From a virus (taxonomy: Duplodnaviria > Caudoviricetes): a stretch of 64,000 bases of DNA. The DNA is taken from the IMG/VR virus record IMGVR_UViG_3300034073_002120, one strand, 5' to 3'. Under the pieces are notes generated by a model. The model had not been told where the DNA came from and did not search any database. It saw nothing but the letters and a program-made list of their open reading frames with translations. Positions within the stretch are counted from its first letter, which is position 1. Each line of letters begins with the position of its first letter. Shown piece by piece: positions 1-64,000 of the stretch. A program made the position numbers and the translations under genes.

Positions 1-1320
1 AGATAAAGTTTTACACATATAAGCAGAATTCAATCCTTCTTCTTTACACATCCATTCTCTACCTTTTAAACCACGTTTTCTACGTTCTTCAACTGGAATA
101 TCATACCAATAACGGATTGCATCTGCAACTTCATATACATCAACTTTATCATCAATAATATATGGTGTTGGGACTGAACCTACAAGGGTTTGAACTCTAC
201 TGAATACCGGTTTAACCCATTCTCCATGTTTTACTTTATCACCCCATTCTCTCACATCATGTAATGAACCAATTTTCACATAATCATCTGCGGTAAATTC
301 TTTACCATCTAATGTAAATCCACATTGGTCTTGTAATCCACCTGTTACGTTTACAATAGTTGGAGTTCCCGCCATTACCGATTCTGCAGTTACTAATCCA
401 AATCCTTCATTACCTGCAATGTTGATTGTGACATCTACTAAATTATATATCCAATTTAATTGCTCTTGTGAAATTCTACTACCTGAAAATCTTACATCGT
501 AATCTGGACAAATAGTTTCTTTAACTGCATATAAATCAGTTCCATTTTCATCAATTGGTGCAGTGTGCATTAATAAACATACTTTATCTCTATCTTCTTC
601 TGGTAATCCATCGACAAAACGTTTGTATGCCCAAATAACATCAGATGGTTGTTTACGTCTGATATTACGATTCATCCAAAATAAAACAAATTTGTAATCT
701 TTATCACCTAAAATTTGTTTACGGAAATCAGCAGGAACTTCAATTGGTTTGTAAATTGTAGGGTCAATACCATGTGGTACATAACTTACTTGCCAATCTT
801 CTAATGGTTTAATCGTTGATGATTCAATTGCACCAACTCTTTTTACAATACCATATGTTTGTTTAGAAATACATCCCAACCAATCACAACTTTCGTAGTA
901 ATCTCTATTGTATTTTGGGTCTGGTAAATCATCCCAAATATGATAGAAGAAAATAGGAACATTTTGTCTAACCTCTGCTTCCATTTCATACAACCATCTC
1001 CAATAACGAGGGTCAGTAAAGTGTAGGATTGCATCTGGTTGATGTCTCATGATTAGTTCTCTAAGTATATTTGCATCTCCATAACCACTCCACGGAATGA
1101 TTTTAACTGATGCATCTGCAATACCTGATACTTTTCTAGCATCTTCACCTAAATCAATTTCCTTACCAGCCTCAGGATGTTGTACTGCTGCACCCAATTG
1201 AACCCAGTGGTATTTATCTAAGGTGCCGAAAATGAGTTGTTTTGATACTGTTGCTATACCAGATGACATTCTAAAATCATCCGATAATAAAAGAATTTTT
1301 TTCTTTTGTTGTTCTGCCAT
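1..1320 (-). CDS. GT-B (GT4-like) glycosyltransferase, 3' end runs off the window
   Basis: Absent from the ORF track because it is open at the edge. Translated by hand from ATG at 1320: MAEQQKKKILLLSDDFRMSSG..., with the GT4 signature NEGFGLVTAESVMAGTP in frame at 361-420. Confidence 0.85.
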   Translation of the reverse strand, partial: MAEQQKKKILLLSDDFRMSSGIATVSKQLIFGTLDKYHWVQLGAAVQHPEAGKEIDLGEDARKVSGIADASVKIIPWSGYGDANILRELIMRHQPDAILHFTDPRYWRWLYEMEAEVRQNVPIFFYHIWDDLPDPKYNRDYYESCDWLGCISKQTYGIVKRVGAIESSTIKPLEDWQVSYVPHGIDPTIYKPIEVPADFRKQILGDKDYKFVLFWMNRNIRRKQPSDVIWAYKRFVDGLPEEDRDKVCLLMHTAPIDENGTDLYAVKETICPDYDVRFSGSRISQEQLNWIYNLVDVTINIAGNEGFGLVTAESVMAGTPTIVNVTGGLQDQCGFTLDGKEFTADDYVKIGSLHDVREWGDKVKHGEWVKPVFSRVQTLVGSVPTPYIIDDKVDVYEVADAIRYWYDIPVEERRKRGLKGREWMCKEEGLNSAYMCKTLS

Positions 1321-1331
1321 TTAAAATAAAA

Positions 1332-1532
1332 TTAAAATTGTGAACCACTAGTATGTAGTTCGGAATATTCGTTGATTTCACTTCTAAAAGTTTCGTCCTC
1401 AATATATTTGTTTATGGAACGATTCACTAATTTTTGTAGTGTAATGTTAGAATCAAACGAAAGTTGTTTGAATTTTGAGTAAACATCTTTTACGATTTTT
1501 ACTGTTGTTAGTTTTGTGTTTGCATTTGTCAT
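1332..1532 (-). CDS. Small ribbon-helix-helix-like DNA-binding protein
   Basis: 66 aa; TTVKI strand followed by two helices (KDVYSKFKQLS, TLQKLVNRSINKY), the RHH pattern. Confidence 0.55.
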   Translation of the reverse strand: MTNANTKLTTVKIVKDVYSKFKQLSFDSNITLQKLVNRSINKYIEDETFRSEINEYSELHTSGSQF

Positions 1533-1595
1533 AACTCTTTCTCTCTCTATTTTGTTATGTATATAAATATATACAAATATAAAAAGAGTAAAAAA

Positions 1596-2453
1596 TTACT
1601 GCCAGATTGGACATATTTTTCGAGTCTTAAACTCACACCAATCACATGATTTAGATTTATTTGTAGGGAAATCTACTTGTTTTACTTTACCCTCTTCATC
1701 GTAAACACTATCTACGAATTCCATAAAACCTTTCCAAGCATTGTTTACTGATGGTTTACCATTTGGTGGAACAAATTTGGAAATACGTGGGATTGGGAAA
1801 TCAGCTTTCTCACTAATCTTACGTTTTAGAATTTGGTATTCTACTTTGATTTTATCTAAGGGAACGTTGTATTTTTCTGAATAGAATTTCTTATACAACA
1901 ACATTTGTGAAGTTTTTACTTTATCTGATTTTTGAGAATCAGACCATCCTCTTGTGGATGTTTTAAGGTCAATAATGATAATATCACCAGATGAAACATC
2001 TTTTAATACAATATCAATAAACCCAACAAAATTAACGCCTGGTCTTACCTCTGCGTTTAATGGTAATTCGATTGATACTAATTCAAATCCACTCTTAGTA
2101 TAAAGTTTATCTAATTTAGATTTAAAATATTGTAAAATCAATCTACCGTCACCGAAGAATTCTTCTAACTCTTCTTTTTCGCATGGAGTTCCTTCTGTCA
2201 TTTTAGCCTTCTCAGCAGTAAAATGTTCTACTAACTTATCTTTTAACATAAGTTCGAGGTCTAACTCCAATGCCTGTTTCTTTGTAACTCCGTACATAAC
2301 GGAAAGAAAATGTTGAATGGTTTCGTGCATTGCCGAACCAAATATGGTATGGATATTAGCGGAGGATTCTCCTAACTTATCTATATAACTTAGTTTGAAT
2401 TGTTGTTGACAACTTGTCCACATTCCATACTGACTATAACTTACTCTTGCCAT
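1596..2453 (-). CDS. PD-(D/E)XK exonuclease, Cas4/AddB-like with probable Fe-S cysteines
   Basis: GFIDIVL...IIDLKTS catalytic motif; one N-terminal Cys (WTSCQQ) plus C-terminal CDWC...C. Confidence 0.8.
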   Translation of the reverse strand: MARVSYSQYGMWTSCQQQFKLSYIDKLGESSANIHTIFGSAMHETIQHFLSVMYGVTKKQALELDLELMLKDKLVEHFTAEKAKMTEGTPCEKEELEEFFGDGRLILQYFKSKLDKLYTKSGFELVSIELPLNAEVRPGVNFVGFIDIVLKDVSSGDIIIIDLKTSTRGWSDSQKSDKVKTSQMLLYKKFYSEKYNVPLDKIKVEYQILKRKISEKADFPIPRISKFVPPNGKPSVNNAWKGFMEFVDSVYDEEGKVKQVDFPTNKSKSCDWCEFKTRKICPIWQ

Positions 2454-2472
2454 TTATTGTTGTTTTATATAA

Positions 2473-2504
2473 CAAATATACGAAAAATATATGATATTTC
2501 CAAA
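2473..2504 (-). promoter_or_regulatory. Bacteroidota sigma-A type promoter
   Basis: Minus strand TTTG-N20-TATATTTG upstream of the nuclease gene. Confidence 0.8.
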
Positions 2505-2507
2505 TTT

Positions 2508-3752
2508 TTAATTGAAAATCTCATCTCGCATTGCGTTAAAATCTACACCATTTAGGGTGGTTACATCGGTATTATGAATTTTATCCATATTATGTGTAAA
2601 TCCTACGATAGTTTCTACCGATTTTTCCATATTTGGTTCTGAATTGATAAAATTGATTAAATTAGTGATTTCATTAATGGTTTTTTCACTATCCAATTCT
2701 TTAATACCATTTTCTAAGAATTCAACAAGTCTTTTCTTTTCAGATTTACTAATATTATTTAGAGTAACATGAGATGGCACCCATGCGTAATAAAAATCTA
2801 TATGGTCTGATGAACCTATAAATTCATTTTCTTTCATAAATTTAATAAAATCAAATATATGATACACATTCCAAATTGTAGTTGTGTATTGAAAATTATA
2901 TTGCATCCCCATTCCACCTGCATATGGTGATTCTGCTCTGAAATATTTTTTTATAGTTTTTAAGTTTTCTATAAATCTTTCATGTTGAAATCCTACTCTT
3001 TGATATTCACCAACTTTATCGATTCCATCACATGAAATTGATAAAAATACTCTATCAAATCCTTTCCATAAATCAATCAAACTCTGTTCATCATATGTGA
3101 TTACTGATAAATTTGTGTTGTAGTGGATACTTAATCTTCGTTTATTTCCCCAATGCTGTTCTATAATTGGCATCGTATCATAAAGATATTTCAATACTTT
3201 ATAATGTTCTGGCATGATAAGAGGTTCACCTCCAGCGAAATAAAAACTTTTAACATTTTTAAGATGTGGAATTAAATCCTCTACAATTGTATCAGATACT
3301 TTCATCACTTTAGTTCTACCTTTTGTATAACCAGGTGCTATTTTCTCATTATCTTCAAACCAATTTGATGAAAAATCATGATTACACATTCTACATTTGA
3401 AATTACAAAGGTTAGAAAATCTAATATCAATATGCTGAAATTGGGTTTCTACTGAAAAATCTTCATTTACTTTTGGCATTTCCCACAATCGATTTGCATT
3501 AAAATCAGTACGAGGAGAAATGCCATTCAAATCTTCTTTTTTATAGCATACATCACATACTTTGTTACGTTTACCACTTAACATATCTTCACGCAATTCT
3601 TTCATTTGTGGTGAATTAAATGCATCATCGATAGACATAGTTTTCAAATCCAAAGGTGTATCAAATCCACCTGCAATACAACAAGGTTTCATTTCTCCTT
3701 TTGGTTCTGAATATAAATGTACGAATGGTAGTATGCAGATAGTATTACTCAT
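2508..3752 (-). CDS. Radical SAM protein with twitch/SPASM-like auxiliary cluster domain
   Basis: CNFKCRMC (CxxxCxxC), AGGEP motif, and N-terminal CILPF...PCC...CDVC. Confidence 0.85.
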   Translation of the reverse strand: MSNTICILPFVHLYSEPKGEMKPCCIAGGFDTPLDLKTMSIDDAFNSPQMKELREDMLSGKRNKVCDVCYKKEDLNGISPRTDFNANRLWEMPKVNEDFSVETQFQHIDIRFSNLCNFKCRMCNHDFSSNWFEDNEKIAPGYTKGRTKVMKVSDTIVEDLIPHLKNVKSFYFAGGEPLIMPEHYKVLKYLYDTMPIIEQHWGNKRRLSIHYNTNLSVITYDEQSLIDLWKGFDRVFLSISCDGIDKVGEYQRVGFQHERFIENLKTIKKYFRAESPYAGGMGMQYNFQYTTTIWNVYHIFDFIKFMKENEFIGSSDHIDFYYAWVPSHVTLNNISKSEKKRLVEFLENGIKELDSEKTINEITNLINFINSEPNMEKSVETIVGFTHNMDKIHNTDVTTLNGVDFNAMRDEIFN

Positions 3753-3754
3753 AT

Positions 3755-4450
3755 TTATTTTTTTATTGTTGGAAATGAAAGAATTGCATATCTACCAATA
3801 CCATCAACTACTTCGGATACACCATGTTTGATGTGATGGTTTGATAAATCCATAATAGCACATTTTCCAAATGTTGGAATTACTTCTTCATCATTTAATA
3901 ATAATAACCCACCATTATTTTTATCATAATTTTCATTTAGATATACCAGAATAGAACATAATTTTACAGCATATTCATCAACATGAGGTGTAAATTTACA
4001 TTTATTGTTATAGTATGTCAATTGAACTTCGCCTGTATAATCAATTTGTTGAGTTTCATCAAAATCATATAAATAACGAATTATGTTATTGAATCCTATT
4101 TCAATTTTAGTTTGTAATTCATTTGGTGATAATCCTAATTTAACACTTGCATCTTGTATATCATTTTTAAAAAACCAACATTGCGAAACATCAGAATTAC
4201 CATATTCATCAAATAATTGTTCTTTTCTGATATTGGCATCTTCATATCCAATTTCACTATTATAACGAGTTTCAATCGCATCAGAATCAAATCTAAATTG
4301 ATTAAATAAATGTTGAATATTTTTTTCTTCGTTACACTTTAAATTGGTATTAAGAAAATTATAAAAATCTAAATCTATTTCATTTACAAAGAATTCACAA
4401 TATCCCTTTTCTTTAAAATGCTGTTTAGCAGTTTGAAAATTTATATTCAT
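3755..4450 (-). CDS. 2OG-Fe(II) oxygenase (prolyl-hydroxylase-like)
   Basis: HVD...HGVSEV...RY facial-triad and 2OG-binding pattern. Confidence 0.8.
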   Translation of the reverse strand: MNINFQTAKQHFKEKGYCEFFVNEIDLDFYNFLNTNLKCNEEKNIQHLFNQFRFDSDAIETRYNSEIGYEDANIRKEQLFDEYGNSDVSQCWFFKNDIQDASVKLGLSPNELQTKIEIGFNNIIRYLYDFDETQQIDYTGEVQLTYYNNKCKFTPHVDEYAVKLCSILVYLNENYDKNNGGLLLLNDEEVIPTFGKCAIMDLSNHHIKHGVSEVVDGIGRYAILSFPTIKK

Positions 4451-4452
4451 AT

Positions 4453-4902
4453 TTAAATTTTTAATTTTAGTTTTGTAATTTCTTTGGATTCTATTCCATA
4501 TTTTTCACAAATATATTTGATATGTTCTCTACCTTCTTTAGTAGAATATAAAATTTCCAAATATTCTTCTGCTTGAAATTTAGAGCATTGGTAATCTTTA
4601 ATTACTAATTCTACTAACCATTTTTCATATGCATCTTCTTTCTTACCTTTAACGTATCTTAAATAGTATTTTCCCTTTGGCAAAATACCAATTAGAGCCA
4701 AATACAATTGTTTTGGCTCTAATGATTGTGTATATGGTTGTAATTCTGAAAGAAATTGTATCCAATCTGGGTTCATAGAAAGAAATCTATGTACCATATA
4801 ATTTGACCATGTCTTTTTATCAGCTTCATCTAACTTATCCCAATATTTAGGGTCTTGTTCAGATGTAATTGCTTTGATATGGTCGAATAGGGATTTAGCC
4901 AT
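4453..4902 (-). CDS. gp62: Clamp loader small subunit (T4 gp62-like)
   Basis: YMVHRFLS...LPKGKYYLRYVK pattern resembles gp62; gp44-like gene nearby. Confidence 0.7.
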   Translation of the reverse strand: MAKSLFDHIKAITSEQDPKYWDKLDEADKKTWSNYMVHRFLSMNPDWIQFLSELQPYTQSLEPKQLYLALIGILPKGKYYLRYVKGKKEDAYEKWLVELVIKDYQCSKFQAEEYLEILYSTKEGREHIKYICEKYGIESKEITKLKLKI

Positions 4903-5170
4903 TTTGTTCTTTACTTAATTTATCTTTATGTTCTAATGCCTGTAATTCTAATGCAGACATTTCGTGGTTCACTTCACCACATTCACCACAAACTAATACT
5001 TCAAATGGAATAACCATATCTTGTTCACCTCCAAACGCTAATTTAGATAGTTTACGGAATTTAGTTCCACTAATGAATACATCATATCCGCAATGAGGAC
5101 ATGTCATAGGAACGGAATTAGAAATATCTACTTTTTGTTTTGGTGGGTGTTGACCTAATATATTTGCCAT
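4895..5170 (-). CDS. Zinc-ribbon hypothetical protein
   Basis: CPHC...CGEC pairs; 8-nt overlap with the next gene. Confidence 0.7.
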   Translation of the reverse strand: MANILGQHPPKQKVDISNSVPMTCPHCGYDVFISGTKFRKLSKLAFGGEQDMVIPFEVLVCGECGEVNHEMSALELQALEHKDKLSKEQNG

Positions 5171-5176
5171 AATTTA

Positions 5177-5482
5177 TTATTTTATAATCATTTCTAAATC
5201 CATCTCTCTACAAAGATAGTATTCCTTTTCACCTAATTTGATTTTACGCAAACTCATTCCACCTGCAGGCAACATTACCTTGTCACCCACTTCTACTTCC
5301 ATAGGAATTTTAGTTCCACTTTGGGTATAAATACCATTACCTACTGAAACTACTACACCGATTTGATTTTCACCATCTCTGACAGTGTCTGGTATGATAA
5401 TTCCACCAACGGTCTTTTCTTTTACTTCTACTTCGATTAGGACTCTATCTCCTAATGGTTTTGCTAATTGTTCGTTTGACAT
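5177..5482 (-). CDS. groS: Co-chaperonin GroES
   Basis: KPLGDRVLI, TVGGIIIPD mobile loop, VEVGDKVML. Confidence 0.95.
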   Translation of the reverse strand: MSNEQLAKPLGDRVLIEVEVKEKTVGGIIIPDTVRDGENQIGVVVSVGNGIYTQSGTKIPMEVEVGDKVMLPAGGMSLRKIKLGEKEYYLCREMDLEMIIK

Positions 5483-5497
5483 ATGTTTATTTTAATT

Positions 5498-5707
5498 TTA
5501 ATCGAACCATTGTGAACGATTCGTTTTTAATTTTGTTACACCAGTTTTTCTTAATACATCTCTACCTTTTTCTTTCCAAGCACCAACTATTTTTGAATCC
5601 TTACGTTTATAGGCTGATAATTGGTCTAAATATGAAAAAAGGTCTTCCTCTGATAATCCTTTCAAATCATCATCAGTTAAGGGGTTTTTAGGGTCATATA
5701 CTATCAT
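5498..5707 (-). CDS. Hypothetical protein (start moved to MIVY)
   Basis: The track start at 5728 lies inside the promoter; the ATG at 5707 follows an A-rich leader. Confidence 0.6.
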   Translation of the reverse strand: MIVYDPKNPLTDDDLKGLSEEDLFSYLDQLSAYKRKDSKIVGAWKEKGRDVLRKTGVTKLKTNRSQWFD

Positions 5708-5725
5708 ATTATTTAGTTTTATAGT

Positions 5726-5757
5726 CAAATATACGAAATATATTCCATATTACCAAA
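5726..5757 (-). promoter_or_regulatory. Bacteroidota sigma-A type promoter
   Basis: TTTG-N20-TATATTTG on the minus strand. Confidence 0.8.
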
Positions 5758-5763
5758 TTTTTA

Positions 5764-6309
5764 TTAAGATATATTAAGTATTTTTAATATATCATCTACG
5801 GTCTTTTCACCAACTTCAACAATATGATATGATATATTATTTTTTACTAATACATTTTCGATTTCAGTATCTAAACGTATTGATTCTGAAAGAGTTTGGT
5901 AGCGTTCTTTTTCATTATATCCACCTTCCGTTCGTTTTAACACTATATTTACGGAATCATATTGATTATGTATATCCAATACCATTTTATCAAAAGACTC
6001 TCTATATAAGGTTGCTGGATACTCTAAACCAGTATAAGCAGAACGATAAACTAATGATAATAAAATTGGGGAATCCAAAATGATATAATCCACCTTACTA
6101 AAACTCTTTACAATCCCCCTATGTTGATTTGCTAAAACATATAATTGGTCTCTGATTGCCGAATGGTTTTCATCCCATGCTAATTGTTTTGGAAATTCAT
6201 ATGGATTATCACAAGTTATATGTTTCTTTTTAAGTTTATAGGTAAGGCCGGAGGCAATTGAGGATTTACCTATACCCGGCCCACCAAATAGATTTATGAT
6301 TTTACTCAT
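5764..6309 (-). CDS. NadR/AAA_28-like P-loop ATPase or kinase
   Basis: Walker A GGPGIGKS; YIILDSPILLS motif. Confidence 0.7.
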   Translation of the reverse strand: MSKIINLFGGPGIGKSSIASGLTYKLKKKHITCDNPYEFPKQLAWDENHSAIRDQLYVLANQHRGIVKSFSKVDYIILDSPILLSLVYRSAYTGLEYPATLYRESFDKMVLDIHNQYDSVNIVLKRTEGGYNEKERYQTLSESIRLDTEIENVLVKNNISYHIVEVGEKTVDDILKILNIS

Positions 6310-7263
6310 TTATAGAATTGCGTTTATACCGATTAAGGTTGCCATAAAACAAATTTCTTTATCTACTACCAACGCATCTTTGTGTTGTCCTTGTGCAAGT
6401 TCTAAAATAACTGCAGAAGTATTACCTTGTGCATATTCATCTACTTTTTCATAAAGATATGAATACAATTCAGTAAAATCTTGTACACGAGAATCTGCAA
6501 CTGCTTGTCTTAGATTCACATAACGATTTCGTTTATCATCTTTTGATTTTAGAATATCTAAAATCTTAACTTTAATATCAGAATTTACGATTGAACCAGT
6601 ATCAACTTTTAATACACCTTTAGATGAATTTAATTGACACGTATTGATAATTTTACGAATATCTGGGTATGATGAATCTACAATAGGAACTAAATCTTTT
6701 GGTTCAAATTCAACACCTTCAATTTTTAATATCTTACTAATTTGAACTGCAACATCTTTTTTAGTAGGTGGTACAATTTGAAACGTTTGACAACGAGATT
6801 GAATTGGCTCGATGATTTTTTCTAAATAATTACAAGTCAAAATAAAACGACAATGTTTTGAAAAAGTTTCCATTACGTTACGAAGAGCTGCTTGTCCATT
6901 TGGTGTTAGATAATCTGACTCATCTAAGATAATAACTTTCAAAGCCTTAAATCCAACTGTGGATGCAAATCCTTTGATTCTATCTCTAATCGTATCTACA
7001 CCATTTTCATCTGATGCATTGATGATGATAAAATCACAATTGATTGAATTTACAATTAGTTTGGCAAGGGTAGTTTTACCAGTACCTGCTCTACCATAGA
7101 AAAGTAAATGTGGTATATCATGATTTTTGATATAATCCCCAATTTTTTCTCTTAAATGGTCATTACCTATATAGGTTTCCAATTCATTTGGCCTATATTT
7201 TTCAACCCATAAAGTATTTGATGTTTTAACTGATTCTTTTGTTACTTCTTCAAAAAATGCCAT
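6310..7263 (-). CDS. gp44: Clamp loader large subunit (RFC / T4 gp44-like AAA+)
   Basis: WVEKYRP, GRAGTGKT, DESD and SRC motifs. Confidence 0.93.
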   Translation of the reverse strand: MAFFEEVTKESVKTSNTLWVEKYRPNELETYIGNDHLREKIGDYIKNHDIPHLLFYGRAGTGKTTLAKLIVNSINCDFIIINASDENGVDTIRDRIKGFASTVGFKALKVIILDESDYLTPNGQAALRNVMETFSKHCRFILTCNYLEKIIEPIQSRCQTFQIVPPTKKDVAVQISKILKIEGVEFEPKDLVPIVDSSYPDIRKIINTCQLNSSKGVLKVDTGSIVNSDIKVKILDILKSKDDKRNRYVNLRQAVADSRVQDFTELYSYLYEKVDEYAQGNTSAVILELAQGQHKDALVVDKEICFMATLIGINAIL

Positions 7264-7284
7264 ATTATTTATTTTTTATTTTAA

Positions 7285-8907
<1,623 letters not shown>

Positions 8908-8924
8908 TTATTTTTTTATTTTTA

Positions 8925-8956
8925 CAAAGATACAAAATATTTTTGAAATTACCAAA
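8925..8956 (-). promoter_or_regulatory. Bacteroidota sigma-A type promoter for groEL
   Basis: TTTG-N20-TATCTTTG. Confidence 0.8.
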
Positions 8957-8959
8957 CAA

Positions 8960-8984
8960 AAATGGGAGAATTTTTCTCCCATTT
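8960..8984 (-). terminator. Intrinsic terminator after the TonB-dependent transporter
   Basis: 11-bp stem AAATGGGAGAA/TTCTCCCATTT with a 3-nt loop, followed by T-rich sequence on the minus strand. Confidence 0.8.
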
Positions 8985-9005
8985 AAGTTTAGTTTTATTT
9001 TAGTA

Positions 9006-12000
9006 TTATCTACCAAAGATATAACGAATACCTAATTGTGCAGACCATACATCAAATACTGATGAATTGTACTGATAAGTATCTCTAGCTAAGATAGTAG
9101 AACCATCTGCTAATTTTTGAGTTGCTAACTTATAAACTGGTTCACCATTTGTTGTAGTTGAATAGTTTAAGATAGTTGGAATAGTTGCTCTTTGAGAAAC
9201 ACCCCACTCATTATTTAATAAATTACCAAAGTTCAAAATATCAGCTCTGATTTGAATTGTATTCTTTTTACCTTTAACATTTACATAAATATCTTGTACA
9301 ACTGATAAATCGAATCTATGTAACATCGGTAAGAATGAACCATTTCTTTCAGCATATTGACCTCTACGAGATGATAAATATTTATCTTGTCCGATGTAAG
9401 AATCAAATGCTGCTTGTTGTTCAGCTTCAGTATATGTTCTTCCACCTGCAGTTAATGGTGCGAATTTAATATCAGAACCTTTTGATGGAACGAAAATTAA
9501 ATCATTACCTGCTATTCTATCACCATTCATATCACCACCGATTGTGTAAGAGAATGGGTTACCCTGATTTCCTACATAACCTAATGTGAATGAAGTTGCA
9601 CCACCCATACCTTTACCATATTCTAATCTATATCCTAACAAACCAACTAAACGATTTGGAGATAAAAAATTTGAATTAGATAAAGATAAATCGTTATTAC
9701 CATTTACACTTCTTGCACCTGTCCAACTACCTGAAGCGATTGAACCTGCACTCATAAAGTCTTTAGCATCTGATACCGTCCAAGCAAATGAACCGAACAC
9801 ACCTTTTTGGTAAGGATATTCTAATTTCAAAGTTAATGAACTGAATGATGCATCATTTGAATTAGTTAATACAATTGCGTTTGAAACATTACTATTTACT
9901 CTAACACTTGCATCAGTTCTACCATACATCGCTCTTGTATCAACACCTGCGAATATACCAGTTGGAACACCAAAGTTTGCGTTATAATAATGAACTGCAT
10001 TTAAGTTTTTATTTGTAATAAATTCTGCAGTACCGATGAACCCAAATGGTAATTTTTGGTCAATTGCGATATTAGATTTCCAAACTTGTGGGAACTTATA
10101 GTTCTCATCTGTAAATGCCAAATCAAATGTAGATGGTAAAGTTGGAGTTGATGGAATAAAGTATTTGTTAGGGTCAGCAGTGAAACCATATTTAGCTGCT
10201 GCAGCACCACTAGCATCAATATATCCTGTCAATACACCATTATTACCTACTTGATTTGAAATGAATACATATGGAGGTCTACCAGTGAATACACCTGTAC
10301 CACCTCTTAATTGTGTTTTTCTATCACCAAATACATCGTAGTTAAATCCGAAACGAGGTTCGAAAAGTGTTTGTGTTTTTGGTAATTTACCAGTATTAAA
10401 CTTTTGTCCACCTGCAAATGTCATCGCCGTTACTGCTGGGTTTTCTAATGCAGTTTGTTCGAATGAAATTACTGCAGCTCTTAAACCCAAAGTAAACTTT
10501 AAGTTTTCAGTTGCCTGATATTCATCTTGTCCGTAAATATCTAATCTATCAGTTTTCAAAGTTTGTAATGGTTCTGCTGCTCCTGGTAATGCCGAATAAC
10601 GGAATTGGAAACGAGCGGGTGTCAACGTAGAAGGTGCTCCACCATTTGCTAATGATTGATTAGCTGCGGTGTAGAAATCTGCTAAACTATTGAAAATATA
10701 AACACCATTAGATGCTGGGAAAAATAAGTTATTAGATTGATATTTCTCATAGTTAAAACCTAATGTCAAAGTGTGTTTATCTGCATACTTTGTTAAGTTG
10801 TTTGTAATATGGAAAGTATTGTAATCTAATTTATTTCCAGGTGTGAATGGGTCAAAACCTACTGCCGTAAGAGTTGTTGCTCCTTCTTTAATATCCACAG
10901 TTGGGAATACATTAGAAAGATAAGCTCTATTTTCAATTTGTTTATCATAACCAACAATTAAGTTATTATGTAAAGTGTTTGATAATTTAGAGTTTAATTC
11001 TAACACATAAGAACGTGTATTATCCATAATACCATAACCACTATTCTTAAAACTCATTGCTAATGCTGATTGAGTTCTATTACCAAATCCTGCTGAAGAA
11101 GAGTTTGAAATGTTAATTTCTGCTTCAGAATCGTGATGAACATAACGTGCGGTTAATTTATGTTTATCGTTGATGTTCCAATCCATACGAACTAAGAATT
11201 TCTTAGATGCGTTTGTGTTAGAATACCCTTCAAATGGACCAGTTGTGTAATTAAACTTATCTTGCATAAATTTAGATAAGTCTGATAATTGTGTATAAGT
11301 TGGTCTGCTAACTTGCGAACCTGTTAATGGAGAACCTGTTGAAATCCAATTTGTTCCTGGTTCAGTTTTCTCAATTTGTTCGTAGTTTCCAAAGATGAAT
11401 AATTTATTCTTAATGATTGGAGCACCCAAACGGAAACCTTGTACCTTCTCATCAAATTTAGATGCGGTTACTTTTGTTCCTCTTGCATTATCACCAACAT
11501 ATGTAGATGAATTGTTTCTTTGTGTTTGATATACCGAACCTTCAATTTCGTTTGTACCAGAACGAGTTACTGCATTGATACCAGCACCAGTAAATCCACT
11601 CTGACGAATATCGAAAGGTGCGATGTTTACTTGTAATTGCTCAATCGCATCTAATGAAATTGCCGATGCTCCGGTTCTACCACCAGCTTGTGCAGATGAA
11701 CCTAAACCGAATCCATTATTGAATTGAGAACCATCGATTGTAAAGTTATTCAAACGAGAATCTTGTGCTCCGAATGAGTTTCCGTTTCCGTTTGGATTGT
11801 ATTTAGTAATACCATCGATTGTTCTTGCTCCCGTAATTGGAATGTTTTGTAAATCTCTACGAGTGAATTGTTGAGATGCACCAGTTCTTTCTCTTGATAT
11901 AAGATTATTTCTACCGGCACTTACTACCACTTCTTTTAATGTAGTAGTTTCATCAACTAAAACAAAATCAACGTTTGTAGTAATACCCAATTGAGTATTC

Positions 12001-12275
12001 ACATCTTTGATTTCATCTTTTTTGTATCCTACATAAGTAGTGTGTAATACATATGGACCACCTACTCTAATTGCAGGTAAAACATATGCACCATTTTTGT
12101 TGGTTACAGCATTATACTGCGTACCGGTTGGGGTATGTACTGCGTGAATCGTAGCACCTACCAACACTTCATTTTTCTCGTTTTTCACAACACCTGAAAT
12201 TGAGGAAGTAGTAATCTGACTAAATCCAAAAAATGAGGTCATTGCGAAAAGTAACGATAAAATTAGTTTTTTCAT
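9006..12275 (-). CDS. TonB-dependent outer-membrane transporter (Oar-like, N-terminal carboxypeptidase-regulatory-like domain)
   Basis: Signal peptide MKKLILSLLFAMTSFFGFSQ (start 12275), plug motif NNFTIDG...QSGFTGAGINAVTRSGTN, beta-barrel, C-terminal LGIRYIF; 1089 aa, uninterrupted. Confidence 0.9.
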   Translation of the reverse strand: MKKLILSLLFAMTSFFGFSQITTSSISGVVKNEKNEVLVGATIHAVHTPTGTQYNAVTNKNGAYVLPAIRVGGPYVLHTTYVGYKKDEIKDVNTQLGITTNVDFVLVDETTTLKEVVVSAGRNNLISRERTGASQQFTRRDLQNIPITGARTIDGITKYNPNGNGNSFGAQDSRLNNFTIDGSQFNNGFGLGSSAQAGGRTGASAISLDAIEQLQVNIAPFDIRQSGFTGAGINAVTRSGTNEIEGSVYQTQRNNSSTYVGDNARGTKVTASKFDEKVQGFRLGAPIIKNKLFIFGNYEQIEKTEPGTNWISTGSPLTGSQVSRPTYTQLSDLSKFMQDKFNYTTGPFEGYSNTNASKKFLVRMDWNINDKHKLTARYVHHDSEAEINISNSSSAGFGNRTQSALAMSFKNSGYGIMDNTRSYVLELNSKLSNTLHNNLIVGYDKQIENRAYLSNVFPTVDIKEGATTLTAVGFDPFTPGNKLDYNTFHITNNLTKYADKHTLTLGFNYEKYQSNNLFFPASNGVYIFNSLADFYTAANQSLANGGAPSTLTPARFQFRYSALPGAAEPLQTLKTDRLDIYGQDEYQATENLKFTLGLRAAVISFEQTALENPAVTAMTFAGGQKFNTGKLPKTQTLFEPRFGFNYDVFGDRKTQLRGGTGVFTGRPPYVFISNQVGNNGVLTGYIDASGAAAAKYGFTADPNKYFIPSTPTLPSTFDLAFTDENYKFPQVWKSNIAIDQKLPFGFIGTAEFITNKNLNAVHYYNANFGVPTGIFAGVDTRAMYGRTDASVRVNSNVSNAIVLTNSNDASFSSLTLKLEYPYQKGVFGSFAWTVSDAKDFMSAGSIASGSWTGARSVNGNNDLSLSNSNFLSPNRLVGLLGYRLEYGKGMGGATSFTLGYVGNQGNPFSYTIGGDMNGDRIAGNDLIFVPSKGSDIKFAPLTAGGRTYTEAEQQAAFDSYIGQDKYLSSRRGQYAERNGSFLPMLHRFDLSVVQDIYVNVKGKKNTIQIRADILNFGNLLNNEWGVSQRATIPTILNYSTTTNGEPVYKLATQKLADGSTILARDTYQYNSSVFDVWSAQLGIRYIFGR

Positions 12276-12312
12276 AATTGTCCTTTTTTTGTTGTTAAAA
12301 ATTAAATAAACT

Positions 12313-12331
12313 ATTTGAGACCGTCTCAAAT
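12313..12331. promoter_or_regulatory. Perfect interrupted palindrome upstream of the transporter (operator or hairpin)
   Basis: ATTTGAGAC-C-GTCTCAAAT, 37 nt upstream of the ATG. Confidence 0.5.
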
Positions 12332-12352
12332 TTTATAATAAAAAGGTTTCCC

Positions 12353-12595
12353 TTATTTATTCGAAAGTAATAATTCCTTATTAGGCACAAAGTCATCATC
12401 ACCACCAGTTGTATATGGTGGATTAAAATCATTTGTAAATGTAGGGGAATTAGTTCCATGTTCCGGTTTCCATTCACCGGTATCAACTTTGTTTAGGGTG
12501 TATTTGATAAACTCCCAATCTGATGGAGTTGGGATAGTATTTCCCAATCCTTGTGTAAAACCTCTCAACCAAAATATAAATTCGTTTGATGTCAT
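12353..12595 (-). CDS. Hypothetical protein
   Basis: 80-aa ORF co-oriented with its neighbours, filling the gap. Confidence 0.6.
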   Translation of the reverse strand: MTSNEFIFWLRGFTQGLGNTIPTPSDWEFIKYTLNKVDTGEWKPEHGTNSPTFTNDFNPPYTTGGDDDFVPNKELLLSNK

Positions 12596-12645
12596 TGTAG
12601 ATAAGTATTATATATATTTTATTTTTATATTACCAAATTGTTAAA

Positions 12646-14283
12646 TTATGGTTTATAGAAAACAAAGATTGGTTCAAACTTATATGCTTTACCATCATGT
12701 TTTACTGCGTTTTTAATACCTGTCTTAGTTGGGTCTAATCCCACCATTCTAGTCATCAACATCTTCAACTTACCTTTGTACTCACATCCCAATTCTTTAA
12801 GAATATCGATTGAATCTTGCTCTAATGCATAGTAAGTATCTTTACCGATTTTAATATCTGCAATATTCCAAAGAATGTATCTATCATTCTTCATATATTC
12901 GTAGATAGTTGTTAAAGTAGGACGTAAGAAATTATCTCTCCAATCATCATATTCACCATAAGCTTTGAAAGATTGATTCTCATCTTGTGAGTATTGTTCT
13001 CTATTAAAGTATGGAGGCGATGTGAAAGATATATCTAATTTACCTTTGTATTTTTGAAACTTAGGATTATGTTGAATTAACTCCGAACCATCTTGAAACA
13101 ACTCATATGTATTACCTTGTTTTTCTACATCAAAGAATTTGGTAAATGTTTCTGAAAAATCATCTACGCAATTATCATTATAGAATTTAGCTGCGTATTC
13201 ATAACGAGATATTCCCAACTCTTTAATAAAATTATCAGGGTTAGGGTCAGTTCCCACATAATGAGTTTTCTTTCTACTACTCATTGCACCTAAGATTCTA
13301 CCACCCCATCCACTTGATGAATCGTAAATATGAAGAGGTTCATCTTGTTCGATGTGTGATGTATAATTTTCGTAAATCCACTTAGCAGTTAATGCAGGGA
13401 AATTTACTGCAGGTTGTCCACAACTTAAACGAAATACTTGTAAGATTTTTGGGAATATACCAACTGTCTTATCATACCAACGAATTAGATAATAAAACTT
13501 TTTAGTTGTTTTACCATCTGCAAGTGTCATATGGTCTTCAATTGATTTAACGTTAGACATTTGAGTTGGGTTTAACCATCCCTTATCTACACATTCTTGT
13601 AATTGTTCTGCGTTTAAGTAAAGATTACCAAATCCAATATATTGTTCGTTAATAGTTCCGTAATTATCAATAGTATCTTCTTTTACTTTTGCAATTACAA
13701 TATCTAAATCAGAATGTTTACCTATAAAGATTTTACCTTCATATACTTTCTGAATGAACTCTACACCAGTTTCACCATCCCAAAATTCGTTCTCATCTTT
13801 TTTATTTACAATAGAACGTGACCAGGAATACATAGAATCTCTCTTAACTGCTCTACGCATGATTTTTACGAACACATCTTCTAAATTCGGGTCAGAAAAG
13901 TGGTCGTAAATAGATAATCCACCATCAGCAGATTTTCCAATTGAAATTTTAGTTTTCAACATCGTAGGGAAAAACTGATTGATTGCCGATGCATCCTTAT
14001 TAAAGTTTTGGATAATACCTAATGATTCTTCATCACCGGTTAAATCTTTTTGTAGGAAATCGCAATCATTTCCTTTTAATTTCTTAAAAGATTCGATAAT
14101 ACCATCCTTATCTTTACCGATAACAGGAGGTACACCATCTTCATCCCATTGCTTAGTTACTTCTTTACGCAATAACTTAGCCCAATTAATGAACTCATCA
14201 TCAGTCATTTGTAGTAACTGATGATAAGTTCTATTGGATTGGAATTCAGAAAATTTTGAACGTTCGTAATAGTATTTCGTCAT
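12646..14283 (-). CDS. SAM-dependent amino-methyltransferase-like protein (motif I then SPPY)
   Basis: YDSSSGWGGR SAM-binding motif followed by FTSPPYF; paralogue of 22929-24161. Confidence 0.8.
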   Translation of the reverse strand: MTKYYYERSKFSEFQSNRTYHQLLQMTDDEFINWAKLLRKEVTKQWDEDGVPPVIGKDKDGIIESFKKLKGNDCDFLQKDLTGDEESLGIIQNFNKDASAINQFFPTMLKTKISIGKSADGGLSIYDHFSDPNLEDVFVKIMRRAVKRDSMYSWSRSIVNKKDENEFWDGETGVEFIQKVYEGKIFIGKHSDLDIVIAKVKEDTIDNYGTINEQYIGFGNLYLNAEQLQECVDKGWLNPTQMSNVKSIEDHMTLADGKTTKKFYYLIRWYDKTVGIFPKILQVFRLSCGQPAVNFPALTAKWIYENYTSHIEQDEPLHIYDSSSGWGGRILGAMSSRKKTHYVGTDPNPDNFIKELGISRYEYAAKFYNDNCVDDFSETFTKFFDVEKQGNTYELFQDGSELIQHNPKFQKYKGKLDISFTSPPYFNREQYSQDENQSFKAYGEYDDWRDNFLRPTLTTIYEYMKNDRYILWNIADIKIGKDTYYALEQDSIDILKELGCEYKGKLKMLMTRMVGLDPTKTGIKNAVKHDGKAYKFEPIFVFYKP

Positions 14284-14286
14284 ATA

Positions 14287-15000
14287 TTAACTAGCAATCT
14301 CCACAAGATAATAATCCGATGTATATTCTCCTGCTTCGAAATGAATGTGAGATAATCCTTGTGATGAAATGTTTAAAGTAGCATCTTTTGCTTCTTTGTT
14401 TGCAACTAAGATTTCTTTTAAATAAGTTGCTGAGAATGAGATTGGTTCTACATCACCTGAAATTTCACCTTCAACATCGATTGAAATTCGGTTTGTATTG
14501 ATGTTAGAATGTCCCAATACGATTTGTGCTTTACCATTCTTTACAACAAATGTAAAGTTGTTTTCATCTGCTAACGCACTCTTAGCACGGATGAATTTAC
14601 TAATGAAGTTTTCATCCAATTTGATTTTGATATTAAAATCTGGTAACTTCTTCAAATCTGGTACGTTAGGAATAACCGAAAGGTCAGCCAACATATAGTT
14701 TACCGAAGTTGAACCATCTTTGAATTTCAAAGAAACTGGTTTACCATCTACATCAGAAATTTCAAAATCAACTGCTTCACCCAATACTCCTAACATTTTT
14801 GTTAGTTTAGATGTATCATATACACCAAATGTTGCATCGTTGAAATTGAACTCATTCAACGTTACTTTACCTAAAACTGATTTATCATCAGAAATAAATG
14901 AAGTTGTTAATGAGTTGTCTTTTGTTTCCCACTTAACTGATTCTACCAAACCAGCAAGATTGTACTTTTGTACGAAACGATTTAATTTACCTTTTTCCAT
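14287..15000 (-). CDS. gp45: Sliding clamp (T4 gp45-like)
   Basis: FGVYDTSKLTKML, DLSVIPNVP linker, two-domain size, adjacent to PolB. Confidence 0.8.
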   Translation of the reverse strand: MEKGKLNRFVQKYNLAGLVESVKWETKDNSLTTSFISDDKSVLGKVTLNEFNFNDATFGVYDTSKLTKMLGVLGEAVDFEISDVDGKPVSLKFKDGSTSVNYMLADLSVIPNVPDLKKLPDFNIKIKLDENFISKFIRAKSALADENNFTFVVKNGKAQIVLGHSNINTNRISIDVEGEISGDVEPISFSATYLKEILVANKEAKDATLNISSQGLSHIHFEAGEYTSDYYLVEIAS

Positions 15001-15033
15001 GTGTTTGTTTTTTATTATTTAATTTATTTGTTA

Positions 15034-15065
15034 CAAAGATACGAATAATTTTTGAATTATCCAAA
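15034..15065 (-). promoter_or_regulatory. Bacteroidota sigma-A type promoter
   Basis: TTTG-N20-TATCTTTG. Confidence 0.8.
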
Positions 15066-15071
15066 TTTATT

Positions 15072-15398
15072 TTAAAAATATATTTTACGAATTGAATAAA
15101 ATTGTCCATTTTCTGATGTAAAGGTGGCCAAATAGTTTTCAGCTTCAATCATCGTTTCAAATTTCATTATTTGTTGTGAATCTATTTTATTACCACCTTC
15201 ATATAATACTGGTATAGTTTGAGTATCTATAATTTCTATTTGTGGTAGATTTGGATTGTAATTGTAACTTTGACTGATTTGAATTGCATGTTTTGTACCT
15301 ATTGACATCTGATGTAAATCTCTATCATTTGCCCACATGATTCCATCATATAACCATTTATTTTGAGAACACTCATATATACAATAATACCCTTTCAT
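15072..15398 (-). CDS. Hypothetical protein
   Basis: 108-aa ORF abutting the PolB stop. Confidence 0.6.
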   Translation of the reverse strand: MKGYYCIYECSQNKWLYDGIMWANDRDLHQMSIGTKHAIQISQSYNYNPNLPQIEIIDTQTIPVLYEGGNKIDSQQIMKFETMIEAENYLATFTSENGQFYSIRKIYF

Positions 15399-15400
15399 AT

Positions 15401-17908
15401 TTAAAAGCTAAAGAATTTTTCTGCTGTTTTTTGTTCACTCATTACCTCACCCCAATCCAATGCGTTATAGAAATCTTGTAACTTACCTTTTAATTCAGCT
15501 TCAAAGATTCTATTGTGGTCTATATAAGTTGAAATGAATTTTGTAATTTCTTCGGGGTCATCATAACCTGTAAACGCCAATCCATCAATTCCTAATGGAT
15601 TATTTTTAAGATATACCCACTTTACTTTATCACCATCTTTCATAGGTGAATATTTGAATGGTGCGTTAAAATGTTTCAAACAATCATTATATAGGATTGC
15701 TGCTTTAACGTGGGCAGGAACACCTTTCTCCATTTGGAAAAGTTGTCTTTTCTTTGGAAGATATTTTGATAAGTTTTTTACTGCAGAGTTTTTAGCAATT
15801 TCAGTAATTGGTCTATCTACCATACTCTTTTTGAACGCAAGAACAAATGCTGTAATTTCTTCTTCTGGTTTACTTCGTAGAATATCAATTAAGACAGTTC
15901 CCATACACTCCTGAAATGCTTTTGGAAATGATGAACGTTTTACATCTAATCCTTTAACATCTAATTTATCTACCGCAATACCATTATTAGAAATAATCCA
16001 TTGTGCATATCGTTTCTTTGCAATCCAAATACCTGCTCTAGCAACGTATTCTTTTTTAATTTCTAGTCGATGATTTTGAACGTTAAAGAATTTATCGGAA
16101 AGTATATCGTAGAATTTATTAAGATAATCTTGCATTTCACCTGCGATACCATCTACCAATTGTGCAACTTCACTATCTGGTATTTCTTTCCAATTTGGAT
16201 GACGAAAATCTAATAGTGGAACTGCGGAAAAGAATACTGAATCGGTGTCAATATAAATGTTTGAATCTACATCTTTTGTTCCTAACTCTTTGTTGTATTT
16301 GATGTTCCCCATATTCGCCGAGTTCTTAATAACCGTCTGACCCGTAGTTGTAACTGCCTCCGCATTATCAACATCGTAAAACCGAAAGGCAGGAAGGCCA
16401 AGAACACCATAAAGAGAGTTAAGTAGAATTTTTTGAACCAACTGTCTTTTTCCGTAAAAGGCATATTTTTCTTTATCACCCTCTTGGCCGTACTTTTTTT
16501 CCAACTTTCTAAATTCAACCCTTTCATTAAACCAAATATCTAAAATTTCAGGAATACATCCCATTTTATCTTTACGATACAACACACCATTTGATGATAT
16601 TGTTAAATCTGCTTCTTTAATATATTTTTCTAAATTATCACGAGAAATTCTATCATCTCCCATTTGGTAATAATCTATTTCTTTTTTCATAAATGCTTGA
16701 ACATCCCAATCAGAAATCTTAGCAACCTTAGTTTCTGGACTGATATTCAATGTCATAATGATTGAAGGATATAGTGATGTTAAATCCAAGTCATACACCC
16801 AATCATATTTACCCACAATTGGGTCTTTTACATACGCACCGATGAATTTTTCTTCACCTGCCTCTGCCATTGCTGCTAACTTCTCTTTTCTATCTGCAGG
16901 TTTATTCGGTGCAACTAATCCTTTACGTTTAAGGAAACATAACAATGCACCCTCCAAGTATTTCGATGAATAAACGAAATCTTCATATGGAACGTGCCCT
17001 GCATGACAAATACCTCTACATAAATCTATGAATTGTAATTTCTTATCTAATTCTACAACAATCTCAACGTCCACTAAGTTATACTCAATAAACTTTTCAA
17101 TATCTTCGTTGAATAAATCATCTAATGAACCTTGATACTCAATTTTACCCTTACCTAATTCAATCGTACCAATAGTATCTAATCGATAGTTAGGTAATTC
17201 GTTGTAGTTAAATTTCTTATAAAGGGAAAGGTAATCTAAACAACTTACACCTGCTAAAAACCATCTCTGACGATATGGTGAATAGAATGCTTGACCAATA
17301 GGTGATAATCTTTTTGCTTGTGATTCACCTAAGATACGTTTCATTCGGTTGAATAGATACGGAATATCAAAATTATCAATATTCCAACCTGTTAGAATAT
17401 CTGGTTGAATTCCTTCGTATAACTCTAAGAACTTCATACACATATCTCTCTCATCTCTGAAAGGGATTACGATTGCCTTATCGGTTTTACGTTCAACCAT
17501 TTGACCTTTCTTATCCATTACCAATACCCAATATTGATTGGTTACACTATCTTGTAAACCGATAGCGGTAAGTTCGTTCTCTGCCTTTTCAGTATCAGGT
17601 AATCCACTTTCCATTTCCACCTCAATATCAAACGTCATCGTTACAATACCTTCGGATGGAATATCAGAATCGACATAAGTATCCACTAACACACGAGTTG
17701 TTTCAGGTACATCCGATTCAAACAAATCGGGGTCATCGTTTTTGAATTTATAAATTTTTGTTAGACGGTCACCATAGATGGAACGTGCTTCACCTCTCTC
17801 TGCTCTTTCATACGCATAACGTGTATATGGAAATGTTCTATAACCTAAATGGGAATCCCATAAGTGTATTAGATTGCGTTCTCTTTGGTAATATATGTTT
17901 TTATACAT
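15401..17908 (-). CDS. polB: Family B DNA polymerase (T4 gp43-like)
   Basis: Exo FDIE, motif A DLDLTSLYPS, motif B KILLNSLYG, motif C YIDTDS. Confidence 0.97.
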   Translation of the reverse strand: MYKNIYYQRERNLIHLWDSHLGYRTFPYTRYAYERAERGEARSIYGDRLTKIYKFKNDDPDLFESDVPETTRVLVDTYVDSDIPSEGIVTMTFDIEVEMESGLPDTEKAENELTAIGLQDSVTNQYWVLVMDKKGQMVERKTDKAIVIPFRDERDMCMKFLELYEGIQPDILTGWNIDNFDIPYLFNRMKRILGESQAKRLSPIGQAFYSPYRQRWFLAGVSCLDYLSLYKKFNYNELPNYRLDTIGTIELGKGKIEYQGSLDDLFNEDIEKFIEYNLVDVEIVVELDKKLQFIDLCRGICHAGHVPYEDFVYSSKYLEGALLCFLKRKGLVAPNKPADRKEKLAAMAEAGEEKFIGAYVKDPIVGKYDWVYDLDLTSLYPSIIMTLNISPETKVAKISDWDVQAFMKKEIDYYQMGDDRISRDNLEKYIKEADLTISSNGVLYRKDKMGCIPEILDIWFNERVEFRKLEKKYGQEGDKEKYAFYGKRQLVQKILLNSLYGVLGLPAFRFYDVDNAEAVTTTGQTVIKNSANMGNIKYNKELGTKDVDSNIYIDTDSVFFSAVPLLDFRHPNWKEIPDSEVAQLVDGIAGEMQDYLNKFYDILSDKFFNVQNHRLEIKKEYVARAGIWIAKKRYAQWIISNNGIAVDKLDVKGLDVKRSSFPKAFQECMGTVLIDILRSKPEEEITAFVLAFKKSMVDRPITEIAKNSAVKNLSKYLPKKRQLFQMEKGVPAHVKAAILYNDCLKHFNAPFKYSPMKDGDKVKWVYLKNNPLGIDGLAFTGYDDPEEITKFISTYIDHNRIFEAELKGKLQDFYNALDWGEVMSEQKTAEKFFSF

Positions 17909-17927
17909 TCAGTTGTAACTTGTTATT

Positions 17928-18875
17928 TTATGTAAATTTTAATATAGTGTTTTGTTTGGATATTTCAAATATTTCTTTACCCTTTTCATTCATATCAATT
18001 AAGGTATAAAATCGATTCGTATTTAAACATGCTCTACCTAATGTACCACTACCTGCAAATATATCCAAACAATTTGAGTTTTCGTTTGAATATAAATTTA
18101 CAATTCTTTCTAATAATGCTACTGGTTTTTGAGTAGCATAATCAAGTTTTTCGTTCATTTGTATCGTACTAATATCATTCCAGACATCTTTTAGTGGAAT
18201 CCCACCACTTTCATGTAAATAGCGTTTTATTCTTGGTATTCCTGCAGAATTATATTCCAATCTATTAGAATTATGTAATTCTTGCATTTTTTCAACGGAA
18301 ACCCACCATTGTTTCATATGACCGTTCCATTCATATCTCAAATTAGGTCTTTGTATTACATTAGGTTGTGAATTTACGGCAGCAGATGTGGTATATTTAC
18401 CATTTGAATCTTCTTTTGCTTTTTTTACATAATCAAGATTATATGGTAATAAAATTCTATTAAAAATAGCTTTATTTTTATTTTTAGAATAAATTAATAA
18501 TACATCATGTTGTCTCATTAATTTATTTTTAACTGATTTTTGATTTGAGGTAATCCATATCAATTCATTTCTAAAATTTTTTATACCAAAAATGGAATCT
18601 AATAAAATTTTAACATAATGTGATGCGATAGAATCAATATGGACTATTATATTACCAGATTCAGATAATTTTAAATATATTTCTTGTAATCTAGGTTTTA
18701 AAAAATCTAAAAAATGTTGCATACTTTCAAATGAATCTCCGAAATCACCAAAATCTCTGCCAGTATTATATGGAGGGTCTATGTAACATAAATCATAAGT
18801 ATGTGGTATATTTTTAAGTATTTCTAAATTATCACCAATTAAATATTGATTAATATATTCTATATTATTTTTCAT
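17928..18875 (-). CDS. Beta-class DNA amino-methyltransferase (N6A/N4C)
   Basis: DPPY precedes FAGSG; YATQKP motif. The likely start is MKNNIEY at 18875, overlapping the upstream stop by 11 nt. Confidence 0.9.
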   Translation of the reverse strand: MKNNIEYINQYLIGDNLEILKNIPHTYDLCYIDPPYNTGRDFGDFGDSFESMQHFLDFLKPRLQEIYLKLSESGNIIVHIDSIASHYVKILLDSIFGIKNFRNELIWITSNQKSVKNKLMRQHDVLLIYSKNKNKAIFNRILLPYNLDYVKKAKEDSNGKYTTSAAVNSQPNVIQRPNLRYEWNGHMKQWWVSVEKMQELHNSNRLEYNSAGIPRIKRYLHESGGIPLKDVWNDISTIQMNEKLDYATQKPVALLERIVNLYSNENSNCLDIFAGSGTLGRACLNTNRFYTLIDMNEKGKEIFEISKQNTILKFT

Positions 18876-19446
18876 TTTTTTGTTTGTATTCAGTTTCCAA
18901 TACCTCAATTGCTTTACCAACATATTTTTCCCATATTTTTTTAGGGACACGTGGTAATAAATATTTTGGATTTTTAGGGTCTATCAAAGCAGATTCAGGT
19001 ATAGCAATATATTGCCATTTTTGTATATTTAAATATTCATTAATATCAGGTTTTGAAAAAACATAAACATCGGCCTCACCTGCAGAATATCTTACATGTC
19101 CAGTATCTGAACTAAATTCATTTTTTTGTGATTTTCTACGAGTTTGTTCAAGATGTAATGTATTTGCTCTTAATTTTGATTGTATTTTTAATAAATTATC
19201 AGTTGTAATTAAATCATATCCAGATGCGTTTGAATCCGAACTAAAATCGTTTCGTTTAACTACATTTAAATTTGTATTCTCATTAATCCAATCACACTGT
19301 ATATGTTCATTAGGGTCAGCAAATAATTTACCTAAATCACGTAATTCAATATTTTTTGCCAAATCCTCTTGAGATAACCATAGATAATATACACTTGGTT
19401 CATTTAATTTTAAATAGTTTAGAACTTCATTTTTAGTAGGTATCAT
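18865..19446 (-). CDS. Putative type II restriction endonuclease (PD-(D/E)XK, D...QxK)
   Basis: SGYDLIT...KIQSKLR resembles the D-x(n)-QxK catalytic variant; translationally coupled to the MTase. Confidence 0.55.
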   Translation of the reverse strand: MIPTKNEVLNYLKLNEPSVYYLWLSQEDLAKNIELRDLGKLFADPNEHIQCDWINENTNLNVVKRNDFSSDSNASGYDLITTDNLLKIQSKLRANTLHLEQTRRKSQKNEFSSDTGHVRYSAGEADVYVFSKPDINEYLNIQKWQYIAIPESALIDPKNPKYLLPRVPKKIWEKYVGKAIEVLETEYKQKNEK

Positions 19447-19490
19447 AATTTTATTAATTTTAAAGTTTATTATCTCTTAATCTTATAAAG

Positions 19491-19522
19491 CTAATGTACG
19501 AACTTTTACTGATATATCCAAA
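19491..19522 (-). promoter_or_regulatory. Bacteroidota sigma-A type promoter (TTAG variant)
   Basis: TTTG-N20-TACATTAG. Confidence 0.7.
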
Positions 19523-19573
19523 TAATTTACCATTTATTTTTAAGTTTTTTTGCCCCTATTGATAATCAACCGC

Positions 19574-19870
19574 TTATGAATCCAAATCTGGAAACTCTTG
19601 TTCTGCTAATTCCTTACCTTCCTCAATTAGTAGGGTGATATAACGAAATGCTGCTAGACACCCACTATTAAATCCATGTTGCCAATCACCATCTTCATAT
19701 AATTTCTCCATTTCTTCTGGGTATTTCTCCGTAATTCGTTGGATATTTTCCCTCACCCCCTTTACATCGATATTATTGGGGTTACTTCTTGCATACCAAA
19801 CTAAATCAAAGTATTTTTCTTCTTTTTCATTTAGTTCAATCATTAAGTTTTGAAAATCTTCCGTTGTCAT
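19574..19870 (-). CDS. Hypothetical acidic protein
   Basis: 98-aa ORF, 11 nt after the PLP enzyme stop. Confidence 0.65.
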   Translation of the reverse strand: MTTEDFQNLMIELNEKEEKYFDLVWYARSNPNNIDVKGVRENIQRITEKYPEEMEKLYEDGDWQHGFNSGCLAAFRYITLLIEEGKELAEQEFPDLDS

Positions 19871-19881
19871 ATTATATTTTT

Positions 19882-20721
19882 TTAAAATTTGTAAATTCCA
19901 CCCACATTCCAGAATAAAATAGTACCCTCAATTTGGTCTATATTTTCTTCTAACCATTTCCATTGTTTTATATCCCAAAATTGGTTACAAGGGAATGGGG
20001 CTGAATATCCTTCTATTCTATCCTCAAAAAGATACTCCGATTTTCGTATGTTTATGGGAATTGGAATACCACTTTTTTTAAGGGTCTTTTTGATTGAACT
20101 TTCAGATGATACACAAGTTGTCCAAACCTTCTTTTTAACATCAGGAAAAAACTCTTTAAGTTCTTCTCTATAATATCCTCTCACAAGACCGGATAGGGTT
20201 ACTCCACTACCAGATGATACTACTAAATTATCAAAATGTGCAAATGGTTGAATTCTTTCTGCAAGATAATCTTTGTAAAAATCGTGGTCAAACGCATAAG
20301 GTAGCATTTGCCAACCATTTTCTCTTGCTTGACCTCTAAGTGAATTATACATAATCTGCATCATATTAGGTCTGATTGGATTTAGATGTGTTTTTGGATA
20401 CATCTCTTTAATCAAACCCAAATACTCTTGCGATATTTTTTTAGAATCTGGATGTGATACATAAAATTCAATATCTAATTCTTCACATATTGCTGCAAGT
20501 GCCCATCCAGTCCAACTGCCATCTACCGAAAGGTGGGTTAGTGGTTTTGAAGGGTCTACATATTTTTTAACCAATTCATATAATGCTGCTATCTTACCCC
20601 ACGGCGGTAATGTTATACCATCACCCATCAAATCATCTCTTTTTACCCAAACCTCTCTTCCTTTAATGTGATAAAGTTCTAAGGGAGTATCTTCATTTAA
20701 TCCTTTTAATCTTACATCCAT
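19882..20721 (-). CDS. PLP-dependent fold-type II enzyme (ACC deaminase / D-cysteine desulfhydrase-like)
   Basis: VWVKRDDL...PPWGK (Schiff-base Lys position), SSGSGVTLSG phosphate loop, C-terminal ILFWNVGG. Confidence 0.75.
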   Translation of the reverse strand: MDVRLKGLNEDTPLELYHIKGREVWVKRDDLMGDGITLPPWGKIAALYELVKKYVDPSKPLTHLSVDGSWTGWALAAICEELDIEFYVSHPDSKKISQEYLGLIKEMYPKTHLNPIRPNMMQIMYNSLRGQARENGWQMLPYAFDHDFYKDYLAERIQPFAHFDNLVVSSGSGVTLSGLVRGYYREELKEFFPDVKKKVWTTCVSSESSIKKTLKKSGIPIPINIRKSEYLFEDRIEGYSAPFPCNQFWDIKQWKWLEENIDQIEGTILFWNVGGIYKF

Positions 20722-22217
20722 TTTTGAAATCCTCCTCCATTTGATACTAATTCTCCTTTCATATTTCGGTGGGAGAACCCGTGAATTTTTTCGAAATTAT
20801 CACCGATTACATTTATCATCTTTTTTCTTTTTTTGAAATTGATGTTAGGGTCATTTAAAATAATTTCTTCAATATATTGTTTAAAATTTGTTCCTTTTTG
20901 GAATGCTCGTTTCTCTTGGTCTAATATCTCATCTGGTAACTTACCTCTAAATCCATCTGCAAGTGGTAATTTCCATTGTCCACCTTTACACAAATACTCA
21001 TCGGTAAGATTCGTAGTATAATTTAGAAAATCAGTATCAAAGAATGGACATCTTAATTCGATTGTTCCATAATTCATAAAGATTGTATTGCCTCTTAGTA
21101 AGTTTCCGTAATATTGTTTTTCAAATAATTTCTTACGAACATCACTCCAATCAGGTTTCTTACTAAACATACGGAAAGTTCCATATGAACCATAACTTTC
21201 ATCACTACCCTCACCACTAAATGCTACTTTGATTCCATCCAACGCCATTTGTTCTGCGATAAATGATTGTAGAATACCAACCTCCATTTGAACGGTCGAT
21301 GGATATTCGATTACTCTAATCGAATCTAAGAAACGTTGTTTGATGATTTCATCATTTTTGGGAACAAATACTTCAACCAATTCTACTCCCAAATACTTTG
21401 CACACACTCTTGCTTTTTGTAAATCTTTTGATGTTTCATCAAATGCAATTGTGTATGCTTTTAAGTTAGGGATTCGTTGGGATAGAAGATAAGTAATTAC
21501 AGCAGAATCAATACCACCACTAAGTGATGTTGCAATTGGTACATCGGATAATAATCTCTTATCTACTGCTCTTTCTAATAATTTGAATGTAGTTTCTGCT
21601 ACCTCTTCATGTGATGTAACCTTTGTTGGTTCTGATGAAAATTGAAAATAAAAGTTTTCGTTTATTGTAATCTTATCAGTATCCAAATCAATTTCAACCA
21701 AACTATTTTTAGGTACAAATTTAATTTCGGATGTTTTATGTTGTGTAGTGATTGATTTTAATTCACTTGCAACTATATAATTGTTTGAATTGTAAATATA
21801 AAGTGGTAATTTACCTACCCAATCTCTCGATAATAATAATTTGTTATTATCATAAATAATGAATGAAAACATACCATCTAACCTCTTCAATTCACCCTCT
21901 TTATATAAGAAAAGAATGATTTCAGAATCCGAATTTGATTTAAAGGTATAACCTCTTTCTTCGTATTCTTTACGCAATTGAGGATAATTCCATATCTCAC
22001 CATTTACTACTAATTGAATACCATCAAATTCCATCGGTTGATTACCTAATGGTGATGTATCGTTGATTGATAAACGATTGTGACCTAATATGATATGTTT
22101 ATCACCATATTGGAATTCTCTAATTCCTCTATTATCTCTTCCGCGATGTTCTATCGCTTCCAACATTTCATTTACTTCATCTCTTTTATATCCTATGGTT
22201 GCTACGATTCCACACAT
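20712..22217 (-). CDS. asnB: AsnB-family glutamine-dependent amidotransferase
   Basis: N-terminal MCGI Ntn nucleophile, HRGRD, HNRLSI, NGEIWNY, PP-loop SLSGGIDS, SGEGSDE, ELRCPFFD. Confidence 0.9.
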   Translation of the reverse strand: MCGIVATIGYKRDEVNEMLEAIEHRGRDNRGIREFQYGDKHIILGHNRLSINDTSPLGNQPMEFDGIQLVVNGEIWNYPQLRKEYEERGYTFKSNSDSEIILFLYKEGELKRLDGMFSFIIYDNNKLLLSRDWVGKLPLYIYNSNNYIVASELKSITTQHKTSEIKFVPKNSLVEIDLDTDKITINENFYFQFSSEPTKVTSHEEVAETTFKLLERAVDKRLLSDVPIATSLSGGIDSAVITYLLSQRIPNLKAYTIAFDETSKDLQKARVCAKYLGVELVEVFVPKNDEIIKQRFLDSIRVIEYPSTVQMEVGILQSFIAEQMALDGIKVAFSGEGSDESYGSYGTFRMFSKKPDWSDVRKKLFEKQYYGNLLRGNTIFMNYGTIELRCPFFDTDFLNYTTNLTDEYLCKGGQWKLPLADGFRGKLPDEILDQEKRAFQKGTNFKQYIEEIILNDPNINFKKRKKMINVIGDNFEKIHGFSHRNMKGELVSNGGGFQKWM

Positions 22218-22218
22218 A

Positions 22219-22917
22219 TTATCTATTTAATACTTCTAATAACTTATGAGTTTTTTTAGTTTCATCATTCATTTTACCGATATGACAAGAACAAGCTAAA
22301 ACTGATACTTTTTCTAATTCCATATCACTTTCTTTTGCTAAGAACTTACCCATCTCTACTAATGCAGTATAATCTGCATAACCTGATTTAGATACTCTAT
22401 TTGAACGAATGATTGATGTTAGGTAGATTTTACCATTACGAGGTTTAATATCGATTGCTAACATACAAGGTTGTGAATACGGATTTCGTGCATCTCTACT
22501 CGGGTCAAAGATAATCAATTCACATCTTTTAACTGCTTTACCAGTCTTTAAGATTTTGATTACATTCTCTACCTGATTGAAAGTTCCTTGCCACGAAACC
22601 ATTCTACCCCAATATGAATCGTGCCATTTATCTTTGATGAATTTATATTCTAACCCTTCCTCTGCTTGAAAGAATGGAGAATCCGAAACAAATGGTTGTG
22701 GTTCTAAGAATGTTACGGTCTTTGCGTAATCAATTCTATCATCACCCATAATCTCTCTAAAATGAGGGTCAAACCAATCATCAGATTCAAACTTTGTGAT
22801 TTCGGTCATCACATTTAATTCTTCGGTTAAATCACCTACTTTTACTCCGTTTTGGATAAGATGTTTAGATACTTTTACCCATGCATCGCCAGGAGATGTT
22901 GCTTCTATTACTGTCAT
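22219..22917 (-). CDS. Divergent thymidylate-synthase / dCMP-hydroxymethylase-fold protein
   Basis: SYWGR, NQVENVIKIL, QPC catalytic Cys, RSN...ADY with Asp at the dUMP/dCMP discriminator, CHI. Confidence 0.8.
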   Translation of the reverse strand: MTVIEATSPGDAWVKVSKHLIQNGVKVGDLTEELNVMTEITKFESDDWFDPHFREIMGDDRIDYAKTVTFLEPQPFVSDSPFFQAEEGLEYKFIKDKWHDSYWGRMVSWQGTFNQVENVIKILKTGKAVKRCELIIFDPSRDARNPYSQPCMLAIDIKPRNGKIYLTSIIRSNRVSKSGYADYTALVEMGKFLAKESDMELEKVSVLACSCHIGKMNDETKKTHKLLEVLNR

Positions 22918-22928
22918 ATTATTTAATT

Positions 22929-24161
22929 TTATAATTTACGAAAAATCCATATCGGTTCACAAAACGTTTTATCTTTTGCTTCTTCGTTCTTTTTCAGTTC
23001 TTCTTCGGAATATCTTTCTTCATCACCCTCTATAATCATTCCTGCCCCTGCAGAACCCGGTCTTTTCGCCATTTCCATACCCAAACATCCCTCGTAATGT
23101 GCACCTTCTAGAGTGGAAATAAAATCGTTCATAGGATTAGTGATTTCTTGTTGACCTTTACCATCACCTTTTGAGGATGCATATACATCTGCAATGTTCA
23201 CTGCTAAGTAACCACCTTTCTTAATAGTTGGCCATACATTAGCAATAGTTTTATGTAAGAAATTTTTATTCCAATCATCAATTGTTTTATATCGTATCCA
23301 ACTTTGAGTATCATCATATGAATACCTTTCTACGTTGAAATATGGTGGCGAACTGAATACAATATCAAAGTATTCGTTATACTCACTCAAATCCAAATCT
23401 TCTGCTGGTGATTCATAAAATGTTGATTTCTTTTCAGTTTCAAAGAATCCATTATTCTTTTCATAGAAATCCGCTTGTTGTCTATAAATTGGATGATTTT
23501 CTTTACGAGGGTCAATACCTACATAATGTTCTCCGTATTCTGATGCATAAAATCCACATAATCTATCACCCCATCCAGCTGAAATATCTAATACATTCTT
23601 TGCTTGAACGAAATCATATAATGCCTTTGCAACGTTTGGTTTAAATTGGGAACAAATGTATTTTCGCAAAGATAAACAAGTTCGTAATGTAGTATTACTA
23701 ACTTCATCGAATTTTAGAGTGTACATACCACCCATAAGTGAGAACATAAAATCAGGATTATTCCAAGTTCTATACGGCCCAGGTGAAACTGTGCCATCTA
23801 CACTCCATCGATTTGCTTGTTGAAAATAATTTGAGGCAGGATTACCAGTGTTTAATCTTCTAACGAATTGTTGTTTACCTTGAAACTCAAATGGATATCG
23901 AGATTCAGATGCCTTTCGTGGCACCCATGCTCCTTCGGTAAATAATTCATGCCAACGAATACCTTTTAGTTTAAGATATTCATTTCTTGCTTCTTCTTCG
24001 GAAATTGGAGCATATGGGATTTCGTATGTTGCTGCAACTTTTGCAAGAGATTCTTTTACATCTTCTCTATCGAAAGTTTTCTTAATATACTCCCATTCCT
24101 CATTACCGATAAAGAGATACGGAGTCATTCCGTAAAACTTATCAAAGTATTCTAAATACAT
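22929..24161 (-). CDS. SAM-dependent amino-methyltransferase-like protein (motif I then SPPY)
   Basis: LDISAGWGDR, HYVGIDP, FSSPPYF, NIAD. Confidence 0.8.
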   Translation of the reverse strand: MYLEYFDKFYGMTPYLFIGNEEWEYIKKTFDREDVKESLAKVAATYEIPYAPISEEEARNEYLKLKGIRWHELFTEGAWVPRKASESRYPFEFQGKQQFVRRLNTGNPASNYFQQANRWSVDGTVSPGPYRTWNNPDFMFSLMGGMYTLKFDEVSNTTLRTCLSLRKYICSQFKPNVAKALYDFVQAKNVLDISAGWGDRLCGFYASEYGEHYVGIDPRKENHPIYRQQADFYEKNNGFFETEKKSTFYESPAEDLDLSEYNEYFDIVFSSPPYFNVERYSYDDTQSWIRYKTIDDWNKNFLHKTIANVWPTIKKGGYLAVNIADVYASSKGDGKGQQEITNPMNDFISTLEGAHYEGCLGMEMAKRPGSAGAGMIIEGDEERYSEEELKKNEEAKDKTFCEPIWIFRKL

Positions 24162-24174
24162 AACCTTTTATATT

Positions 24175-24414
24175 TTATAATTTTTTTAATGGGACAAGTT
24201 TACCATCAACTATTTTATGAGGAACTCCATCTCTAATTATAAATTTAGGAGCTTTACTCATATCAATTCCTTCTTTACGCAATTCGTTTTTAATTTCCTT
24301 TTTACGAATTTCTTCTTCTCGTTTTGAAAACCATCTTTTAGATTTTTCACTACCTTCTTTTGGTAAAGATAAATTATGTTTCTTAAAACTTTTATTTTTT
24401 TTAATATCACCCAT
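24175..24414 (-). CDS. Hypothetical basic protein
   Basis: 79-aa Lys-rich ORF directly after a sigma-A promoter. Confidence 0.6.
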   Translation of the reverse strand: MGDIKKNKSFKKHNLSLPKEGSEKSKRWFSKREEEIRKKEIKNELRKEGIDMSKAPKFIIRDGVPHKIVDGKLVPLKKL

Positions 24415-24433
24415 TTTATTCTTTTATATTTTA

Positions 24434-24465
24434 CAAAGATACGAAAAATATTTCGTATTTCCAAA
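24434..24465 (-). promoter_or_regulatory. Bacteroidota sigma-A type promoter driving the modification cluster
   Basis: TTTG-N20-TATCTTTG. Confidence 0.8.
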
Positions 24466-24651
24466 TTAAATATGTGTCCATGTGTGACGTTTTACAATTT
24501 CCTCAACATTCCACTTACTAACTTTGAAATTTCTAGCAATAACGTTAGTAGAGAACCCTTGTTTAAAGAGTTCTCTTATTATCCTAACTTGTTCGTTTGT
24601 AAGTTTTGCCTTTGGATGATTTTCACCACACCTTTTATTTGATACACTCAT
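24466..24651 (-). CDS. Stand-alone HTH domain of the type found at HNH homing endonuclease C-termini
   Basis: GENHPKAKLT..QVRIIR...IARNFKVS...I...TWTH; no HNH catalytic domain. Confidence 0.65.
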   Translation of the reverse strand: MSVSNKRCGENHPKAKLTNEQVRIIRELFKQGFSTNVIARNFKVSKWNVEEIVKRHTWTHI

Positions 24652-24898
24652 TTAATGCGTTTACATAAGTCATTTTTGCTGCAGCTCCTGCGAACCTTTC
24701 GACTTCTTTACCATCTTTCTCAATTATAACTGTCGGTACTGAACGTATTCCGTATTGTGTTGCTTCATTAAATGCAACATCCACATCATAATCTATAAAA
24801 GTTACATTTGGGAATTGTCCCTTAATTTCATTTATTACCGGTGCCAATGCTCTACATGGACCACACCATGCTGCTGAGAATTTCTTAACTGTTACCAT
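24635..24898 (-). CDS. trxA: Thioredoxin
   Basis: WCGPC active site, SVPT cis-Pro motif. Confidence 0.95.
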   Translation of the reverse strand: MVTVKKFSAAWCGPCRALAPVINEIKGQFPNVTFIDYDVDVAFNEATQYGIRSVPTVIIEKDGKEVERFAGAAAKMTYVNALNECIK

Positions 24899-24917
24899 TT
24901 TCTTTTTCCTTTTTGTT

Positions 24918-26699
24918 TTATCCTTCGCAACTTAAACATTCAGGGTCCATTGCCTTTGTTGCAATATCACCTCTTAATACCGATTCGGTTCTCATATAAT
25001 ATAGAGTTTTTACACCTTGTTTCCAAGCCTCTAATGTTACTTGATTTATCCATTTTGGTTCTGCGATTGCAGGGAATGCTAAGTTTAACGAAACTGCTTG
25101 GTCAATATATTGTTGTCTAATACCTGCCTGTCTTACTAAATCTAATTGGTTGATTTCTTTAAATGTTTTGAATACATCTTTTACATTAAAGGTTTTATGT
25201 CTATCTTCTTCGGAAACCTCTGAACATAATACTACTTTACTATTTACAAAACACCAATTATCTAATTCAGCAATATCTTGTATTGAACCACCATCTGCAA
25301 GAATCTTATCCCACGTTTCTTTTGTGTTGATTCCGACTTTCTTCAATACTTTCTCCAATTCAGCGTTTCTACGAATGAATGTTCCTTTTGAAGTTTGTTC
25401 GGTGAATACGTTTGCTGCCCAAGGCTCGATACCAGAACTAACATCACCACTCAATTTAGAGTTAGATACTGTTGGTGCGATTGCACGTAAGTGAGTGTTA
25501 CGGAATCCACTATCTTTACACCATAATGGTTCACCTAATTCAGATGCCATATCTCTACTTGCTTGTTCTGATTCGATTTTCATTTGAGAGAAAATCTTAC
25601 GAGTTTCAAATTGAGCTGTCATACCTTCAAACGGAATACCTCTTTGTTGTAAGTAAGTGTGCCAACCTAATACACCTAATCCTAATGCCCTACCTTTTTC
25701 TGCTGCACGAACTGAATTTTCAAATCCTTTCATATTCTTAGCCTTTTGAATGAATTCTGAAAGAACTCCATCTAAGAACCAAGTTGATGTGTAAATTAAA
25801 TCCGTATCTTTCCACTCATCATATTTTGCTAAGTTTAAAGAACTTAAACAACAAACAAATGAATGTGATTCATCAGTATGTAAAACAATTTCAGAACAAA
25901 TGTTTGTCATAAACACTTTTAATCCATTTTGTTTATACATCGGTGGGTTTTGTTTGTTTACATTACCCTTAAACATAATATAAGGTTCTCCGGTTGCTTT
26001 TCTCTTTTGTAACAACTTACCCCATTTTCTTCTTGCCTCTTCATCACCATCTTGTAACTTTCTCATAAACTTATCACCAACCACTGCACATTGATGCATA
26101 TTCAAACATTGACGGTTTACATCACCTTTCGGTTCTCTAATTTCCAACCATTGTTCGAAATCTTTATGTTCGATGTTTAAGTTTACTGATGCTGCTCCTC
26201 TTCTTACTGAACCTTGATTTGTTGCAAGGATAGTAGAATCGTATATCTTAGCGAATGGTATTACACCATCAGATGTTCCATTACCTGTAATTGGTGAACC
26301 TGCTGGTCTGATTTGATTTATACCAATACCAACACCACCACCATGTTTTGCAAGTAACATCAACTCTAAGTTTTTATTACCAATATCAAAAATGGAATCC
26401 GCTACATCAATACCAAAGCAAGATATAGGTAAACCTCTATCAGTACCTGTATTTGATAATACCGGAGTTGCCAAACATAACCAACCACGCCAGATGTAAT
26501 CGAAAAATTTTGATGCTAATTGTGGTTTGTTTAATCTTTGTGCTACTTTCGTAGATACTCTCCAATATGCATCTTTGGGAGTTTCACCAGGAAGTAAGTA
26601 ACCTTTGGATATAGTTTTAACATATACCTCCGTATTACCCCACTCTGGGAAATCCACACCCAATTCCCAACCTAAGTCTTCTGCGTAATTTTTTGCCAT
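24918..26699 (-). CDS. nrdA: Class Ia ribonucleotide reductase alpha subunit (short, no ATP cone)
   Basis: LPISC, MTNICSEI, AIAPT, KTLYY, C-terminal CxxC; no intein. Confidence 0.95.
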   Translation of the reverse strand: MAKNYAEDLGWELGVDFPEWGNTEVYVKTISKGYLLPGETPKDAYWRVSTKVAQRLNKPQLASKFFDYIWRGWLCLATPVLSNTGTDRGLPISCFGIDVADSIFDIGNKNLELMLLAKHGGGVGIGINQIRPAGSPITGNGTSDGVIPFAKIYDSTILATNQGSVRRGAASVNLNIEHKDFEQWLEIREPKGDVNRQCLNMHQCAVVGDKFMRKLQDGDEEARRKWGKLLQKRKATGEPYIMFKGNVNKQNPPMYKQNGLKVFMTNICSEIVLHTDESHSFVCCLSSLNLAKYDEWKDTDLIYTSTWFLDGVLSEFIQKAKNMKGFENSVRAAEKGRALGLGVLGWHTYLQQRGIPFEGMTAQFETRKIFSQMKIESEQASRDMASELGEPLWCKDSGFRNTHLRAIAPTVSNSKLSGDVSSGIEPWAANVFTEQTSKGTFIRRNAELEKVLKKVGINTKETWDKILADGGSIQDIAELDNWCFVNSKVVLCSEVSEEDRHKTFNVKDVFKTFKEINQLDLVRQAGIRQQYIDQAVSLNLAFPAIAEPKWINQVTLEAWKQGVKTLYYMRTESVLRGDIATKAMDPECLSCEG

Positions 26700-26715
26700 A
26701 ATTTTTTTCTAATTT

Positions 26716-27729
26716 TTAAAATATATCACCCCAATCTTCACCTTCTCCTGCTTTTGAATAATCAGTTGGTCTGATTGCGAAGAAGTCGGTATGTGTAACA
26801 CCGCCTGTTAGGTGATAAAACCAATCCAATTCAGATGCTTTTGTATCATCAAATTCAAAGTAGTCATCTCCACCTTGTATTGGATTGTATCCCAATTCAG
26901 CTAATTTTTCATTTACTCTTTTTGTAATGAATTCTTTTAGGTCATCTTTTTTAAGATTCTCCAAATCACCCATTTCAAAAATCTTATCGATATATTTGTG
27001 TTCTAAATCAATAATGATTTTAGCTGCTTGGTAAATATCTTCTTTTGCTTCTTGTAATAATTCAGGAAATTCATCACACATATGTCTGAATAATTGACAT
27101 CCCATTTTTGAGTGTAGAGATTCATCTCTAACACTCCATTTCATTTGTTGTCCAATACCTTTCAATAGATTTCTCATTTGAAATGAATAAAGAACTGCAA
27201 ATGATGAATATAATGCAACTCCTTCTGCGAATGCAGAGAAGATTGCTAATGAACGTGCAACTTCAACTCTTGCTTTGTGATTTGTATCCAAATCTTTCGG
27301 AGTCCAATCGGCAGTTGTGTTAGTTAGAAGTTCGAAACGTGCTTTCATCGTTTCATCATGTAAGAACCCTTCGAAATTTTCTAATCCTAACGTTTCATTT
27401 AAATAAGAGTATGCGATTGAATGTATAGTTTCCTGCGAACCAAACGCCATAGCCATTTGTCTGATTTCATGTTTTGGAAACCATTTTGTAACCATACCAG
27501 TCCAATAATCGGAAACTGCACATTCCGTTTGAGCGAAACCTAAAAGAATGTTTCCTACTAAATGTTTTTCAGATTCAGTAAGATTTTCATTCCAATCCTT
27601 AACATCACCTTGCATTGGTATTTCAGTATGCAACCAGAATGCTTGCATTTGTTTCAACCAACCTTCCGTATAATAATCTGGATATTCAAATGGTTTGAAA
27701 GGGATTCTTTCAGTAAATAATTTGCTCAT
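26716..27729 (-). CDS. nrdB: Ribonucleotide reductase beta subunit
   Basis: ETIHSIAY, RDESLH di-iron motifs, TDFFA tail. Confidence 0.95.
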   Translation of the reverse strand: MSKLFTERIPFKPFEYPDYYTEGWLKQMQAFWLHTEIPMQGDVKDWNENLTESEKHLVGNILLGFAQTECAVSDYWTGMVTKWFPKHEIRQMAMAFGSQETIHSIAYSYLNETLGLENFEGFLHDETMKARFELLTNTTADWTPKDLDTNHKARVEVARSLAIFSAFAEGVALYSSFAVLYSFQMRNLLKGIGQQMKWSVRDESLHSKMGCQLFRHMCDEFPELLQEAKEDIYQAAKIIIDLEHKYIDKIFEMGDLENLKKDDLKEFITKRVNEKLAELGYNPIQGGDDYFEFDDTKASELDWFYHLTGGVTHTDFFAIRPTDYSKAGEGEDWGDIF

Positions 27730-27740
27730 AGTTCGTAACT

Positions 27741-27911
27741 TTATTTAGTTTCTTCTACTGATTGTTTTCTATATTCGGTAATTAATTTTTTCAATTCACC
27801 AATTGCTTTTCTTGCTCTTGATTTTGCTGCTTTTGTTGTTCCGTTGTGTTCTGCTTCAAATTGAGTAAATAAATCTTTCATTTGCTCAAATAATTCTTGT
27901 GAATTTGCCAT
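27741..27911 (-). CDS. Histone H1-like (Hc1 family) nucleoid protein, below the ORF-track cutoff
   Basis: Hand translation: MANSQELFEQMKDLFTQFEAEHNGTTKAAKSRARKAIGELKKLITEYRKQSVEETK. The KAA..RARKA..EL.KL..EYRK pattern matches Bacteroidota Hc1-like proteins. Confidence 0.75.
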   Translation of the reverse strand: MANSQELFEQMKDLFTQFEAEHNGTTKAAKSRARKAIGELKKLITEYRKQSVEETK

Positions 27912-28073
27912 AAATGTTTTTAGTTTAAAATGTTATACAATATACCAACTTTTAATGTTGTTGGTGAGTATAACTATCGTATATATTAAAAAACGAAATG
28001 GAAATTTGAAACTTTTTTTTTCTTTTTTCATTATCCCATACTAACCAAAAACCAACACTTTATTATAATATAT

Positions 28074-29432
28074 TTAGCCCATATTTTCCACATACTTTTT
28101 GTGGAGAAGTTGTTTCTGAACTAATTGTCCACTTGCTGCTTCTTTCGTTGCCATAATACCATCTGATGATTGGGCATCATAAACTTCTATGAAACCTGTG
28201 TTAGTATCCATCTTACAAGGGAATGTTAAACCATCTGGTCCAAATCGATTTTTCATAATATGAGCCCTTGCAGTGTTATTCAATTTATCTTTTGATTTTC
28301 TACTCCAACTCATAATGAAATCCGCATTCATAACTTTTGCATATGAATCTGCAATTTTATCAGCTTCAATTACATCAGAATCAATTGCCGAACGATTTGT
28401 TTGAGATGCAGTCCAGACAGGAATTCGTAATTCGCCACCCATACCTCTTAAATCAATATACACACCACCTTGTTCTGCATAAGTAGAATCGGTTTTATTT
28501 GAATGTGATAATAATAAATCGGCGTAATCAACAATAATCAAATCAGGTTTATTACCTGTTGCTATCATTTTTTCAATATGTAGTTGTAATTTTTTTACAC
28601 TTACACCTTTTGGTGGGTAGTATTTGATGAGAAGTTTTCCTTGTAAAGATTTGATTTTATGTCTAACCTCATCTCTTCTATCTTTTAAATCGGCAGAAGG
28701 AATATGTGAAAATACAGTATCATATCGAGCACCTACATAGTGTTCTGATAATTCCATAGTATAATGGACAACACTCAATCCTTGTTTTACTGCGGCTGCA
28801 CCTAATGCTGTTAAAATCCAAGTCTTACCAACGCCAGATGGTGCAACAACTACTCCCAATTCCCCTGGTCCTAATCCACCATCCATTAAATCGGTGATAG
28901 GTTTCCAATCCGTTGGGACAGTATCACGTTTAACATCCGTTGCACGGTCTTCGTAATCCAATATGTAATCGTGTCCTAAATCATTTTCAACCCCAACTTT
29001 CATTGCCTTATCAACCAAATCTTTGATTTTATCAAAGTTACCTGCCTTTAATAAATCAACTGATTGTAAGATTACTTGTTTTAAGTTTTGGTTTTTACAA
29101 AATGATGAAAATTCGTTTTTGATGTAATCGGAATCAATATTACCTACTTGAGTGTAAACGTGTCTTAATTGGTCTACAATAGTAGTTTCTAATCCCTTAT
29201 TTTCTAATTTGGATATTTTTACCTTAAACACATCTAATGATGGTGATTTTCGGTATTCACTATGGTAAGCTAAAATTTCACTTACTATCCATTTGTTTGC
29301 ATCAGATTCAAAAAATTTCGGTGTAACTATTTCCGAAATAGTATCTAAGAATTTTTCATCAGTTAATAACGCAGATACAACTTTTGATTGAAAGGATTGA
29401 CCATACTTCGCTAAGTTGTCTATCTCTTGCAT
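28074..29432 (-). CDS. gp41: Replicative DnaB-like helicase (T4 gp41-like)
   Basis: APSGVGKT, IIVDYADLL, WTASQTNR, KNRFG. Confidence 0.93.
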   Translation of the reverse strand: MQEIDNLAKYGQSFQSKVVSALLTDEKFLDTISEIVTPKFFESDANKWIVSEILAYHSEYRKSPSLDVFKVKISKLENKGLETTIVDQLRHVYTQVGNIDSDYIKNEFSSFCKNQNLKQVILQSVDLLKAGNFDKIKDLVDKAMKVGVENDLGHDYILDYEDRATDVKRDTVPTDWKPITDLMDGGLGPGELGVVVAPSGVGKTWILTALGAAAVKQGLSVVHYTMELSEHYVGARYDTVFSHIPSADLKDRRDEVRHKIKSLQGKLLIKYYPPKGVSVKKLQLHIEKMIATGNKPDLIIVDYADLLLSHSNKTDSTYAEQGGVYIDLRGMGGELRIPVWTASQTNRSAIDSDVIEADKIADSYAKVMNADFIMSWSRKSKDKLNNTARAHIMKNRFGPDGLTFPCKMDTNTGFIEVYDAQSSDGIMATKEAASGQLVQKQLLHKKYVENMG

Positions 29433-29605
29433 TATTTATCCTCTTTTACTACTTTTTGAACTCTTGTTGCTGATTTCCACTCTGATTTTGGACAGAACGC
29501 CCAAACACCTGTGCTTACTTTTGTATCCGCTTCAGTATCTGCTACTCTACGAATAGTTCCTACTTTATTGTCTTTTGTTTCTTTGATTACTTTAATACAC
29601 TTCAT
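29432..29605 (-). CDS. Hypothetical 57-aa protein, below the track cutoff
   Basis: MKCIKVIKETKDNKVGTIRRVADTEADTKVSTGVWAFCPKSEWK...; TAATG overlap with the helicase start. Confidence 0.65.
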   Translation of the reverse strand: MKCIKVIKETKDNKVGTIRRVADTEADTKVSTGVWAFCPKSEWKSATRVQKVVKEDK

Positions 29606-29628
29606 AGTTTTTCTCCATGTTTAAATTG

Positions 29629-30672
29629 TTACTTAATAATAATATTACCGAACGTTCCTTTTAACCAATCATTCAAATCACCAAATGCGTTTGTTACTTT
29701 GTATTTCAAACAAACTTTCATAAAATCTAATTTGTTAAGTGGTTTTAGAGGTTCGTTAAATTTTTCTAATATTTGCATCTTAATGATTCCACTAATATCG
29801 GGGTCTTTCAACTGCATTAATTCGTGGTTCATTATGATTTGGTCTTTCGATTCTAAAATATCGTTGTATATTTTGATTTTACCCTTCTTTTCCTCACATA
29901 GTCGTAACAAATCATCAACTGATAATTCTACCTCCTCAGCGAGTTCAGGAAACCTCTTTACAAGGGTTTTTATACCACACCCATTAACTCCCGGTATATT
30001 ATCTGATTTATCACCATCTAATATACGATACATTAATAAGTTTTTAGATTCTAAACCAAATTCTTCTTTAATAGCTTTTTTATTGTAAATTTTCTTCTTA
30101 GTAGGTGACCAAACGATGGTCTTATCATTAACCAATTGTAGGAAATCCTTATCGGTTGACATTACCACCGCTTGTTCATCCTCTTTAAGAAGTTGAGTGG
30201 CGATATAAGCCATAACATCATCTGCTTCAACACCATCATAAATCATAGTGGTTACCGGTAGTTGATGTAACATTTCTGCTAACCAAACGAATTGTCTCTT
30301 CATCGATTCACGCTCATCTTCAACGTTCATCATTTCAGCATATTGACGATTCACTCTTAATTTGTTAGGGTCTCTGTCTGCCTTATATCCACTAAATCGT
30401 TTTTTACGATTAGCAGAACCACCCTTACCATCGAAAACTACAATAACACGAGTAGGTTGAGTTTGACGTATTGCGTAACCTATTGATTTTAATACACCCG
30501 TTACACCAGCAACGTGGTCGCCATCTTCATTCATAGTTGGAATAGATGACCAGCAACGGATGAATGTGTTTAATCCATCAATTATAAGAACTCGCGAGTT
30601 TTTCGTTTTGGTAGAATTACTCGTATGTTCTTGCTCTACCGATTCTAAAATGTTTTTGTATATTGCTTTCAA
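29629..30672 (-). CDS. rnh: 5'-3' exonuclease / RNase H (T4 rnh, FEN-like)
   Basis: IIDGLN, EADD, STDKD, GDKSDNIPG. Confidence 0.92.
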   Translation of the reverse strand: MKAIYKNILESVEQEHTSNSTKTKNSRVLIIDGLNTFIRCWSSIPTMNEDGDHVAGVTGVLKSIGYAIRQTQPTRVIVVFDGKGGSANRKKRFSGYKADRDPNKLRVNRQYAEMMNVEDERESMKRQFVWLAEMLHQLPVTTMIYDGVEADDVMAYIATQLLKEDEQAVVMSTDKDFLQLVNDKTIVWSPTKKKIYNKKAIKEEFGLESKNLLMYRILDGDKSDNIPGVNGCGIKTLVKRFPELAEEVELSVDDLLRLCEEKKGKIKIYNDILESKDQIIMNHELMQLKDPDISGIIKMQILEKFNEPLKPLNKLDFMKVCLKYKVTNAFGDLNDWLKGTFGNIIIK

Positions 30673-30683
30673 TGCCTTTCTTT

Positions 30684-31808
30684 TTAATCATCCATGCCAG
30701 GACCTGAAACATCTATTTCTAAATCTTCCATATCAATACCATCGGATTTATATTGTAAAATTGTAGATTCACAAATCTTTTTATAAATTTGTTCTCTAAC
30801 CTCTTCTCTTTCCGTCATCAAAGGAATGAAATCCTTAGATTGGAATTTGATGATTTCACCAGTATCAGTATCAGTATATTCATACCATGCACCGGCTTGT
30901 TTTACGATTTTATTGTCTTTCATTACGGACAACCATGAACCATAATTATCAATACCTCTATCGAAGAAAATATCAAAATCTGCTGCTCTCAATGGTGGGC
31001 CCATTCGGTTTTTCACAACTTGTGCTCTAACCTTCATTCCAACAATTCTATCATTACCACCAATTTTAGATTTAATCTGTCCCATTCCTTTCAAACGTAA
31101 TCTTACGGATGCGTGGAATGCCAATGCCTTACCACCACTTGTTGTCCAAGGGTCACCGAACGGCATTGCGTTCATCTTTTGTCTTAATTGGTTGGTATAT
31201 ACTAATAAGATTTTTTGTCTACCAATCATATTAGTAATCTTTCTCATCGCCTTAGAAATGATGATTGCTTTATCGGTTGCATAACCATCCTTACCATAAT
31301 CTGCTGCTAACTCCGTTTTTGTTGATGCGGCTGCAACTGAATCGGTTACAATTGTTACTAATCGATTTTTGTCAGTTTGTCTAACTTTCTCAATAATGGT
31401 TTCAGTAAAATCAAAGATTTGTTCTACTGAATCTGCTGATACATAAAGTAATTTTTTCACATCCACACCGATTGCTTCTAAAAATTCTCTACTTACTGCA
31501 GTTTCAGTATCAATCAATACTGCAACACCACCTTGTTTCTGCGTTTCCGCAAGTAAGTGTGCCGAAAGTAATGATTTACCACTTTGTTCTAATCCCGTTA
31601 CTTCTACAATTCTACCCACTGGCAATCCACCATAAGGACGATTTGAAATCGCTACATCTAGCATTGCACATCCGGTTGAAACCCAACCCTCAACGTTTGT
31701 AGGGGTCGAATCATCATCCAAAAAGAATGCTACCTTTTGGTCTTTTGATTGTTTATTTAGCTCACCCGCTAGGATATCGGCTAAATCCAATTCTTCTTTT
31801 TTTGCCAT
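30684..31808 (-). CDS. recA: RecA/UvsX recombinase
   Basis: GLEQSGKS, IDTE, NQLRQK, SGGKALAFHASVRL, KNRMGPP. Confidence 0.95.
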   Translation of the reverse strand: MAKKEELDLADILAGELNKQSKDQKVAFFLDDDSTPTNVEGWVSTGCAMLDVAISNRPYGGLPVGRIVEVTGLEQSGKSLLSAHLLAETQKQGGVAVLIDTETAVSREFLEAIGVDVKKLLYVSADSVEQIFDFTETIIEKVRQTDKNRLVTIVTDSVAAASTKTELAADYGKDGYATDKAIIISKAMRKITNMIGRQKILLVYTNQLRQKMNAMPFGDPWTTSGGKALAFHASVRLRLKGMGQIKSKIGGNDRIVGMKVRAQVVKNRMGPPLRAADFDIFFDRGIDNYGSWLSVMKDNKIVKQAGAWYEYTDTDTGEIIKFQSKDFIPLMTEREEVREQIYKKICESTILQYKSDGIDMEDLEIDVSGPGMDD

Positions 31809-31821
31809 AAAATGGGTTTAA

Positions 31822-32658
31822 TTAATTGTTGAATAAATCATCAAATGCTGCTGCAACATCATCGGTTTTCTTAGATACTGCTGGAGCTGATTGAGATGGA
31901 GTTTCTACTGACCCACCCATATCATGAGATACTGATGGTGTTGGTTTTGCTGATGATAAAGTTTCTGCTGCTACTGAACTTTCGGTTTCATCTTCATCAG
32001 ATGTTGCTGATGGGTTCAACCAACCTTCCAATACATTTTTCAATTCTGCATAAGATAATTCTTGATACAATTCAGTAATTTCAGTTTGATTCTCTAAGAA
32101 TTTTGCAATATCACCACCTTCTGCTAATGGTGTTTGATTTGGTTTTACTCTAAGAGTAGTTGTTGGATATGAAGTTCCAGCATCTTCTGCTGAAATATAT
32201 TCAACGGTCAAATCTCTACCTGCCATTGGGTCAGTAATATCACCATAATCGGGGTCAGCAATGTACCCTAAGATTTCTTGATAAACTGTCTTACCGAATC
32301 CCCAAAATTTAACACCTTCGTTTTCTTGACCACGAACGATTACAGGAACAAAGGTTCTCAACTTAGGCTCCATTGCCTTTGCTGCTTTCCAATCTTCCTT
32401 ATCGCCCATTCTTTTAAGTTTATCTGCAAACTCAACAATTGGGTCAGGTCTACCGAATGATGCCGGAGATAGATAAGTTTTGTTATTTACGTTGTAATGA
32501 AAATACAATTCAATGAACGGATTGTCTTTATTGAATTTGTAAGGTACGATACGGACTTGTGATTTACCAGGAGTTGGTTTCCATAATGCATCCGTTTTCT
32601 TTTGTGTGTTTTGTAGTTTGTTTAGTCTACCTCTAATTGCGTTAATGTCTAATGCCAT
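31822..32658 (-). CDS. gp32: Single-stranded DNA-binding protein (T4 gp32-like)
   Basis: Aromatic-rich core (FWGFGKTVY, DITD...GRD), acidic tail ending FDDLFNN. Confidence 0.85.
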   Translation of the reverse strand: MALDINAIRGRLNKLQNTQKKTDALWKPTPGKSQVRIVPYKFNKDNPFIELYFHYNVNNKTYLSPASFGRPDPIVEFADKLKRMGDKEDWKAAKAMEPKLRTFVPVIVRGQENEGVKFWGFGKTVYQEILGYIADPDYGDITDPMAGRDLTVEYISAEDAGTSYPTTTLRVKPNQTPLAEGGDIAKFLENQTEITELYQELSYAELKNVLEGWLNPSATSDEDETESSVAAETLSSAKPTPSVSHDMGGSVETPSQSAPAVSKKTDDVAAAFDDLFNN

Positions 32659-32778
32659 TGTTTTTTCCTTTTAAGTTTAATAATTAATTTGTTTTATGGT
32701 TTTATTTACGAGTCTTTCCTACTCGCGGTGTGTAAGTATAAATATACGAATTTCCGATTTTCGTATATTAATTTTTTA

Positions 32779-33240
32779 TTATTTTGCCCACTTTCCGTTG
32801 GAAACAATTTGAGCTATAATGCCATATACTGATAGGTCTTGAAACGTATCTTCTACTGCTTCACCAACATTATCTTCTTTACCTAAAACTACCAATTGTT
32901 TTAATCTCTGAATTTTATCATTAATTCTAAACCACAAACCTGTTAGGGATAATTTCTTATCATCATCAGTTTCTAATGATGTTCCTACTGCAATGTTTCC
33001 TGGTCCATAATTGGATTGTTTTAGACAGAATAATTCATATTGAGTAAACATAATACGTTTGAACTCATCAGTCATTTCTGGGTATTGTTTTTCGATTTCT
33101 TCTACGATTTTAGGATTATCGTATTTGATGAACGCAACCTCATCTTCGGTTTGTTCTATTTTGGGAGCAATATTGAGTTCTAATTTGTTCTTAGCCTCTT
33201 GCTTAATGATACGAGGAGTTTGTGTTGTGCTCTTTGACAT
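32779..33240 (-). CDS. DUF1599 / nucleotide-modification-associated (Nmad1-like) protein
   Basis: KQSNYG...FRINDKIQRL...EDTFQDLSVYGII pattern. Confidence 0.7.
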   Translation of the reverse strand: MSKSTTQTPRIIKQEAKNKLELNIAPKIEQTEDEVAFIKYDNPKIVEEIEKQYPEMTDEFKRIMFTQYELFCLKQSNYGPGNIAVGTSLETDDDKKLSLTGLWFRINDKIQRLKQLVVLGKEDNVGEAVEDTFQDLSVYGIIAQIVSNGKWAK

Positions 33241-33264
33241 ATAACCTTTATTATTTTTACTTTA

Positions 33265-33296
33265 CAAATATACGAAATATATCTGATAATACCAAA
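33265..33296 (-). promoter_or_regulatory. Bacteroidota sigma-A type promoter
   Basis: TTTG-N20-TATATTTG. Confidence 0.8.
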
Positions 33297-33329
33297 TATA
33301 AAGGGGTGATAAAATACCACCCCCTATAT
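33297..33329 (-). terminator. Terminator-like hairpin after the small lipoprotein
   Basis: ATATAAGGGGTG / CACCCCCTATAT inverted repeat with one G-U pair. Confidence 0.55.
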
Positions 33330-33333
33330 AATT

Positions 33334-33498
33334 TTACTTTACTTCTGCAGAATCTACTTTTACTGCTGCTGAATCAGATGCAACTACTGCTGTGTCTACT
33401 GCCACTACTGTTGAATCTGATGCTACTTCTGATTGTGATTTTGAACCACATGATGTAATCGTTAAAGCGATTACTGCTACTGCGAATAATTTTTTCAT
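33334..33498 (-). CDS. Small lipoprotein (54 aa), below the track cutoff
   Basis: MKKLFAVAVIALTITS-CGSKSQSEVASDSTVVAVDTAVVASDSAAVKVDSAEVK: signal peptide II lipobox, own promoter and terminator. Confidence 0.85.
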   Translation of the reverse strand: MKKLFAVAVIALTITSCGSKSQSEVASDSTVVAVDTAVVASDSAAVKVDSAEVK

Positions 33499-33534
33499 TT
33501 GTTTGTGTTTTTTTATTTATTAATTTATTGAATA

Positions 33535-33566
33535 CAAATATACGAAAAAAATCCGAACTTTCCAAA
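33535..33566 (-). promoter_or_regulatory. Bacteroidota sigma-A type promoter for the lipoprotein
   Basis: TTTG-N20-TATATTTG. Confidence 0.8.
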
Positions 33567-33567
33567 T

Positions 33568-33969
33568 TTATTTTTGAGAATATTCAATTACTTCAAAAAT
33601 TCTTGTACTAATCTTCTTAGTTCCTTCGGTATTTGTAACAATTATAGTGTTACGGAACTTATCCCAATCTACCATAAAGTCCTTATCGGCTTTACCACCA
33701 TTTTCCTCTTTAACCAATTCGTTTAATGCATTGATTGTATAAAGAGTATTCGATTGTTTCTTTCTATGAACCAAAATAGTATCCTTTAATGGAATAGTTG
33801 GTTTGTATTGAGTATCTATATTATATGTAATATATAATTCTTCCAAATTAGCCTTATTTTGTAAGACGTAAATATAGTTATAAACAATATAATATGTTTG
33901 TTTTATTTGTTCTAATGTAGTTTGTAACTCATCTTTTGTTGTAAATGTGCACAATAGTTGTGTCTGCAT
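33568..33969 (-). CDS. Conserved-looking hypothetical phage protein
   Basis: 133 aa, GAGGAG RBS-like element 5 nt upstream. Confidence 0.7.
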   Translation of the reverse strand: MQTQLLCTFTTKDELQTTLEQIKQTYYIVYNYIYVLQNKANLEELYITYNIDTQYKPTIPLKDTILVHRKKQSNTLYTINALNELVKEENGGKADKDFMVDWDKFRNTIIVTNTEGTKKISTRIFEVIEYSQK

Positions 33970-34033
33970 TCTTTCTCCTCTTATTTTATACCTAATAATA
34001 AGTATAAAAAATGAAATCGAAAGACTTATTTTA

Positions 34034-36274
34034 CTAATCTACGGATTCACCTGTTTCAGAATCATACGAATTACCCGAATCATCTAACTCATAATCTGGA
34101 ATATCACCATCATCAGAAAATGAATATTGTGGACCACCACCTGCACGACCAGGTGTTCTTTTTGTTCTATATGTAATGGAATATGAGTTAGGGTCATTAT
34201 TTCCTTTGACAGTTACAAATTGTGGGTCTCCCTTAGTATCGTAATATTGTTTATTATGTGATAATCCAAATCCATCGGATGTTCTGATACTATTGGCATC
34301 ATTTATCATACATAACGCAACTTCTACTGGTACATTTCCAGTTCTACTACTTTTTGCATTACCAACATTATTTTTACCAATTAATGCTGTAATCTTATCT
34401 TCCGTCATAATCTTACCCATTTTTGCTGAGTAATCTTTTTCAGATTGTGCTAAACGTTTATTGAACTCTTCCCAATATTTTGCCTGATTTGGAAAATTAA
34501 CAGATTTTAATTCTTCTTTAAGATTTTGGATTATTTCAGTATATTCTGCTACTAATGTAGAATATTCATTCAACTCAGCAGTAGTAAATACATTAGTCAA
34601 TTCAATTTCAGTCAATGAACGTAATACAAATTCTTTAGTTTTAGCAATTGTTTCTTCCTTAGTAGTACCTTTGTATAAATCATCTTTCAATACTAATAAA
34701 TGGTCTTTCTCACCCAAATATTGACCAGTCATTTCTCTTTTATTCGGGTCAGGATGAATTGATTGGATTGCTTTTGCATTTGCAGGACATCCATATGTTC
34801 TACCTGATTTACCAAATTTAACACTAATTAATGATACACCAGTAGTATTTCCTCTATGAATTACATCACCTGCAGGGAATGAACCATTTGATGGTAAATA
34901 AACTTCTTCACCTCTAGCCAACATAGTTTCATATAATCTATTTTCGGCAAGTTGTTTCATTACTGCCCCTGCTGCATCTGAATCTGCTATATGTAAATCG
35001 GTCATCATTTTATTATATGATTCATCGATTTCTTTAGCTAATTCTTCATTAGGTGCTGTATATTTTTCTATAAGGTCTCTTTGTCTTTTTTGGTGTTCTT
35101 CTAACGCACTTACAAATTTAGGGTCTAATTCACCATTCTTCACCAATTCCTTGCTAGTTTCGATTGTTCTATTTAACGCAGGATTATTAAAACTTTGTTG
35201 TAAATATTCTTGTGAATATTCATTTGATGGCATTTTTGGATTACCATTCTCATCCATTACAGCAAAAAATCCCCACATCGATTCCTTAACTCTACTAAGG
35301 ATTGGATTTTTTTGGAAAAATTCTTTTACCTTTGGATGTTTTTTTGGACTAGCTTCATTCTCTTTACCTAAATCAGGTTTTGCTGCTGCAGCTAATTTAT
35401 CTTTAATACCCTTTGCATTAAATTCTTTTACTTCACCATATTGTTTAATCTTATTAACCAAATTTTCAGAACTATTTGTACCTTGTGTTCCAGAAATAAT
35501 TTTTCTATTGCCACCTAATACGTTAAAATATGCTTTTCTGCCATTTTCATTAGTAGAGAATTTCATATTATCAATAATCCATTGTGCAGATTCTGCTCTT
35601 AATTCTTCCGATGAATTTTCATCATATAAATCTCTAATGTGGTCTAACGCATCAGATACTAATTGATATTGTTCTGGTGTTAAAAATTCTTGTGTTTCTG
35701 CTACCTTAGTTTCAAAACTACTAATAACTTTTTTATCTTCCTTCGAATATGTTCTATTCTCTTCTCTATTTATTTTATCTACAGCTTCTTTTTCTTTTTT
35801 ATATCTTTCTTGAGTTTCAGGTGTTTGTAATGATGTTCCCTTTGGTGGTTCTTGTTGAGGTTGTCCACCACCTACTCCACTTTGTTCTCCATCTTGTGGA
35901 GTATCTTGTTTAGGTTTTGCGTTTGGATTATTAGTTGGACCTCCCTCTTCACCTGCTTTGGCCTTTTGTTTTTCGTACTCATCTTGTGATACTACATTAT
36001 ATTTACCAGAATCATCTTTGGTAAATTTTTGTGCATCTTCTTTTTCTTCTTCACCTTTTTTAACATAATAACCCTGACCAACGTGAGTATATTTCTCATC
36101 ATCAGGTCCTTCTGTTAAATTTTTTAGTAATTCCGTTTGAATTTCACTTAACCCCCATTCGGTAAGAATATCTGAAATTATTTGAATATGTTCTTTCTTA
36201 GACAAGATAGGATAGCCCTCTTTACTTCGATAAGAAAGTTCTCTCAATAATTTGTTAATAAATCTCTTTTGCAT
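34034..36274 (-). CDS. Large hypothetical protein, possible C-terminal nuclease-fold segment
   Basis: 746-aa ORF; low-complexity linker near the N-terminus; FPAGDVI...ISVK motif. Confidence 0.6.
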   Translation of the reverse strand: MQKRFINKLLRELSYRSKEGYPILSKKEHIQIISDILTEWGLSEIQTELLKNLTEGPDDEKYTHVGQGYYVKKGEEEKEDAQKFTKDDSGKYNVVSQDEYEKQKAKAGEEGGPTNNPNAKPKQDTPQDGEQSGVGGGQPQQEPPKGTSLQTPETQERYKKEKEAVDKINREENRTYSKEDKKVISSFETKVAETQEFLTPEQYQLVSDALDHIRDLYDENSSEELRAESAQWIIDNMKFSTNENGRKAYFNVLGGNRKIISGTQGTNSSENLVNKIKQYGEVKEFNAKGIKDKLAAAAKPDLGKENEASPKKHPKVKEFFQKNPILSRVKESMWGFFAVMDENGNPKMPSNEYSQEYLQQSFNNPALNRTIETSKELVKNGELDPKFVSALEEHQKRQRDLIEKYTAPNEELAKEIDESYNKMMTDLHIADSDAAGAVMKQLAENRLYETMLARGEEVYLPSNGSFPAGDVIHRGNTTGVSLISVKFGKSGRTYGCPANAKAIQSIHPDPNKREMTGQYLGEKDHLLVLKDDLYKGTTKEETIAKTKEFVLRSLTEIELTNVFTTAELNEYSTLVAEYTEIIQNLKEELKSVNFPNQAKYWEEFNKRLAQSEKDYSAKMGKIMTEDKITALIGKNNVGNAKSSRTGNVPVEVALCMINDANSIRTSDGFGLSHNKQYYDTKGDPQFVTVKGNNDPNSYSITYRTKRTPGRAGGGPQYSFSDDGDIPDYELDDSGNSYDSETGESVD

Positions 36275-36296
36275 TTCTTTACTAATTTATGTTTTA

Positions 36297-36328
36297 CAAA
36301 TATACGAAATATATTTGAATTATCCAAA
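36297..36328 (-). promoter_or_regulatory. Bacteroidota sigma-A type promoter
   Basis: TTTG-N20-TATATTTG. Confidence 0.8.
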
Positions 36329-36349
36329 TTTTAACAAAACTATTTCTGA

Positions 36350-36988
36350 TTAATGGCCGTGATTTTGAGTTCTTTGAATAAAGAATATCACATTTGCTAT
36401 ACTGACAGTATTCCCAAATGCTTCAACATTCCATCGGTTTCCATTTGTTATAAAATCTTCATCGGCATAATACTGAAATACTTCATGGAATTCATGCCAT
36501 ACATCATTTCCTTTTCCGAAAAATAAATCTTTACCAACTCTTTCATATGGAGTTCCGGTTGTATTATCTAACTGAATTCTCATAGATGTTCCGTTTGTAT
36601 TTGCAGTTTTTGCATCAAATACGACCGTGCACATATAAACATCTCCCTCATTTTCTACTTGAATTTTATTAGAACTACTATCATAGAATGAAATTGAAGA
36701 ATGTAAATGAGTTTCTATTGTATTACCGGCATTGTTAGGTAAAGGTTGTTCTCCTGCTGCAACTGTTACAGTAAATACCGATGCGGTTGTGTATTGAGTA
36801 TCATCGTATCTTGCCCAACCTAATCCACTTCCACCCAAACCAGGAGGAATTGAACCCGTTACATTATTTATCAAATTACCATATGTAACTTTTTTAGTAG
36901 TTTCTTCACTAATATCTACACATACAAACACATCATCGTTTGATAAGGTTTCTAAGTTTGGTAATTCGGTTATAGTTTTATCTGCCAT
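36350..36988 (-). CDS. Virion accessory / fibre-associated protein
   Basis: N-terminal MADKTITEL...TKKVTY segment shared with 37977-39551. Confidence 0.55.
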   Translation of the reverse strand: MADKTITELPNLETLSNDDVFVCVDISEETTKKVTYGNLINNVTGSIPPGLGGSGLGWARYDDTQYTTASVFTVTVAAGEQPLPNNAGNTIETHLHSSISFYDSSSNKIQVENEGDVYMCTVVFDAKTANTNGTSMRIQLDNTTGTPYERVGKDLFFGKGNDVWHEFHEVFQYYADEDFITNGNRWNVEAFGNTVSIANVIFFIQRTQNHGH

Positions 36989-37197
36989 ACTAATCTAAAT
37001 CCATTTTGTTGTAAAATATCGTTTCTATCTTGTTGAAGTATATATCTTGTTTCGCTTCCTAATTTTCTTAAACAATATTCGTATTGTTCGTAAGTTTCGT
37101 ATTGATAGATAAAACAATTGTAATCAGATGTAATCTCATTCAAAGGTTTTTTATCCTTCCATTTACTATACCAATCTTGCCAACTTATATACTGCAT
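36970..37197 (-). CDS. Hypothetical protein
   Basis: 75 aa, overlaps the next start by 19 nt. Confidence 0.5.
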   Translation of the reverse strand: MQYISWQDWYSKWKDKKPLNEITSDYNCFIYQYETYEQYEYCLRKLGSETRYILQQDRNDILQQNGFRLVWQIKL

Positions 37198-37210
37198 ATG
37201 TATAAATATC

Positions 37211-37975
37211 TTATTTTATATAAACTGCTAATGTGTTAAAGTTTGATGTTACTGCATTTTGAAGTGTTGTTACATTTGCTAAACCATATACAGTATTATT
37301 TAATCGGTTTGTCCAACCTCCAGTTCCCAATGCGTTTCCACTTCTACCATAAGGTGTATCTGGATAAGCATTTGTAGGACCGTTTGTAGTCCACCAGTTT
37401 GCAGTATCATATAACCAATCACACGGTGCTGCAACAGGCAATGAACCTGTCATAGATGTATATCCTTTTAATGCAGTCCAACTACCTGTTAGGGGTGCTG
37501 AAAGTTTTAAGATTTGTGTTGCTCTCGTATCAATATCCAAAGCATTCGGATTGTTATACACTGTCTGATGTGCAATACTACAATTTGATAAATGGGGTTG
37601 AACCGATGCAGTTGATGCCATTCTCATTACTGAATTACATTGTGCAGAACCAGATGTTGAATACCAAAGATTTTCTGCATTTCTATAATGTTTTATGAAT
37701 GATGGAGTTGATAAACTACCACTATCTGCATTTGGATATGGGTAGCCCAATTGAGTTGAACCAGATGGATTATATGAAACTAACATCCAACCACCACCAT
37801 TATCGGTTTGATTACAATAAACTTGTACCGAACCTGTCATCATTCCAGTCTTTATCCAATACCAACCATTTGTTCTAACTCCAGCATTGTATAATTGAAC
37901 GGCAGAAAGGGCAGGATTTGAGATTGTTCCCAAATTTGCACCAATAGTTACTCCGTTTCTAAATTCTATTGCCAT
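37211..37975 (-). CDS. Fibrinogen-C-like (YC...GGGW) virion protein
   Basis: NGWYWI...VYCNQTDNGGGWMLV. Confidence 0.65.
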   Translation of the reverse strand: MAIEFRNGVTIGANLGTISNPALSAVQLYNAGVRTNGWYWIKTGMMTGSVQVYCNQTDNGGGWMLVSYNPSGSTQLGYPYPNADSGSLSTPSFIKHYRNAENLWYSTSGSAQCNSVMRMASTASVQPHLSNCSIAHQTVYNNPNALDIDTRATQILKLSAPLTGSWTALKGYTSMTGSLPVAAPCDWLYDTANWWTTNGPTNAYPDTPYGRSGNALGTGGWTNRLNNTVYGLANVTTLQNAVTSNFNTLAVYIK

Positions 37976-37976
37976 A

Positions 37977-39551
37977 TTAGTATAATCTCTCTATTGAAAT
38001 GAAGTTACTGATGTATGATACACCTATCATTAATGTGATACGATAAAATCTATTATTCGTTTTATCTCGCATCTGATATATCGCAGTATCACCATGTGCT
38101 GCAAAGTTCCAACCAAATGCAGAAGTAGATGCAGTTGTAGTATATGTAATATTATTAGTTGAACCACCACCAGTTGCTCCAGGAACAGAATATACTCCAC
38201 TTATATCTGCTTCAAACGATGTTGATACTGCAGCTATACTCAAACCTCTATTACCACTGGCAGTAACTGTACATTTAAGATTATCTAAAGTTACGAATGT
38301 TCCTACTGCTACCATTCCACTTGATTTCCATATCAATTCACCACCATTTAAATTTGTAGAACCACTAATTACTAATGAACCTGTAATTTCTACTATTCCA
38401 TTATTTTGAACATATAAGTTACTTCCACTTGTCAAATAAAGTGATGAAGTGTTTGCAAGTATTTGAGAACCAATAAATGAACCAGTTGTTATTATCAACG
38501 AACCTGTAATTGTTTGTGTTCCGTTGAATGAGTTTGAACCCGTTGTTATAGTTTGTGCTGATGCGGTAAATGCATTGAATGATGAAGTTGTTGTATAACT
38601 ACCACTAACAAATCCAAATGCACTTATTTGTGCAGAACCACTAATAGTTCCAGCAGGAGTTGTTCCATTTACTACACTACCACTTAATGTATAACGAGTA
38701 TCGTATGAAGATGTTAATTGTGATGAACCGGATACAATACCATTACCCTTTGTTTCATATGAAGATGTTACACTTTCTAATGAACTGATTCGAGCATTGG
38801 ATGATGTGTAGTATGTTGCAAATGCAGTATCATTTGTTAAATCTACTGAATTAATTAAACTAACGATTTCAGCGAATGAATCTTTATCCGCAGTTGATGC
38901 TGATAATATTGCATCTATCCTTCCTTTTTCGGTTGTAATTCTACTATCAAACGATGAACTATCGGTAAAATAAGATGCAGTAAATGAGTTTAAAGATGAT
39001 ATATCAGTAGATTGTGAAACTAACCCAATCGGTTTCCCACTAATATTATCCCAAGTTGTTTGTGTAATAGAACCACTTAAAACGTATCTACTATCATATG
39101 AACTTGTTAATTGTGATGAACCACTAATTGCTCCATTCAACGATGTTAAATAAGAACCTGTATGACTTTCTAAATCATCTAATCTATCTACTAAACTTGC
39201 AGTTGAAATACTTGCAGTATATTCATTGAAAGATGAGGTAGAAACCAAACCTGTATTTTGGGAAACTATACCAATTGTTGCTGCTACTGAACTACTTACA
39301 ATTGAAACTTGTAAATCTGTTGCGAATGTAGAATCTAATGATGAACTCCAACTTTCTAAATTATCGACTCTGGTATCGATACTTTCGGTAAATATATTTA
39401 GGGCACTAATATTAGGTTGAGACCCTGTGATTGCAGAACTTAAATCAGCATAAGTAATCTTTTTAGTTTCGTTATTATTTACGATTACTAAAATATCACT
39501 TCCACTTGGTGATGTATGTGAGTTAAGTTGGGAAATTCTTTTATCCGCCAT
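37977..39551 (-). CDS. Ser/Thr-rich tail fibre-like protein
   Basis: MADKRISQL N-terminus, repeated GxxSGSxQ motifs, heptad-like segments. Confidence 0.65.
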   Translation of the reverse strand: MADKRISQLNSHTSPSGSDILVIVNNNETKKITYADLSSAITGSQPNISALNIFTESIDTRVDNLESWSSSLDSTFATDLQVSIVSSSVAATIGIVSQNTGLVSTSSFNEYTASISTASLVDRLDDLESHTGSYLTSLNGAISGSSQLTSSYDSRYVLSGSITQTTWDNISGKPIGLVSQSTDISSLNSFTASYFTDSSSFDSRITTEKGRIDAILSASTADKDSFAEIVSLINSVDLTNDTAFATYYTSSNARISSLESVTSSYETKGNGIVSGSSQLTSSYDTRYTLSGSVVNGTTPAGTISGSAQISAFGFVSGSYTTTSSFNAFTASAQTITTGSNSFNGTQTITGSLIITTGSFIGSQILANTSSLYLTSGSNLYVQNNGIVEITGSLVISGSTNLNGGELIWKSSGMVAVGTFVTLDNLKCTVTASGNRGLSIAAVSTSFEADISGVYSVPGATGGGSTNNITYTTTASTSAFGWNFAAHGDTAIYQMRDKTNNRFYRITLMIGVSYISNFISIERLY

Positions 39552-39568
39552 AATATTATCCTTCGAAA

Positions 39569-40210
39569 TTATTTAAATTTCAATCCTGTTAATTTTTCAA
39601 TATCCGAAACTAATACTTTGTTATTGTTTATTCCATCTGGTTTAGATAAATCATTCTGAAATAAATACGCGAACCATTCTTTTGTTTTTACTATATAAAC
39701 CACTTTCCAGCATTGTGTCGGAACTGCAACTTTATTTACACCTATTGTTTTAGCAACTCCAATATTTCCAGCCCAGATATGAACTGAATCTTGTTTCACT
39801 GCCCAATTTCGTGTAAGTGTTTCTAATGATTTCCAATCTCCGGCATTTAATCTATGATATTGTGCAGCCATATTAGAATAATAGAAACACTCATCTTGTA
39901 CCGCAGGAGTTTGACATTGATTTGATTTTGCAGGCATTAAATGACCTCTATCCGTTCCACTATTTACATAATCTGCACCAATATTTGTTTCTTTTGGTAA
40001 TAAAGGGTCGGGCTTGAATTTATCTTTACGAGGTAAAGGATTTGGACACCCAACTTTTGCTTTGGTTTCCCACCATTCTACCAATACCGGATATTTTTTT
40101 GATTTTGAAAAGTGTGATGTGTAATTTGTATGTTTTAGAACTACCACATCTTGTGCCTTAAGACCTAAGGCGAAACATAACACTAAAATTAGTGTAAAAA
40201 ATTTTTTCAT
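39569..40210 (-). CDS. Secreted DNA/RNA non-specific endonuclease (NucA / Endonuclease_NS)
   Basis: Signal peptide MKKFFTLILVLCFALGLKA, DRGHLMP active site, FYYSNMAAQ...LN...W. Confidence 0.9.
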   Translation of the reverse strand: MKKFFTLILVLCFALGLKAQDVVVLKHTNYTSHFSKSKKYPVLVEWWETKAKVGCPNPLPRKDKFKPDPLLPKETNIGADYVNSGTDRGHLMPAKSNQCQTPAVQDECFYYSNMAAQYHRLNAGDWKSLETLTRNWAVKQDSVHIWAGNIGVAKTIGVNKVAVPTQCWKVVYIVKTKEWFAYLFQNDLSKPDGINNNKVLVSDIEKLTGLKFK

Positions 40211-40241
40211 ATACTAAATCCTCTCGTTTAGTATATAAATA

Positions 40242-41519
40242 TTAAATTTTTGAGTAATCCATACCCCAACTTGCCTTAATTGGAAATCCAAAACTTTCGA
40301 GCACGGATTTAATCTCCTTTGCCCTCTCCATATCCCAGCTCAAATGGTATTCAAATAAAAATGAATCGTAGGTATACAAGATTGGCAACTCCATCCCACT
40401 TCCTTTTAACTTTTTCAGAACTTCCATATTGAACTCCGTTTCTGTCGCTTGTAAAAGATAGTTGAACACCTTTTGGGGATTCTCACCTTCAATCCAACTT
40501 AGAGGTATTTTTCTTCCCTTTGGGGTTAGGATGTATCCTCTTTGTTGGGATTCGGTATAGACCCGTTGTATGAACTCATCAACCTCCTTAAAGAACGGAA
40601 TTTCTTTATCTTCATCACTCACACCACCATAAAGGATTCGGAATGTTCTTCCTTTAGATTCATCATAAGGACATCCGTATTGGTCTGCTAGCCATTGGTG
40701 TACGGAGGTCTTCGGTAAATCATATCCAATCAACTTACCGATAATACGAACGTGGTATGCATCATAATCGAATTGTAAGAACATCGTACCATCTCGAGGA
40801 ATGAATACTTCTCTCGAACCATCCTTTTTATTCAATGCACCAAAGTTGATACCGCCATGGCGATTGGAGGGACGTGATGTAAGGGTATATGGGTTATACT
40901 CTGTCCAAATAATATCGTTGTGTAGGTGTTTGGAGTTGTGTGGCCATCTATCAAAAAATTTTTCGGTGTCGACGTGGAGGCCCTTTCGTTCCATTTCTGA
41001 AAGGATAGGAATCATCGTTTCATCAATCCACTCCATTTTACCACTTTTCTCTAATAATGGTAAAAATGAGTATTTCTTAATAATACCATTTAATACCTCA
41101 ATCCACTTCATTATAGGGAGTGATTTACCTAAATTATCTCGTAACCCCAAACGAGTATAAAAGTTCGTTATGGGTTCAATTTCGGTGTTTAAATCGATTA
41201 AAGTATTGTATATAAAGAATGATTCCGCTTGTATATCTCTAACGGATTGTAATCCTAAGTTTGTTTGTAAAATTCCTTTTTTATTCCATACCCATTTTGT
41301 TTGTGTAGATTGGGAAAGGTCTATTTGAATGTTCTCGCAATCATTATGGTCAAATGGGATAATATAATCACCATCTTTGAAATGGACATAGAGAAATGAT
41401 AAATGAGTATTCATCGGATGTAAATCCAAATCAGCCCAAATAGGAATGACCATTGAGGATTGATTACCCCAACGGTCTATAAAATCATTTATCTCTTTTT
41501 GAGATTCTACTATAATCAT
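40242..41519 (-). CDS. Minimal family A DNA polymerase-like protein
   Basis: TLTSRPSN, motif A FDYDAYHVR, motif B K...F..LYG, motif C TYDS; only 425 aa. Confidence 0.75.
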   Translation of the reverse strand: MIIVESQKEINDFIDRWGNQSSMVIPIWADLDLHPMNTHLSFLYVHFKDGDYIIPFDHNDCENIQIDLSQSTQTKWVWNKKGILQTNLGLQSVRDIQAESFFIYNTLIDLNTEIEPITNFYTRLGLRDNLGKSLPIMKWIEVLNGIIKKYSFLPLLEKSGKMEWIDETMIPILSEMERKGLHVDTEKFFDRWPHNSKHLHNDIIWTEYNPYTLTSRPSNRHGGINFGALNKKDGSREVFIPRDGTMFLQFDYDAYHVRIIGKLIGYDLPKTSVHQWLADQYGCPYDESKGRTFRILYGGVSDEDKEIPFFKEVDEFIQRVYTESQQRGYILTPKGRKIPLSWIEGENPQKVFNYLLQATETEFNMEVLKKLKGSGMELPILYTYDSFLFEYHLSWDMERAKEIKSVLESFGFPIKASWGMDYSKI

Positions 41520-41523
41520 TCTA

Positions 41524-41555
41524 CAAAGATACGAAATTTATTTTGTATTTCCAAA
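41524..41555 (-). promoter_or_regulatory. Bacteroidota sigma-A type promoter, 4 nt from the ATG
   Basis: TTTG-N20-TATCTTTG-TAGA-ATG. Confidence 0.75.
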
Positions 41556-41936
41556 TTAAAATTGAGCACTACCCGATAAGATATTAGTCTTAATTGAATG
41601 TAATAACTCTACTTCATTTTGAAAGACGGTTTCTTCGAATTCGTTTCGATTTTTTTCAATCGATTCTTCTACCATTTTTAATAACATTTGATGATAGGTG
41701 GTAGTAAATGAATTACTAAGAGTAAATTTGTGATTTGTAATTGTTACTCCAAATTCATCTAAACGAACCCAATACAATAATCTCTTATTTACCATAAAGT
41801 ATTTATGACTAAGAGGTGCAACTTTTAAATCAGTATCTTCTTGTGCACATAAGTTTTTTACAACATCATAGATAAGTTGTTCTTTCTCATTCATCTCATA
41901 CTCTGGAAAGAATTTCTTTTTAATTGCTTTGAACAT
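41556..41936 (-). CDS. Hypothetical protein
   Basis: 126-aa ORF. Confidence 0.65.
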   Translation of the reverse strand: MFKAIKKKFFPEYEMNEKEQLIYDVVKNLCAQEDTDLKVAPLSHKYFMVNKRLLYWVRLDEFGVTITNHKFTLSNSFTTTYHQMLLKMVEESIEKNRNEFEETVFQNEVELLHSIKTNILSGSAQF

Positions 41937-42099
41937 TTTCGTCTTGTTTATCGTTTATCACTAAATATTTATATCCTTTTTCAGTTTCTTTAATTGTACC
42001 CGAATCAATTAGTTTTTGAACTTCCATCACAGCATCTTCTCCTTTCTCCATTGCTTGATGAAACATTAATCCAATTGTATGTTCTATGTAAATTACCAT
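41920..42099 (-). CDS. Hypothetical 59-aa protein, below the track cutoff
   Basis: MVIYIEHTIGLMFHQAMEKGEDAVMEVQKLIDSG...; fills the gap and overlaps both neighbours. Confidence 0.45.
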   Translation of the reverse strand: MVIYIEHTIGLMFHQAMEKGEDAVMEVQKLIDSGTIKETEKGYKYLVINDKQDENVQSN

Positions 42100-42572
42100 A
42101 TTTCAAATCCTCCACAATTTCGTAAGAATTCAATAAATTGTTTGATTCTACCAACTGATGTGGAATGTGATGATTCAACTAACATACCACTTTCAGTTAC
42201 GATTGGTGTATAGTGAATACTTCCATATTCATATTGTTGGTTTAAACTCATATCAACTTCACTACTAATCATTTTACCAGTTCCTGCTTCACACCAACTA
42301 CCTAAACATAGATACACTCTATCATCATCTTGTTTTGCATCAATTTCATTACCTAACAATTCTTCTAATGCATCAGCAAGATTATTACATTCTTCTGCGG
42401 TTTCTAATCCTTTACCATCATTAGACCCCCAATAATCAGTATTGTAATCTAATTTAGAATCGTAGATTGCCATTTGACAAAGATGGTTAATAGGTCTCCA
42501 TCCCCACCAATTAGAACCGAAATAATCACCTGTTTCATTTATTGGGTTTTTACCCGAAATATCTACTCCCAT
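42093..42572 (-). CDS. Hypothetical protein
   Basis: 159 aa, MGVDI...WWGWRP early-gene type sequence. Confidence 0.65.
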   Translation of the reverse strand: MGVDISGKNPINETGDYFGSNWWGWRPINHLCQMAIYDSKLDYNTDYWGSNDGKGLETAEECNNLADALEELLGNEIDAKQDDDRVYLCLGSWCEAGTGKMISSEVDMSLNQQYEYGSIHYTPIVTESGMLVESSHSTSVGRIKQFIEFLRNCGGFEIW

Positions 42573-42820
42573 TATTGTATAATTTTATTGGTGATTCGTA
42601 AAATTGTTGCTTCATCTTCTTTGGATAATCTCCAACTATTTCCTAATAATTTTCTAACTTCATCATCAAAATCAGAACCATTACCTTCATCTCCATAACG
42701 AGAATCTTTTTTAGCTACAATTCCTTCATCATAAAGGTCATCTACTAATTCTTGTTTTTCATAATCGGACATTCCCCATAGAATATCTTCAATGTCTACA
42801 TCAACTGAAATACTACTCAT
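42572..42820 (-). CDS. Hypothetical acidic protein
   Basis: 82 aa, TAATG coupling. Confidence 0.65.
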   Translation of the reverse strand: MSSISVDVDIEDILWGMSDYEKQELVDDLYDEGIVAKKDSRYGDEGNGSDFDDEVRKLLGNSWRLSKEDEATILRITNKIIQ

Positions 42821-42825
42821 AATTT

Positions 42826-43179
42826 TTAATTTTTAGTTTTTAATTCTTTTATATGTTTACAATCTTTTCCTCTACTAAATCCGTATGCCGGACATGAACA
42901 ACTCCATCTACCATTTATATTCGTTACTTCATAAATCTTACCTTTACTACCTTCTACTGAAAAGGTTTGTTTTTCTGATTTTATTGGTAGTGATACTACT
43001 ACTTCTTCGGTTTTTTTAAACTTAGTAATAGTTTTTGTCCACATTTTTTCTAACTCAGCCCAACTATATTTTCTATCTACTTTAACCCAACCTAATTTAG
43101 GGTCGGTTGTTACAATATACCATTGACCGGATATTACTGATTGAAACGATGTTGGTGGTAAAAGTGATTCAATTTTCAT
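42826..43179 (-). CDS. SWIM zinc-finger protein
   Basis: WSCSCP...DCKH. Confidence 0.75.
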   Translation of the reverse strand: MKIESLLPPTSFQSVISGQWYIVTTDPKLGWVKVDRKYSWAELEKMWTKTITKFKKTEEVVVSLPIKSEKQTFSVEGSKGKIYEVTNINGRWSCSCPAYGFSRGKDCKHIKELKTKN

Positions 43180-43181
43180 AA

Positions 43182-43553
43182 TTATACCATTTGAAACCCA
43201 ACTACTGAATTTGTTGTTGAACGAAAGGGTTTAGATGCCTGAGCAAATCTACCATAACTTCGAACCATTTGTGAAGGTGAAGTGATTGAATCCCAAGCAG
43301 ATTCCCATTTATCAGGTATCTTACCATCTTTGAGTACCAATAACCCAATTGCGTTAAAATACTCCTCAATATCACTATATTTTATCTTAAAGAAGGTATT
43401 TACCCTATTAGGTTTATCAACGTGAATAAAGAGAACTGAGCGGGGTTTAACCTTACATATTTTAAGGTTACGGGTCTTAACCTTTCCGTTAAGTGAAACG
43501 GTCACATCTAAGAACGAACCCGCGGGGAGATTATCAAAAATTGAAGAATTCAT
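43182..43553 (-). CDS. Hypothetical protein
   Basis: 123 aa, own promoter. Confidence 0.6.
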   Translation of the reverse strand: MNSSIFDNLPAGSFLDVTVSLNGKVKTRNLKICKVKPRSVLFIHVDKPNRVNTFFKIKYSDIEEYFNAIGLLVLKDGKIPDKWESAWDSITSPSQMVRSYGRFAQASKPFRSTTNSVVGFQMV

Positions 43554-43584
43554 ATCGTTTATAGTTTAATCATTTATTATACAG

Positions 43585-43616
43585 CTAATATAGGAAATAT
43601 TTTTCACATTTCCAAA
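43585..43616 (-). promoter_or_regulatory. Bacteroidota sigma-A type promoter (TTAG variant)
   Basis: TTTG-N20-TATATTAG. Confidence 0.75.
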
Positions 43617-43618
43617 TT

Positions 43619-43831
43619 TTATCGGTATAAAGTTACAAAATCTCCGAAATAAGTATCAAAGGTCTGAACCAAATGTTCGTAATCACCTTCTTTCATTTTC
43701 CCACAAACCTCTTCGGAATTTAATCCCAATTGTCTTGCAAGATTCACTGCAGTTCCCAATAAAAAGAATGCGTTACCTTGTGGACCGGTTAAATCAATTT
43801 CAATACCTGTATTTTTCTTAGTCTTTATCAT
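43619..43831 (-). CDS. Hypothetical small phage protein
   Basis: GPQGNAFFLLG...GDYEHL pattern, 70 aa. Confidence 0.65.
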   Translation of the reverse strand: MIKTKKNTGIEIDLTGPQGNAFFLLGTAVNLARQLGLNSEEVCGKMKEGDYEHLVQTFDTYFGDFVTLYR

Positions 43832-43848
43832 ATCTTTTATATTTTAAA

Positions 43849-44208
43849 TTAAAGTCCTTGTTCTCTACGCAAATCATAATCTTCTTTATCAATCTCCGAA
43901 TACTCAACCACTTTTAAATAAGGTTTGAAATCGGTTTGATAATAACCTCTAAGATTAGCAATATCAATCATCGTATCAATAAATGATTTACGAACATACG
44001 TCATATCTGAACTACCAAACCCCTGGTCTTCTGGCCAATCTGAATAATATTCAGCAACCTCATCTAATGCATCGTAAACTGCATCCATATAAGTAATAAC
44101 TCGTTTTACATACTTACCCTCAACTGGAAAAGCGTTTTTAATAACATCATAACCTTCGATTAACGAAGCGGAAGCAAGAACTGAATTAACATTAAATGGT
44201 AAGCTCAT
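43849..44208 (-). CDS. Hypothetical protein (start moved to MSLPF)
   Basis: The ATG at 44208 follows a promoter-leader cassette. Confidence 0.65.
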   Translation of the reverse strand: MSLPFNVNSVLASASLIEGYDVIKNAFPVEGKYVKRVITYMDAVYDALDEVAEYYSDWPEDQGFGSSDMTYVRKSFIDTMIDIANLRGYYQTDFKPYLKVVEYSEIDKEDYDLRREQGL

Positions 44209-44251
44209 AATTTTATATTTTAAAGGTTTATTATCTCTCAATCTTATACAG

Positions 44252-44283
44252 CTAATATAGGTCTTTTTATTGGATTTTCCAAA
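44252..44283 (-). promoter_or_regulatory. Bacteroidota sigma-A type promoter (TTAG variant)
   Basis: TTTG-N20-TATATTAG. Confidence 0.75.
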
Positions 44284-44292
44284 TTTTTTAAC

Positions 44293-44583
44293 TTATATTT
44301 TTGGATATTTTTCAACTATTTTTACTACCGATTCTAATCGGCCGGATAACTCTGAATTTAGGAGTTTTTTACCCAAAACTAACAAATCATCGTATAAATA
44401 CCCATCGTATAACCCATATAACTCATTTATTAGGTTAAATCCATCTTCGGAACGTCTATCTACACCATCATCACCATTTGGACCAAATTGAACCATATCG
44501 ATAAGAGAACCAATTTCTCTTAGAGTTTCACCACTCATATTTTGGTGGCGATTAAAATTTGAATAACCTAACATATTTTCCAT
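44293..44583 (-). CDS. Hypothetical protein (start moved to MENML)
   Basis: ATG at 44583 after an A-rich leader. Confidence 0.6.
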   Translation of the reverse strand: MENMLGYSNFNRHQNMSGETLREIGSLIDMVQFGPNGDDGVDRRSEDGFNLINELYGLYDGYLYDDLLVLGKKLLNSELSGRLESVVKIVEKYPKI

Positions 44584-44594
44584 ATTTTTAAAGT

Positions 44595-44660
44595 TTAATA
44601 TCCTAATACTTTTAAGACCCTCATTCCGAACCAAATAATCTCTATAATGTTTAATTTCAT
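44595..44660 (-). CDS. 21-aa micro-ORF
   Basis: MKLNIIEIIWFGMRVLKVLGY; first ORF after the promoter at 44680-44711. Confidence 0.4.
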   Translation of the reverse strand: MKLNIIEIIWFGMRVLKVLGY

Positions 44661-44679
44661 ATCTCTCTCAATTACAAAG

Positions 44680-44711
44680 CTAACATACGAAGAATTTTCC
44701 ACATTTCCAAA
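44680..44711 (-). promoter_or_regulatory. Bacteroidota sigma-A type promoter (TTAG variant)
   Basis: TTTG-N20-TATGTTAG. Confidence 0.75.
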
Positions 44712-44740
44712 CATTTTATCAATTATTTTTTGACAAAAAA

Positions 44741-44767
44741 ATAACCCGTTGGGTTTTAACGGGTTAT
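44741..44767 (-). terminator. Intrinsic terminator separating late and early transcription
   Basis: ATAACCCGTT / AACGGGTTAT 10-bp stem, followed by a T-run on the minus strand. Confidence 0.85.
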
Positions 44768-44788
44768 AAAATATTGATTTTTAATGGG

Positions 44789-45562
44789 TTATTCTCCCCA
44801 ATATTTATTTCTTAAATCATATAATTCAATCGCTTCTCTCTTCATTTGATTACCTGGATGAAAATATGCTCCTTTTTTCAAATATCCACCTAAGAAATTT
44901 CTTCTCATTCTATTAGGGTCTCTATTTGGTTCTGAACCATGTACAACGTGTGAGTGTAAAAGTGCAACTTGTCCTTTTTTCAAATATCCCTCTACCTTAC
45001 GGAAATCATGGCCATCTGGCATTACACAACTTTTACCTCTTTCGCTTCTCCAGTTATCGGTATTAGTTGCTTTTCTTTCTTCATTATCTTCGATTGGTAA
45101 TACAGGTAATCTATGTGAACCTTCGTAGTTCCACACCGCTCCGTTTTCAGGGTCGTGATTATCTAATGCTAATGCAGTATTGATAATTTCATTATGTCCA
45201 CAACCGGTGTAGAATGCATTTTGATGTTGGTCACGTCCTAATTCACCTTTTGGTTTGTAGTATCCCCAAGTTTGTAAACCAACCACATCACCTTCCATAA
45301 GGAACTCACATGCTTCTAAAATTTTTGGATGGACAAATAATTTTTCAATTAATTCTGATTCTCTATGTGGATACATAATTGGTTCGAATTCTTGCCATTT
45401 TCCTGGTTCTTTTTCGTTTCGTTCTAAACGCAATCTATCTAATTCTGCGTTTACTTTATCAACTTCTTCTTCGGTAAGTAATTCTAATACAGTGAATCCG
45501 CGGTATCTCCAATCAAATGACATTTGTTGAAGTTCTTCTTGTGTAAGATGTTTGTAAGCCAT
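44789..45562 (-). CDS. PhyH (phytanoyl-CoA dioxygenase family) 2OG-Fe(II) oxygenase
   Basis: YYKPKG...HQN...ALD...NGA...GSH...HGSEPN...RR. Confidence 0.8.
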   Translation of the reverse strand: MAYKHLTQEELQQMSFDWRYRGFTVLELLTEEEVDKVNAELDRLRLERNEKEPGKWQEFEPIMYPHRESELIEKLFVHPKILEACEFLMEGDVVGLQTWGYYKPKGELGRDQHQNAFYTGCGHNEIINTALALDNHDPENGAVWNYEGSHRLPVLPIEDNEERKATNTDNWRSERGKSCVMPDGHDFRKVEGYLKKGQVALLHSHVVHGSEPNRDPNRMRRNFLGGYLKKGAYFHPGNQMKREAIELYDLRNKYWGE

Positions 45563-45592
45563 AACTTTTTGTTTGTTTTATATAAATATATA

Positions 45593-45982
45593 TTATTTGT
45601 AAAATTGTAAAAGATTTGGTAAATATAATTTTAGATTTGGTATTTTATCATAATGCAATAAAATAGCTCTTCGATTTGACTCCGATACACTCATATCTAA
45701 TAATTGTCCATCTTCTCTATATTGAGTTTCTTTTGGACCAGTTATTCTCCATTTTATAGATACTGAAACAAATATTGCATTATTTTGTAATCTAGTGAAT
45801 GTGTTTGCATTTATCTCATATATAGGTGATGTTGAATCATTTACCTGTTGTGTAAAATATCTAGCAATATACCCTCTTTTATAATCCAAATCAGTTGGAG
45901 TAGGTATATGTGTAGATATTGACGAATATGGTATTACATTCGATGACATCAATTTATTATATGAATCTAATATACTACTCAT
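45593..45982 (-). CDS. Hypothetical baseplate-region protein
   Basis: 129 aa, coupled to the upstream gene. Confidence 0.55.
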   Translation of the reverse strand: MSSILDSYNKLMSSNVIPYSSISTHIPTPTDLDYKRGYIARYFTQQVNDSTSPIYEINANTFTRLQNNAIFVSVSIKWRITGPKETQYREDGQLLDMSVSESNRRAILLHYDKIPNLKLYLPNLLQFYK

Positions 45983-48456
45983 TATTTTTCATTTCCTATT
46001 ATTCGTAATTCACCTTTAACATCAGTAAACCAATTCATACCTTCAATCGAATGGTCAACTTTAACTATTTGAAAGAAATTTGGTGCACCGAATTTACCCG
46101 GTAACCCATCAATTCTAAATTTATCACCAACCTTAAAACCACTAACACCATGTACTCTAAAATTAAATGATGCTAATCCAAATGGTGGATTTTGTTTATT
46201 ATTTTCAGCACGAGATTGCGAACCTTTTACTGTTTTTATAAGACCTTTATCAATTAAAAATACTTGTCTTAATGCAGAAGTATCATTCCATGCACCCACC
46301 ATTAATAATGACTCAAGCGTTCCATCATTTGATTTATTAAAATCAAGAAATGTTTTTGTTATATCCAATTTACCATTTCTATCTTGTACTTTCGGTAATA
46401 CTGCACCAGTTTTTGTATAATATTCAAAATTTAAAGCTCTAGCTTCTTGTTCTAATTCATCAGCAGATTTTTTAGATTCTACTGGTTGATTATTATCCGT
46501 AGGTTGCTCTGTTTTCTTTTCTGTTTCTTCTAATGTTTTAAGTCCTTGTAAGTAGGTCCCAACTACATCTTCATTTCTACTAAATACATTTCCCAACATT
46601 GGGCGTGGGTTTAATTCAGGACTATGTTCTATATTAGAATTAAGTTTTTTCTGTACTTGAGATGAAATCATTGCACCTGGAGTATCTACACTAAAATCAC
46701 AACTTATAAAAGGAGAATCAACTCCTCTTGCTTGAAATGAAAATATATCTGTAACATCAACTTGACCTGAAAAATTTAAATCCACTACTGAAACTTGTAA
46801 ATCACCAGTTTTTGGATTTATTGTTTCCATAATTTGAAAACGCCAAATAGAATTACACGCAGATGACATACCATTTAACATTTCATACATTACATCTCTA
46901 ACAACAAAATTTGGTTTAGATATACATTCAACGAAAAAATCAAAATTTATATATAGATTTTTTAAATGACCCCAAAACCCAGCTTTTTCTTTTATAGTTT
47001 TAAAAGATTTATCAACATTAGCAAATTCCATCTCTAAATTATATCTAGCAGGAAATGCATATGGAACTGGTCTGGTTGGCCCGTTTGGAAAATCTTGGCT
47101 TGAATTATTCGATGTATCTGCAGGAGTTTCTGGCCCTCCAATTGGATGTAAATTAGCTAAATTGGCCGGTTGATTTAGTTCATTAAATGTAATAAAATTA
47201 GTAACTTCACTTGTAGAAGATAATGCGGTTACTAAATTAAAATTAGGTGCAGTAGTATTTGGTATAAATAATTTAGTTTTATCGGTTGAAAACATATGTG
47301 GAAATCCCGAACATATTGTATTTTCAATTTGTATTCGTTGGTCTCTAGATTGTTTACCACATAATTTATTATCTTGTGGTTTCAAATCTACAGGATAACT
47401 ATTTATAATTTGCCAAGCCAATTCAAAACGAATATATCTATCAGTTGTAATGATAGGAATATCTTTTGGAATTTTAGCAGTTTTACTAGAATCTTCCGAT
47501 TTCAATTCTGCACCATCACTCATAGCATCAGCAAGAGATTCTCTAACCACCTTATCCATATTTACAAAATTAGCCGCATCTGCCCATTTTGTATCATATG
47601 CCATATTCTTAACTTTATCTGTTCTTTTTTGACCAGGAAGTTCATTGAACATTTGCATAAAAAGTGCTTTTCCCAATTCTTTTGCCTCTGCAGCTGCATC
47701 AATTTGATTTGCATTAAATGTATTACTTGAATCCTTTATTGCACTATCCGTTTTATTAGCATCTCTATGTGTTTGCATGTATTCTGCAACATTACCAACA
47801 CCTGTTAATTTTACTTCTAATTCATATGTTTCATTATCACCAAATGTCATTCCACCACCAACTACAATTCCTAATACAGCATCATAAGTGTAACCAGAGT
47901 TTTCTCTTTTTTGTTTTATGTTTGTCCATTTATCATACTCAGCCATTGCACATGCTGTTACCTTACCATTTTTATCTCCACATTTTTGTGCTATTGATTT
48001 TTGCACATTCCAACCCCATTCACATAATATATGAAATCCTGGTTCTAAAAAATATGATGCTAATAAATTTGCTTGTTCAGATGTAAATGCTGTAATTTTC
48101 ACAGTGGTAATTCTAGAACCACCTTCAGCAGTTTCATCAACACTTACACTTGTTATAACAGGTGATGGTCTTAAACCTCTACCACCGACTTGAAGAGGTG
48201 TATTATCAAAAGTATAACCAACTACACCTGATTTAGAATCTCCTCCATAATTTGTATTAAAATCACCTGATGGTTTTCCGATTGTTTGTAATATAAAACC
48301 ATCCTTTACACTTTTAACTCCGCTAATCATTCTAAACCACACACTAAGTCCACTCACTCCACCTTGTTGGATTGGACGATTATTACCTGCTCTACTTTTT
48401 ATAAGTTTAGCTAATTCAGGATATATTTGTGAATATTGTGGAAAAGAACCTGGCAT
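45982..48456 (-). CDS. Baseplate hub / tail-associated protein
   Basis: Position after the LysM-like gene; C-terminal FKVGDKF.I.GLP...F.I.KV.HSI.G.NW.T beta-hub pattern. Confidence 0.55.
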   Translation of the reverse strand: MPGSFPQYSQIYPELAKLIKSRAGNNRPIQQGGVSGLSVWFRMISGVKSVKDGFILQTIGKPSGDFNTNYGGDSKSGVVGYTFDNTPLQVGGRGLRPSPVITSVSVDETAEGGSRITTVKITAFTSEQANLLASYFLEPGFHILCEWGWNVQKSIAQKCGDKNGKVTACAMAEYDKWTNIKQKRENSGYTYDAVLGIVVGGGMTFGDNETYELEVKLTGVGNVAEYMQTHRDANKTDSAIKDSSNTFNANQIDAAAEAKELGKALFMQMFNELPGQKRTDKVKNMAYDTKWADAANFVNMDKVVRESLADAMSDGAELKSEDSSKTAKIPKDIPIITTDRYIRFELAWQIINSYPVDLKPQDNKLCGKQSRDQRIQIENTICSGFPHMFSTDKTKLFIPNTTAPNFNLVTALSSTSEVTNFITFNELNQPANLANLHPIGGPETPADTSNNSSQDFPNGPTRPVPYAFPARYNLEMEFANVDKSFKTIKEKAGFWGHLKNLYINFDFFVECISKPNFVVRDVMYEMLNGMSSACNSIWRFQIMETINPKTGDLQVSVVDLNFSGQVDVTDIFSFQARGVDSPFISCDFSVDTPGAMISSQVQKKLNSNIEHSPELNPRPMLGNVFSRNEDVVGTYLQGLKTLEETEKKTEQPTDNNQPVESKKSADELEQEARALNFEYYTKTGAVLPKVQDRNGKLDITKTFLDFNKSNDGTLESLLMVGAWNDTSALRQVFLIDKGLIKTVKGSQSRAENNKQNPPFGLASFNFRVHGVSGFKVGDKFRIDGLPGKFGAPNFFQIVKVDHSIEGMNWFTDVKGELRIIGNEK

Positions 48457-48459
48457 TTG

Positions 48460-48750
48460 TTATTGTATAAATTTATTTACGATTTCAGTATAGTTTTGTG
48501 GAATTCTTAAAATTGTTCCATCCGCAATTGCAAATGGTGCATCGTGAATGTTATTAGCAGTTGCTATAATCCACCATAACGATGCATCTCCAAAGAATTG
48601 ATATGCAAGTGTATCCAATCTATCACCCGTCTGAGTCACTGCATAAATATCATTATCCGAAAGTGGTATATTTGGGTATATTTTTGTTCTATATACCTCT
48701 CTACCATCTTTCAGTTTTTGAGTTTTATTGTTTGTATATCTACTTGTCAT
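48460..48750 (-). CDS. LysM-like baseplate glue protein (gp53 / gpX-like)
   Basis: GDRLDTLAYQFFGDASLWWIIA.AN. Confidence 0.8.
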   Translation of the reverse strand: MTSRYTNNKTQKLKDGREVYRTKIYPNIPLSDNDIYAVTQTGDRLDTLAYQFFGDASLWWIIATANNIHDAPFAIADGTILRIPQNYTEIVNKFIQ

Positions 48751-48773
48751 ACTATATTAAATATCTAAATTTA

Positions 48774-51131
48774 TTAAAATGGTGTTGCGGTTTGTAATTT
48801 ACCACTTGATGAATTTGTTTTAAAAAATTTATTCATCGGGTCTTTACCATCATGCTTAGTAACCCACTTCTCATAACTCATTAAACTAACTGCATTTCCG
48901 TTTTTATAATGAACTTGTTCATAAAGTCCATCATCTTCATACTCTTTATCCATATAATATGCATTTTCATCTATTTTTGTAATATTAGATATTTTAGTTC
49001 CTGATGCTTCATTATTAGCTAAAACACTACATAACCAATCTGGATATCCCTTTCCAACATATTTCTTCTCTGCTTTTTCTTTATCCTCTGCGAATTTAGT
49101 TTGTGAAGATATAGCAATTGCAGTTAATGTTGCAGGGTCACTAGCTTGTTTAGGTGTTTCTGCAGGTTTTCCCGTATCTAATGATTTAGGTGCGGTTGTT
49201 TGTGTTGGTTGAGTTGGTGGTGTAGTTTGTTCTACTCCCTTACTATCAATCTTAACTACTGGTGTAGATGGTGTGGTTGCAGGCGTTGTTGTATTTGATG
49301 TAGTTGCTGTTGCAGGTGTTGTTACTGGGTCTTGACTTACCATTTGTGTAGAACCTGCACGTTTATTATTTATTGCTTTAGTTGCTTCTTTAGAAAGGTT
49401 TTCACCATATAATTTATCTTCATTACCAACCCACTCTACTATTTTAAATTCAAGTTGAACATCTACAATTTTAGGTAACCAGTGATTAGCTGCAGTTTCC
49501 CATGTAATATCATCTGCAATGGTATAACTTAATGAATTGATAAATCCAACTTTATCTTGATAAATGCTACCTAATGTTAATTTTATAAATGGAGCATTTA
49601 CTAATCTATTTGCACTAATTGTTGGGTATGCTTTTTTACTTAACCAATTTATTTTTTTCCACATTATATCTAATTCAGCAACATTCATGCAATAAAATTT
49701 TAAACTAAAATTTGCACTTCGTTCCACTCCACTATATGTGTAATAGTTATATGGATTACCTACAAATTTAGAACCATCCCAAGAAGGTGAAATTGTTTCA
49801 GTAAATCCTGTCATTATTGCTCTAAAAGCAACCCATTCCGATGTTTTATCACTTATACCTTTCATCTGAATTGGTATGAGGTCTCTATTTTTAGTATTAG
49901 GTCCTGCATCAAATATACCATTTACACTATCACCTTTATTAGATGTTAAACCATATTTATTTTCCAACGTTCCAAACGAACGATTAGATGTGTATGTTCT
50001 AGTAGGGTCGTTTGGCATTACTGCACCTGTTGGATTTTTTACATCAAAAAATGCATATTCTGATTTACCAAATACACCCTTTGTTTCTTTTCTATCAATT
50101 CCTTTAATTGGTGATACGAGAGATAAATCAATACGTTCGGTTACATCTTCGGTTCTATATCCATCTAATTTCTCACTATATGTAGATGCAGTTGCAGTTG
50201 TTTTCTTTGTTTTAGATTCAACAACTTTATCAATCTCAGCAGTAGATTCAGTTCCTTTTAAATTCTTTTTTAATAACGCAGTTGCATTCGATGCTGCTTG
50301 ACCTAATTTCTTTTTAGCATCTAATTGAACTTGCGTTATTTTTTTAGTAATATTAGTAGATGCACTTTCTTCAATTCCATTTACCGTCTTACTATTAAAT
50401 TTAACATTACTAATTTGTTTTGAATATGGTAAGGTAGAACTATATTCCCATGTAACACTAGCTTGTGCACCATTAGCACCTAATGAATTAGGATTACCAA
50501 AAAGTGTAGTTCTTAATTTATCTTTAACTAATGATATACCTTGTCCTAATATTTGAGTTCCCAAAGTTTTAGGATTACCACCACCAGTTTGTTTTAGGAA
50601 TTTACCAACTAATGTTCCCTTATTATCATTTTTGATTTTACTAAGGGTAATCATCGTATCTGGTTCTAATCCTTTTTGTAAATCACCAGTATTATATACG
50701 TTTGTTGGTATTAAATTAGGTGGAATACCCAATCTACTATTTACACCATCTCTTGCCTGATTTAATGACGTTACTTTACCACCAAATACAAATTTACCAA
50801 ATTTACCTTCGGTTATTTTTCCTAATCCCTTACCAATCAATCCACCATCTCCAGCAGAACCACCAGTTGCATCTTTCATCTTTTCAACTGATGATGTTGA
50901 ACGTGTTGCAATACGAATTGCTTGATTACCATATATTAAAGGATTATTAAGTTCAACTCCACTACGGAAACGAACACCCTTAAACTCTTGTTCTACCTTA
51001 GATAATTGGTCTGATTTTACACTCTTTTCTTGCGTAGAACCTTTGAATTTATCTTCAACAGGAGTTTGGTCCAATATCTTTGGATTTATATCTTTGTTTG
51101 AACCTTTAAATAATTCTAATATTGTTGGCAT
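48774..51131 (-). CDS. Tail tube initiator / baseplate protein with long extensions
   Basis: Central FRAIMTGFTETISPSW...G...YTYSGVERSANFSLKFY domain; Thr/Pro-rich linker. Confidence 0.6.
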   Translation of the reverse strand: MPTILELFKGSNKDINPKILDQTPVEDKFKGSTQEKSVKSDQLSKVEQEFKGVRFRSGVELNNPLIYGNQAIRIATRSTSSVEKMKDATGGSAGDGGLIGKGLGKITEGKFGKFVFGGKVTSLNQARDGVNSRLGIPPNLIPTNVYNTGDLQKGLEPDTMITLSKIKNDNKGTLVGKFLKQTGGGNPKTLGTQILGQGISLVKDKLRTTLFGNPNSLGANGAQASVTWEYSSTLPYSKQISNVKFNSKTVNGIEESASTNITKKITQVQLDAKKKLGQAASNATALLKKNLKGTESTAEIDKVVESKTKKTTATASTYSEKLDGYRTEDVTERIDLSLVSPIKGIDRKETKGVFGKSEYAFFDVKNPTGAVMPNDPTRTYTSNRSFGTLENKYGLTSNKGDSVNGIFDAGPNTKNRDLIPIQMKGISDKTSEWVAFRAIMTGFTETISPSWDGSKFVGNPYNYYTYSGVERSANFSLKFYCMNVAELDIMWKKINWLSKKAYPTISANRLVNAPFIKLTLGSIYQDKVGFINSLSYTIADDITWETAANHWLPKIVDVQLEFKIVEWVGNEDKLYGENLSKEATKAINNKRAGSTQMVSQDPVTTPATATTSNTTTPATTPSTPVVKIDSKGVEQTTPPTQPTQTTAPKSLDTGKPAETPKQASDPATLTAIAISSQTKFAEDKEKAEKKYVGKGYPDWLCSVLANNEASGTKISNITKIDENAYYMDKEYEDDGLYEQVHYKNGNAVSLMSYEKWVTKHDGKDPMNKFFKTNSSSGKLQTATPF

Positions 51132-51133
51132 AT

Positions 51134-53623
51134 TTACGCTCCTAATAATCCAAATCTATTTTGTGAACTTTTTTCTGATGTTTTTACTACTGCAGATGAA
51201 ACTTTTTCTCTATCCATATATACATCTCTATTTTGAGATACTGCCTGTATCATTTCATCCATTTTATTTACTAATGCAGAAATATCAATTCCACCACCAC
51301 CTCCTACTGCATTTGCTAATCCTTGAGGGTTTTTAGTTGCTATTAAATAATCTTCGGGTGATGTAGAAATTACACTACCATTTTGCATTACACCATCGTT
51401 TACACTTTGGGTAGGAGTTTGACCTGCTGATTCCGGTGCACCTCCACCGAAAATTGAACCAACACTTTGAATGACACTACCAATTCCACCTACAAAATTA
51501 TTTATAGGGTCTATTAAATTTTCATGCATCCATTGACCTAAACTTTCAAATATAGTAAAGAATCCTTCTACATAATCCATTATGGTATTAAACATTGCTA
51601 CAAATGGTTTATACATAAATGATAATATACCATCACCTATTTGTGTTAATCCACCTATAAAATCACCTTTAAATAATTTTACAACTCCACCAATTATATC
51701 AAAAACTCCACTAAGTGCGGCAACAACTGTTTCTATTGCAAGAACTACTGGACCATAAAATAATGATGTAATAAATCCAATTACCTCACCAATCTGTTCA
51801 AATATATCAAATAATCCAGTAGATGGGCCCATCAATTTAGATATTGGTGCGAATGCTTTAGATATATGGTCAAATATACTATTTATGATTGTCATAAATG
51901 GTTTTAAGAATCCAACAATTAATCCACCAACTATTTGCATAATTGGTCCTAATGCTTTCATTATTGTCATTCCAATTGGCATGAAAGACATTAATATATC
52001 ATTTCCAATAGCTGCAAGTTGATTACCTGCATTATCGAATTCTGATTGCATTTCTTTTTGTTTTGCTAATTTTTCAGTTTGTACTGCTAAATCTGCGGAA
52101 TTCATTTTACTTATATCACCACCGGTCTTAAGCACTTCCATTGCAGTTGCCAATTCCTTTTCAGATAATTTACCAAATCGTTCTCTAATTCTTTGTTGAT
52201 TTACCAAATCATCATATGACATACCTGTTGCTTTTGCAAGTGCTTCTTGCTCATAGGTATTTAATTTAGATATATCACCAATTGCTGCAACTTCATCTAA
52301 AACTGCTTGCTGTGATTCCAATATCTTTCCATTGGCTGCTAAATAACGTGCCTGACCTAAATTAATATTAGTTCCTAATAATGCACTTGCTTCTAATTCT
52401 GCAGTAATACTATTTTGAAAATCTAATAACCCATCTGCAACTTTACCAGCTTGACCAATTGATGTTCCTAATTTTGCTGCTTGAACTGCTGCTTTAGCAA
52501 GTGCTTCAGGCGAACCATTAAAGTATTTATATGCATATTCGGAATTTTCCGCCATATCTTTAATAACTTGTTGTGGTGCAACATTAGCAAGTTTTGCCAT
52601 TGATACTGTCTGACCAACTAAGTATTGAGATTGTTCTGCGGATAACCCACCTATATTTTGAAATATTTTATTTAATTTAGCACCTTCTTGAACACCTATA
52701 CCAAAGTTTTTATTCAGAGTCATCATAGATGTCAATACTTCATCTGAAGCCATCTCTATACCACCGAATTCATTAGTGAATGTTGCTGCACTTTTTGAAA
52801 TATCTTCTAATGATGCACCCAATGCAGAAGTTTTACCCAACACACTAACCATTTGTTTATCTAATCCAGCAGTTTGTGAATTTAATAAACCAGTTTCTTC
52901 TCTAAATGCTTTTGCTGCTGAGGCTACTTTGTAAAAAGCAAGAACTCCTACTGCTGCTACTGCTGCTATAGCAATTGCTGCTGCTGTATATGGGTTTGAT
53001 AATAATGGACCTAATGTTTTTGATAATTGACCAAATCCGGCAGTCATACCAGATGAAAATGATTTTATAAACCCTTTTTTTTGTTGTAAATTTCTAGTAA
53101 ACATTACACTAAATCCACGTGTAAAATCATTACCCATTTTAGTAATACCACCTTTTATACTATCGTATGGTATTAAACTATCAAATACTTTACCTAATAC
53201 TGGTATTTCCGAAATAGATGATTTTAATGAATCTATAGCATCATTAATACCTTCGGTTACATTTTCTGCAGATGCTGCTACTTGTTTCACAATATCACGT
53301 CTACGCATTTCTATTTGTAGAGCTTGTTGTGCAAATTTATTTTGTTCTAATAATTCTTGTTTTATATCAGAATTAATTCCCCAATTCTGTTTTAATATAG
53401 TACCTTCTCTATTTTTAAGTTTATTTAACGCACCTTGAATATCACCAGTTTCTTCGGTAGTCTTTAAAATAGCAGTTGTTAAATCAACTTCTTTATTTAA
53501 TGCATCAAAATGTCTTTCAGATTGGAGTGCAATAGTATCCATAGCCTTACCAATTGATTTGGTAAGGTATTCCATTTCTTTTAACTCTTGGTTCTGAATT
53601 GAAAATTCTGGTCTTTTTGCCAT
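51134..53623 (-). CDS. Tape measure protein
   Basis: 829 aa, Ala-rich helical with periodic aromatic repeats; located between the chaperone genes and the baseplate. Confidence 0.85.
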   Translation of the reverse strand: MAKRPEFSIQNQELKEMEYLTKSIGKAMDTIALQSERHFDALNKEVDLTTAILKTTEETGDIQGALNKLKNREGTILKQNWGINSDIKQELLEQNKFAQQALQIEMRRRDIVKQVAASAENVTEGINDAIDSLKSSISEIPVLGKVFDSLIPYDSIKGGITKMGNDFTRGFSVMFTRNLQQKKGFIKSFSSGMTAGFGQLSKTLGPLLSNPYTAAAIAIAAVAAVGVLAFYKVASAAKAFREETGLLNSQTAGLDKQMVSVLGKTSALGASLEDISKSAATFTNEFGGIEMASDEVLTSMMTLNKNFGIGVQEGAKLNKIFQNIGGLSAEQSQYLVGQTVSMAKLANVAPQQVIKDMAENSEYAYKYFNGSPEALAKAAVQAAKLGTSIGQAGKVADGLLDFQNSITAELEASALLGTNINLGQARYLAANGKILESQQAVLDEVAAIGDISKLNTYEQEALAKATGMSYDDLVNQQRIRERFGKLSEKELATAMEVLKTGGDISKMNSADLAVQTEKLAKQKEMQSEFDNAGNQLAAIGNDILMSFMPIGMTIMKALGPIMQIVGGLIVGFLKPFMTIINSIFDHISKAFAPISKLMGPSTGLFDIFEQIGEVIGFITSLFYGPVVLAIETVVAALSGVFDIIGGVVKLFKGDFIGGLTQIGDGILSFMYKPFVAMFNTIMDYVEGFFTIFESLGQWMHENLIDPINNFVGGIGSVIQSVGSIFGGGAPESAGQTPTQSVNDGVMQNGSVISTSPEDYLIATKNPQGLANAVGGGGGIDISALVNKMDEMIQAVSQNRDVYMDREKVSSAVVKTSEKSSQNRFGLLGA

Positions 53624-53626
53624 TTA

Positions 53627-53869
53627 TTATAAATACCTCTTTAAATATTGCGGAACTTCAACACCTCGTTCTTCTGCTTTTTTTGCAAAATCTCGAATCT
53701 TATCTAACTCAACATCGGCTGATTTTAAAGCACTTAATAAATTAGTATTATTACTTAATTTATTTTTTAATATTTTTTTAAAAATTGTAGCTAAAAATCC
53801 AACTTCTACTAACTTATGTTTTTTTTGAATTTCTTTAAATAATTTTTTACTATTTTCGGTTATTTTCAT
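53627..53869 (-). CDS. Hypothetical protein (start moved to MKITEN)
   Basis: GGAG 5 nt upstream of the ATG at 53869; late motif at 53890. Confidence 0.65.
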   Translation of the reverse strand: MKITENSKKLFKEIQKKHKLVEVGFLATIFKKILKNKLSNNTNLLSALKSADVELDKIRDFAKKAEERGVEVPQYLKRYL

Positions 53870-53912
53870 GTATTCTCCAATTATACTACTATAAATATAG
53901 AGCATAAAAAAA

Positions 53913-53933
53913 GTGAGGAAATTATTTCCTCAC
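53913..53933 (-). terminator. Intrinsic terminator
   Basis: GTGAGGAAA / TTTCCTCAC stem, followed by a T7 run on the minus strand. Confidence 0.8.
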
Positions 53934-54119
53934 ATTTATATTTGGTCCTCTTGCTTGAGTTGTAGGTTTTTGTGCTTTTTTATTATTTTCTACTTCTTTC
54001 TTTTTGGCCTCTATTAACTCATTATAATAAAAGTTTCTTAAATGAACTGGTAATCTATATACATCCATTTGTGTAAATCCATTGCCATAATAACATAATT
54101 CAAAAATTTGTTTATGCAA
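53922..54119 (-). CDS. Tail assembly chaperone C-terminal (T-like) frame, probably reached by frameshift
   Basis: Only a TTG start; the frame is open back to the GGG-T7 run at 54147-54156. Confidence 0.65.
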   Translation of the reverse strand: MHKQIFELCYYGNGFTQMDVYRLPVHLRNFYYNELIEAKKKEVENNKKAQKPTTQARGPNINVRK

Positions 54120-54132
54120 GATGACGGAGTAA

Positions 54133-54891
54133 TTACTCGGCAGGCCAAAAAAACCCTACACCCATCGTAATTGGGCGTACCTCCGTTTCTCCCGTTATTG
54201 GGTTTTCATAATCAAATTCCATCTTAACATCAGGAGTTAAATCTTTTAAATATTCTCTAAAAGCCTTAGTATCTCTAGTTAAGAAACGATTGTTGATAAA
54301 ATCTACAATAGTACGAGAATCAGATTTACCATCTACTGATGTAATCATATAACGATAACGAGTAGTCAATTCAGATGAACCTGCATTTTTATTTAGACGT
54401 TGCATTGCTTTAACATCTGCATCAATTGCTTTCTCATCACCATGTGTAAGTATTTTGAATTCAATTTCCGTATTTGTAGTTGGTGTTTTAAACTTATAAC
54501 GATTATCTCTATTTAATTTATTTACATCAACTTCCTTCGTTTGAACTTTTGATAAATCTACTGAAATTTCTTCGGTTTCACCATCATCGGTTGTAAGTTC
54601 AAATTTATATTGTGAACCATATCCTAAAATACGTGTTGCTAACATAATAGCGTTTTTATCACCTAAAATAATATCATCTACATTAATTGATTTATCAACT
54701 ATGATAGATTCAAATAATTTATCTAATACAATACCTTTTTTAATCAAATTTTGTGAAGTAAGGATTTCTTCTTCCTTAGCTGTCATATATTTGATTTCAA
54801 TTGTACCTTTTGATAATGGATTTGATTCTGGATAGCATTTACCTTCCGATGGTAATGTTATAACTTCTGTTGGAAATGTATTTTCACTCAT
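54133..54891 (-). CDS. Tail assembly chaperone / gp26-like baseplate hub assembly protein
   Basis: EVITLPSEG..YP, YMTAKEEEIL, GD.NAI..A.RILGYG; directly after the tail tube; ends GFFWP. Confidence 0.75.
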   Translation of the reverse strand: MSENTFPTEVITLPSEGKCYPESNPLSKGTIEIKYMTAKEEEILTSQNLIKKGIVLDKLFESIIVDKSINVDDIILGDKNAIMLATRILGYGSQYKFELTTDDGETEEISVDLSKVQTKEVDVNKLNRDNRYKFKTPTTNTEIEFKILTHGDEKAIDADVKAMQRLNKNAGSSELTTRYRYMITSVDGKSDSRTIVDFINNRFLTRDTKAFREYLKDLTPDVKMEFDYENPITGETEVRPITMGVGFFWPAE

Positions 54892-54919
54892 ATTATTAAC
54901 CTTTATTTTGTTATTTGTA

Positions 54920-54928
54920 TATAAATAT
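54920..54928 (-). promoter_or_regulatory. Putative phage late promoter motif ATAYTTATW (representative copy)
   Basis: The same motif lies 15-40 nt upstream of many structural genes: 32737, 40234, 45581, 53890, 55515, 57953, 58314, 59635, 63068, 63738. Confidence 0.55.
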
Positions 54929-54951
54929 ATAATTTACAAAAAGTTATAAAA

Positions 54952-54975
54952 AAAGGAGATATTTCTATCTCCTTT
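54952..54975 (-). terminator. Intrinsic terminator after the tail tube
   Basis: AAAGGAGATA / TATCTCCTTT stem with a 4-nt loop and a T-run. Confidence 0.8.
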
Positions 54976-54999
54976 CTTATTTTTATTCTTAACTTTATA

Positions 55000-55491
55000 T
55001 TAGAATTCTAAGATTGCATAATCATATGCCAACGTTAATGTAATATCAGCAGGGTCTGTTGCATTTGACCAATCTAAATCGTTGAAAGTTGCGTTTAAGA
55101 TAAATGCACCTTTGATTTTCCATTGCTCAATTTTATCACCTACTGGTCCTAACATATAGATGTCAACATCTTTTTTGTAGAAATCGGCATATCCATCACG
55201 ACCTGTTAAAGATTCATGTGATAAACGAACCCACTCCATCACCGCTTGTGCACCAGATGGAACAATTGGGTCAAATAAAGTGATTTCAATATCTTGCCAA
55301 GTCCCTTTTCCTTTTAACTTTCTTTTTACGTTAATATGGTTTAATTCAACTGCTTCGAATTGAATTGAAGGTCTATTTGCTGTTTTGATAAGATATGAAG
55401 GAATACCATCGATTTCCATGATGAAACGATGTTTCATCTTTGGTTCGAAATTGGTGTAGAACATCTCGTTAAATTCTAATACTTCTGCCAT
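55000..55491 (-). CDS. gp19: Tail tube protein (T4 gp19-like)
   Basis: KGKGTWQDIEITLFDP, W...G.YK.D..I..LGP.G...W...GAF. Confidence 0.9.
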   Translation of the reverse strand: MAEVLEFNEMFYTNFEPKMKHRFIMEIDGIPSYLIKTANRPSIQFEAVELNHINVKRKLKGKGTWQDIEITLFDPIVPSGAQAVMEWVRLSHESLTGRDGYADFYKKDVDIYMLGPVGDKIEQWKIKGAFILNATFNDLDWSNATDPADITLTLAYDYAILEF

Positions 55492-55547
55492 TTTTATTTT
55501 TCTCCTATTATACTAATAAATATAATGTTTCTCTTTTTTTTAATTTT

Positions 55548-57914
55548 TTACGCTGAGAATGATGCTCCTGTTGGTAAGATGTTGAAATCTAATACGATAA
55601 ATTCAGCTGTTTTAGTAGGTTGTAAGAAAATTTGACCTGCTAAGATGTTTCTATCGATTACATCAGGAGTGTTGTTTGATTCATCCATCACTACTCTAAA
55701 TGCATATAAACCTTGTCTTTGTTGGATTCCCTCCAAATATGGATTTACAGTATTTAAGAATCTTGAACGTGTTGTTGCTGTATTTTGTTCGAACACTAAG
55801 TATCTTGATGTAGAAGCGATATACTTCTTAACTTTGATAAGTAATCTTCTTACGTTAATTCTATCTAATGCAGATGATTTTTCTTGTAAGGTTTTCTGTC
55901 CGAATGCCACAATACCCTCACCAGGGAAAGAAGCGATTGGATTTACTTTACCTTCATATAATTCATCTCTTTCAGAATGTGTTAATCTATTCAATACTGA
56001 AACTGCTCCAACGATTCCACCTCTATTCAAACCTGCTGGTGCGAACCATTCTGCTGCAACTGCATCGTTTGCTGCGTATATACCTGGCATCAATACTGAT
56101 GGTGGTACTGCAGTTAATTTATTGGTGTTTCTATCGATTGTTTTAACCCACGGGTAGTAAGTACCAACATAGTTAGAATCAACGTTTCCTGCCTGCTCTA
56201 CTGCCTGAGAAATAGTATCGTTTACTGATGTTACATCACCGATGAAGAATACATCTTCTCTATTCTCACACATTTCAGAAATATAATCGAATACATAAGA
56301 GTGTAATCTACGAACTACACCAGGTGCTGCGATTAAGTTAATATCGAAATCATCTGGATTAGAAATAGCATCGATTGCTTTTTTGTATGCAACTGAACCA
56401 CTTGCGATTGAAGTAGCTAAATCAAATCCTTGTGAGTTTCCTTCACTTAAATCAGTTCCTTTGTCAATTGTTCTTGTTGGAGTTACACCATCAAATCCAC
56501 CTTGAAAACCTACTATAAATTGTCTTTTAGCGATATCAGTTGAGCTTGAACCAGTCAATTCATATCCTAAGTTAATTGTAGATACTGAACCACTTACTAT
56601 TGCAGTTACTGCTGCATCAAATGCGAAGATACTATCTGCAGATGCGTTAGCAGGAATTGGTTTTAAGTATTGGTTGTTGTTTATCTTAATTGTTGTAGAT
56701 TCTAAATCAATACCAGAAAACTTAGTTGTAGATGAAGAAGTATTTACTGCAGAACCAGTTGAATAAATCACTGCAGGGATATTTGAACCTTCAATTGGTG
56801 TATCATATCCAGCGTGACCAAATGGACCAGCGATGATTGGGAATGAACCTTCTTCTTTTACTTCTACTCTAATGAACTTAGAACGATTTGCATAATCACC
56901 AGTTTCGTTTTGTTTACCATTTGCATCTATTGTTACATCTCTATCACCAATTACTTTAGCGATATAGTTTGGAGATGCCGGGTCTAAGTTTACATTATTA
57001 TATGTTTCTAATACCGTCTTCTTCTTATCAGTATCTGCAAAACCACGAACTGTCACAGTAAATGTAGCGTAATCAGTTGCTGCAGATTCACCTGCTGCTT
57101 TTACGTTTGAAATACCGATTTTGTATTCAGTATTGTATGGGTTACCATCACCTAATGTGTGGAAACGGAATAAATCATGTCTTTCACCACTAATCAATTG
57201 AGATTTGATGAATGGAGTAGATGCATACGATGGGCCATCAGTAGCAGAGAATTCTTGTGTATTCAATTGAACTAATGATAAAGATGCAGAACCTGCACTT
57301 AAATAAGCCGCTAAATCCGTTGCTGTTTTCTCAAAGTATGTGTAAGTGTATGCTTTTTTAGTTCCGAATGGTGATTCACCAAATACATCACTAATATCAT
57401 TACCATCTGCAGGTGCAATAGAAACCGAACCACTATATGCGATTGATGAACCACTAATAGTGAATAATGAATCTGTACCACTTCCTTCGGTGAATACTAA
57501 TGATGCCGTTGCAAATCCAATATCGATTGAACCAGATTTTGTAGCATGTAAAGTAGCAATTAAGTGTGAACTACCACTAGCGTATATTCCAGATGCTGAA
57601 CCTGATATTAAAGTTGCTTTAATACCAATCGGTGCAACTTGAGAATATCCACCAACGTGTCCAACACGAACAATAGTCACTGTCCCTGCTTCTCTTAAAT
57701 AATTTTGAACTGCATATCCTGTATAGTATGTTCCATCAGGTGTGCCGAATATTTCCTCAAATTCTGATTGTGTATTAACCACAGTTGGTAAGAACGCCGG
57801 TCCTTTAGCAAAAGGTCCTACTATTGCTGCTCCTATTTCTCCAATTCCCTGTGCTAAGAATGAAAGGTCATTTTCTCTTGTGAATACACCAGGTGATACA
57901 ATCTTTTCTGCCAT
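55548..57914 (-). CDS. gp18: Contractile tail sheath protein (T4 gp18-like)
   Basis: SPGVFTREND, YYPWV, WFAPAGLNRG, GQKTL...RINVRRL, PTKTAEFI. Confidence 0.95.
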   Translation of the reverse strand: MAEKIVSPGVFTRENDLSFLAQGIGEIGAAIVGPFAKGPAFLPTVVNTQSEFEEIFGTPDGTYYTGYAVQNYLREAGTVTIVRVGHVGGYSQVAPIGIKATLISGSASGIYASGSSHLIATLHATKSGSIDIGFATASLVFTEGSGTDSLFTISGSSIAYSGSVSIAPADGNDISDVFGESPFGTKKAYTYTYFEKTATDLAAYLSAGSASLSLVQLNTQEFSATDGPSYASTPFIKSQLISGERHDLFRFHTLGDGNPYNTEYKIGISNVKAAGESAATDYATFTVTVRGFADTDKKKTVLETYNNVNLDPASPNYIAKVIGDRDVTIDANGKQNETGDYANRSKFIRVEVKEEGSFPIIAGPFGHAGYDTPIEGSNIPAVIYSTGSAVNTSSSTTKFSGIDLESTTIKINNNQYLKPIPANASADSIFAFDAAVTAIVSGSVSTINLGYELTGSSSTDIAKRQFIVGFQGGFDGVTPTRTIDKGTDLSEGNSQGFDLATSIASGSVAYKKAIDAISNPDDFDINLIAAPGVVRRLHSYVFDYISEMCENREDVFFIGDVTSVNDTISQAVEQAGNVDSNYVGTYYPWVKTIDRNTNKLTAVPPSVLMPGIYAANDAVAAEWFAPAGLNRGGIVGAVSVLNRLTHSERDELYEGKVNPIASFPGEGIVAFGQKTLQEKSSALDRINVRRLLIKVKKYIASTSRYLVFEQNTATTRSRFLNTVNPYLEGIQQRQGLYAFRVVMDESNNTPDVIDRNILAGQIFLQPTKTAEFIVLDFNILPTGASFSA

Positions 57915-58009
57915 TTTATTTACTCCTAATTAAAGTTTTGTAATGATACACATATAAGTATAAATTACTTTTTGTAAAGTGTTATTTTTTAATACGCGTA
58001 ACTATGATA

Positions 58010-58279
58010 TTATTTTTGAATTGGGGTGAATATTCCAGTATTTGGGTCATAATCACCATCTCCATATTTTTCGTTTAACCCTTTGAATAGGGAATCTTCT
58101 TTTGCAACTAATTCAGTATATTTGTTTAATAAGTCAGTTTCGTTTTGTTCTAACTCTTCTAAACGTTTCTTTTTTTCAATCTGAATTTGTCCTAATTGAG
58201 TGAAAACTGAACCAACTTCAAATCTTAAATTGTTGATTTCTTTGATTTCCTCTTCCGTAAACTTAATTTGTTCTTCCAT
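58010..58279 (-). CDS. Small coiled-coil hypothetical protein
   Basis: 89 aa, acidic heptads. Confidence 0.65.
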   Translation of the reverse strand: MEEQIKFTEEEIKEINNLRFEVGSVFTQLGQIQIEKKKRLEELEQNETDLLNKYTELVAKEDSLFKGLNEKYGDGDYDPNTGIFTPIQK

Positions 58280-58348
58280 TTTGATATATTATTTTGATTT
58301 TAATAATTGTATATATAAATATATCAAAAGTTCGGAAACGTAATTTTA

Positions 58349-59617
58349 TTATCTAGTAAATGTTAAACTTGCCCATGTACCTTTAAGACCTTGGTCAATT
58401 GCTCTTACTCTAATATACCATGTACCAGCAGATAATAATGTGTTTACTTCAATATTAGCTTCACTCCATTCAGTATAATCATAAGTAGGAGAACTAAAAT
58501 CAGAATTATTATCTATTTGTATATCGTAAGCAGTAATACCACCAGTTCCTACCGATGATGGTGCAACCCAAGTCACAAACGGAGTTGAATATGTTAAAGA
58601 TGTAGGTGCACCAGGTGCTGCTAAATCAGTATGAGAGTTTCCTCCTTTATTGTGAGTTACATACCCATTTACTAAATAAGTATCTTCTTCTTCAACGTCT
58701 ATCGATATAATTTCAGTTGTTTTAACAATCATTTCATTACTAATAACATCTTTTTCTACCAATACACCACTTTCTTCTCTAATTAATTTATCGTCAGTAG
58801 TAATTCTAAAAATTTCTTTGAATTTATATAACCCATCTTCACCATCTTTTACTAATAATGGGTGTTCTGATGTTGCTGTTATTTCTCCATCGTTTATATC
58901 ATAATATTTAGACGAGAATGAATATATAATATTTTTTATAGTTACATCTTTTTCAGATGCTGATAAAGTTTCGGTATTCCAATTATAAAAATTACCATCA
59001 GAATCCGTAGATAATCCATTTAATGAATATCCTTTTAAAACATCACCTTCATTCAAATCACCTGCTTCAACAATTGTTCCATCTGCTAAAATTACAGGCG
59101 AATCAATTGTCAGACACAATGCAGTAGAGTTTCCATCATATGAATCTACTGAATAAACTGTCTTATCTTTATTTGTATTATATCCTGTTGCATGGTCATT
59201 AAATCCATCATTAAATACAACACGTAATGTATGTGATTGAGCTGCCATTAAAGATGTTTGTGCTGATGGAGATTGTGGATTCATCGTTCCTACTGAAAAA
59301 GTACAACTAATACCACTATTTGTTCCTAATGTAATATATGAACCTGCTGCTACACTCCATGTAAAGTTTGCTGCTCTACTACTAATTCTACCAAAGTTAG
59401 CACCATCTCCACTAAATCCTAATGTATATGTTTCAGTTGTACCCTCTACTGCGTAAGTATAACCACTAATTGAACCAACCGAATCAATAGCAAATGATGA
59501 CATTGCGATTGGACCAGTTGTATTACCTTTTGCTGCAGAAAGAGATTTGGTAGATTGACCAGTAGCAGATGCTAATGAATTTAAACTTAATGTATTTCCG
59601 GATGTTAGTGTTGCCAT
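58349..59617 (-). CDS. Virion protein with a Hint (intein-like) domain and C-terminal FN3 domain
   Basis: CLTIDSPV (block A), TSEHP (block B), YLVNGYVTHN (blocks F/G) at 59116-58649, then PGAPTSL...W...Y.I...WYIRVRA. Confidence 0.8.
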   Translation of the reverse strand: MATLTSGNTLSLNSLASATGQSTKSLSAAKGNTTGPIAMSSFAIDSVGSISGYTYAVEGTTETYTLGFSGDGANFGRISSRAANFTWSVAAGSYITLGTNSGISCTFSVGTMNPQSPSAQTSLMAAQSHTLRVVFNDGFNDHATGYNTNKDKTVYSVDSYDGNSTALCLTIDSPVILADGTIVEAGDLNEGDVLKGYSLNGLSTDSDGNFYNWNTETLSASEKDVTIKNIIYSFSSKYYDINDGEITATSEHPLLVKDGEDGLYKFKEIFRITTDDKLIREESGVLVEKDVISNEMIVKTTEIISIDVEEEDTYLVNGYVTHNKGGNSHTDLAAPGAPTSLTYSTPFVTWVAPSSVGTGGITAYDIQIDNNSDFSSPTYDYTEWSEANIEVNTLLSAGTWYIRVRAIDQGLKGTWASLTFTR

Positions 59618-59626
59618 ATTTTTTTC

Positions 59627-60625
59627 CTATATGTTATAAATATCTAATAAAGATTTAATCCATTTATCTTTATCAGTATAACATTCTTTCATATATTCTT
59701 TTATCTTATTAAACCAAAATAATTTTGTTTCGTAAGATTGCGTTATAATCTCACTATAAATATCATTAAATTCCTTTTTAGATGATACACGATATGGATA
59801 TTCTAAATTAGGACACCAATCTATGTGTATTATAGGTAATTTACCCCTATCTACTGCTTCAAATATAGAATACCCAAATGGTTCTGCTGTAAATGCAGAA
59901 TGTGATATTCCCCAATCCATATCATAAAATTTATCTTTAAATTCTGAATTATAATGATACATCTTAGATTTAGATAAATCTATTTTTACTCCGTTTTTCC
60001 ATAAAATATTAAATTCAAACGAATTTGTAAAAATATATGAAGGCAATTTATCTAAATAATGTGGATTTTTTCTACCTTCACTTCTAGCTGCAAATCCGAT
60101 ACGATTCGATTCTGAAAGTGGTTTGTTATAACAAAATTCATAAAAATTTGGTATATTGGTAGTGGTATATGGAATATTATATAATCCAACCCATATATTA
60201 TAATTAGTCCATTCAGTAACTTGCTGTTCCCATTCAGAACTCATCCACGGATGCCAACCAACCGGAACATCACTCAATACTTGCGATGTTAAAACTCTAT
60301 CTACGGAATTATGAAGTACGTTAGAATGGATTTTATTACTATTATCCACAATTGGTTTCATAGGTGTATAATGACCATGTAAAATGTTAATTCTACGAGC
60401 ACCATTACATAATTCTTCAAATTTTTGAATATCATCACCATGCCAATAAGTTTCAATTGGAAATTGGTAATCTTCGTGGCCTTTTGGTTTGTTTCTATGA
60501 ATTAAAAGAATTGGTTTGACCTCTAATTTAGGTGCAATCAATTCCATCCATAAATTTACCCACATATCAGAACCTGCATTTACCCAAGGTCCACCACCAG
60601 TGGTGTAATAAACATCATAAACCAT
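59627..60625 (-). CDS. GT-B glycosyltransferase within the structural module
   Basis: RKNP and EPFGYSIFEA GT4-like motifs. Confidence 0.7.
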   Translation of the reverse strand: MVYDVYYTTGGGPWVNAGSDMWVNLWMELIAPKLEVKPILLIHRNKPKGHEDYQFPIETYWHGDDIQKFEELCNGARRINILHGHYTPMKPIVDNSNKIHSNVLHNSVDRVLTSQVLSDVPVGWHPWMSSEWEQQVTEWTNYNIWVGLYNIPYTTTNIPNFYEFCYNKPLSESNRIGFAARSEGRKNPHYLDKLPSYIFTNSFEFNILWKNGVKIDLSKSKMYHYNSEFKDKFYDMDWGISHSAFTAEPFGYSIFEAVDRGKLPIIHIDWCPNLEYPYRVSSKKEFNDIYSEIITQSYETKLFWFNKIKEYMKECYTDKDKWIKSLLDIYNI

Positions 60626-60630
60626 TTATT

Positions 60631-61365
60631 TTATTTTTTAACTATAATTTGTCCTGTAAAGTTTGTAGAAAATGTTACTGATAATACATTTACCGATGTA
60701 GATTCTATTATCGATGGTAATTCTTGTCTTTTATTTGTAGTGTTCCATGCTTGAACTAATGGATATTCTTCATTTAAGTTATGAGTAATTGTATATACCG
60801 AATTACCAGTCACTGTCGTTTTATATGTGGTTAGTTCTACAATTTTTTCTTCTAATCCACTAATATTATTTGAATCTACTGAACCACTAACTATATGACC
60901 ACCTTTTGCTACAACTACATATCCACTATGTGTAGATGCTAAACCGATTGTTGCAGTATTATTGTCAGTAAGTGTTATTGATGATGGTATAATTTGTGAA
61001 TCATTCGAACCATACACCGAAACTATTACATTTTTTGTTGCGAAATTATGAGATACTGAAATTGATGATTGATTGTCAAACGAAGCAGTAACTGTTGCTA
61101 TTTGTGAAACGTTAGCTTGAACGTTTGTAATTTGTGAACCATCACCTTTGAAATATGAAGCTGTTACGGCACCGAATAAATTAATCGAACCAGTTATTAA
61201 GGCATCAGTAACTACTACTGATTGGATTGATGGTGTTCCATTATCTTTCTCAAAAAATATTCGACCATCATAAGTATTTACCGCCAACTCACCTAATTCT
61301 AATGAGCTGGTTGTAGGTACTTTACCTTGAACTGCGGTTCTTTTTAACTTTACTACTTGTGCCAT
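60631..61365 (-). CDS. Fibre adaptor / virion protein, paralogue of 63084-63722
   Basis: MAQVVKLKR...LELGELAVN..DGRIFF N-terminal module plus HN(L/F) beta domains. Confidence 0.65.
   Translation of the reverse strand: MAQVVKLKRTAVQGKVPTTSSLELGELAVNTYDGRIFFEKDNGTPSIQSVVVTDALITGSINLFGAVTASYFKGDGSQITNVQANVSQIATVTASFDNQSSISVSHNFATKNVIVSVYGSNDSQIIPSSITLTDNNTATIGLASTHSGYVVVAKGGHIVSGSVDSNNISGLEEKIVELTTYKTTVTGNSVYTITHNLNEEYPLVQAWNTTNKRQELPSIIESTSVNVLSVTFSTNFTGQIIVKK
60851..60927. repeat. 77-bp direct repeat, copy 1
   Basis: 74/77 identical to 63214-63290; 48-bp exact core at 60880-60927. Confidence 0.9.
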
Positions 61366-61409
61366 ATGTATGACTTATCGATTTCATTATATAATTACTT
61401 AAATTAGAA

Positions 61410-61427
61410 ACTCCTTATATAAGGAGT
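61410..61427. promoter_or_regulatory. Perfect 18-bp intergenic palindrome
   Basis: ACTCCTTATATAAGGAGT between two fibre genes. Confidence 0.5.
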
Positions 61428-61433
61428 GTTGGA

Positions 61434-63038
61434 TTATAATCCGTTTTCTAATTTATTAATTCTGTTTGTTAATTCTTCTATTTGTGATTGTTGTTCTTTT
61501 ATACCTTCAATCAATAAAGCAACTAACTTATCATATTTAACTGCTTTATATCCACTCTCACGAGTTTGAACTAATTGTGGAAGAACCTCTTCGATTTCCT
61601 GAGCAATTACACCTACATCATTTCCTTCATATCCGTGCTCAATTTTATTTTCTTCTTTCCAATCATATGTGTAACCACCAATTTTAGTAATTTTATTTAA
61701 TGGTGATTCAATTGGTTTGATATTATCTTTAAATCTTCTATCAGATGATGAGTATGCAACGATGTCGTTTGTAGCATCAATTCTACCAGATGTACCACTT
61801 GCAGCCATTCCAATTCCTAATGAACCAAATTGTACGTTTGCTGATGTACCACCACCAGTTGTAGATGATAATACCACTTGAGATGAACCACTAATTGTAC
61901 CAGATGGTAAAATAGCAGTTACACTACCAGCAGTGACTGTTCCTATTGTTGTAATCGAATCATCACCACTATATGTTCCACCTGCAACTGCAGCTAATGT
62001 AGAGTTGTATGCTTGAACGTTAGTACCGATAGCAAGACCTAAATTAGTTCTAGCTGCTGATACATCAGTTAAATCTGATAAATTAGATGCTTTTGATAAT
62101 TTACCATCAACTAATGTAGTTAATGTAGAATCACCACTTGCAAGTGAAGCTGAAATTTCTAATAAAGTATCAAACGCAGCACTAGCACCACCAATCAAAT
62201 CAGTTAATTCTTGTTGAACGTATGCAGTTGTTGCAATTTGTGTTGAATTCGTATTTGCAGTTGCGGTTGGTGCAGTTGGTGTTCCTGTCAACTCAGCATT
62301 GGTAAACATAGTTGCCTTACTCTCATTTGTAACATTACCTAAACCTACTTGAGTAGCAGTTACAGAGTGTGGGTTTGATGTGTTAGAAATGTGAGAAGAT
62401 ATTGTTGAATAATTTGTAGTTGCAGTTACATCAATTTGTGATGAACCAGAAACTACACCTAATGAATTATTGTATGCTAAAACATTCAAGTCAAAGTTTG
62501 TAATAGTATCTGCGTTTACTTGAGTAGAACCACTAATTACACCTAATGAGTTGTTATATGCTAAAACGTTAGAATCAAAATTAGTAATTGAATCTGCGTT
62601 TATTTGTGATGAACCCGAAACAATACCACTACCATTTGTAATCGTTGCTAATGTAATAGAACCACCTAATGAGGTAGATGTTCCTGCGATTGTTATTGAT
62701 TTATTAGTAATTGCAGTTCCGTCTACTTGTGACGAACCACTAATAGTTCCGATTGGTAAAAGAGATGTTACTTGTGCAGAAGATGATACAATACCATCAC
62801 CACCAGTATTTAAGTATCTAGCATCAAAATCGGTTGTAAGTTGAGATGAACCTGAGATAATTCCAGTTCCACCAAATGTCAATCCACTACCATTACCACT
62901 AAATGTTCCACCTGTAAATGATGCACCTTGATATGAACCACTAAATGACCCACTATATACACTACCTTGTGGTAAAGTAATTGTTGCACCATTTGCGAAC
63001 GTTAGTGAACCTGAAACTATTGGACTATGTATTATCAT
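61434..63038 (-). CDS. Tail fibre with C-terminal peptidase S74 intramolecular chaperone
   Basis: SSDRRFKDNI...GVIAQEIEEVLP...VKYDKL..LLIEGIKE; GxxSGSSQ repeats. Confidence 0.88.
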   Translation of the reverse strand: MIIHSPIVSGSLTFANGATITLPQGSVYSGSFSGSYQGASFTGGTFSGNGSGLTFGGTGIISGSSQLTTDFDARYLNTGGDGIVSSSAQVTSLLPIGTISGSSQVDGTAITNKSITIAGTSTSLGGSITLATITNGSGIVSGSSQINADSITNFDSNVLAYNNSLGVISGSTQVNADTITNFDLNVLAYNNSLGVVSGSSQIDVTATTNYSTISSHISNTSNPHSVTATQVGLGNVTNESKATMFTNAELTGTPTAPTATANTNSTQIATTAYVQQELTDLIGGASAAFDTLLEISASLASGDSTLTTLVDGKLSKASNLSDLTDVSAARTNLGLAIGTNVQAYNSTLAAVAGGTYSGDDSITTIGTVTAGSVTAILPSGTISGSSQVVLSSTTGGGTSANVQFGSLGIGMAASGTSGRIDATNDIVAYSSSDRRFKDNIKPIESPLNKITKIGGYTYDWKEENKIEHGYEGNDVGVIAQEIEEVLPQLVQTRESGYKAVKYDKLVALLIEGIKEQQSQIEELTNRINKLENGL

Positions 63039-63083
63039 CTCTTTTTTCCTTAATTATTTTAACTTATAATAAATATATATTTT

Positions 63084-63722
63084 TTAAATAGAACCTCCGT
63101 CTATTTGTGTTATTGTTGTTGCGTTTGCAGTTCCTGTCACATCACCATTTAATGTAATTTGTGCAGAACCACTAAATACTCCTAAAACATTCACTTGATT
63201 TGTTACAGCAGTATCTAATCCACTAATGTTATTTGAATCAATTGAACCACTAACTATATGACCACCTTTTGCTACAACTACATATCCACTTTGAGCAGAT
63301 GATAATGTAATTGTTATGGTATTATCATCAGTATGTCTTAGTGATGTTGGAATAATTTGATACCCGTCTGAATCATAAACTTGTGCAATTGCGTTTGGAG
63401 TATCTAAATTATGATTTACAACCCATGTAGATGAATTGGTAAATGAACGTTGAACTGTTGCATTTTGAGATACTGATATACCAGTCAATCTACTACCATC
63501 ACCTACAAATGCAGATGCAGTAATAGCACCACTTAAATTTATCGAACCAGTTATTGGATTAGAGGTGTTAGTTGCAACTAATTCTTGTATAGTATCGTTT
63601 CCTTTTTTGAAAAAAACTTTACCATCAGTAACGTTCATAGCAATTTCACCATATTCCAACGAACCAGTAGCGGGAACTGCCCCACTTGTAGTGGAACGTT
63701 TAAATTTAATGATTTGTGCCAT
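63084..63722 (-). CDS. Fibre adaptor / virion protein, paralogue of 60631-61365
   Basis: MAQIIKFKR...LEYGEIAMN..DGKVFF; NHNL domain. Confidence 0.65.
   Translation of the reverse strand: MAQIIKFKRSTTSGAVPATGSLEYGEIAMNVTDGKVFFKKGNDTIQELVATNTSNPITGSINLSGAITASAFVGDGSRLTGISVSQNATVQRSFTNSSTWVVNHNLDTPNAIAQVYDSDGYQIIPTSLRHTDDNTITITLSSAQSGYVVVAKGGHIVSGSIDSNNISGLDTAVTNQVNVLGVFSGSAQITLNGDVTGTANATTITQIDGGSI
63214..63290. repeat. 77-bp direct repeat, copy 2
   Basis: Matches 60851-60927. Confidence 0.9.
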
Positions 63723-63746
63723 AATCTATGTGTTTACTATAAGTAT

Positions 63747-64000
63747 TTATTTGTTTTCCAATTCACTTACTTTTGCAGAAAGTTCTTTTACAGCTTGAAT
63801 TAATACTGAAACTAACTTATCATATTTAACTGCTTTATACCCATTCTCACGAGTTTGAACTAATTCGGGTGCGATTGCTTCAATTTCTTGTGCGATTACT
63901 CCTAAATCATGTCCTTCGTATCCATGTTCAATTTTATTTTCTTCTTTCCAATCAAATTCATATCCACCGATTTGATTAATCTTATCTAATGCATTTTCGA
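63747..64000 (-). CDS. C-terminal S74 chaperone domain of another fibre protein (5' part outside the window)
   Basis: Hand translation: ENALDKINQIGGYEFDWKEENKIEHGYEGHDLGVIAQEIEAIAPELVQTRENGYKAVKYDKL...ELENK-stop. Confidence 0.88.
   Translation of the reverse strand, partial: ENALDKINQIGGYEFDWKEENKIEHGYEGHDLGVIAQEIEAIAPELVQTRENGYKAVKYDKLVSVLIQAVKELSAKVSELENK

Follow-up and report, generated by a model that had tools for sequence, protein, structure and literature searches.

The transporter gene at 9006-12275 of the window (the whole 64,000-nucleotide stretch of phage DNA that was analysed) probably encodes an auxiliary importer of phosphorus compounds that would be run by the TonB of the host, a reading to which we assign a probability of about two in three. 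Its substrate could well be nucleic-acid fragments or nucleotides; other organic phosphoesters or polyphosphate are possible with a slightly lower chance, and free phosphate is doubtful. We compared the gene with its relatives in phages and bacteria, with published expression data for a bacterial orthologue and with the sequences that precede both.

The transporter gene and its transcript

The gene is an open reading frame of 1089 aa on the minus strand that begins with an ATG and contains no internal stop. An in-frame TTG upstream, at 12329, is an unlikely start because homologues begin at the equivalent ATG. The features of the region, all on the minus strand, were as follows.

7285-8904, minus: GroEL, the downstream neighbour, a separate unit with its own Bacteroidota-type promoter (TAnnTTTG at 8932)
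8960-8984, minus: intrinsic terminator of the transporter gene
9006-12275, minus: Oar-like (PF25183) stand-alone TonB-dependent transporter, 1089 aa, orthologue of Flavobacterium johnsoniae Fjoh_3841
9015-11543, minus: 22-stranded beta-barrel with long external loops, aa 245-1087
11556-11891, minus: plug domain, aa 129-240
11922-11939, minus: TonB-box-like motif LxEVVV, aa 113-118
11955-12218, minus: N-terminal extension, CarboxypepD_reg, aa 20-107
12219-12275, minus: predicted Sec-type signal peptide, aa 1-19
12313-12331, minus: leader hairpin (upstream palindrome)
12353-12595, minus: 80-aa ORF with a weak match to phrog_28500
12601-12608, minus: ATACTTAT motif, candidate phage promoter element
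12627-12646, minus: Pho-box-like repeat of 11-bp period before the window's operon, 8.7 bits
12646-14283, minus: methyltransferase-like phage gene, the upstream neighbour
39569-40210, minus: signal-peptide-bearing non-specific endonuclease (PF01223), possible substrate supplier

The first-pass annotation had described an intact TonB-dependent receptor with signal peptide, plug and barrel. This was borne out by Pfam, which placed CarboxypepD_reg (PF13620, 59.3 bits, E 5e-16) and the Oar-type barrel (PF25183, 182.6 bits, E 2e-53) above the cut-off, and by an AlphaFold model (pLDDT 86.6) in which an N-terminal plug closes a barrel of, by our count, 22 strands. The signal peptide was recognised from the sequence, and the mature protein would begin at the conserved Q20. 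The last strand of the barrel is aromatic and beta-signal-like. The LxEVVV motif, which we take to be the TonB box from what is generally known of Bacteroidota TonB-dependent transporters (TBDTs), is near-invariant in 58 phage copies and is kept, at the level of the motif only, in bacterial copies too.

The top Foldseek matches of the model in the PDB were all TBDTs, the best being FusA (4zgv) and YddB (6ofr) with a TM-score of ~0.5 by query and 11-13% identity, while no sequence-level relative was found in the PDB, NCBIfam or PHROGs. Just two unannotated records of the GenBank phage set matched the transporter, at best with 33% identity, and the sole full-barrel match among predicted viral structures was a SusC-type protein (11% identical). 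No gene for a SusD or DUF5689 lid lipoprotein was found beside the window's copy, and none recurred beside the phage, Sediminibacterium or F. johnsoniae copies.

The terminator ascribed earlier to the gene was confirmed as an 11-bp stem followed by a T-run (8984-8960, z -7.5), and an RNA-library contig stops nearby, at 8941. The palindrome reported upstream is likewise real, a perfect 9-bp inverted repeat (12331-12313). It behaves like an RNA hairpin, because the stem is retained and the centre altered in relatives L002 and L024, and because in the majority of the other phage copies this position is taken by a different hairpin rich in GC; on these grounds we rejected it as an operator. The flanking phage genes had been given as GroEL and a methyltransferase-like gene. 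GroEL does lie downstream and the methyltransferase-like gene upstream, but the 80-aa ORF, probably the first gene of the transporter's transcript, intervenes before the latter. The methyltransferase-like gene is found in relatives both with and without the transporter. Membership of a replication module was not upheld, the transporter gene being accessory and mobile among phages, and the label "lytic" has no support from the window.

GATC is absent from the window (0 observed, 240 expected) and from the transporter gene (0 observed, 11.4 expected). GAT accounts for 47 of the 52 Asp codons of the gene, yet both Asp-Pro pairs use GAC, in agreement with the GATC avoidance described for them before. 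Sediminibacterium orthologues contain 6-14 GATC, and across phages the count in the transporter tracks that of the flanking DNA. The long residence proposed from this avoidance finds support for the lineage, but the gene itself moves among phages.

Capture, exchange and selection in phages

The transporter occurs at 79 viral loci, spread over 13 gene neighbourhoods, on contigs of up to 324 kb, counts that overstate independence because the phage loci are mutually related. The carriers include complete genomes with terminal repeats in which the transporter is syntenic with phage genes, and close relatives have an empty site at its position, as do L165, L206 and L210 when set against the carrier L164. 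Contigs of relatives (91% identical) from four RNA libraries span the gene and join it to phage genes; having no silent-stretch control and possible DNA carry-over, they indicate presence only, and their depth cannot rank genes. Phages captured this family at least twice and swap its alleles. At locus L055 a plug-plus-barrel allele was exchanged between phage lineages by recombination, and the N-terminal extension recombines apart from plug and barrel. Copies from streamlined Sediminibacterium nest among the phage copies in the tree; the trees are affected by recombination and their support is SH-aLRT only.

The gene has the genomic features of an auxiliary metabolic gene: it is intact, host-derived, flanked by viral genes and under purifying selection (dN/dS 0.03-0.15). 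The nearest bacterial copies of the window's transporter are 74-76% identical to it, which could suit a neutral passenger or an assembly chimera. The chimera is already refuted, the chimeric host insert raised as a check in the first-pass annotation being excluded by the 79 viral loci and by the RNA-library contigs. The passenger is extremely improbable given complete genomes, conserved synteny, a GATC depletion that matches each phage and the selection on the gene.

TBDTs are common phage receptors, and the phage copy might replace, mask or mimic a receptor of the host, for exclusion or as a decoy in vesicles or lysate. The exchange of plug-plus-barrel alleles, the accessory status of the gene and the other envelope genes of transporter-bearing phages would agree with such a role. 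However, variation in the external loops (dN/dS 0.02-0.20) does not exceed that seen in bacteria, loops L5 and L7 have changed less than the barrel strands, and the strongest constraint falls on the retained plug (mean identity 90% among phage copies, dN/dS <=0.06) and TonB box. Diversifying surface loops, an indirect sign of superinfection exclusion, were looked for in the phage copies and not found. An intact added receptor would also be more likely to invite superinfection than to block it, and in phosphate-replete F. johnsoniae the orthologue of the captured gene is hardly expressed (PMC8115612). We consider a receptor-related role unlikely, and the exclusion or decoy function suggested earlier received no direct support.

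Phosphate starvation and the Pho-box-like repeat

The best F. johnsoniae match to the phage transporter has a full-length identity of 61-62%, the next best one of 32%. Counting ORFs from six Pfam-confirmed anchors identified it as Fjoh_3841 (A5FD66), whose mass agrees (119.947 against 119.95 kDa), as do those of two neighbours. Orthology is indicated by the best match in the genome (a one-way match), by a tree position apart from the paralogues and by the exact mass. In the tree, Fjoh_3841 belongs to the group that is sister to the phage clade; it has the PF13620 and PF25183 domains of the phage protein and lacks a SusD partner. Fjoh_0736 (942 aa, no BLAST similarity to the phage transporter) was rejected as the orthologue.

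Phosphate depletion increased Fjoh_3841 by log2 7.69 in RNA, 8.44 in the cell proteome and 8.34 in the exoproteome, with 44-47 peptides in the three phosphate-depleted samples and 0-2 in the other nine (PMC8115612). This increase of about 200-fold was caused by phosphate depletion only, not by iron or nitrogen depletion, and under iron limitation the protein was not detected above background (PMC8115612). The induction was observed in one bacterium, at 61% identity to the phage protein. The plant-associated Bacteroidota strains of that study lack PstSABC (PMC8115612). Of the auxiliary uptake proposed at first, the phosphate and nucleic-acid solutes gained support from this induction and from the Pho-box-like repeat of the orthologues and many phage copies, while metal uptake is disfavoured because of the iron-limitation result.

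Import of a non-phosphorus solute (a vitamin, a nucleoside or NAD precursor, a peptide or a metal complex), with a Pho-type box merely inherited, was also considered. An AAA_28 kinase-like gene lies near the transporter in 19 loci, some bacterial homologues adjoin ribBA or housekeeping genes, and FusA, an importer of ferredoxin, is with YddB the nearest solved fold, at low identity. The phosphate-specific induction speaks against it, as do the absence of riboswitches in an Rfam search of the DNA preceding seven bacterial homologues and the bacterial gene neighbours, which differ by lineage. We regard such a solute as a shade less probable still than a receptor role.

The repeat TTAAC-N6-TTAAC, at a period of 11 only, precedes 28 of 48 close bacterial orthologues compared with 12 of 250 other genes. 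A matrix trained on these orthologues scored phoB at 12.7, oprP at 12.6, Fjoh_0546 at 15.9 and Fjoh_0549 at 12.6 bits, while 4 of 90 control genes reached at least 10 bits; the repeat marks the phoB operon as well as the bacterial transporter orthologues. Also in favour of a phosphorus role, PhoD, PhoH and an exported protein with a DUF5689 domain are among the bacterial neighbours. Scores of at least 10 bits were obtained for 14 of 59 phage copies compared with 4 of 400 other phage genes, and a strong box is missing within 320 nt of the remaining 45 copies. The transporter is present and the box absent in L006/L164. The box in the window scores modestly, with 7 sites at or above 8.5 bits on the coding strand of the 64 kb, and L007, L038 and L077 have stronger ones; the window's box is kept in five transporter-bearing relatives and missing in four transporter-lacking ones. 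Motifs similar to ATACTTAT come after the repeat in other phage lineages. The box alone does not prove starvation-specific control, because Fjoh_0736, which is unrelated, has one just as good but is plentiful in rich medium and varies by no more than ~2-fold.

The PF01223 nuclease adjoins the transporter in three other phage neighbourhoods and lies directly downstream or one gene away at 14 loci. It occurs in 9 of 10 complete carriers and in the complete non-carrier G026, and was therefore rejected as an obligate partner; PhoH, also present in a transporter-lacking genome, was rejected as a tied partner. The Oar protein of Myxococcus is reportedly an export channel for the protease PopC, and the phage protein, of the same Pfam barrel family (UniRef names a Flavobacterium homologue Oar), might likewise export the nearby nuclease or other periplasmic phage proteins. 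Export is, to our knowledge, a single reported case in this family and the nuclease also occurs without the transporter, so we find this very unlikely.

Three transporter-bearing genomes also encode another importer, a relative of the Pi-induced Fjoh_0545, and in two of them a Fjoh_0546-like lipoprotein was seen as well; the importer pair of G007 falls within 5 kb. When viral contigs were scanned for the patterns of Fjoh_0545, Fjoh_0736, the Sediminibacterium paralogue and a Sediminibacterium SusC, no matches appeared, but such scans detect nothing beyond close relatives and had overlooked the Fjoh_0545 relatives found otherwise, so that they are not evidence of absence.

Proposed function and comparison with known systems

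For the preferred reading, import of phosphorus compounds, we propose that the phage lineage took up an outer-membrane importer from the Pho regulon of Bacteroidota. In the infected cell, the transporter would be exported by the host Sec system, inserted by the host BAM and energised by the host TonB-ExbBD, host TonB being invoked because no phage-encoded TonB was found in 13 records. A phosphorus solute would then cross the outer membrane and supply nucleotide synthesis for a genome of 200-320 kb in phosphate-poor lakes. In many lineages, probably that of the window included, the observed motif would be bound as a host PhoB-type box that lifts expression under starvation. A wider and decidedly tentative proposal, which we hold to be improbable as a whole, is that freshwater Bacteroidota jumbo phages share a recombining pool of host-PhoB-controlled importers, that these harvest external nucleic-acid phosphorus together with the secreted nuclease, and that the pool returned the gene to streamlined Sediminibacterium lineages.

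The products of the phage phosphorus genes known to date act mostly in the periplasm or cytoplasm. That abundant lake phages have kept a complete, energised importer of the outer membrane after at least two captures points to the outer membrane as the bottleneck of phosphorus supply in infected Bacteroidota and connects viral replication with the lake phosphorus cycle. Substrate and complementation could be assayed without phage culture by way of Fjoh_3841, F. johnsoniae being genetically tractable, and a widespread Oar-like clade of Bacteroidota would gain its first function. The Sediminibacterium copies are a candidate case of a nutrient-uptake gene going back from phage to host.

Our literature search, in an incomplete library, gave no description of this transporter gene in phages; TBDTs are listed in prophages of ammonia oxidisers (10.64898/2026.05.02.722434). 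The freshwater Bacteroidetes jumbo myoviruses that encode bS21 resemble the present phages in bS21, size class and habitat, and the main text on them does not mention a transporter or receptor (PMC9723584). Here bS21 is encoded by G001, which is closely related to the window (83-99% identity for most flanking proteins), and by 8 other related records, while some transporter carriers lack it. DdbC (BT3560) and the DNA-uptake TBDT of Riemerella are linked to secreted nucleases and the use of external DNA (10.1101/2025.03.18.642099, PMC8851478). The phage gene is similarly a Bacteroidota TBDT that adjoins a secreted nuclease in three neighbourhoods; unlike DdbC, its copies have no adjacent DUF5689 gene, and the nuclease context differs and is not tied to the transporter. 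The likeness to FusA and YddB is one of fold only and says nothing on substrate. Fjoh_3841 shares with the phage gene its full-length similarity, both domains, the lack of SusD and an upstream Pho-box-like repeat, whereas the phage copy is GATC-free and joined to a candidate phage promoter motif.

Cyanophages carry the phosphorus-acquisition genes pstS, phoA and phoH, some of them under host PhoR/PhoB control. As in those phages, a host-derived phosphate-stress gene has been kept by the phage, apparently with the phosphate switch of the host, but here the hosts are Bacteroidota and the product, instead of being an enzyme or a binding protein of the periplasm, is an energised transporter of 120 kDa in the outer membrane.

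The transporter gene and its carriers

The window comes from a large myovirus-like genome (B-family polymerase, clamp loader, helicase, RecA, ribonucleotide reductase, tail sheath), and almost all of its genes lie on the minus strand. One was annotated at first pass as a full-length TonB-dependent transporter:

9006-12275, minus strand: transporter ORF of 1089 aa; signal-like N-terminus, then a CarboxypepD_reg extension, then an Oar-type barrel

The ORF and its domains bore this out, as did an AlphaFold model (pLDDT 86.6; plug and barrel, 22 strands counted) whose top structural matches were TonB-dependent transporters without exception. The terminator (8984-8960) and upstream palindrome (9-bp inverted repeat, 12331-12313) claimed for the gene are real, and the claimed GATC avoidance is complete, with 0 sites against 11.4 expected in the gene and 0 against 240 in the window. 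The methyltransferase-like gene claimed as a flank is indeed a phage neighbour, but an 80-aa ORF separates it from the transporter. Among other tetranucleotides of the window, GCGC is absent (0 against 12 expected), and CTAG, GTAC and CATG fall to 0.30-0.37 of expectation.

In IMG/VR, at least 79 loci carry the transporter, on contigs of up to 324 kb; among the loci listed, 72 show 70-96% identity and 7 show 38-39%. When L046, which may be non-viral, is set aside, the listed loci fall into 13 neighbourhood types, and the gene order of the window recurs in L001, L002, L024, L035 and L055. The gene is present in L164 while the same site is empty in L165, L206 and L210, and it is missing from the complete 288-kb phage genome G026, whose polymerase is 92% identical. 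The transporter is a true phage gene, and an accessory one. Its GATC count tracks that of its flanks in each phage, and copies in Sediminibacterium hold 6-14 GATC. Contigs of relatives about 91% identical were found in four RNA libraries, which suggests that the gene is transcribed in them; one such contig, of 4.1 kb, spans the entire gene and continues into upstream phage genes, so that the chimeric host insert considered in the first-pass annotation is excluded, and a passenger or artefact is scarcely credible. Because several carriers encode bS21, they can be placed close to the Bacteroidetes phages described in PMC9723584, the main text of which mentions no transporter.

The GroEL gene (window:7285-8904) is likewise accessory and mobile, L166-L168 and L171-L174 having a 59-60%-identical GroEL elsewhere or none in the region. 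L123 (CAYNGR010000116.1), filed in a Cyanobium MAG, is probably a mis-binned phage fragment, because it has phage-type neighbours and no GATC.

Selection and exchange between phages and bacteria

Comparison of phage alleles gave dN/dS of 0.03-0.15 over the gene as a whole; the plug did not exceed 0.06 and the external loops gave 0.02-0.20, a range equal to that among bacterial alleles. The TonB-box-like LxEVVV is near-invariant. No excess loop variability was seen in phage transporters relative to Sediminibacterium copies, and a role as receptor or in exclusion is improbable. The alleles recombine between phages: in L055 the flanks and N-terminus are window-like, but the plug and barrel are those of another phage group.

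The closest bacterial copies are those of freshwater Sediminibacterium (74-76%), followed by Flavobacteriaceae (56-63%). In our trees the Sediminibacterium copies were nested within the phage radiation, the basal branches were phage-only, and phage monophyly was rejected (p-AU 4e-8). A full phage-type allele was found in only 5 of 61 relatives of one Sediminibacterium genome, all five of 1.6-2.0 Mb; one further relative had a phage-type fragment, and most others had the 31-43% type or none found. The simplest reading would be a return from phage to host, its direction subject to recombination and unsampled donors. A second phage clade (L070, L073-L079) originated in a different Chitinophagaceae-type copy, one located downstream of phoH, and phages have therefore captured the family at least twice.

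The bacterial orthologue and a Pho-box-like repeat

In the F. johnsoniae genome (6,096,872 bp), the best match to the transporter was full-length at 61-62% identity, the runner-up reaching 32%. It was located by counting ORFs back from Pfam-confirmed anchors of PMC8115612 (ECF sigma 3859, FecR 3858, TBDT 3857, T9SS-tail 3855, S41 3853, polyphosphate-kinase-like 3851). The count ends at Fjoh_3841, whose computed mass is 119.947 kDa against 119.95 kDa in the supplement; the masses of 3840 and 3843 agree too. According to PMC8115612, which used iron and nitrogen limitation as its controls, phosphate depletion induces the orphan TBDT Fjoh_3841 (log2 7.69 in RNA, 8.44 in the cell proteome, 8.34 in the exoproteome), and such transporters are proposed to import organic phosphorus. 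Import of another solute is a rather unlikely alternative.

The repeat TTAAC-N6-TTAAC lies upstream of 28 of 48 close bacterial orthologues versus 12 of 250 neighbouring genes, with period 11 only, and in Flavobacterium it immediately precedes the -7 promoter element. A matrix trained solely on sites before bacterial orthologues gave 8.3-15.9 bits in F. johnsoniae for phoB, oprP, Fjoh_0545, 0546 and 0549, whereas of 90 control genes 4 reached 10 bits or more; we therefore infer that the repeat is a putative Bacteroidota Pho box, of which no published description was found in the literature searched. Scores were lower for a phytase-linked TBDT (6.0) and one of two endA genes (3.9). A caveat is Fjoh_0736, a 942-aa protein of the pgi locus unrelated to the transporter, which has nearly the same promoter as the Oar-like gene elsewhere, yet is plentiful in rich medium, its level shifting only about 2-fold in the first of the fold-change columns, taken as phosphate (PMC8115612). 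After pgi, L241:13560-16388 holds Fjoh_0736 with the box, and other Flavobacteria hold an Oar-like gene (L233:7791-11105, L097); unrelated transporters thus appear to have been swapped at one promoter.

Within 320 nt of phage copies, sites of at least 10 bits were found in 14 of 59, in several lineages; the corresponding figures were 4 of 400 for other phage genes and 2.4% for shuffles. The window's site (8.7 bits) precedes the 80-aa ORF and is followed by ATACTTAT; the equivalent site scores 8.7-10.4 bits in five carriers and below zero in four non-carriers and the carrier L006/L164.

Gene neighbours and the proposed import of phosphorus

Two features bear on the company kept by the transporter:

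window 39569-40210: secreted non-specific nuclease, NucA-type, signal-peptide-bearing
L255:4922-8373, L256:3926-7377, L257:1-1615: second phage importer, a 750-aa TBDT plus a 400-aa Fjoh_0546-like lipoprotein

In 14 loci, drawn from three neighbourhood types, the nuclease immediately follows the transporter or is one gene off; it occurs in 9 of 10 complete carriers, yet also in the non-carrier G026. Its two subtypes, of 200 and 211 aa, interchange at one site among related phages. A second importer related to Fjoh_0545 occurs in the phage genomes G004, G007 and G013, all of which also have the Oar-like gene; in G004 and G007 a lipoprotein with 35-37% identity to Fjoh_0546 comes after it, and the G007 copy is less than 5 kb from the Oar-like gene. 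TonB was not found in 13 phage records. In bacteria the transporter's neighbours are variable, with PhoD in one Flavobacterium and, in Saprospiraceae, an exported protein weakly matching DUF5689, for which the role of DNA-binding lid in the Bacteroides ddb system has been proposed.

Further phage TBDT-like ORFs, with open frames of 606-932 aa, occur in L250, L251 (directly after the clamp-loader gene) and L254; Pho-box-like sites scoring about 11 bits accompany two of them. An AAA_28 kinase-like gene (window:5764-6309) is near the transporter in 19 loci, which span four neighbourhood types and take in the second clade, the one captured independently. In L030-L034, L054 and L058, a 148-aa exported, outer-membrane-barrel-like protein with no Pfam match lies just upstream, and in several of these a DoxX-like membrane protein lies downstream. 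A block of exported or membrane genes (CsgG-like and others) is common to several of these phages (L228:3171-6868, L255:4145-9742, L257:3008-5993). The window's phage genes also include a Twitch-domain radical SAM gene (NF033640; 2508-3752) and, by eye, a phytanoyl-CoA-dioxygenase-like ORF (44789-45562).

In phages the transporter is intact, stably kept and under selection; it is the orthologue of a protein of phosphate starvation, and a Pho-type repeat often precedes it. The first-pass annotation had offered auxiliary uptake, or superinfection exclusion or a receptor decoy; uptake was supported, for phosphorus, by the Fjoh_3841 orthology and the Pho-type repeats, while exclusion gained no direct support and is kept as an improbable rival. 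Service as an export channel is very unlikely. We favour, with a probability of about two in three, an auxiliary importer of phosphorus compounds run by host machinery: the protein would be exported by host Sec, inserted by host BAM and energized by host TonB, a phosphorus compound would cross the outer membrane, and replication of the phage genome would benefit.

Phage genes for phosphorus acquisition are already known, but the literature searched contained no description of an outer-membrane importer of the Oar type, from the Bacteroidota Pho regulon, that occurs widely among lake jumbo phages.

Follow-up and report, generated by a model that had tools for sequence, protein, structure and literature searches.

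A conserved four-gene phage cassette that probably serves pyrimidine hypermodification of DNA, most likely at cytosine C5

The cassette described here lies in a 64-kb window (the whole stretch of DNA analysed) from a large, uncultured freshwater phage and encodes a class I methyltransferase with an SPPY motif, a protein of the thymidylate synthase (TS) fold, an AsnB-family amidotransferase and a fold-type II PLP enzyme. Taking sequence comparisons and predicted models together, we consider that these genes probably form a modular system for pyrimidine hypermodification in phage DNA, most likely at C5 of cytosine, by a route unlike the two characterised ones. By homology, three of the four enzymes have relatives that are proven or strongly implicated in hypermodification of phage DNA bases, namely M6 gp52, CmoY and the TS-fold enzymes of the AfhB/MilA/gp42 type. 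The original prediction of a DNA base hypermodification unit gains from these homologues, from the conservation of the unit and from a cytosine-type Asp in the TS-fold protein, and plain dTMP synthesis is excluded; the relationships of the PLP enzyme to the gp52 decarboxylase family and of the AsnB-family protein to CmoY-type DNA ligases and amidotransferases, both assigned here by sequence, had been overlooked.

The four genes are tightly coupled, as first claimed: the 11-nt gap, the 1-nt gap and the 10-nt overlap were all re-found from the ORF coordinates (Table 1), and the flanking domains agree with a placement between ribonucleotide reductase (RNR) and DNA polymerase. The cassette sits within a replication operon and behind a host-type promoter, which is an exact match to TTTGN{18,21}TANNTTTG. 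The promoter reads TTTG-N20-TAnnTTTG, and the window has 12 matches to the pattern where 3.4 would be expected, a number reached in 0 of 100 shuffles; nine of the 12 copies, the one heading the cassette unit among them, lie on the coding strand just upstream of ORFs and have a common extended consensus. A sigma-70 reading was rejected, the sigma-70 scan being at chance level. The promoter predicted earlier is therefore real, heads the unit and is of Bacteroidota type, but a 79-aa ORF intervenes before the first cassette gene; this ORF has a counterpart in one related locus only (L046), and domain and family profile searches gave no family for it.

Table 1. Coordinates of the cassette, its promoter and its flanking genes in the 64-kb window
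Feature	Position	Strand	Length and source	Remark
RNR small subunit	26716-27729			upstream flank of cassette
RNR large subunit	24918-26699			upstream flank of cassette
Bacteroidota-type promoter, TTTG + 20-nt spacer + TATCTTTG	24434-24465	minus		heads transcription unit
79-aa ORF, no family assigned	24175-24414	minus		first after promoter; not conserved with cassette
Class I methyltransferase with SPPY motif	22929-24161	minus	410 aa, ORF call	
TS-fold protein	22219-22917	minus	232 aa, ORF call	
AsnB-family amidotransferase	20712-22217	minus	501 aa, ORF call	
Fold-type II PLP enzyme	19882-20721	minus	279 aa, ORF call	
Family B polymerase	15401-17908			downstream flank of cassette

A synteny comparison of IMG/VR loci bore out the earlier view of an operon: the genes are conserved as one functional unit. 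Among loci that extend 2.4 kb or more beyond the TS-like gene, the AsnB-family ligase and PLP genes stand beside it in the same order in 42 of 42; as these loci share ancestry, they do not count as 42 separate events. Linkage is loosest for the SPPY gene, which is found within 6 kb in 36 of the 42 loci and shifts in position; the other six have none within that distance. The pair of TS-like and ligase genes is kept in clade members at 33-47% TS identity (L057, L060, L077, L078, L079, L080); distant members retain the pair with a B12-type radical SAM enzyme in place of the PLP enzyme, and in one of them (P0128) the TS-like protein is fused to a radical SAM domain. The dUTPase and dCMP deaminase genes are present in some relatives and not in others, and the cassette has no linked gene for a dCTPase, dNMP kinase, glycosyltransferase or flavin reductase.

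Pfam scores of the window copies of the TS, PALP and methyltransferase proteins fall below the gathering thresholds, while that of AsnB is strong. For the TS-like protein (20.5 bits against a GA of 24.3), the predicted model (pLDDT 88.8) matched TS-fold structures with Z scores of 17-20 over about 197 residues and an rmsd of 2.7-3.0. AfhB (9iqu) was the top structural match (Z 20.4, 197 of 217 residues aligned), followed by MilA (Z 19.9) and TS (Z about 17.7); AfhB and MilA are regarded as tied, since their Z values differ by less than 1. The fold, the catalytic Cys and the Arg-Ser phosphate-binding motif place the protein in the TS-fold superfamily, and Cys151 (catalytic), Arg171 and Ser172 do not vary across 20 sequences. 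The QPC, RS and discriminator Asp (RSNRVSKSGYADY) reported earlier are all present, and the Asp (Asp182, at the dUMP/dCMP discriminator that corresponds to E. coli position 177) is of the cytosine type and lines up with its counterparts in MilA and AfhB. The site of the folate-contacting Asp (position 169) is occupied by Arg174, or by Ala in distant clade members, the equivalent of position 143 is Ser148, which is not acidic, and Gly214 replaces the Tyr after His that contacts the deoxyribose 3'-OH; the local motif is RSNR, against RSQN in AfhB. The signature RS[NQMC][RA]xSK[SA]GY[AG]D is restricted to the 14 nearest 50%-identity clusters, and by sequence these TS-like proteins form a distinct clade.

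This protein departs from three known enzyme types. ThyA is contradicted by the sub-threshold Pfam score and by Asp182 and Arg174 in place of Asn177 and Asp169; relatives encode a separate canonical ThyA (QRSVDTFLGLPFN) or ThyX, and the TS-like protein is therefore not a dTMP synthase. A dCMP hydroxymethylase of the T4 gp42 type is recognised by the discriminator Asp, an Asp169 equivalent and an acidic 143 equivalent (PMC13326640), of which only the first is found here. The likeness to gp42 proposed originally thus holds for the cytosine-type Asp, but the analogy is incomplete because the folate Asp is missing. For the AfhB/RB69 gp48 type, an Asn at ThyA position 169, alongside Asp at position 177, has been proposed as diagnostic of 5-hydroxy-dCMP synthases (PMC13326640); the Asp is present, but at position 169 neither the Arg nor the Ala of this clade agrees with the proposal.

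The 501-aa AsnB-family protein matched GATase_7 (3.5e-31) and Asn_synthase (9.5e-40), and its N-terminal Cys2 glutaminase, PP-loop SLSGGIDS and SGEGSDE are intact. With 289.5 it clears the 267.1 threshold of the NCBIfam asparagine synthase model TIGR01536, so that the sequence is also compatible with true asparagine synthesis; it fails PRK09431 (254.8 against 499). Its match to Streptomyces phage TurkishDelight gp124, which sits between CmoX and CmoA homologues, extends over 467 aa at 33% identity (E 1e-75), with 236 bits compared with 140 bits for E. coli AsnB 1ct9, a rough comparison as the values come from different programs; the C-domain also aligns with S-B43 CmoY (E 2e-6). In six related loci, those of sister phages, the AsnB slot holds instead a glutaminase-less CmoY-like ligase that aligns with S-B43 CmoY, an enzyme that ligates glycine to 5-carboxymethylcytosine in DNA (PMC12783734). 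By these sequence relationships, the 501-aa protein is a glutamine-dependent amidotransferase of the glutaminase-bearing CmoY type.

The PLP enzyme scored 20.4 against the Pfam PALP threshold of 35; it aligned end to end with phage M6 gp52 (26% identity, 278 residues, pairwise E 5e-26) and matched phrog_7093 at 2.5e-25. Lys43, probably the PLP lysine, aligns with gp52 Lys36, and this Lys and a C-terminal motif common to both proteins, PFxxNxFWDxKxWxWL...FWNxG, are invariant. Full-length homology with the conserved Lys places the enzyme in the gp52/gp226 family, and a decarboxylase role is predicted: decarboxylation of amino-acid:base (thymine) conjugates in DNA has been shown for M6 gp52, and its relative ViI gp226 decarboxylates an ether-linked serine on the pyrimidine (PMC8989533).

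In the 410-aa methyltransferase, motif I (LDISAGWGDR) and motif IV (SSPPYF) follow a 165-residue N-terminal domain without assigned function, and the SPPY and GWGDR elements (LDxSxGWGDR, SPPYF) are invariant among 12 orthologues. The window copy scores 16.1 bits against the Pfam N6_N4_Mtase GA of 26.7, which orthologues pass at 28-29.9; its atlas clusters are viral N4-cytosine/N6_N4 MTase-like, and its model (pLDDT 87) matches class I methyltransferases, Trm11 included. The class I fold, motif I and an (S/D/N)PPY motif IV that define N6/N4 amino-methyltransferases are thus all found. Motif I precedes motif IV, as it does in gamma-class, Trm11 and HemK-like enzymes, so the motifs do not fix the target nitrogen; the protein is probably an N-methyltransferase that would methylate the modified base at an exocyclic amine or amide.

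Starting enzymes of the known pathways were searched for in relatives. PF18724 and PF18748 (5-HMUDK and amino acid:DNA transferase, AADT), which stand for the enzymes that supply gp52/gp226 with substrate, were absent from five complete or near-complete relatives, and a CmoA homologue and PF00145 (C5-methyltransferase) were absent from four complete relatives, while the respective positive controls, M6 and S-B43, matched; the window itself, checked by tblastn only, gave no match to the initiating enzymes. Because these are missing, while the closest studied relatives all decorate phage DNA bases, an undescribed modified cytosine is probable. A literature search found no paper describing the four-enzyme combination, in keeping with the original statement that no characterised phage pathway has it.

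We infer the order of steps in the following route. The TS-fold enzyme would activate C5 of dCMP through Cys151 and, the folate-binding Asp being missing, would install a group other than the folate-derived methyl. This may be a hydroxyl, which would parallel AfhB, the nearest relative by structure, or a group that bears a carboxyl or an amino acid. The modified nucleotide would then be incorporated into DNA, where the CmoY-like amidotransferase may adenylate a carboxylate on the base and convert it to an amide with ammonia from glutamine; sister phages presumably use another amine, as their ligase is glutaminase-less. The gp52-like enzyme would work on, and probably decarboxylate, an alpha-amino-acid portion of the side chain, and the SPPY methyltransferase would methylate a nitrogen, N4 or a side-chain amine or amide. 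The likely product is a cytosine bearing a short side chain of amino/amide type, which would block host nucleases. As a counterpoint, amidation and decarboxylation would compete for one alpha-carboxylate, so that the AsnB and PLP roles on a single side chain are not easily reconciled.

Two versions of the first step were considered. Tentatively, and with less confidence than in the route as a whole, the clade with Arg or Ala for the folate Asp might equip C5 of dCMP directly with a group that bears a carboxyl or an amino acid (by carboxylation, for example, or by adding to an electrophile of the imino or aminoacrylate type), a reaction new for the fold, and this group would be the handle amidated by the adjacent ATP-dependent AsnB-family ligase. 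If so, it would be a third independent phage route to a handle, besides hydroxymethyl/hydroxyl and Cx-SAM carboxymethyl, and an undescribed DNA base would occur in widespread freshwater and marine jumbo phages. A rather unlikely version, a variant of the 5-hydroxycytosine pathway, would have the TS-like protein act as a flavin-dependent 5-hydroxy-dCMP synthase, as AfhB and RB69 gp48 are (PMC13326640), the hydroxyl in DNA being alkylated with an amino-acid-bearing group (the 3-amino-3-carboxypropyl of SAM via the SPPY enzyme, or an alanyl unit via PLP beta-replacement) that the PLP enzyme and AsnB would trim. It agrees with AfhB as top structural match of the same compact size, with the cytosine-type Asp and folate-Asp loss common to both proteins, and with the ether-linked serine handled by ViI gp226; however, the Asn169 proposed as diagnostic is replaced, no glycosyltransferase or flavin reductase accompanies the cassette, and MilA matches the model equally well.

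Three features would suit enzymes that make a modified free nucleotide or a nucleoside-derived small molecule, such as a signalling or inhibitory cytidine derivative of the kind known from MilA-type nucleoside antibiotic pathways, and not modified DNA: in sequence and in fold the closest relatives include MilA, which hydroxymethylates CMP in an antibiotic pathway, the Tyr contacting the deoxyribose 3'-OH is lost, and the cassette has no dCTPase or dNMP kinase gene linked to it. We regard such a product as improbable, since the PLP and ligase homologues of known function both act on DNA (PMC8989533, PMC12783734), the fourth gene resembles DNA amino-methyltransferases, the cassette occupies a replication operon between RNR and DNA polymerase, and combinatorial swapping of tailoring genes is typical of DNA hypermodification clusters (PMC8989533). 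Least credible is a chance neighbourhood of auxiliary metabolic genes (a thymidylate synthase of a short alternative form, a genuine asparagine synthetase, a PLP enzyme of amino-acid metabolism and a DNA methyltransferase of the ordinary kind): the JGI annotation of thymidylate synthase, a methanogen-type TS match at 1e-18, below the cut-off, and the TIGR01536 pass favour it, but relatives have their own ThyA or ThyX, the TS-like protein has the discriminator Asp and no folate Asp, the glutaminase-less ligase of sister phages cannot make Asn from Gln, and order and coupling persist at 33-47% identity, with a TS-radical SAM fusion besides.

Hypermodification of phage DNA, the preferred reading, can be set against three known systems. 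Thymidine hypermodification in M6 and ViI employs a dUMP hydroxymethylase, 5-HMUDK, an amino acid:DNA transferase, a radical SAM isomerase and the gp52/gp226 PLP decarboxylase (PMC8989533). The cassette resembles it in joining a TS-fold enzyme to a homologous PLP enzyme (26% identity, same Lys, same C-terminal motif), in the radical SAM enzyme of its relatives, in the adjoining RNR and replication genes and in the combinatorial exchange of tailoring genes. In contrast, the 5-hmdU DNA kinase and amino acid:DNA transferase are missing in complete relatives, the TS-fold enzyme is of the cytosine type and without the folate Asp, the radical SAM enzyme is B12-type without BLAST similarity to gp53, and an AsnB-family enzyme is constant.

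The 5-carboxymethylcytosine pathway of Synechococcus phage S-B43 consists of CmoA, CmoX and CmoY (PMC12783734). With it and with its glutaminase-bearing variant (TurkishDelight gp123-125, for example), the cassette has in common an AsnB-family enzyme as tailoring step on a carboxylate handle, and glutaminase-bearing and ligase-only versions both occur, as in the published CmoY network (PMC12783734). The Cx-SAM synthase (CmoA) and the C5-cytosine methyltransferase (CmoX) are missing in the cassette relatives, however, and a TS-fold enzyme and an SPPY-type methyltransferase stand in their place, with the PLP enzyme as an extra member.

With T4 gp42, MilA and AfhB/RB69 gp48, finally, the TS-like protein shares the fold (Z 17-20), the catalytic Cys, the Arg-Ser phosphate motif, the discriminator Asp and a Lys-Arg pair at the dimer phosphate site. 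It differs at position 169, where the cassette clade has Arg or Ala, gp42 and MilA have Asp and the hydroxylases have Asn (PMC13326640), in the non-acidic Ser at position 143, in the loss of the Tyr after His and in an invariant SK[SA]GY[AG]D signature of its own.

The cassette is most likely a phage pyrimidine hypermodification cluster, a known type of system, in a new version that combines one tailoring enzyme type from each of two known pathways with an uncharacterised clade of the thymidylate synthase (TS) fold. The tight coupling of its four genes described in the original prediction was reproduced by the ORF coordinates, with gaps of 11 nt and 1 nt followed by a 10-nt overlap. The surroundings are the replication module of a large phage: both ribonucleotide reductase genes (large and small subunit) lie upstream, genes for a DnaB-like helicase, a 5'-3' exonuclease, RecA/UvsX and a gp32-like protein are found farther upstream, and a family B DNA polymerase is encoded downstream, beyond three non-conserved ORFs. 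These are an N6_N4 DNA methyltransferase gene (PF01555, 1.4e-44) and two small ORFs of no known family (193 aa and 98 aa), one of them overlapping the methyltransferase gene; since the methyltransferase and the two small ORFs occur in none of 50 related loci, they look like a strain-specific insertion.

An unconserved 79-aa ORF separates the first cassette gene from the element TTTG-N20-TATCTTTG, of the Bacteroidota -33/-7 type. It had been read as a host-type promoter, and the pattern is indeed real, with 12 matches across the window where shuffling predicts 3.4; its type is that of Bacteroidota, a sigma-70 scan of the window staying at chance level. Nine copies stand on the coding strand directly upstream of ORFs with a common longer consensus, and these repeated TTTG/TAnnTTTG elements are suggested to mark the transcription units of the early/replication region. 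A 153-aa ORF with its own promoter, approximately 10 kb from the cassette, scores 24.6 bits for DUF1599 ("nucleotide modification associated domain 1"), just short of the GA of 25; a similar match was observed in four of five complete relatives, and this ORF may possibly encode an extra cassette component.

Positions of the cassette genes, promoter-like elements and neighbouring features in the window and in related loci (L numbers)
Feature	Position	Strand	Basis or context
SPPY protein, 410 aa	22929-24161	-	ORF call
TS-like protein, 232 aa	22219-22917	-	ORF call
"AsnB" amidotransferase (P0003), 501 aa	20712-22217	-	ORF call
PLP enzyme, 279 aa	19882-20721	-	ORF call
Promoter-like element TTTGG(A/T)AA...TTTCGTAT(A/C)TTTG	2473-2504, 5726-5757, 8925-8956	-	upstream of ORFs
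Promoter-like element, same TTTG/TAnnTTTG consensus	15034-15065, 24434-24465, 33265-33296	-	upstream of ORFs
Promoter-like element, same TTTG/TAnnTTTG consensus	33535-33566, 36297-36328, 41524-41555	-	upstream of ORFs
GroEL-like chaperonin	7285-8904	-	
SusC-like ORF	9006-12329	-	
N6_N4 DNA methyltransferase	17928-18950	-	
ORF overlapping the methyltransferase ORF	18865-19446		
DUF1599-like ORF	32779-33240	-	
dUTPase-family and S-adenosylmethionine lyase family genes	L020:9008-10242		between PLP and SPPY genes
Chaperonin homologue	L044:8462-10084		between PLP and SPPY genes
IS605 OrfB/TnpB-like gene; homing-endonuclease-like ORF	L060:6766-7944; L060:8825-9361		interrupting the cassette
RecA gene, apparently split	L060:13937-16580		near the cassette
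Pyridoxamine 5'-phosphate oxidase family gene	L079:9402-10013		directly after PLP gene

When the region was compared by megablast with 50,697 phage records, no near-identical match came up, and among isolated phages none is close at the DNA level; the window's polymerase shares 51% identity with its counterpart in Microcystis phage Mel-JY01 and about 33% with those of T4-like cyanophages. In IMG/VR, 50 related loci were found; their contigs reach 288,673 bp in length, several are rated complete and one has terminal repeats. The related DNA comes from subsurface, freshwater and aquatic metagenomes of at least eight studies, close TS-like homologues are also present in Tara samples, and the cassette is abundant, with hundreds of metagenomic proteins. 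From the promoter type, the G+C content of 32% and a SusC/TonB-dependent-receptor-like gene, we infer that the host would be a member of the Bacteroidota. The latter gene, a 1107-aa ORF with CarboxypepD_reg and outer-membrane beta-barrel regions (PF25183, 1.5e-53), is an unusual auxiliary gene to encounter in the replication region of a phage. The window also encodes a GroEL-like chaperonin (Cpn60_TCP1, 2e-77), whose position is mobile, since in several related phages the homologous gene is cassette-internal and in the window it lies elsewhere.

Conservation was surveyed at those IMG/VR loci, 42 in number, in which the TS-like gene is followed by at least 2.4 kb of sequence. An AsnB-family gene comes next at every one (38 with glutaminase, four ligase-only), followed at all 42 by a PLP gene, either of the window's type (17) or of a second type (25) only 42-50% identical to it; as the loci are related to one another, these 42-locus counts are not independent events. 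A SPPY gene lies within 6 kb at 36 of the 42, upstream of the TS-like gene or directly after the PLP gene, so that the predicted co-occurrence of the four genes holds at all these loci for three of them and only in part for the SPPY gene. In one relative group, genes of the dUTPase and T3-type S-adenosylmethionine lyase families are found between the PLP and SPPY genes.

The same TS-like plus ligase pattern is observed in clade members at only 33-47% TS identity. One of these, L079, encodes SPPY-like and TS-like proteins, a ligase-only enzyme (29% identical to CmoY, the ligase of phage S-B43; E 1e-20), a PLP enzyme (45% identical to the window's) and a pyridoxamine-phosphate-oxidase-family protein, which would fit either a supply of cofactor to the PLP enzyme or a flavin role. 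L080 has TS-like, AsnB (60% identical) and PLP genes, while L060 has SPPY-like, TS-like and AsnB (54% identical) genes with a 456-aa B12-type radical SAM. A radical SAM as in L060 is also encoded in L077, with a ligase-only enzyme, a TS-like protein and a Dam-like methyltransferase, and in L063, where its gene is overlapped by the TS-like gene; in L057 the TS-like protein is fused to a radical SAM and accompanied by a ligase-only enzyme, an ATP-grasp-like protein and a SPPY-like protein. The constant core is thus the TS-like protein and the AsnB-family ligase, and the third enzyme is either a PLP enzyme like gp52 of phage M6 or a B12-type radical SAM. This radical SAM, which is PhpK/BchE-like, was rejected as a homologue of M6 gp53, with no BLAST similarity between them. 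In L060 two intervening ORFs, one IS605 OrfB/TnpB-like and the other homing-endonuclease-like, break up the cassette, and the RecA gene near it appears split by intein-like sequences.

The window's TS-like copy falls below the Pfam threshold, and its model (pLDDT 88.8) has the TS fold. Over about 197 residues (rmsd 2.7-3.0), it is closest to the phage HY126 dCMP 5-hydroxylase AfhB (9iqu and 9iqc, Z 20.4 and 20.0) and the CMP hydroxymethylase MilA (Z 19.9), with canonical thymidylate synthases at about 17.7. A profile alignment places RSNRVSKSGYADY opposite RANDAFRGAVSDV of MilA and RSQNCAVVMQLDF of AfhB, which bears out the Asp originally assigned to the discriminator, as in these cytosine-specific enzymes. 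Conservation of Cys151, Arg171-Ser172 and Lys130-Arg131, the last pair aligned with the Lys-Arg of MilA and presumably equivalent to ThyA Arg126-Arg127, suggests a 5'-phosphorylated substrate. A Gly replaces the Tyr two residues past the conserved His, and the equivalent of ThyA Asp169 is Arg (Asp in MilA, Asn in AfhB). Two diagnostic residues have been proposed, Asn at 169 for 5-hydroxy-dCMP synthases and, for hydroxymethylases, an acidic residue at 143 (Lee et al., PMC13326640); the TS-like protein has neither. Among 1.84 billion representatives, only 14 clusters matched it below 1e-30, all with the signature RS[NQMC][R/A]xSK[S/A]GY[A/G]D, and RSxD is mostly kept in more distant TS-fold proteins. 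A role as ordinary thymidylate synthase was rejected, since a separate canonical ThyA (about 300 bits, QRSVDTFLGLPFN) is encoded in four complete relatives and ThyX in a fifth; dTMP synthesis in the phage is therefore not the task of the TS-like protein.

P0003, the window's AsnB-family protein, has intact motifs (glutaminase nucleophile Cys2, Arg, Asn-Gly-Glu, Asp, PP-loop SLSGGIDS and SGEGSDE). It passes the broad NCBIfam TIGR01536 and fails the AsnB model PRK09431; asparagine synthesis would be compatible with the former match, but the context argues against it. Its best isolated-phage homologue is gp124 of Streptomyces phage TurkishDelight (33% identity over 467 residues, E 1e-75), flanked by homologues of S-B43 CmoX (37% identity, E 3e-73) and CmoA (E 2e-21), with ParB-domain genes adjoining. 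This is the arrangement of the second-largest, glutaminase-bearing CmoY-type ligase cluster of Yang et al., which is predicted to use glutamine-derived ammonia for amidating 5-carboxymethylcytosine; for S-B43 CmoY itself, ligation of glycine to this base in DNA has been demonstrated (PMC12783734). In six related loci the AsnB slot is taken by a 308-aa ligase with only the Asn_synthase domain, which aligns with S-B43 CmoY (E 1.5e-10).

The PLP protein matches Pfam PALP weakly (20.4 bits) and phrog_7093 at 2.5e-25. Among isolated phages, tblastn found relatives only in Yua/M6-like phages of Pseudomonas and in Bordetella phages, as "threonine dehydratase" genes. The M6 match is gp52 (YP_001294560), aligned end to end (26% identity, E 5e-26), with Lys43 opposite gp52 Lys36, the proposed PLP lysine, and the C-terminal motif SAPFPCNxFxDxKxWKWL...FWNxG in common; in the two PLP types of the related loci, neither the Lys nor this motif varies. 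Purified gp52 and its phage ViI relative gp226 decarboxylate amino-acid:pyrimidine conjugates in DNA (Lee et al., PMC8989533).

In twelve SPPY orthologues neither LDxSxGWGDR (SAM motif I) nor SPPYF (motif IV) varies; motif I before motif IV is the order of gamma-class amino-methyltransferases, Trm11 and HemK. In several orthologues the motif IV region scores above the Pfam N6_N4_Mtase threshold, and the language-model neighbours are viral N4-cytosine/N6_N4 methyltransferase-like clusters. The model (pLDDT 87) resembles class I methyltransferases generally, Trm11 included; Foldseek returned only such generic matches, so the fold does not pin the target, and a PDB sequence search gave no meaningful match. 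The predicted target is probably a nitrogen. The 165-residue N-terminal domain had no match.

Enzymes of the gp52 and CmoY types work on a group, or handle, installed by others. The amino acid:DNA transferase (PF18724) and 5-hmdU DNA kinase (PF18748) are absent from complete relatives, as are a CmoA homologue and a C5-cytosine methyltransferase, the M6 and S-B43 controls being detected; tblastn of initiating enzymes against the window gave no match. Neither known handle-installing route is thus present, and both the standard thymidine hypermodification route and the CmoA/CmoX route were rejected. As for dCTPase-type evidence of complete cytosine replacement, only dUTPase and dCMP deaminase were seen, both variably present.

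Taking into consideration that (i) the TS-like protein and the ligase form an invariant pair and (ii) no other handle-installer is evident, we favour a TS-like step that would create, directly or indirectly, the carboxylate-bearing handle. The TS-like protein would modify C5 of dCMP without the usual folate chemistry, and the product would enter DNA; the amidotransferase would turn a carboxylate on the modified base into an amide (other amines being used with the ligase-only form), the PLP enzyme would act on an alpha-amino-acid part of the side chain, and the SPPY enzyme would methylate a nitrogen. Three chemistries are open: an AfhB-like 5-hydroxylation whose product is then O-alkylated with an amino-acid unit; a TS-like protein that itself places a carboxyl or amino-acid-bearing group directly on C5; or a SPPY enzyme that transfers the 3-amino-3-carboxypropyl group of SAM. 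A difficulty common to all three is that a single alpha-carboxylate would be contested by amidation and decarboxylation. There is a real chance, though below even odds, that the reaction of the TS-fold enzyme is a new one for this fold. The product is possibly a free nucleotide or nucleoside, as the TS-like kinship with MilA, the loss of the sugar-contacting Tyr and the lack of a cassette-linked dCTPase would allow; against this, the characterised homologues of both tailoring enzymes act on DNA. The conserved gene set, a swapped-in ligase that could not produce asparagine using glutamine, and the fusion of TS-like and radical SAM make it unlikely that unrelated metabolic genes came together by chance.

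Hypermodification of phage DNA protects it from restriction enzymes and from some CRISPR nucleases, and is a source of new enzymology and DNA-labelling tools. Full-text literature searches for this gene combination gave no match. Since it is abundant and its modules can be exchanged (an AsnB-family enzyme with or without glutaminase; one of two PLP types, or a B12 radical SAM), the cassette provides a directly testable way to a new modified cytosine, and possibly to a TS-fold reaction not yet described. The closest published systems are the M6/ViI thymidine pathway, the source type of its gp52-type PLP tailoring enzyme, and the S-B43 carboxymethylcytosine pathway, the source type of its CmoY-type ligase; the cassette joins enzymes from these two separately discovered pathways with the TS-fold clade.

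Follow-up and report, generated by a model that had tools for sequence, protein, structure and literature searches.

Gene neighbourhood of the TS-fold protein

The 64,000-nt window, that is, the whole stretch of DNA from an uncultured large phage analysed here, carries on its minus strand a gene for a short thymidylate synthase (TS)-fold protein, hereafter TSL. It is packed between an upstream gene for an SPPY-motif DNA-methylase-like protein and downstream genes for an AsnB-like amide ligase and a PLP enzyme (Table 1). The SPPY gene lies 11 nt upstream of TSL, the AsnB-like gene starts 1 nt past the TSL stop codon, and the PLP and AsnB-like genes overlap by 10 nt. The same order, with either an AsnB-like or a stand-alone PP-loop amide ligase after TSL, recurs in the 79 TSL loci of IMG/VR, which lie on contigs of up to 375 kb. 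The tightly packed TSL-ligase-PLP core is conserved over these loci down to 40-50% TSL identity. TSL genes are common in environmental data, which contain 228 clusters at 90% identity. A megablast search with 15 kb of the window returned no match among cultured phages, and viral-contig scans with the outgroup proteins P0147 and P0150 returned no loci. A full-text literature search found no paper on the TSL gene combination, nor on Arg or Ala at the position equivalent to residue 169 of E. coli ThyA.

Table 1. Genes and residue-level features of the TSL locus (window coordinates)
Feature	Position	Strand	Basis
TSL: short TS-fold enzyme, cytosine-type, without the folate Asp, 232 aa	22219..22917	-	Profile matches and AF2 model
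Cys151, equivalent to catalytic Cys146 of ThyA	22465..22467	-	Profile alignment; invariant in 190/190 sequences
Arg174, at the ThyA Asp169 position	22396..22398	-	Profile alignment; clade: R in 173, A in 11 unique sequences
Asp182, at the ThyA Asn177 position; cytosine-type specificity residue	22372..22374	-	Profile alignment; clade-invariant
Gly214, at the ThyA Tyr209 position	22276..22278	-	Profile alignment; Arg there exactly where 169 is Ala
Clade-specific motif, residues 49-73, F-D-x-x-F-R-x-x-x-G-x-x-R-I-D-x-A ... F-x-x-P	22699..22773	-	Alignment and model
AsnB-like glutamine-dependent amide ligase, 501 aa	20712..22217	-	Pfam Asn_synthase and GATase_7; TIGR01536
Fold-type II PLP enzyme, M6 gp52 family, 279 aa	19882..20721	-	Homology to M6 gp52
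SPPY-motif SAM-dependent DNA amino-methyltransferase-like protein, 410 aa	22929..24161	-	phrog_12517; Atlas viral N6_N4_Mtase clusters
Second SPPY methylase-like paralogue, 545 aa	12646..14283	-	phrog_12517

The AsnB-like gene is syntenic in most of the 79 loci. Its product is 31% identical to E. coli AsnB and scores 289.5 bits against TIGR01536, above the cut-off of 267.1; since it passes this NCBI asparagine-synthase cut-off, it might be an ordinary metabolic gene. AsnB-type ligases amidate carboxylated cytosine in phage DNA (PMC12783734). The PLP enzyme aligns with M6 gp52 over its full length (26% identity over 278 aa, pairwise E 5e-26). Its K43 is aligned to the Schiff-base lysine K36 of gp52, and both proteins have the C-terminal motif P-F-P-C-N ... 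W-K-W-L ... F-W-N-x-G. The M6 protein works at the DNA level, where it decarboxylates an amino acid bound to a base; this activity is known only for M6 gp52 and ViI gp226 (PMC8989533). The AF2 model of the SPPY protein (pLDDT 90) finds Trm11-type MTases as its best folds, with generic class-I amino-methyltransferase matches only. SPPY paralogues flank the core in other loci, and a homologue of the 545-aa paralogue lies directly upstream of TSL in a sister phage group (L055-L071). In some TSL relatives a radical SAM enzyme is present in addition or as a fusion: P0124 joins it to TSL, L050 joins it to an SPPY methylase, and these fusions link the parts functionally. No kinase or amino-acid:DNA transferase able to tether an amino acid was found in the core module.

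Genome-wide checks were made in a 99%-identical phage of 287 kb, the IMG/VR record behind locus L002. This phage encodes a canonical ThyA away from TSL (R-S-V-D, N177, H-L-Y; 308 bits), so TSL is not needed for dTMP. Given this ThyA and the Asp of TSL at ThyA position 177, we rejected TSL as the dTMP synthase of the phage. The dNMP kinase, dCTPase (MazG) and dCMP deaminase families were not found in this related complete genome, so that any pre-replicative route would have to rely on enzymes of the host.

Active-site residues and the cofactor pocket

Against Pfam PF00303, TSL reaches 20.5 bits and so stays under the gathering score (24.3). Against the methanogen-type TS model TIGR03283 it scores 67.5 bits (E 1e-18; curated cut-off 174.55), with a match that spans residues 96-214 only. 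The AF2 model (pLDDT 95) has AfhB as its closest solved structure (PDB 9iqu; Foldseek rank 1; VIA Z 19.8, rmsd 2.6 over 193 residues); the VIA Z scores are 19.5 for MilA and 17.8 for L. casei TS. Profile comparison, too, ranks AfhB first among solved proteins (E 5e-25, full length), and MilA is the sole PDB sequence match of the single TSL protein (E 0.016). A clade-only profile matches the methanogen-type TS of PhiF1 over the full length and collinearly (hhalign E 4e-14), and RB69 gp48 over 101 columns (E 8e-9). In the tree, the TSL clade is monophyletic (SH-aLRT 97).

Residue equivalences were taken from a profile-profile comparison in which an alignment of 67 family sequences was matched to E. 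coli ThyA (probability 97.9%, E 3e-13), with T4 gp42 as a second reference. TSL residues Y102, K130, R131, S148 and C151 correspond to ThyA Y94, R126, R127, L143 and C146, respectively; R171, S172, N173 and R174 to R166, S167, C168 and D169; and D182, H212 and G214 to N177, H207 and Y209. The catalytic Cys and the phosphate-binding R166/S167 of ThyA are thus present as the invariant C151, R171 and S172, and the equivalents of the catalytic Cys, Y94, R166 and S167 are retained in the clade. Asn177 of ThyA, which gives uracil specificity, and Asp169, which contacts and activates folate, are replaced by D182 and R174, and Asp at 177 is described as a cytosine-type specificity residue (PMC13326640). 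Within the 5'-phosphate site K130, R171 and S172 are clade-invariant; R127, another arginine of this site in ThyA, is missing in about half of the clade. The residue equivalent to L143 is small or polar (S, G or K).

These alignments agree with the preliminary description, which had read the Asp after R-S-x as Arg in TSL and as conserved in T4 gp42, and the H-x-Y motif as H-I-G. It had also noted that the protein ends early, and indeed only 18 residues follow G214, the chain stopping about 38 residues early. The structural alignment reaches TSL residue 231-232 but only residue 276 of 316 in L. casei TS, and it ends at residue 225 of about 260 in M. tuberculosis ThyA; the C-terminal segment that closes over folate in ThyA has no counterpart in TSL. 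Its further statement that two near-invariant residues had been lost stands for D169, kept in 64 of the 71 relatives outside the clade that have the R-S motif. It does not stand for Y209, kept in 48 of the 71 and replaced by Arg in 8. The loss of Y209 is the weaker evidence: this residue is only 68% conserved among the short TS relatives and is absent from the dCMP hydroxylase AfhB too.

Asp is found at position 169 (ThyA numbering) in none of the 184 unique clade sequences. As for conservation of the substituting residues, which the preliminary description had raised, Arg itself is kept at 169 in part: 173 sequences combine R169 with a non-Arg residue at 209, and the remaining 11 combine A169 with R209, with no exception. 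Each clade sequence thus supplies exactly one Arg to the site, from either position 169 or position 209. The tree outgroups keep D169, and R209 is already present in three of the six. The loss of D169 is thus beyond chance and a trait of the clade. This clade-wide pattern led us to reject a one-off mutation or sequencing error as the source of the Arg. A tracking of A169 or R169 with the type of ligase was likewise rejected: L044 combines R169 with a stand-alone ligase, and in L053 and L058 an AsnB-type ligase occurs together with A169.

The pocket wall is also altered. The motif at residues 49-73 is invariant within the clade and missing from the D169-keeping outgroups, and the model places it as helices H50-57 and H60-69 where ThyA has its folate-pocket helix. 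The clade-specific invariant residues of this helical wall are F49, D50, F53, R54, G58, R61, I62 and D63. In addition, the hydrophobic V-F-L-G-L-P-F stretch (170-176) reads S-K-S-G-Y in the clade. D169 is present in all folate-dependent members compared (ThyA, T4 gp42, MilA, PhiF1 methanogen-type TS and the phage's own ThyA), and the only natural change characterised at this position, D169N, signals that the cofactor has become a flavin (PMC13326640). For these reasons, together with the rebuilt pocket wall, the earlier suggestion that TSL may depart from the normal use of methylene-THF is supported, as a reading of sequence and model.

Proposed chemistry and its alternatives

TS-fold enzymes have long been held to do folate-dependent one-carbon chemistry only. 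In 2025-26 the branch with D169N turned out to be a flavin hydroxylase, which made residue 169 a reporter of the cofactor. The TSL clade presents a third state of this position: it is Arg, or it is Ala and the Arg has shifted to 209. Combined with the rebuilt pocket, this makes TSL a direct candidate for another switch of cofactor or cosubstrate. Moreover, TSL always travels with enzymes whose relatives decorate DNA bases, and hence its product is probably an undescribed modified cytosine. We consider it very probable that TSL is a C5-modifying enzyme of cytosine nucleotides that no longer uses folate, and with the same high confidence that it initiates an undescribed cytosine hypermodification rather than making dTMP. 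A base of this kind would bear on the evasion of restriction and CRISPR, on the sequencing of these phages and on the toolbox of DNA-modifying enzymes.

For the chemistry itself, our preference is tentative: a carbon electrophile with a carboxylate, bound through the Arg, may be added at C5. TSL would serve the phage as a specialised TS-fold enzyme beside ThyA, acting on a cytosine mononucleotide, most likely dCMP, selected by Asp182. As the catalytic Cys does throughout the TS fold, Cys151 would attack C6 of the base and so turn C5 into a carbon nucleophile. The folate pocket would have been rebuilt into a polar, cationic one, with the obligatory Arg at 169 or 209 and the clade-invariant R54, R61 and K177. 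In place of methylene-THF it would hold a small anionic carbon electrophile bearing a carboxylate; candidates are an imine or aldehyde that derives from an amino acid, and SAM as donor of its aminocarboxypropyl group. An amino-acid-like side chain would be gained at C5 in one step, and phosphorylation, incorporation into DNA and trimming of the side chain would follow. Of the neighbours, the ligase (AsnB-like or PP-loop) would convert a carboxylate to its amide, and the gp52-type PLP enzyme would decarboxylate the alpha-amino acid. Methyl groups may be added by the SPPY methylase-like enzymes and, in some phages, by the radical SAM enzyme. Since the core lacks a kinase or amino-acid:DNA transferase, TSL would be the simplest source of the amino-acid-like group. 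Ligase and decarboxylase would compete for a single alpha-carboxylate, and so the side chain would have to carry two carboxylates, unless the PLP enzyme does something else.

Stated in full, namely that TSL gave up both folate and flavin and that its Cys-activated C5 carbanion forms a C-C bond with an amino-acid-type carboxylate-bearing electrophile on a relocatable Arg, the proposal is put forward more tentatively still. If true, C-C bond formation free of folate and flavin would add a new class of reaction to the thymidylate synthase superfamily. An amino-acid-bearing cytosine nucleotide would be made in one step, and TSL would stand at the start of a new family of cytosine hypermodifications among abundant jumbo phages of aquatic habitats. 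It is plausible, as the preliminary description had suggested, that the donor comes from the neighbouring enzymes; the closest studied relatives of these neighbours, the gp52-type decarboxylase and AsnB/CmoY-type amide ligases (PMC12783734), act after base modification.

The main rival, which we regard as unlikely, is a flavin-dependent dCMP 5-hydroxylase like HY126 AfhB and RB69 gp48. TSL would then make 5-hydroxy-dCMP, and the 5-OH would be alkylated in DNA by SPPY enzymes with a methyl or aminocarboxypropyl group, the appended group being amidated or decarboxylated afterwards. The cationic pocket could equally bind the phosphate of FMN or FAD, and its Arg and other basic residues could hold the flavin phosphate or activate O2. 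AfhB, the closest solved protein by profile and by structure, is a flavin enzyme with the same short C-terminus, Asp at 177, Asn for D169 and Phe for Y209, and substitution of D169 is the published marker of the folate-to-flavin switch (PMC13326640). However, the published diagnostic residue is Asn, whereas the clade has Arg or Ala and never Asn among its 184 sequences. The folate enzyme MilA scores equal to AfhB within error, and the clade-only profile is nearer to the PhiF1 enzyme than to RB69 gp48, so that any flavin use would be convergent. In this scheme the SPPY enzymes would also have to act as aminocarboxypropyl transferases, for which there is no support. Continued use of a pterin seems improbable to us. 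TSL would be a dCMP hydroxymethylase or methylase in which another residue has taken over the role of D169, and an amino acid would later capture the 5-hydroxymethyl-C or the exocyclic-methylene intermediate. The nearest sequence relatives are methanogen-type TS, the nearest cultured-phage homologues adjoin glucosyltransferases, as hydroxymethylases do, and the S, G or K at the L143 position would admit water or another nucleophile. Nevertheless, every characterised folate-dependent member compared keeps D169, and by the title of PDB entry 1bjg a TS D169N mutant fails to promote imidazolidine ring opening of the cofactor. The hydrophobic folate contacts 170-176 and the pocket helix are replaced in the clade, and no kinase or transferase in the core module could activate a hydroxymethyl group.

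The preliminary description had further raised a 3'-substituted or polymeric substrate, that is, cytosine in a 3'-phosphorylated nucleotide or in DNA, with the relocated Arg binding a 3'-phosphate at the Tyr209/His207 site for the 3'-OH. Arg can indeed occupy position 209, a contact of the 3'-OH, and R127 and the C-terminal lid are missing, the former in about half of the clade. Radical SAM enzymes occur fused to TSL in one case and to a DNA-methylase domain in another, and no phage family for dNMP kinase or dCTPase was found in the related complete genome. These observations are outweighed, in our judgement, by AfhB, which has the same truncation and loss of Tyr209 yet binds free dCMP, with which it was crystallised, and by the invariant K130, R171 and S172 of the 5'-phosphate site. 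In TS structures the 3'-OH faces the protein core, an orientation that would bar a DNA chain without a large rearrangement, and we know of no TS-fold enzyme that acts on a polymer. A substrate of this kind is therefore very improbable, and we retain addition of a carboxylate-bearing electrophile to a free cytosine nucleotide as the preferred reading.

Relation to known systems

The closest systems are the flavin-dependent 5-hydroxy-dCMP synthases AfhB of HY126 (PDB 9iqu/9iqc), RB69 gp48 and DLP3 gp80. Like AfhB, TSL has the short form of the TS fold, some 220-240 aa in length, in which the chain stops directly behind the H-x-[Y/F] strand; the catalytic Cys and Asp at 177 are present, and both D169 and Y209 are replaced. 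It thus shares the short fold with Cys146 and Asp177 of the 5-hydroxy-dCMP synthases, but has Arg in place of their diagnostic Asn at 169. AfhB-type enzymes supply the start of a cytosine hypermodification, as we propose for TSL. Unlike them, TSL has the obligatory Arg at 169 or 209, different N-terminal pocket helices and a sequence nearer to methanogen-type TS; its neighbours are an amide ligase and a decarboxylase, whereas those of the AfhB type are glycosyltransferases and sugar-nucleotide enzymes. The methanogen-type TS (TIGR03283; Methanobacterium virus PhiF1 ORF59) shares the short architecture and the equivalents of Y94, R97, C146, R166 and S167, but keeps D169, the uracil-type N177 and Y209. 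T4 gp42 (dCMP hydroxymethylase) and MilA (CMP hydroxymethylase) have the TS fold, the catalytic Cys and Asp at 177, and take the first step of a cytosine modification, the role proposed for TSL. They differ in keeping D169 (R-S-N-D and R-A-N-D) and the folate site, in an acidic residue at 143 where TSL has Ser148, and in a longer C-terminus.

At the level of the cassette, the comparison is with the thymidine hypermodification pathway of Pseudomonas phage M6 (gp51 transferase, gp52 PLP decarboxylase, gp53 radical SAM and gp54 kinase) and with CmoA/CmoX/CmoY of Synechococcus phage S-B43. The common logic would be a C5-functionalised pyrimidine that is 'sculpted' on DNA. CmoY clusters contain AsnB-type ligases with or without a glutaminase domain (PMC12783734), and the TSL cassette has an AsnB-like ligase. 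In contrast to M6 and S-B43, the TSL module has neither 5-hydroxymethyl kinase, amino-acid:DNA transferase and CmoA nor a CmoX of the C5-methyltransferase type. Judged from the Asp at 177, its base would be cytosine, unlike that of M6, and its initiator, unlike that of either phage, would be a rewired TS-fold protein.

Fold and active site

At the sequence level, the thymidylate synthase (TS)-like protein, TSL, only weakly resembles TS. It scored 20.5 bits against Pfam PF00303, below the gathering score of 24.3, and matched PHROG 'thymidylate synthase' families at E 1e-8 and the methanogen-type TS family TIGR03283 at E 1e-18, far under its cut-off. A PDB search with the protein sequence alone matched nothing but MilA (E 0.016). 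As proposed in the preliminary description, the structure was predicted and superposed on solved ones. The AlphaFold2 model, built with 67 homologues as input (mean pLDDT 95), puts the TS fold beyond doubt. The nearest solved structure is AfhB, the dCMP hydroxylase of phage HY126 (9iqu; Z 19.8, rmsd 2.6 Å, 193 residues); MilA and L. casei TS gave Z 19.5 and 17.8, respectively.

Residue equivalences were derived from profile-profile alignment of the TSL family with E. coli ThyA and T4 gp42. Residues Y102, K130/R131, S148, and C151 correspond to ThyA Y94, R126/R127, L143, and C146, R171-S172-N173-R174 to R166-S167-C168-D169, and H212-I213-G214 to H207-L208-Y209. The earlier readings of Arg for the Asp after RSx and of H-I-G for the H-x-Y motif are thereby confirmed, as is the early end of the protein, the alignment of the model to L. 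casei TS stopping at residue 276 of 316. Left unstressed in that description was D182, the equivalent of N177. T4 gp42, MilA, and the 5-hydroxy-dCMP synthases likewise have Asp at 177, which marks the cytosine type (PMC13326640). Within its TS fold, TSL keeps the nucleophilic Cys, the equivalent of Tyr94, and a cytosine-type Asp.

Conservation and pocket of the TSL clade

When 1.8 billion cluster representatives were searched exhaustively with HMMER, no more than 14 clusters reached E ≤ 1e-30 and 190 reached E ≤ 1e-3; an indexed search yielded 228 clusters at 90% identity. All matches were aligned to one profile, from which the active-site columns were read. Asp was found at position 169 (ThyA numbering) in 0/184 unique sequences of the clade; 173 combine R169 with a residue other than Arg (mostly Gly) at 209, and 11 have A169, each with R209 (11/11). 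The equivalents of C146 and D177 are invariant. The preliminary description had regarded both lost residues as near-invariant. Asp169 is kept in 64 of the 71 relatives outside the clade that have the R-S motif. Tyr209 is not near-invariant in this branch: only 48 of them keep it and 8 replace it by Arg. Loss of Y209 by itself says little, being frequent among short relatives of TS; in AfhB, the position is Phe.

In a maximum-likelihood tree, the clade is placed on a single branch against D169-keeping outgroups (SH-aLRT 97). R209 is present in three of the six outgroups, and A169/R209 forms make up three well-supported groups at the clade base, which itself is not resolved. The simplest history leads from D169/R209 through A169/R209 to R169 paired with a small 209 residue; loss of Asp169 therefore defines the clade, with exactly one Arg always kept at this spot. 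In TS structures, the D169 backbone contacts the base O2 and Y209 contacts the 3'-OH, making the two positions neighbours. In the model, R174 and G214 are located just beyond the C-terminal ends of strands 163-170 and 200-213.

The pocket has been rebuilt, becoming more polar and basic, and the folate Asp is lost. Residues F49, D50, F53, R54, G58, R61, I62, D63, A65, F70, and P73 are invariant within the clade only, not in the outgroups; in the model, this region forms two helices (residues 50-57 and 60-69) in place of the folate-pocket helix of ThyA. P159 and S176 are further clade-specific invariants, and K177 (TSL numbering) is invariant in the clade and mixed in the six outgroups (G, K, R, N, R, R). 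ThyA residues 170-176, which are hydrophobic and line the folate site, are replaced by S-K-S-G-Y. The mononucleotide phosphate site is retained; the first of the partner-subunit phosphate arginines is always Lys, and the second, an Arg in the window, is replaced by Thr or Met in roughly half the clade.

The gene cassette and its neighbours

The window belongs to a large tailed phage and has every gene on the minus strand; its products include a tail sheath protein, a GroEL-like chaperonin, a DNA polymerase, a helicase, ribonucleotide reductase, and a UvsX-like recombinase. Four genes run head to tail, encoding the methylase-like SPPY protein, TSL, an AsnB-like protein, and a PLP enzyme. In 79 IMG/VR loci, where TSL relatives are as distant as 40% identity, the arrangement TSL, ligase, PLP enzyme is near-universal, and an SPPY paralogue adjoins this core or lies a few kb off, with up to four copies.

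Coordinates of the cassette genes and other features
Feature	Record	Position	Strand	Remarks
Twitch-domain radical SAM protein	window	2508-3752	-	NF033640, 322 bits, above cut-off; 20 kb from cassette
GroEL-like chaperonin	window	7285-8904	-	amid replication region
1107-aa ORF	window	9006-12329	-	amid replication region; no PHROG or NCBIfam match
DPPY beta-class N6/N4 DNA methylase (340 aa) and overlapping 193-aa ORF	window	17928-19446	-	between cassette and DNA polymerase gene; 193-aa ORF without family match
Fold-type II PLP enzyme	window	19882-20721	-	10-nt overlap with ligase gene
AsnB-like glutamine amidotransferase/ligase	window	20712-22217	-	1 nt after TSL
TSL	window	22219..22917	-	232 aa
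SPPY-motif methylase-like gene	window	22929-24161	-	11 nt before TSL
Radical SAM domain fused to SPPY N6_N4 DNA-methylase domain	L050	4486-6891		directly after TSL gene
Conserved ORF after PLP gene	L055	12022-12858		257-278 aa with syntenic ORFs of L056-L071; no Pfam match
TSL-domain ORF	L058	8233-9687		484 aa; GIY-YIG/NUMOD3 homing-endonuclease-like N-terminal part in frame
Four SPPY paralogues (383-430 aa) and Dam-like D12 methylase	L072/L073	5625-13828		flank core; 275-kb phage contig
Canonical ThyA	L082	1486-2592		368 aa; ~60-100-residue insertion between Cys strand and R-S-V-D strand

The PLP enzyme aligned over its full length with gp52 of Pseudomonas phage M6 (278 residues at 26% identity; pairwise E 5e-26). 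K43 of the enzyme corresponds to the proposed Schiff-base K36 of gp52, and the two have a C-terminal motif in common. Pure M6 gp52 decarboxylates an amino acid that derives from glycine and is attached to a thymine of DNA (PMC8989533). The AsnB-like protein has 31% identity with AsnB of E. coli, keeps the S-G-E-G-S-D-E loop, and passes the TIGR01536 cut-off, so an ordinary asparagine synthetase is possible. In about 15 loci, its slot is occupied by a ~300-aa PP-loop ligase lacking the glutaminase domain, and such a swap of ligase type favours a function in the pathway. The carboxymethylcytosine system has AsnB-type ligases with and without this domain, and its amide ligase CmoY amidates a carboxylate on DNA cytosine (PMC12783734). 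The SPPY protein belongs to virus-only N6_N4 DNA-methylase-like clusters and has a class-I amino-methyltransferase fold (best match Trm11). The conserved operon brings together enzymes with relatives that trim bases bearing carboxylates and amino acids.

A ~450-aa radical SAM enzyme adjoins the TSL gene in four loci (L048, L051, L052, L061), with best matches to B12-binding-type families, all far under cut-offs. In the 676-aa metagenome protein P0124, a radical SAM domain carrying a CxxxCxxC motif is fused to a TSL domain of the A169/R209 type. The twitch-domain protein of the window is of a type unlike those adjoining TSL in other phages.

The four SPPY paralogues of L072/L073 may differ in sequence specificity or act in successive methylations, and the N-terminal part in L058 may represent a homing endonuclease that has inserted directly upstream. 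The conserved ORF of L055-L071, a sister phage group with a 545-aa SPPY type upstream of TSL, may be a further cassette member. The DPPY methylase and 193-aa ORF were not found in the 79 loci except for one weak methylase match (42% identity, L047, off the cassette), which suggests a local insertion of the two.

Proposed reaction and comparison with known systems

A 287,455-bp IMG/VR record (CheckV 100% complete) carries a TSL copy (locus L002) 99% identical to that of the window and, elsewhere (L082), a canonical ThyA (308 bits over the whole profile; P-C-H, R-S-V-D, N177, H-L-Y), so that TSL is most likely not the dTMP synthase of the phage. ThyX was not found in this record, nor were dCMP deaminase, MazG-type pyrophosphatase, or thymidylate kinase at Pfam level.

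We infer that TSL activates C5 of dCMP and adds a group that is not a folate-borne one-carbon unit. Our tentative candidate for the cosubstrate is a carboxylate-bearing carbon electrophile, which C5 would attack in the Mannich- or aldol-type manner of TS on the folate iminium. An anionic ligand would fit the obligatory, relocatable Arg and the additional basic residues. A carboxylate is required by the ligase and a free alpha-amino acid by a gp52-type enzyme, and the core has no kinase or amino-acid:DNA transferase to install an amino acid. Weak points are that the amide ligase and the decarboxylase would contest a single alpha-carboxylate, and that a flavin phosphate would suit the basic pocket too. 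The latter, with AfhB as nearest solved structure, speaks for the main rival, a convergent flavin hydroxylase like AfhB. We consider this doubtful: the clade-only profile is nearer to PhiF1 methanogen-type TS (E 4e-14, full length) than to RB69 gp48 (E 8e-9, 101 columns), and the published diagnostic Asn at 169 never occurs in the clade. A residual pterin-dependent hydroxymethylase is less likely and would be rather surprising, and a DNA-level or 3'-phosphate substrate, also among the less likely readings, seems very improbable.

Full-text literature searches found no description of the cassette headed by TSL. The nearest cultured-phage homologues, from Lactobacillus phage ATCCB and Enterococcus phage nattely (23-26% identity), keep D169 and Y209 and are adjoined by glucosyltransferases. 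TSL departs from ThyA at N177 and D169 and in its C-terminal segment, scores under the Pfam threshold, and stays below the curated cut-off of TIGR03283. It shares Asp at 177 with gp42, MilA, and the 5-hydroxy-dCMP synthases, but lacks the D169 and the acidic residue at 143 of gp42/MilA and the D169N marker of the 5-hydroxy-dCMP synthases; AfhB has Phe at 209 where TSL has Gly. TSL is best classed as a new active-site variant in the TS superfamily of pyrimidine C5-modifying enzymes.
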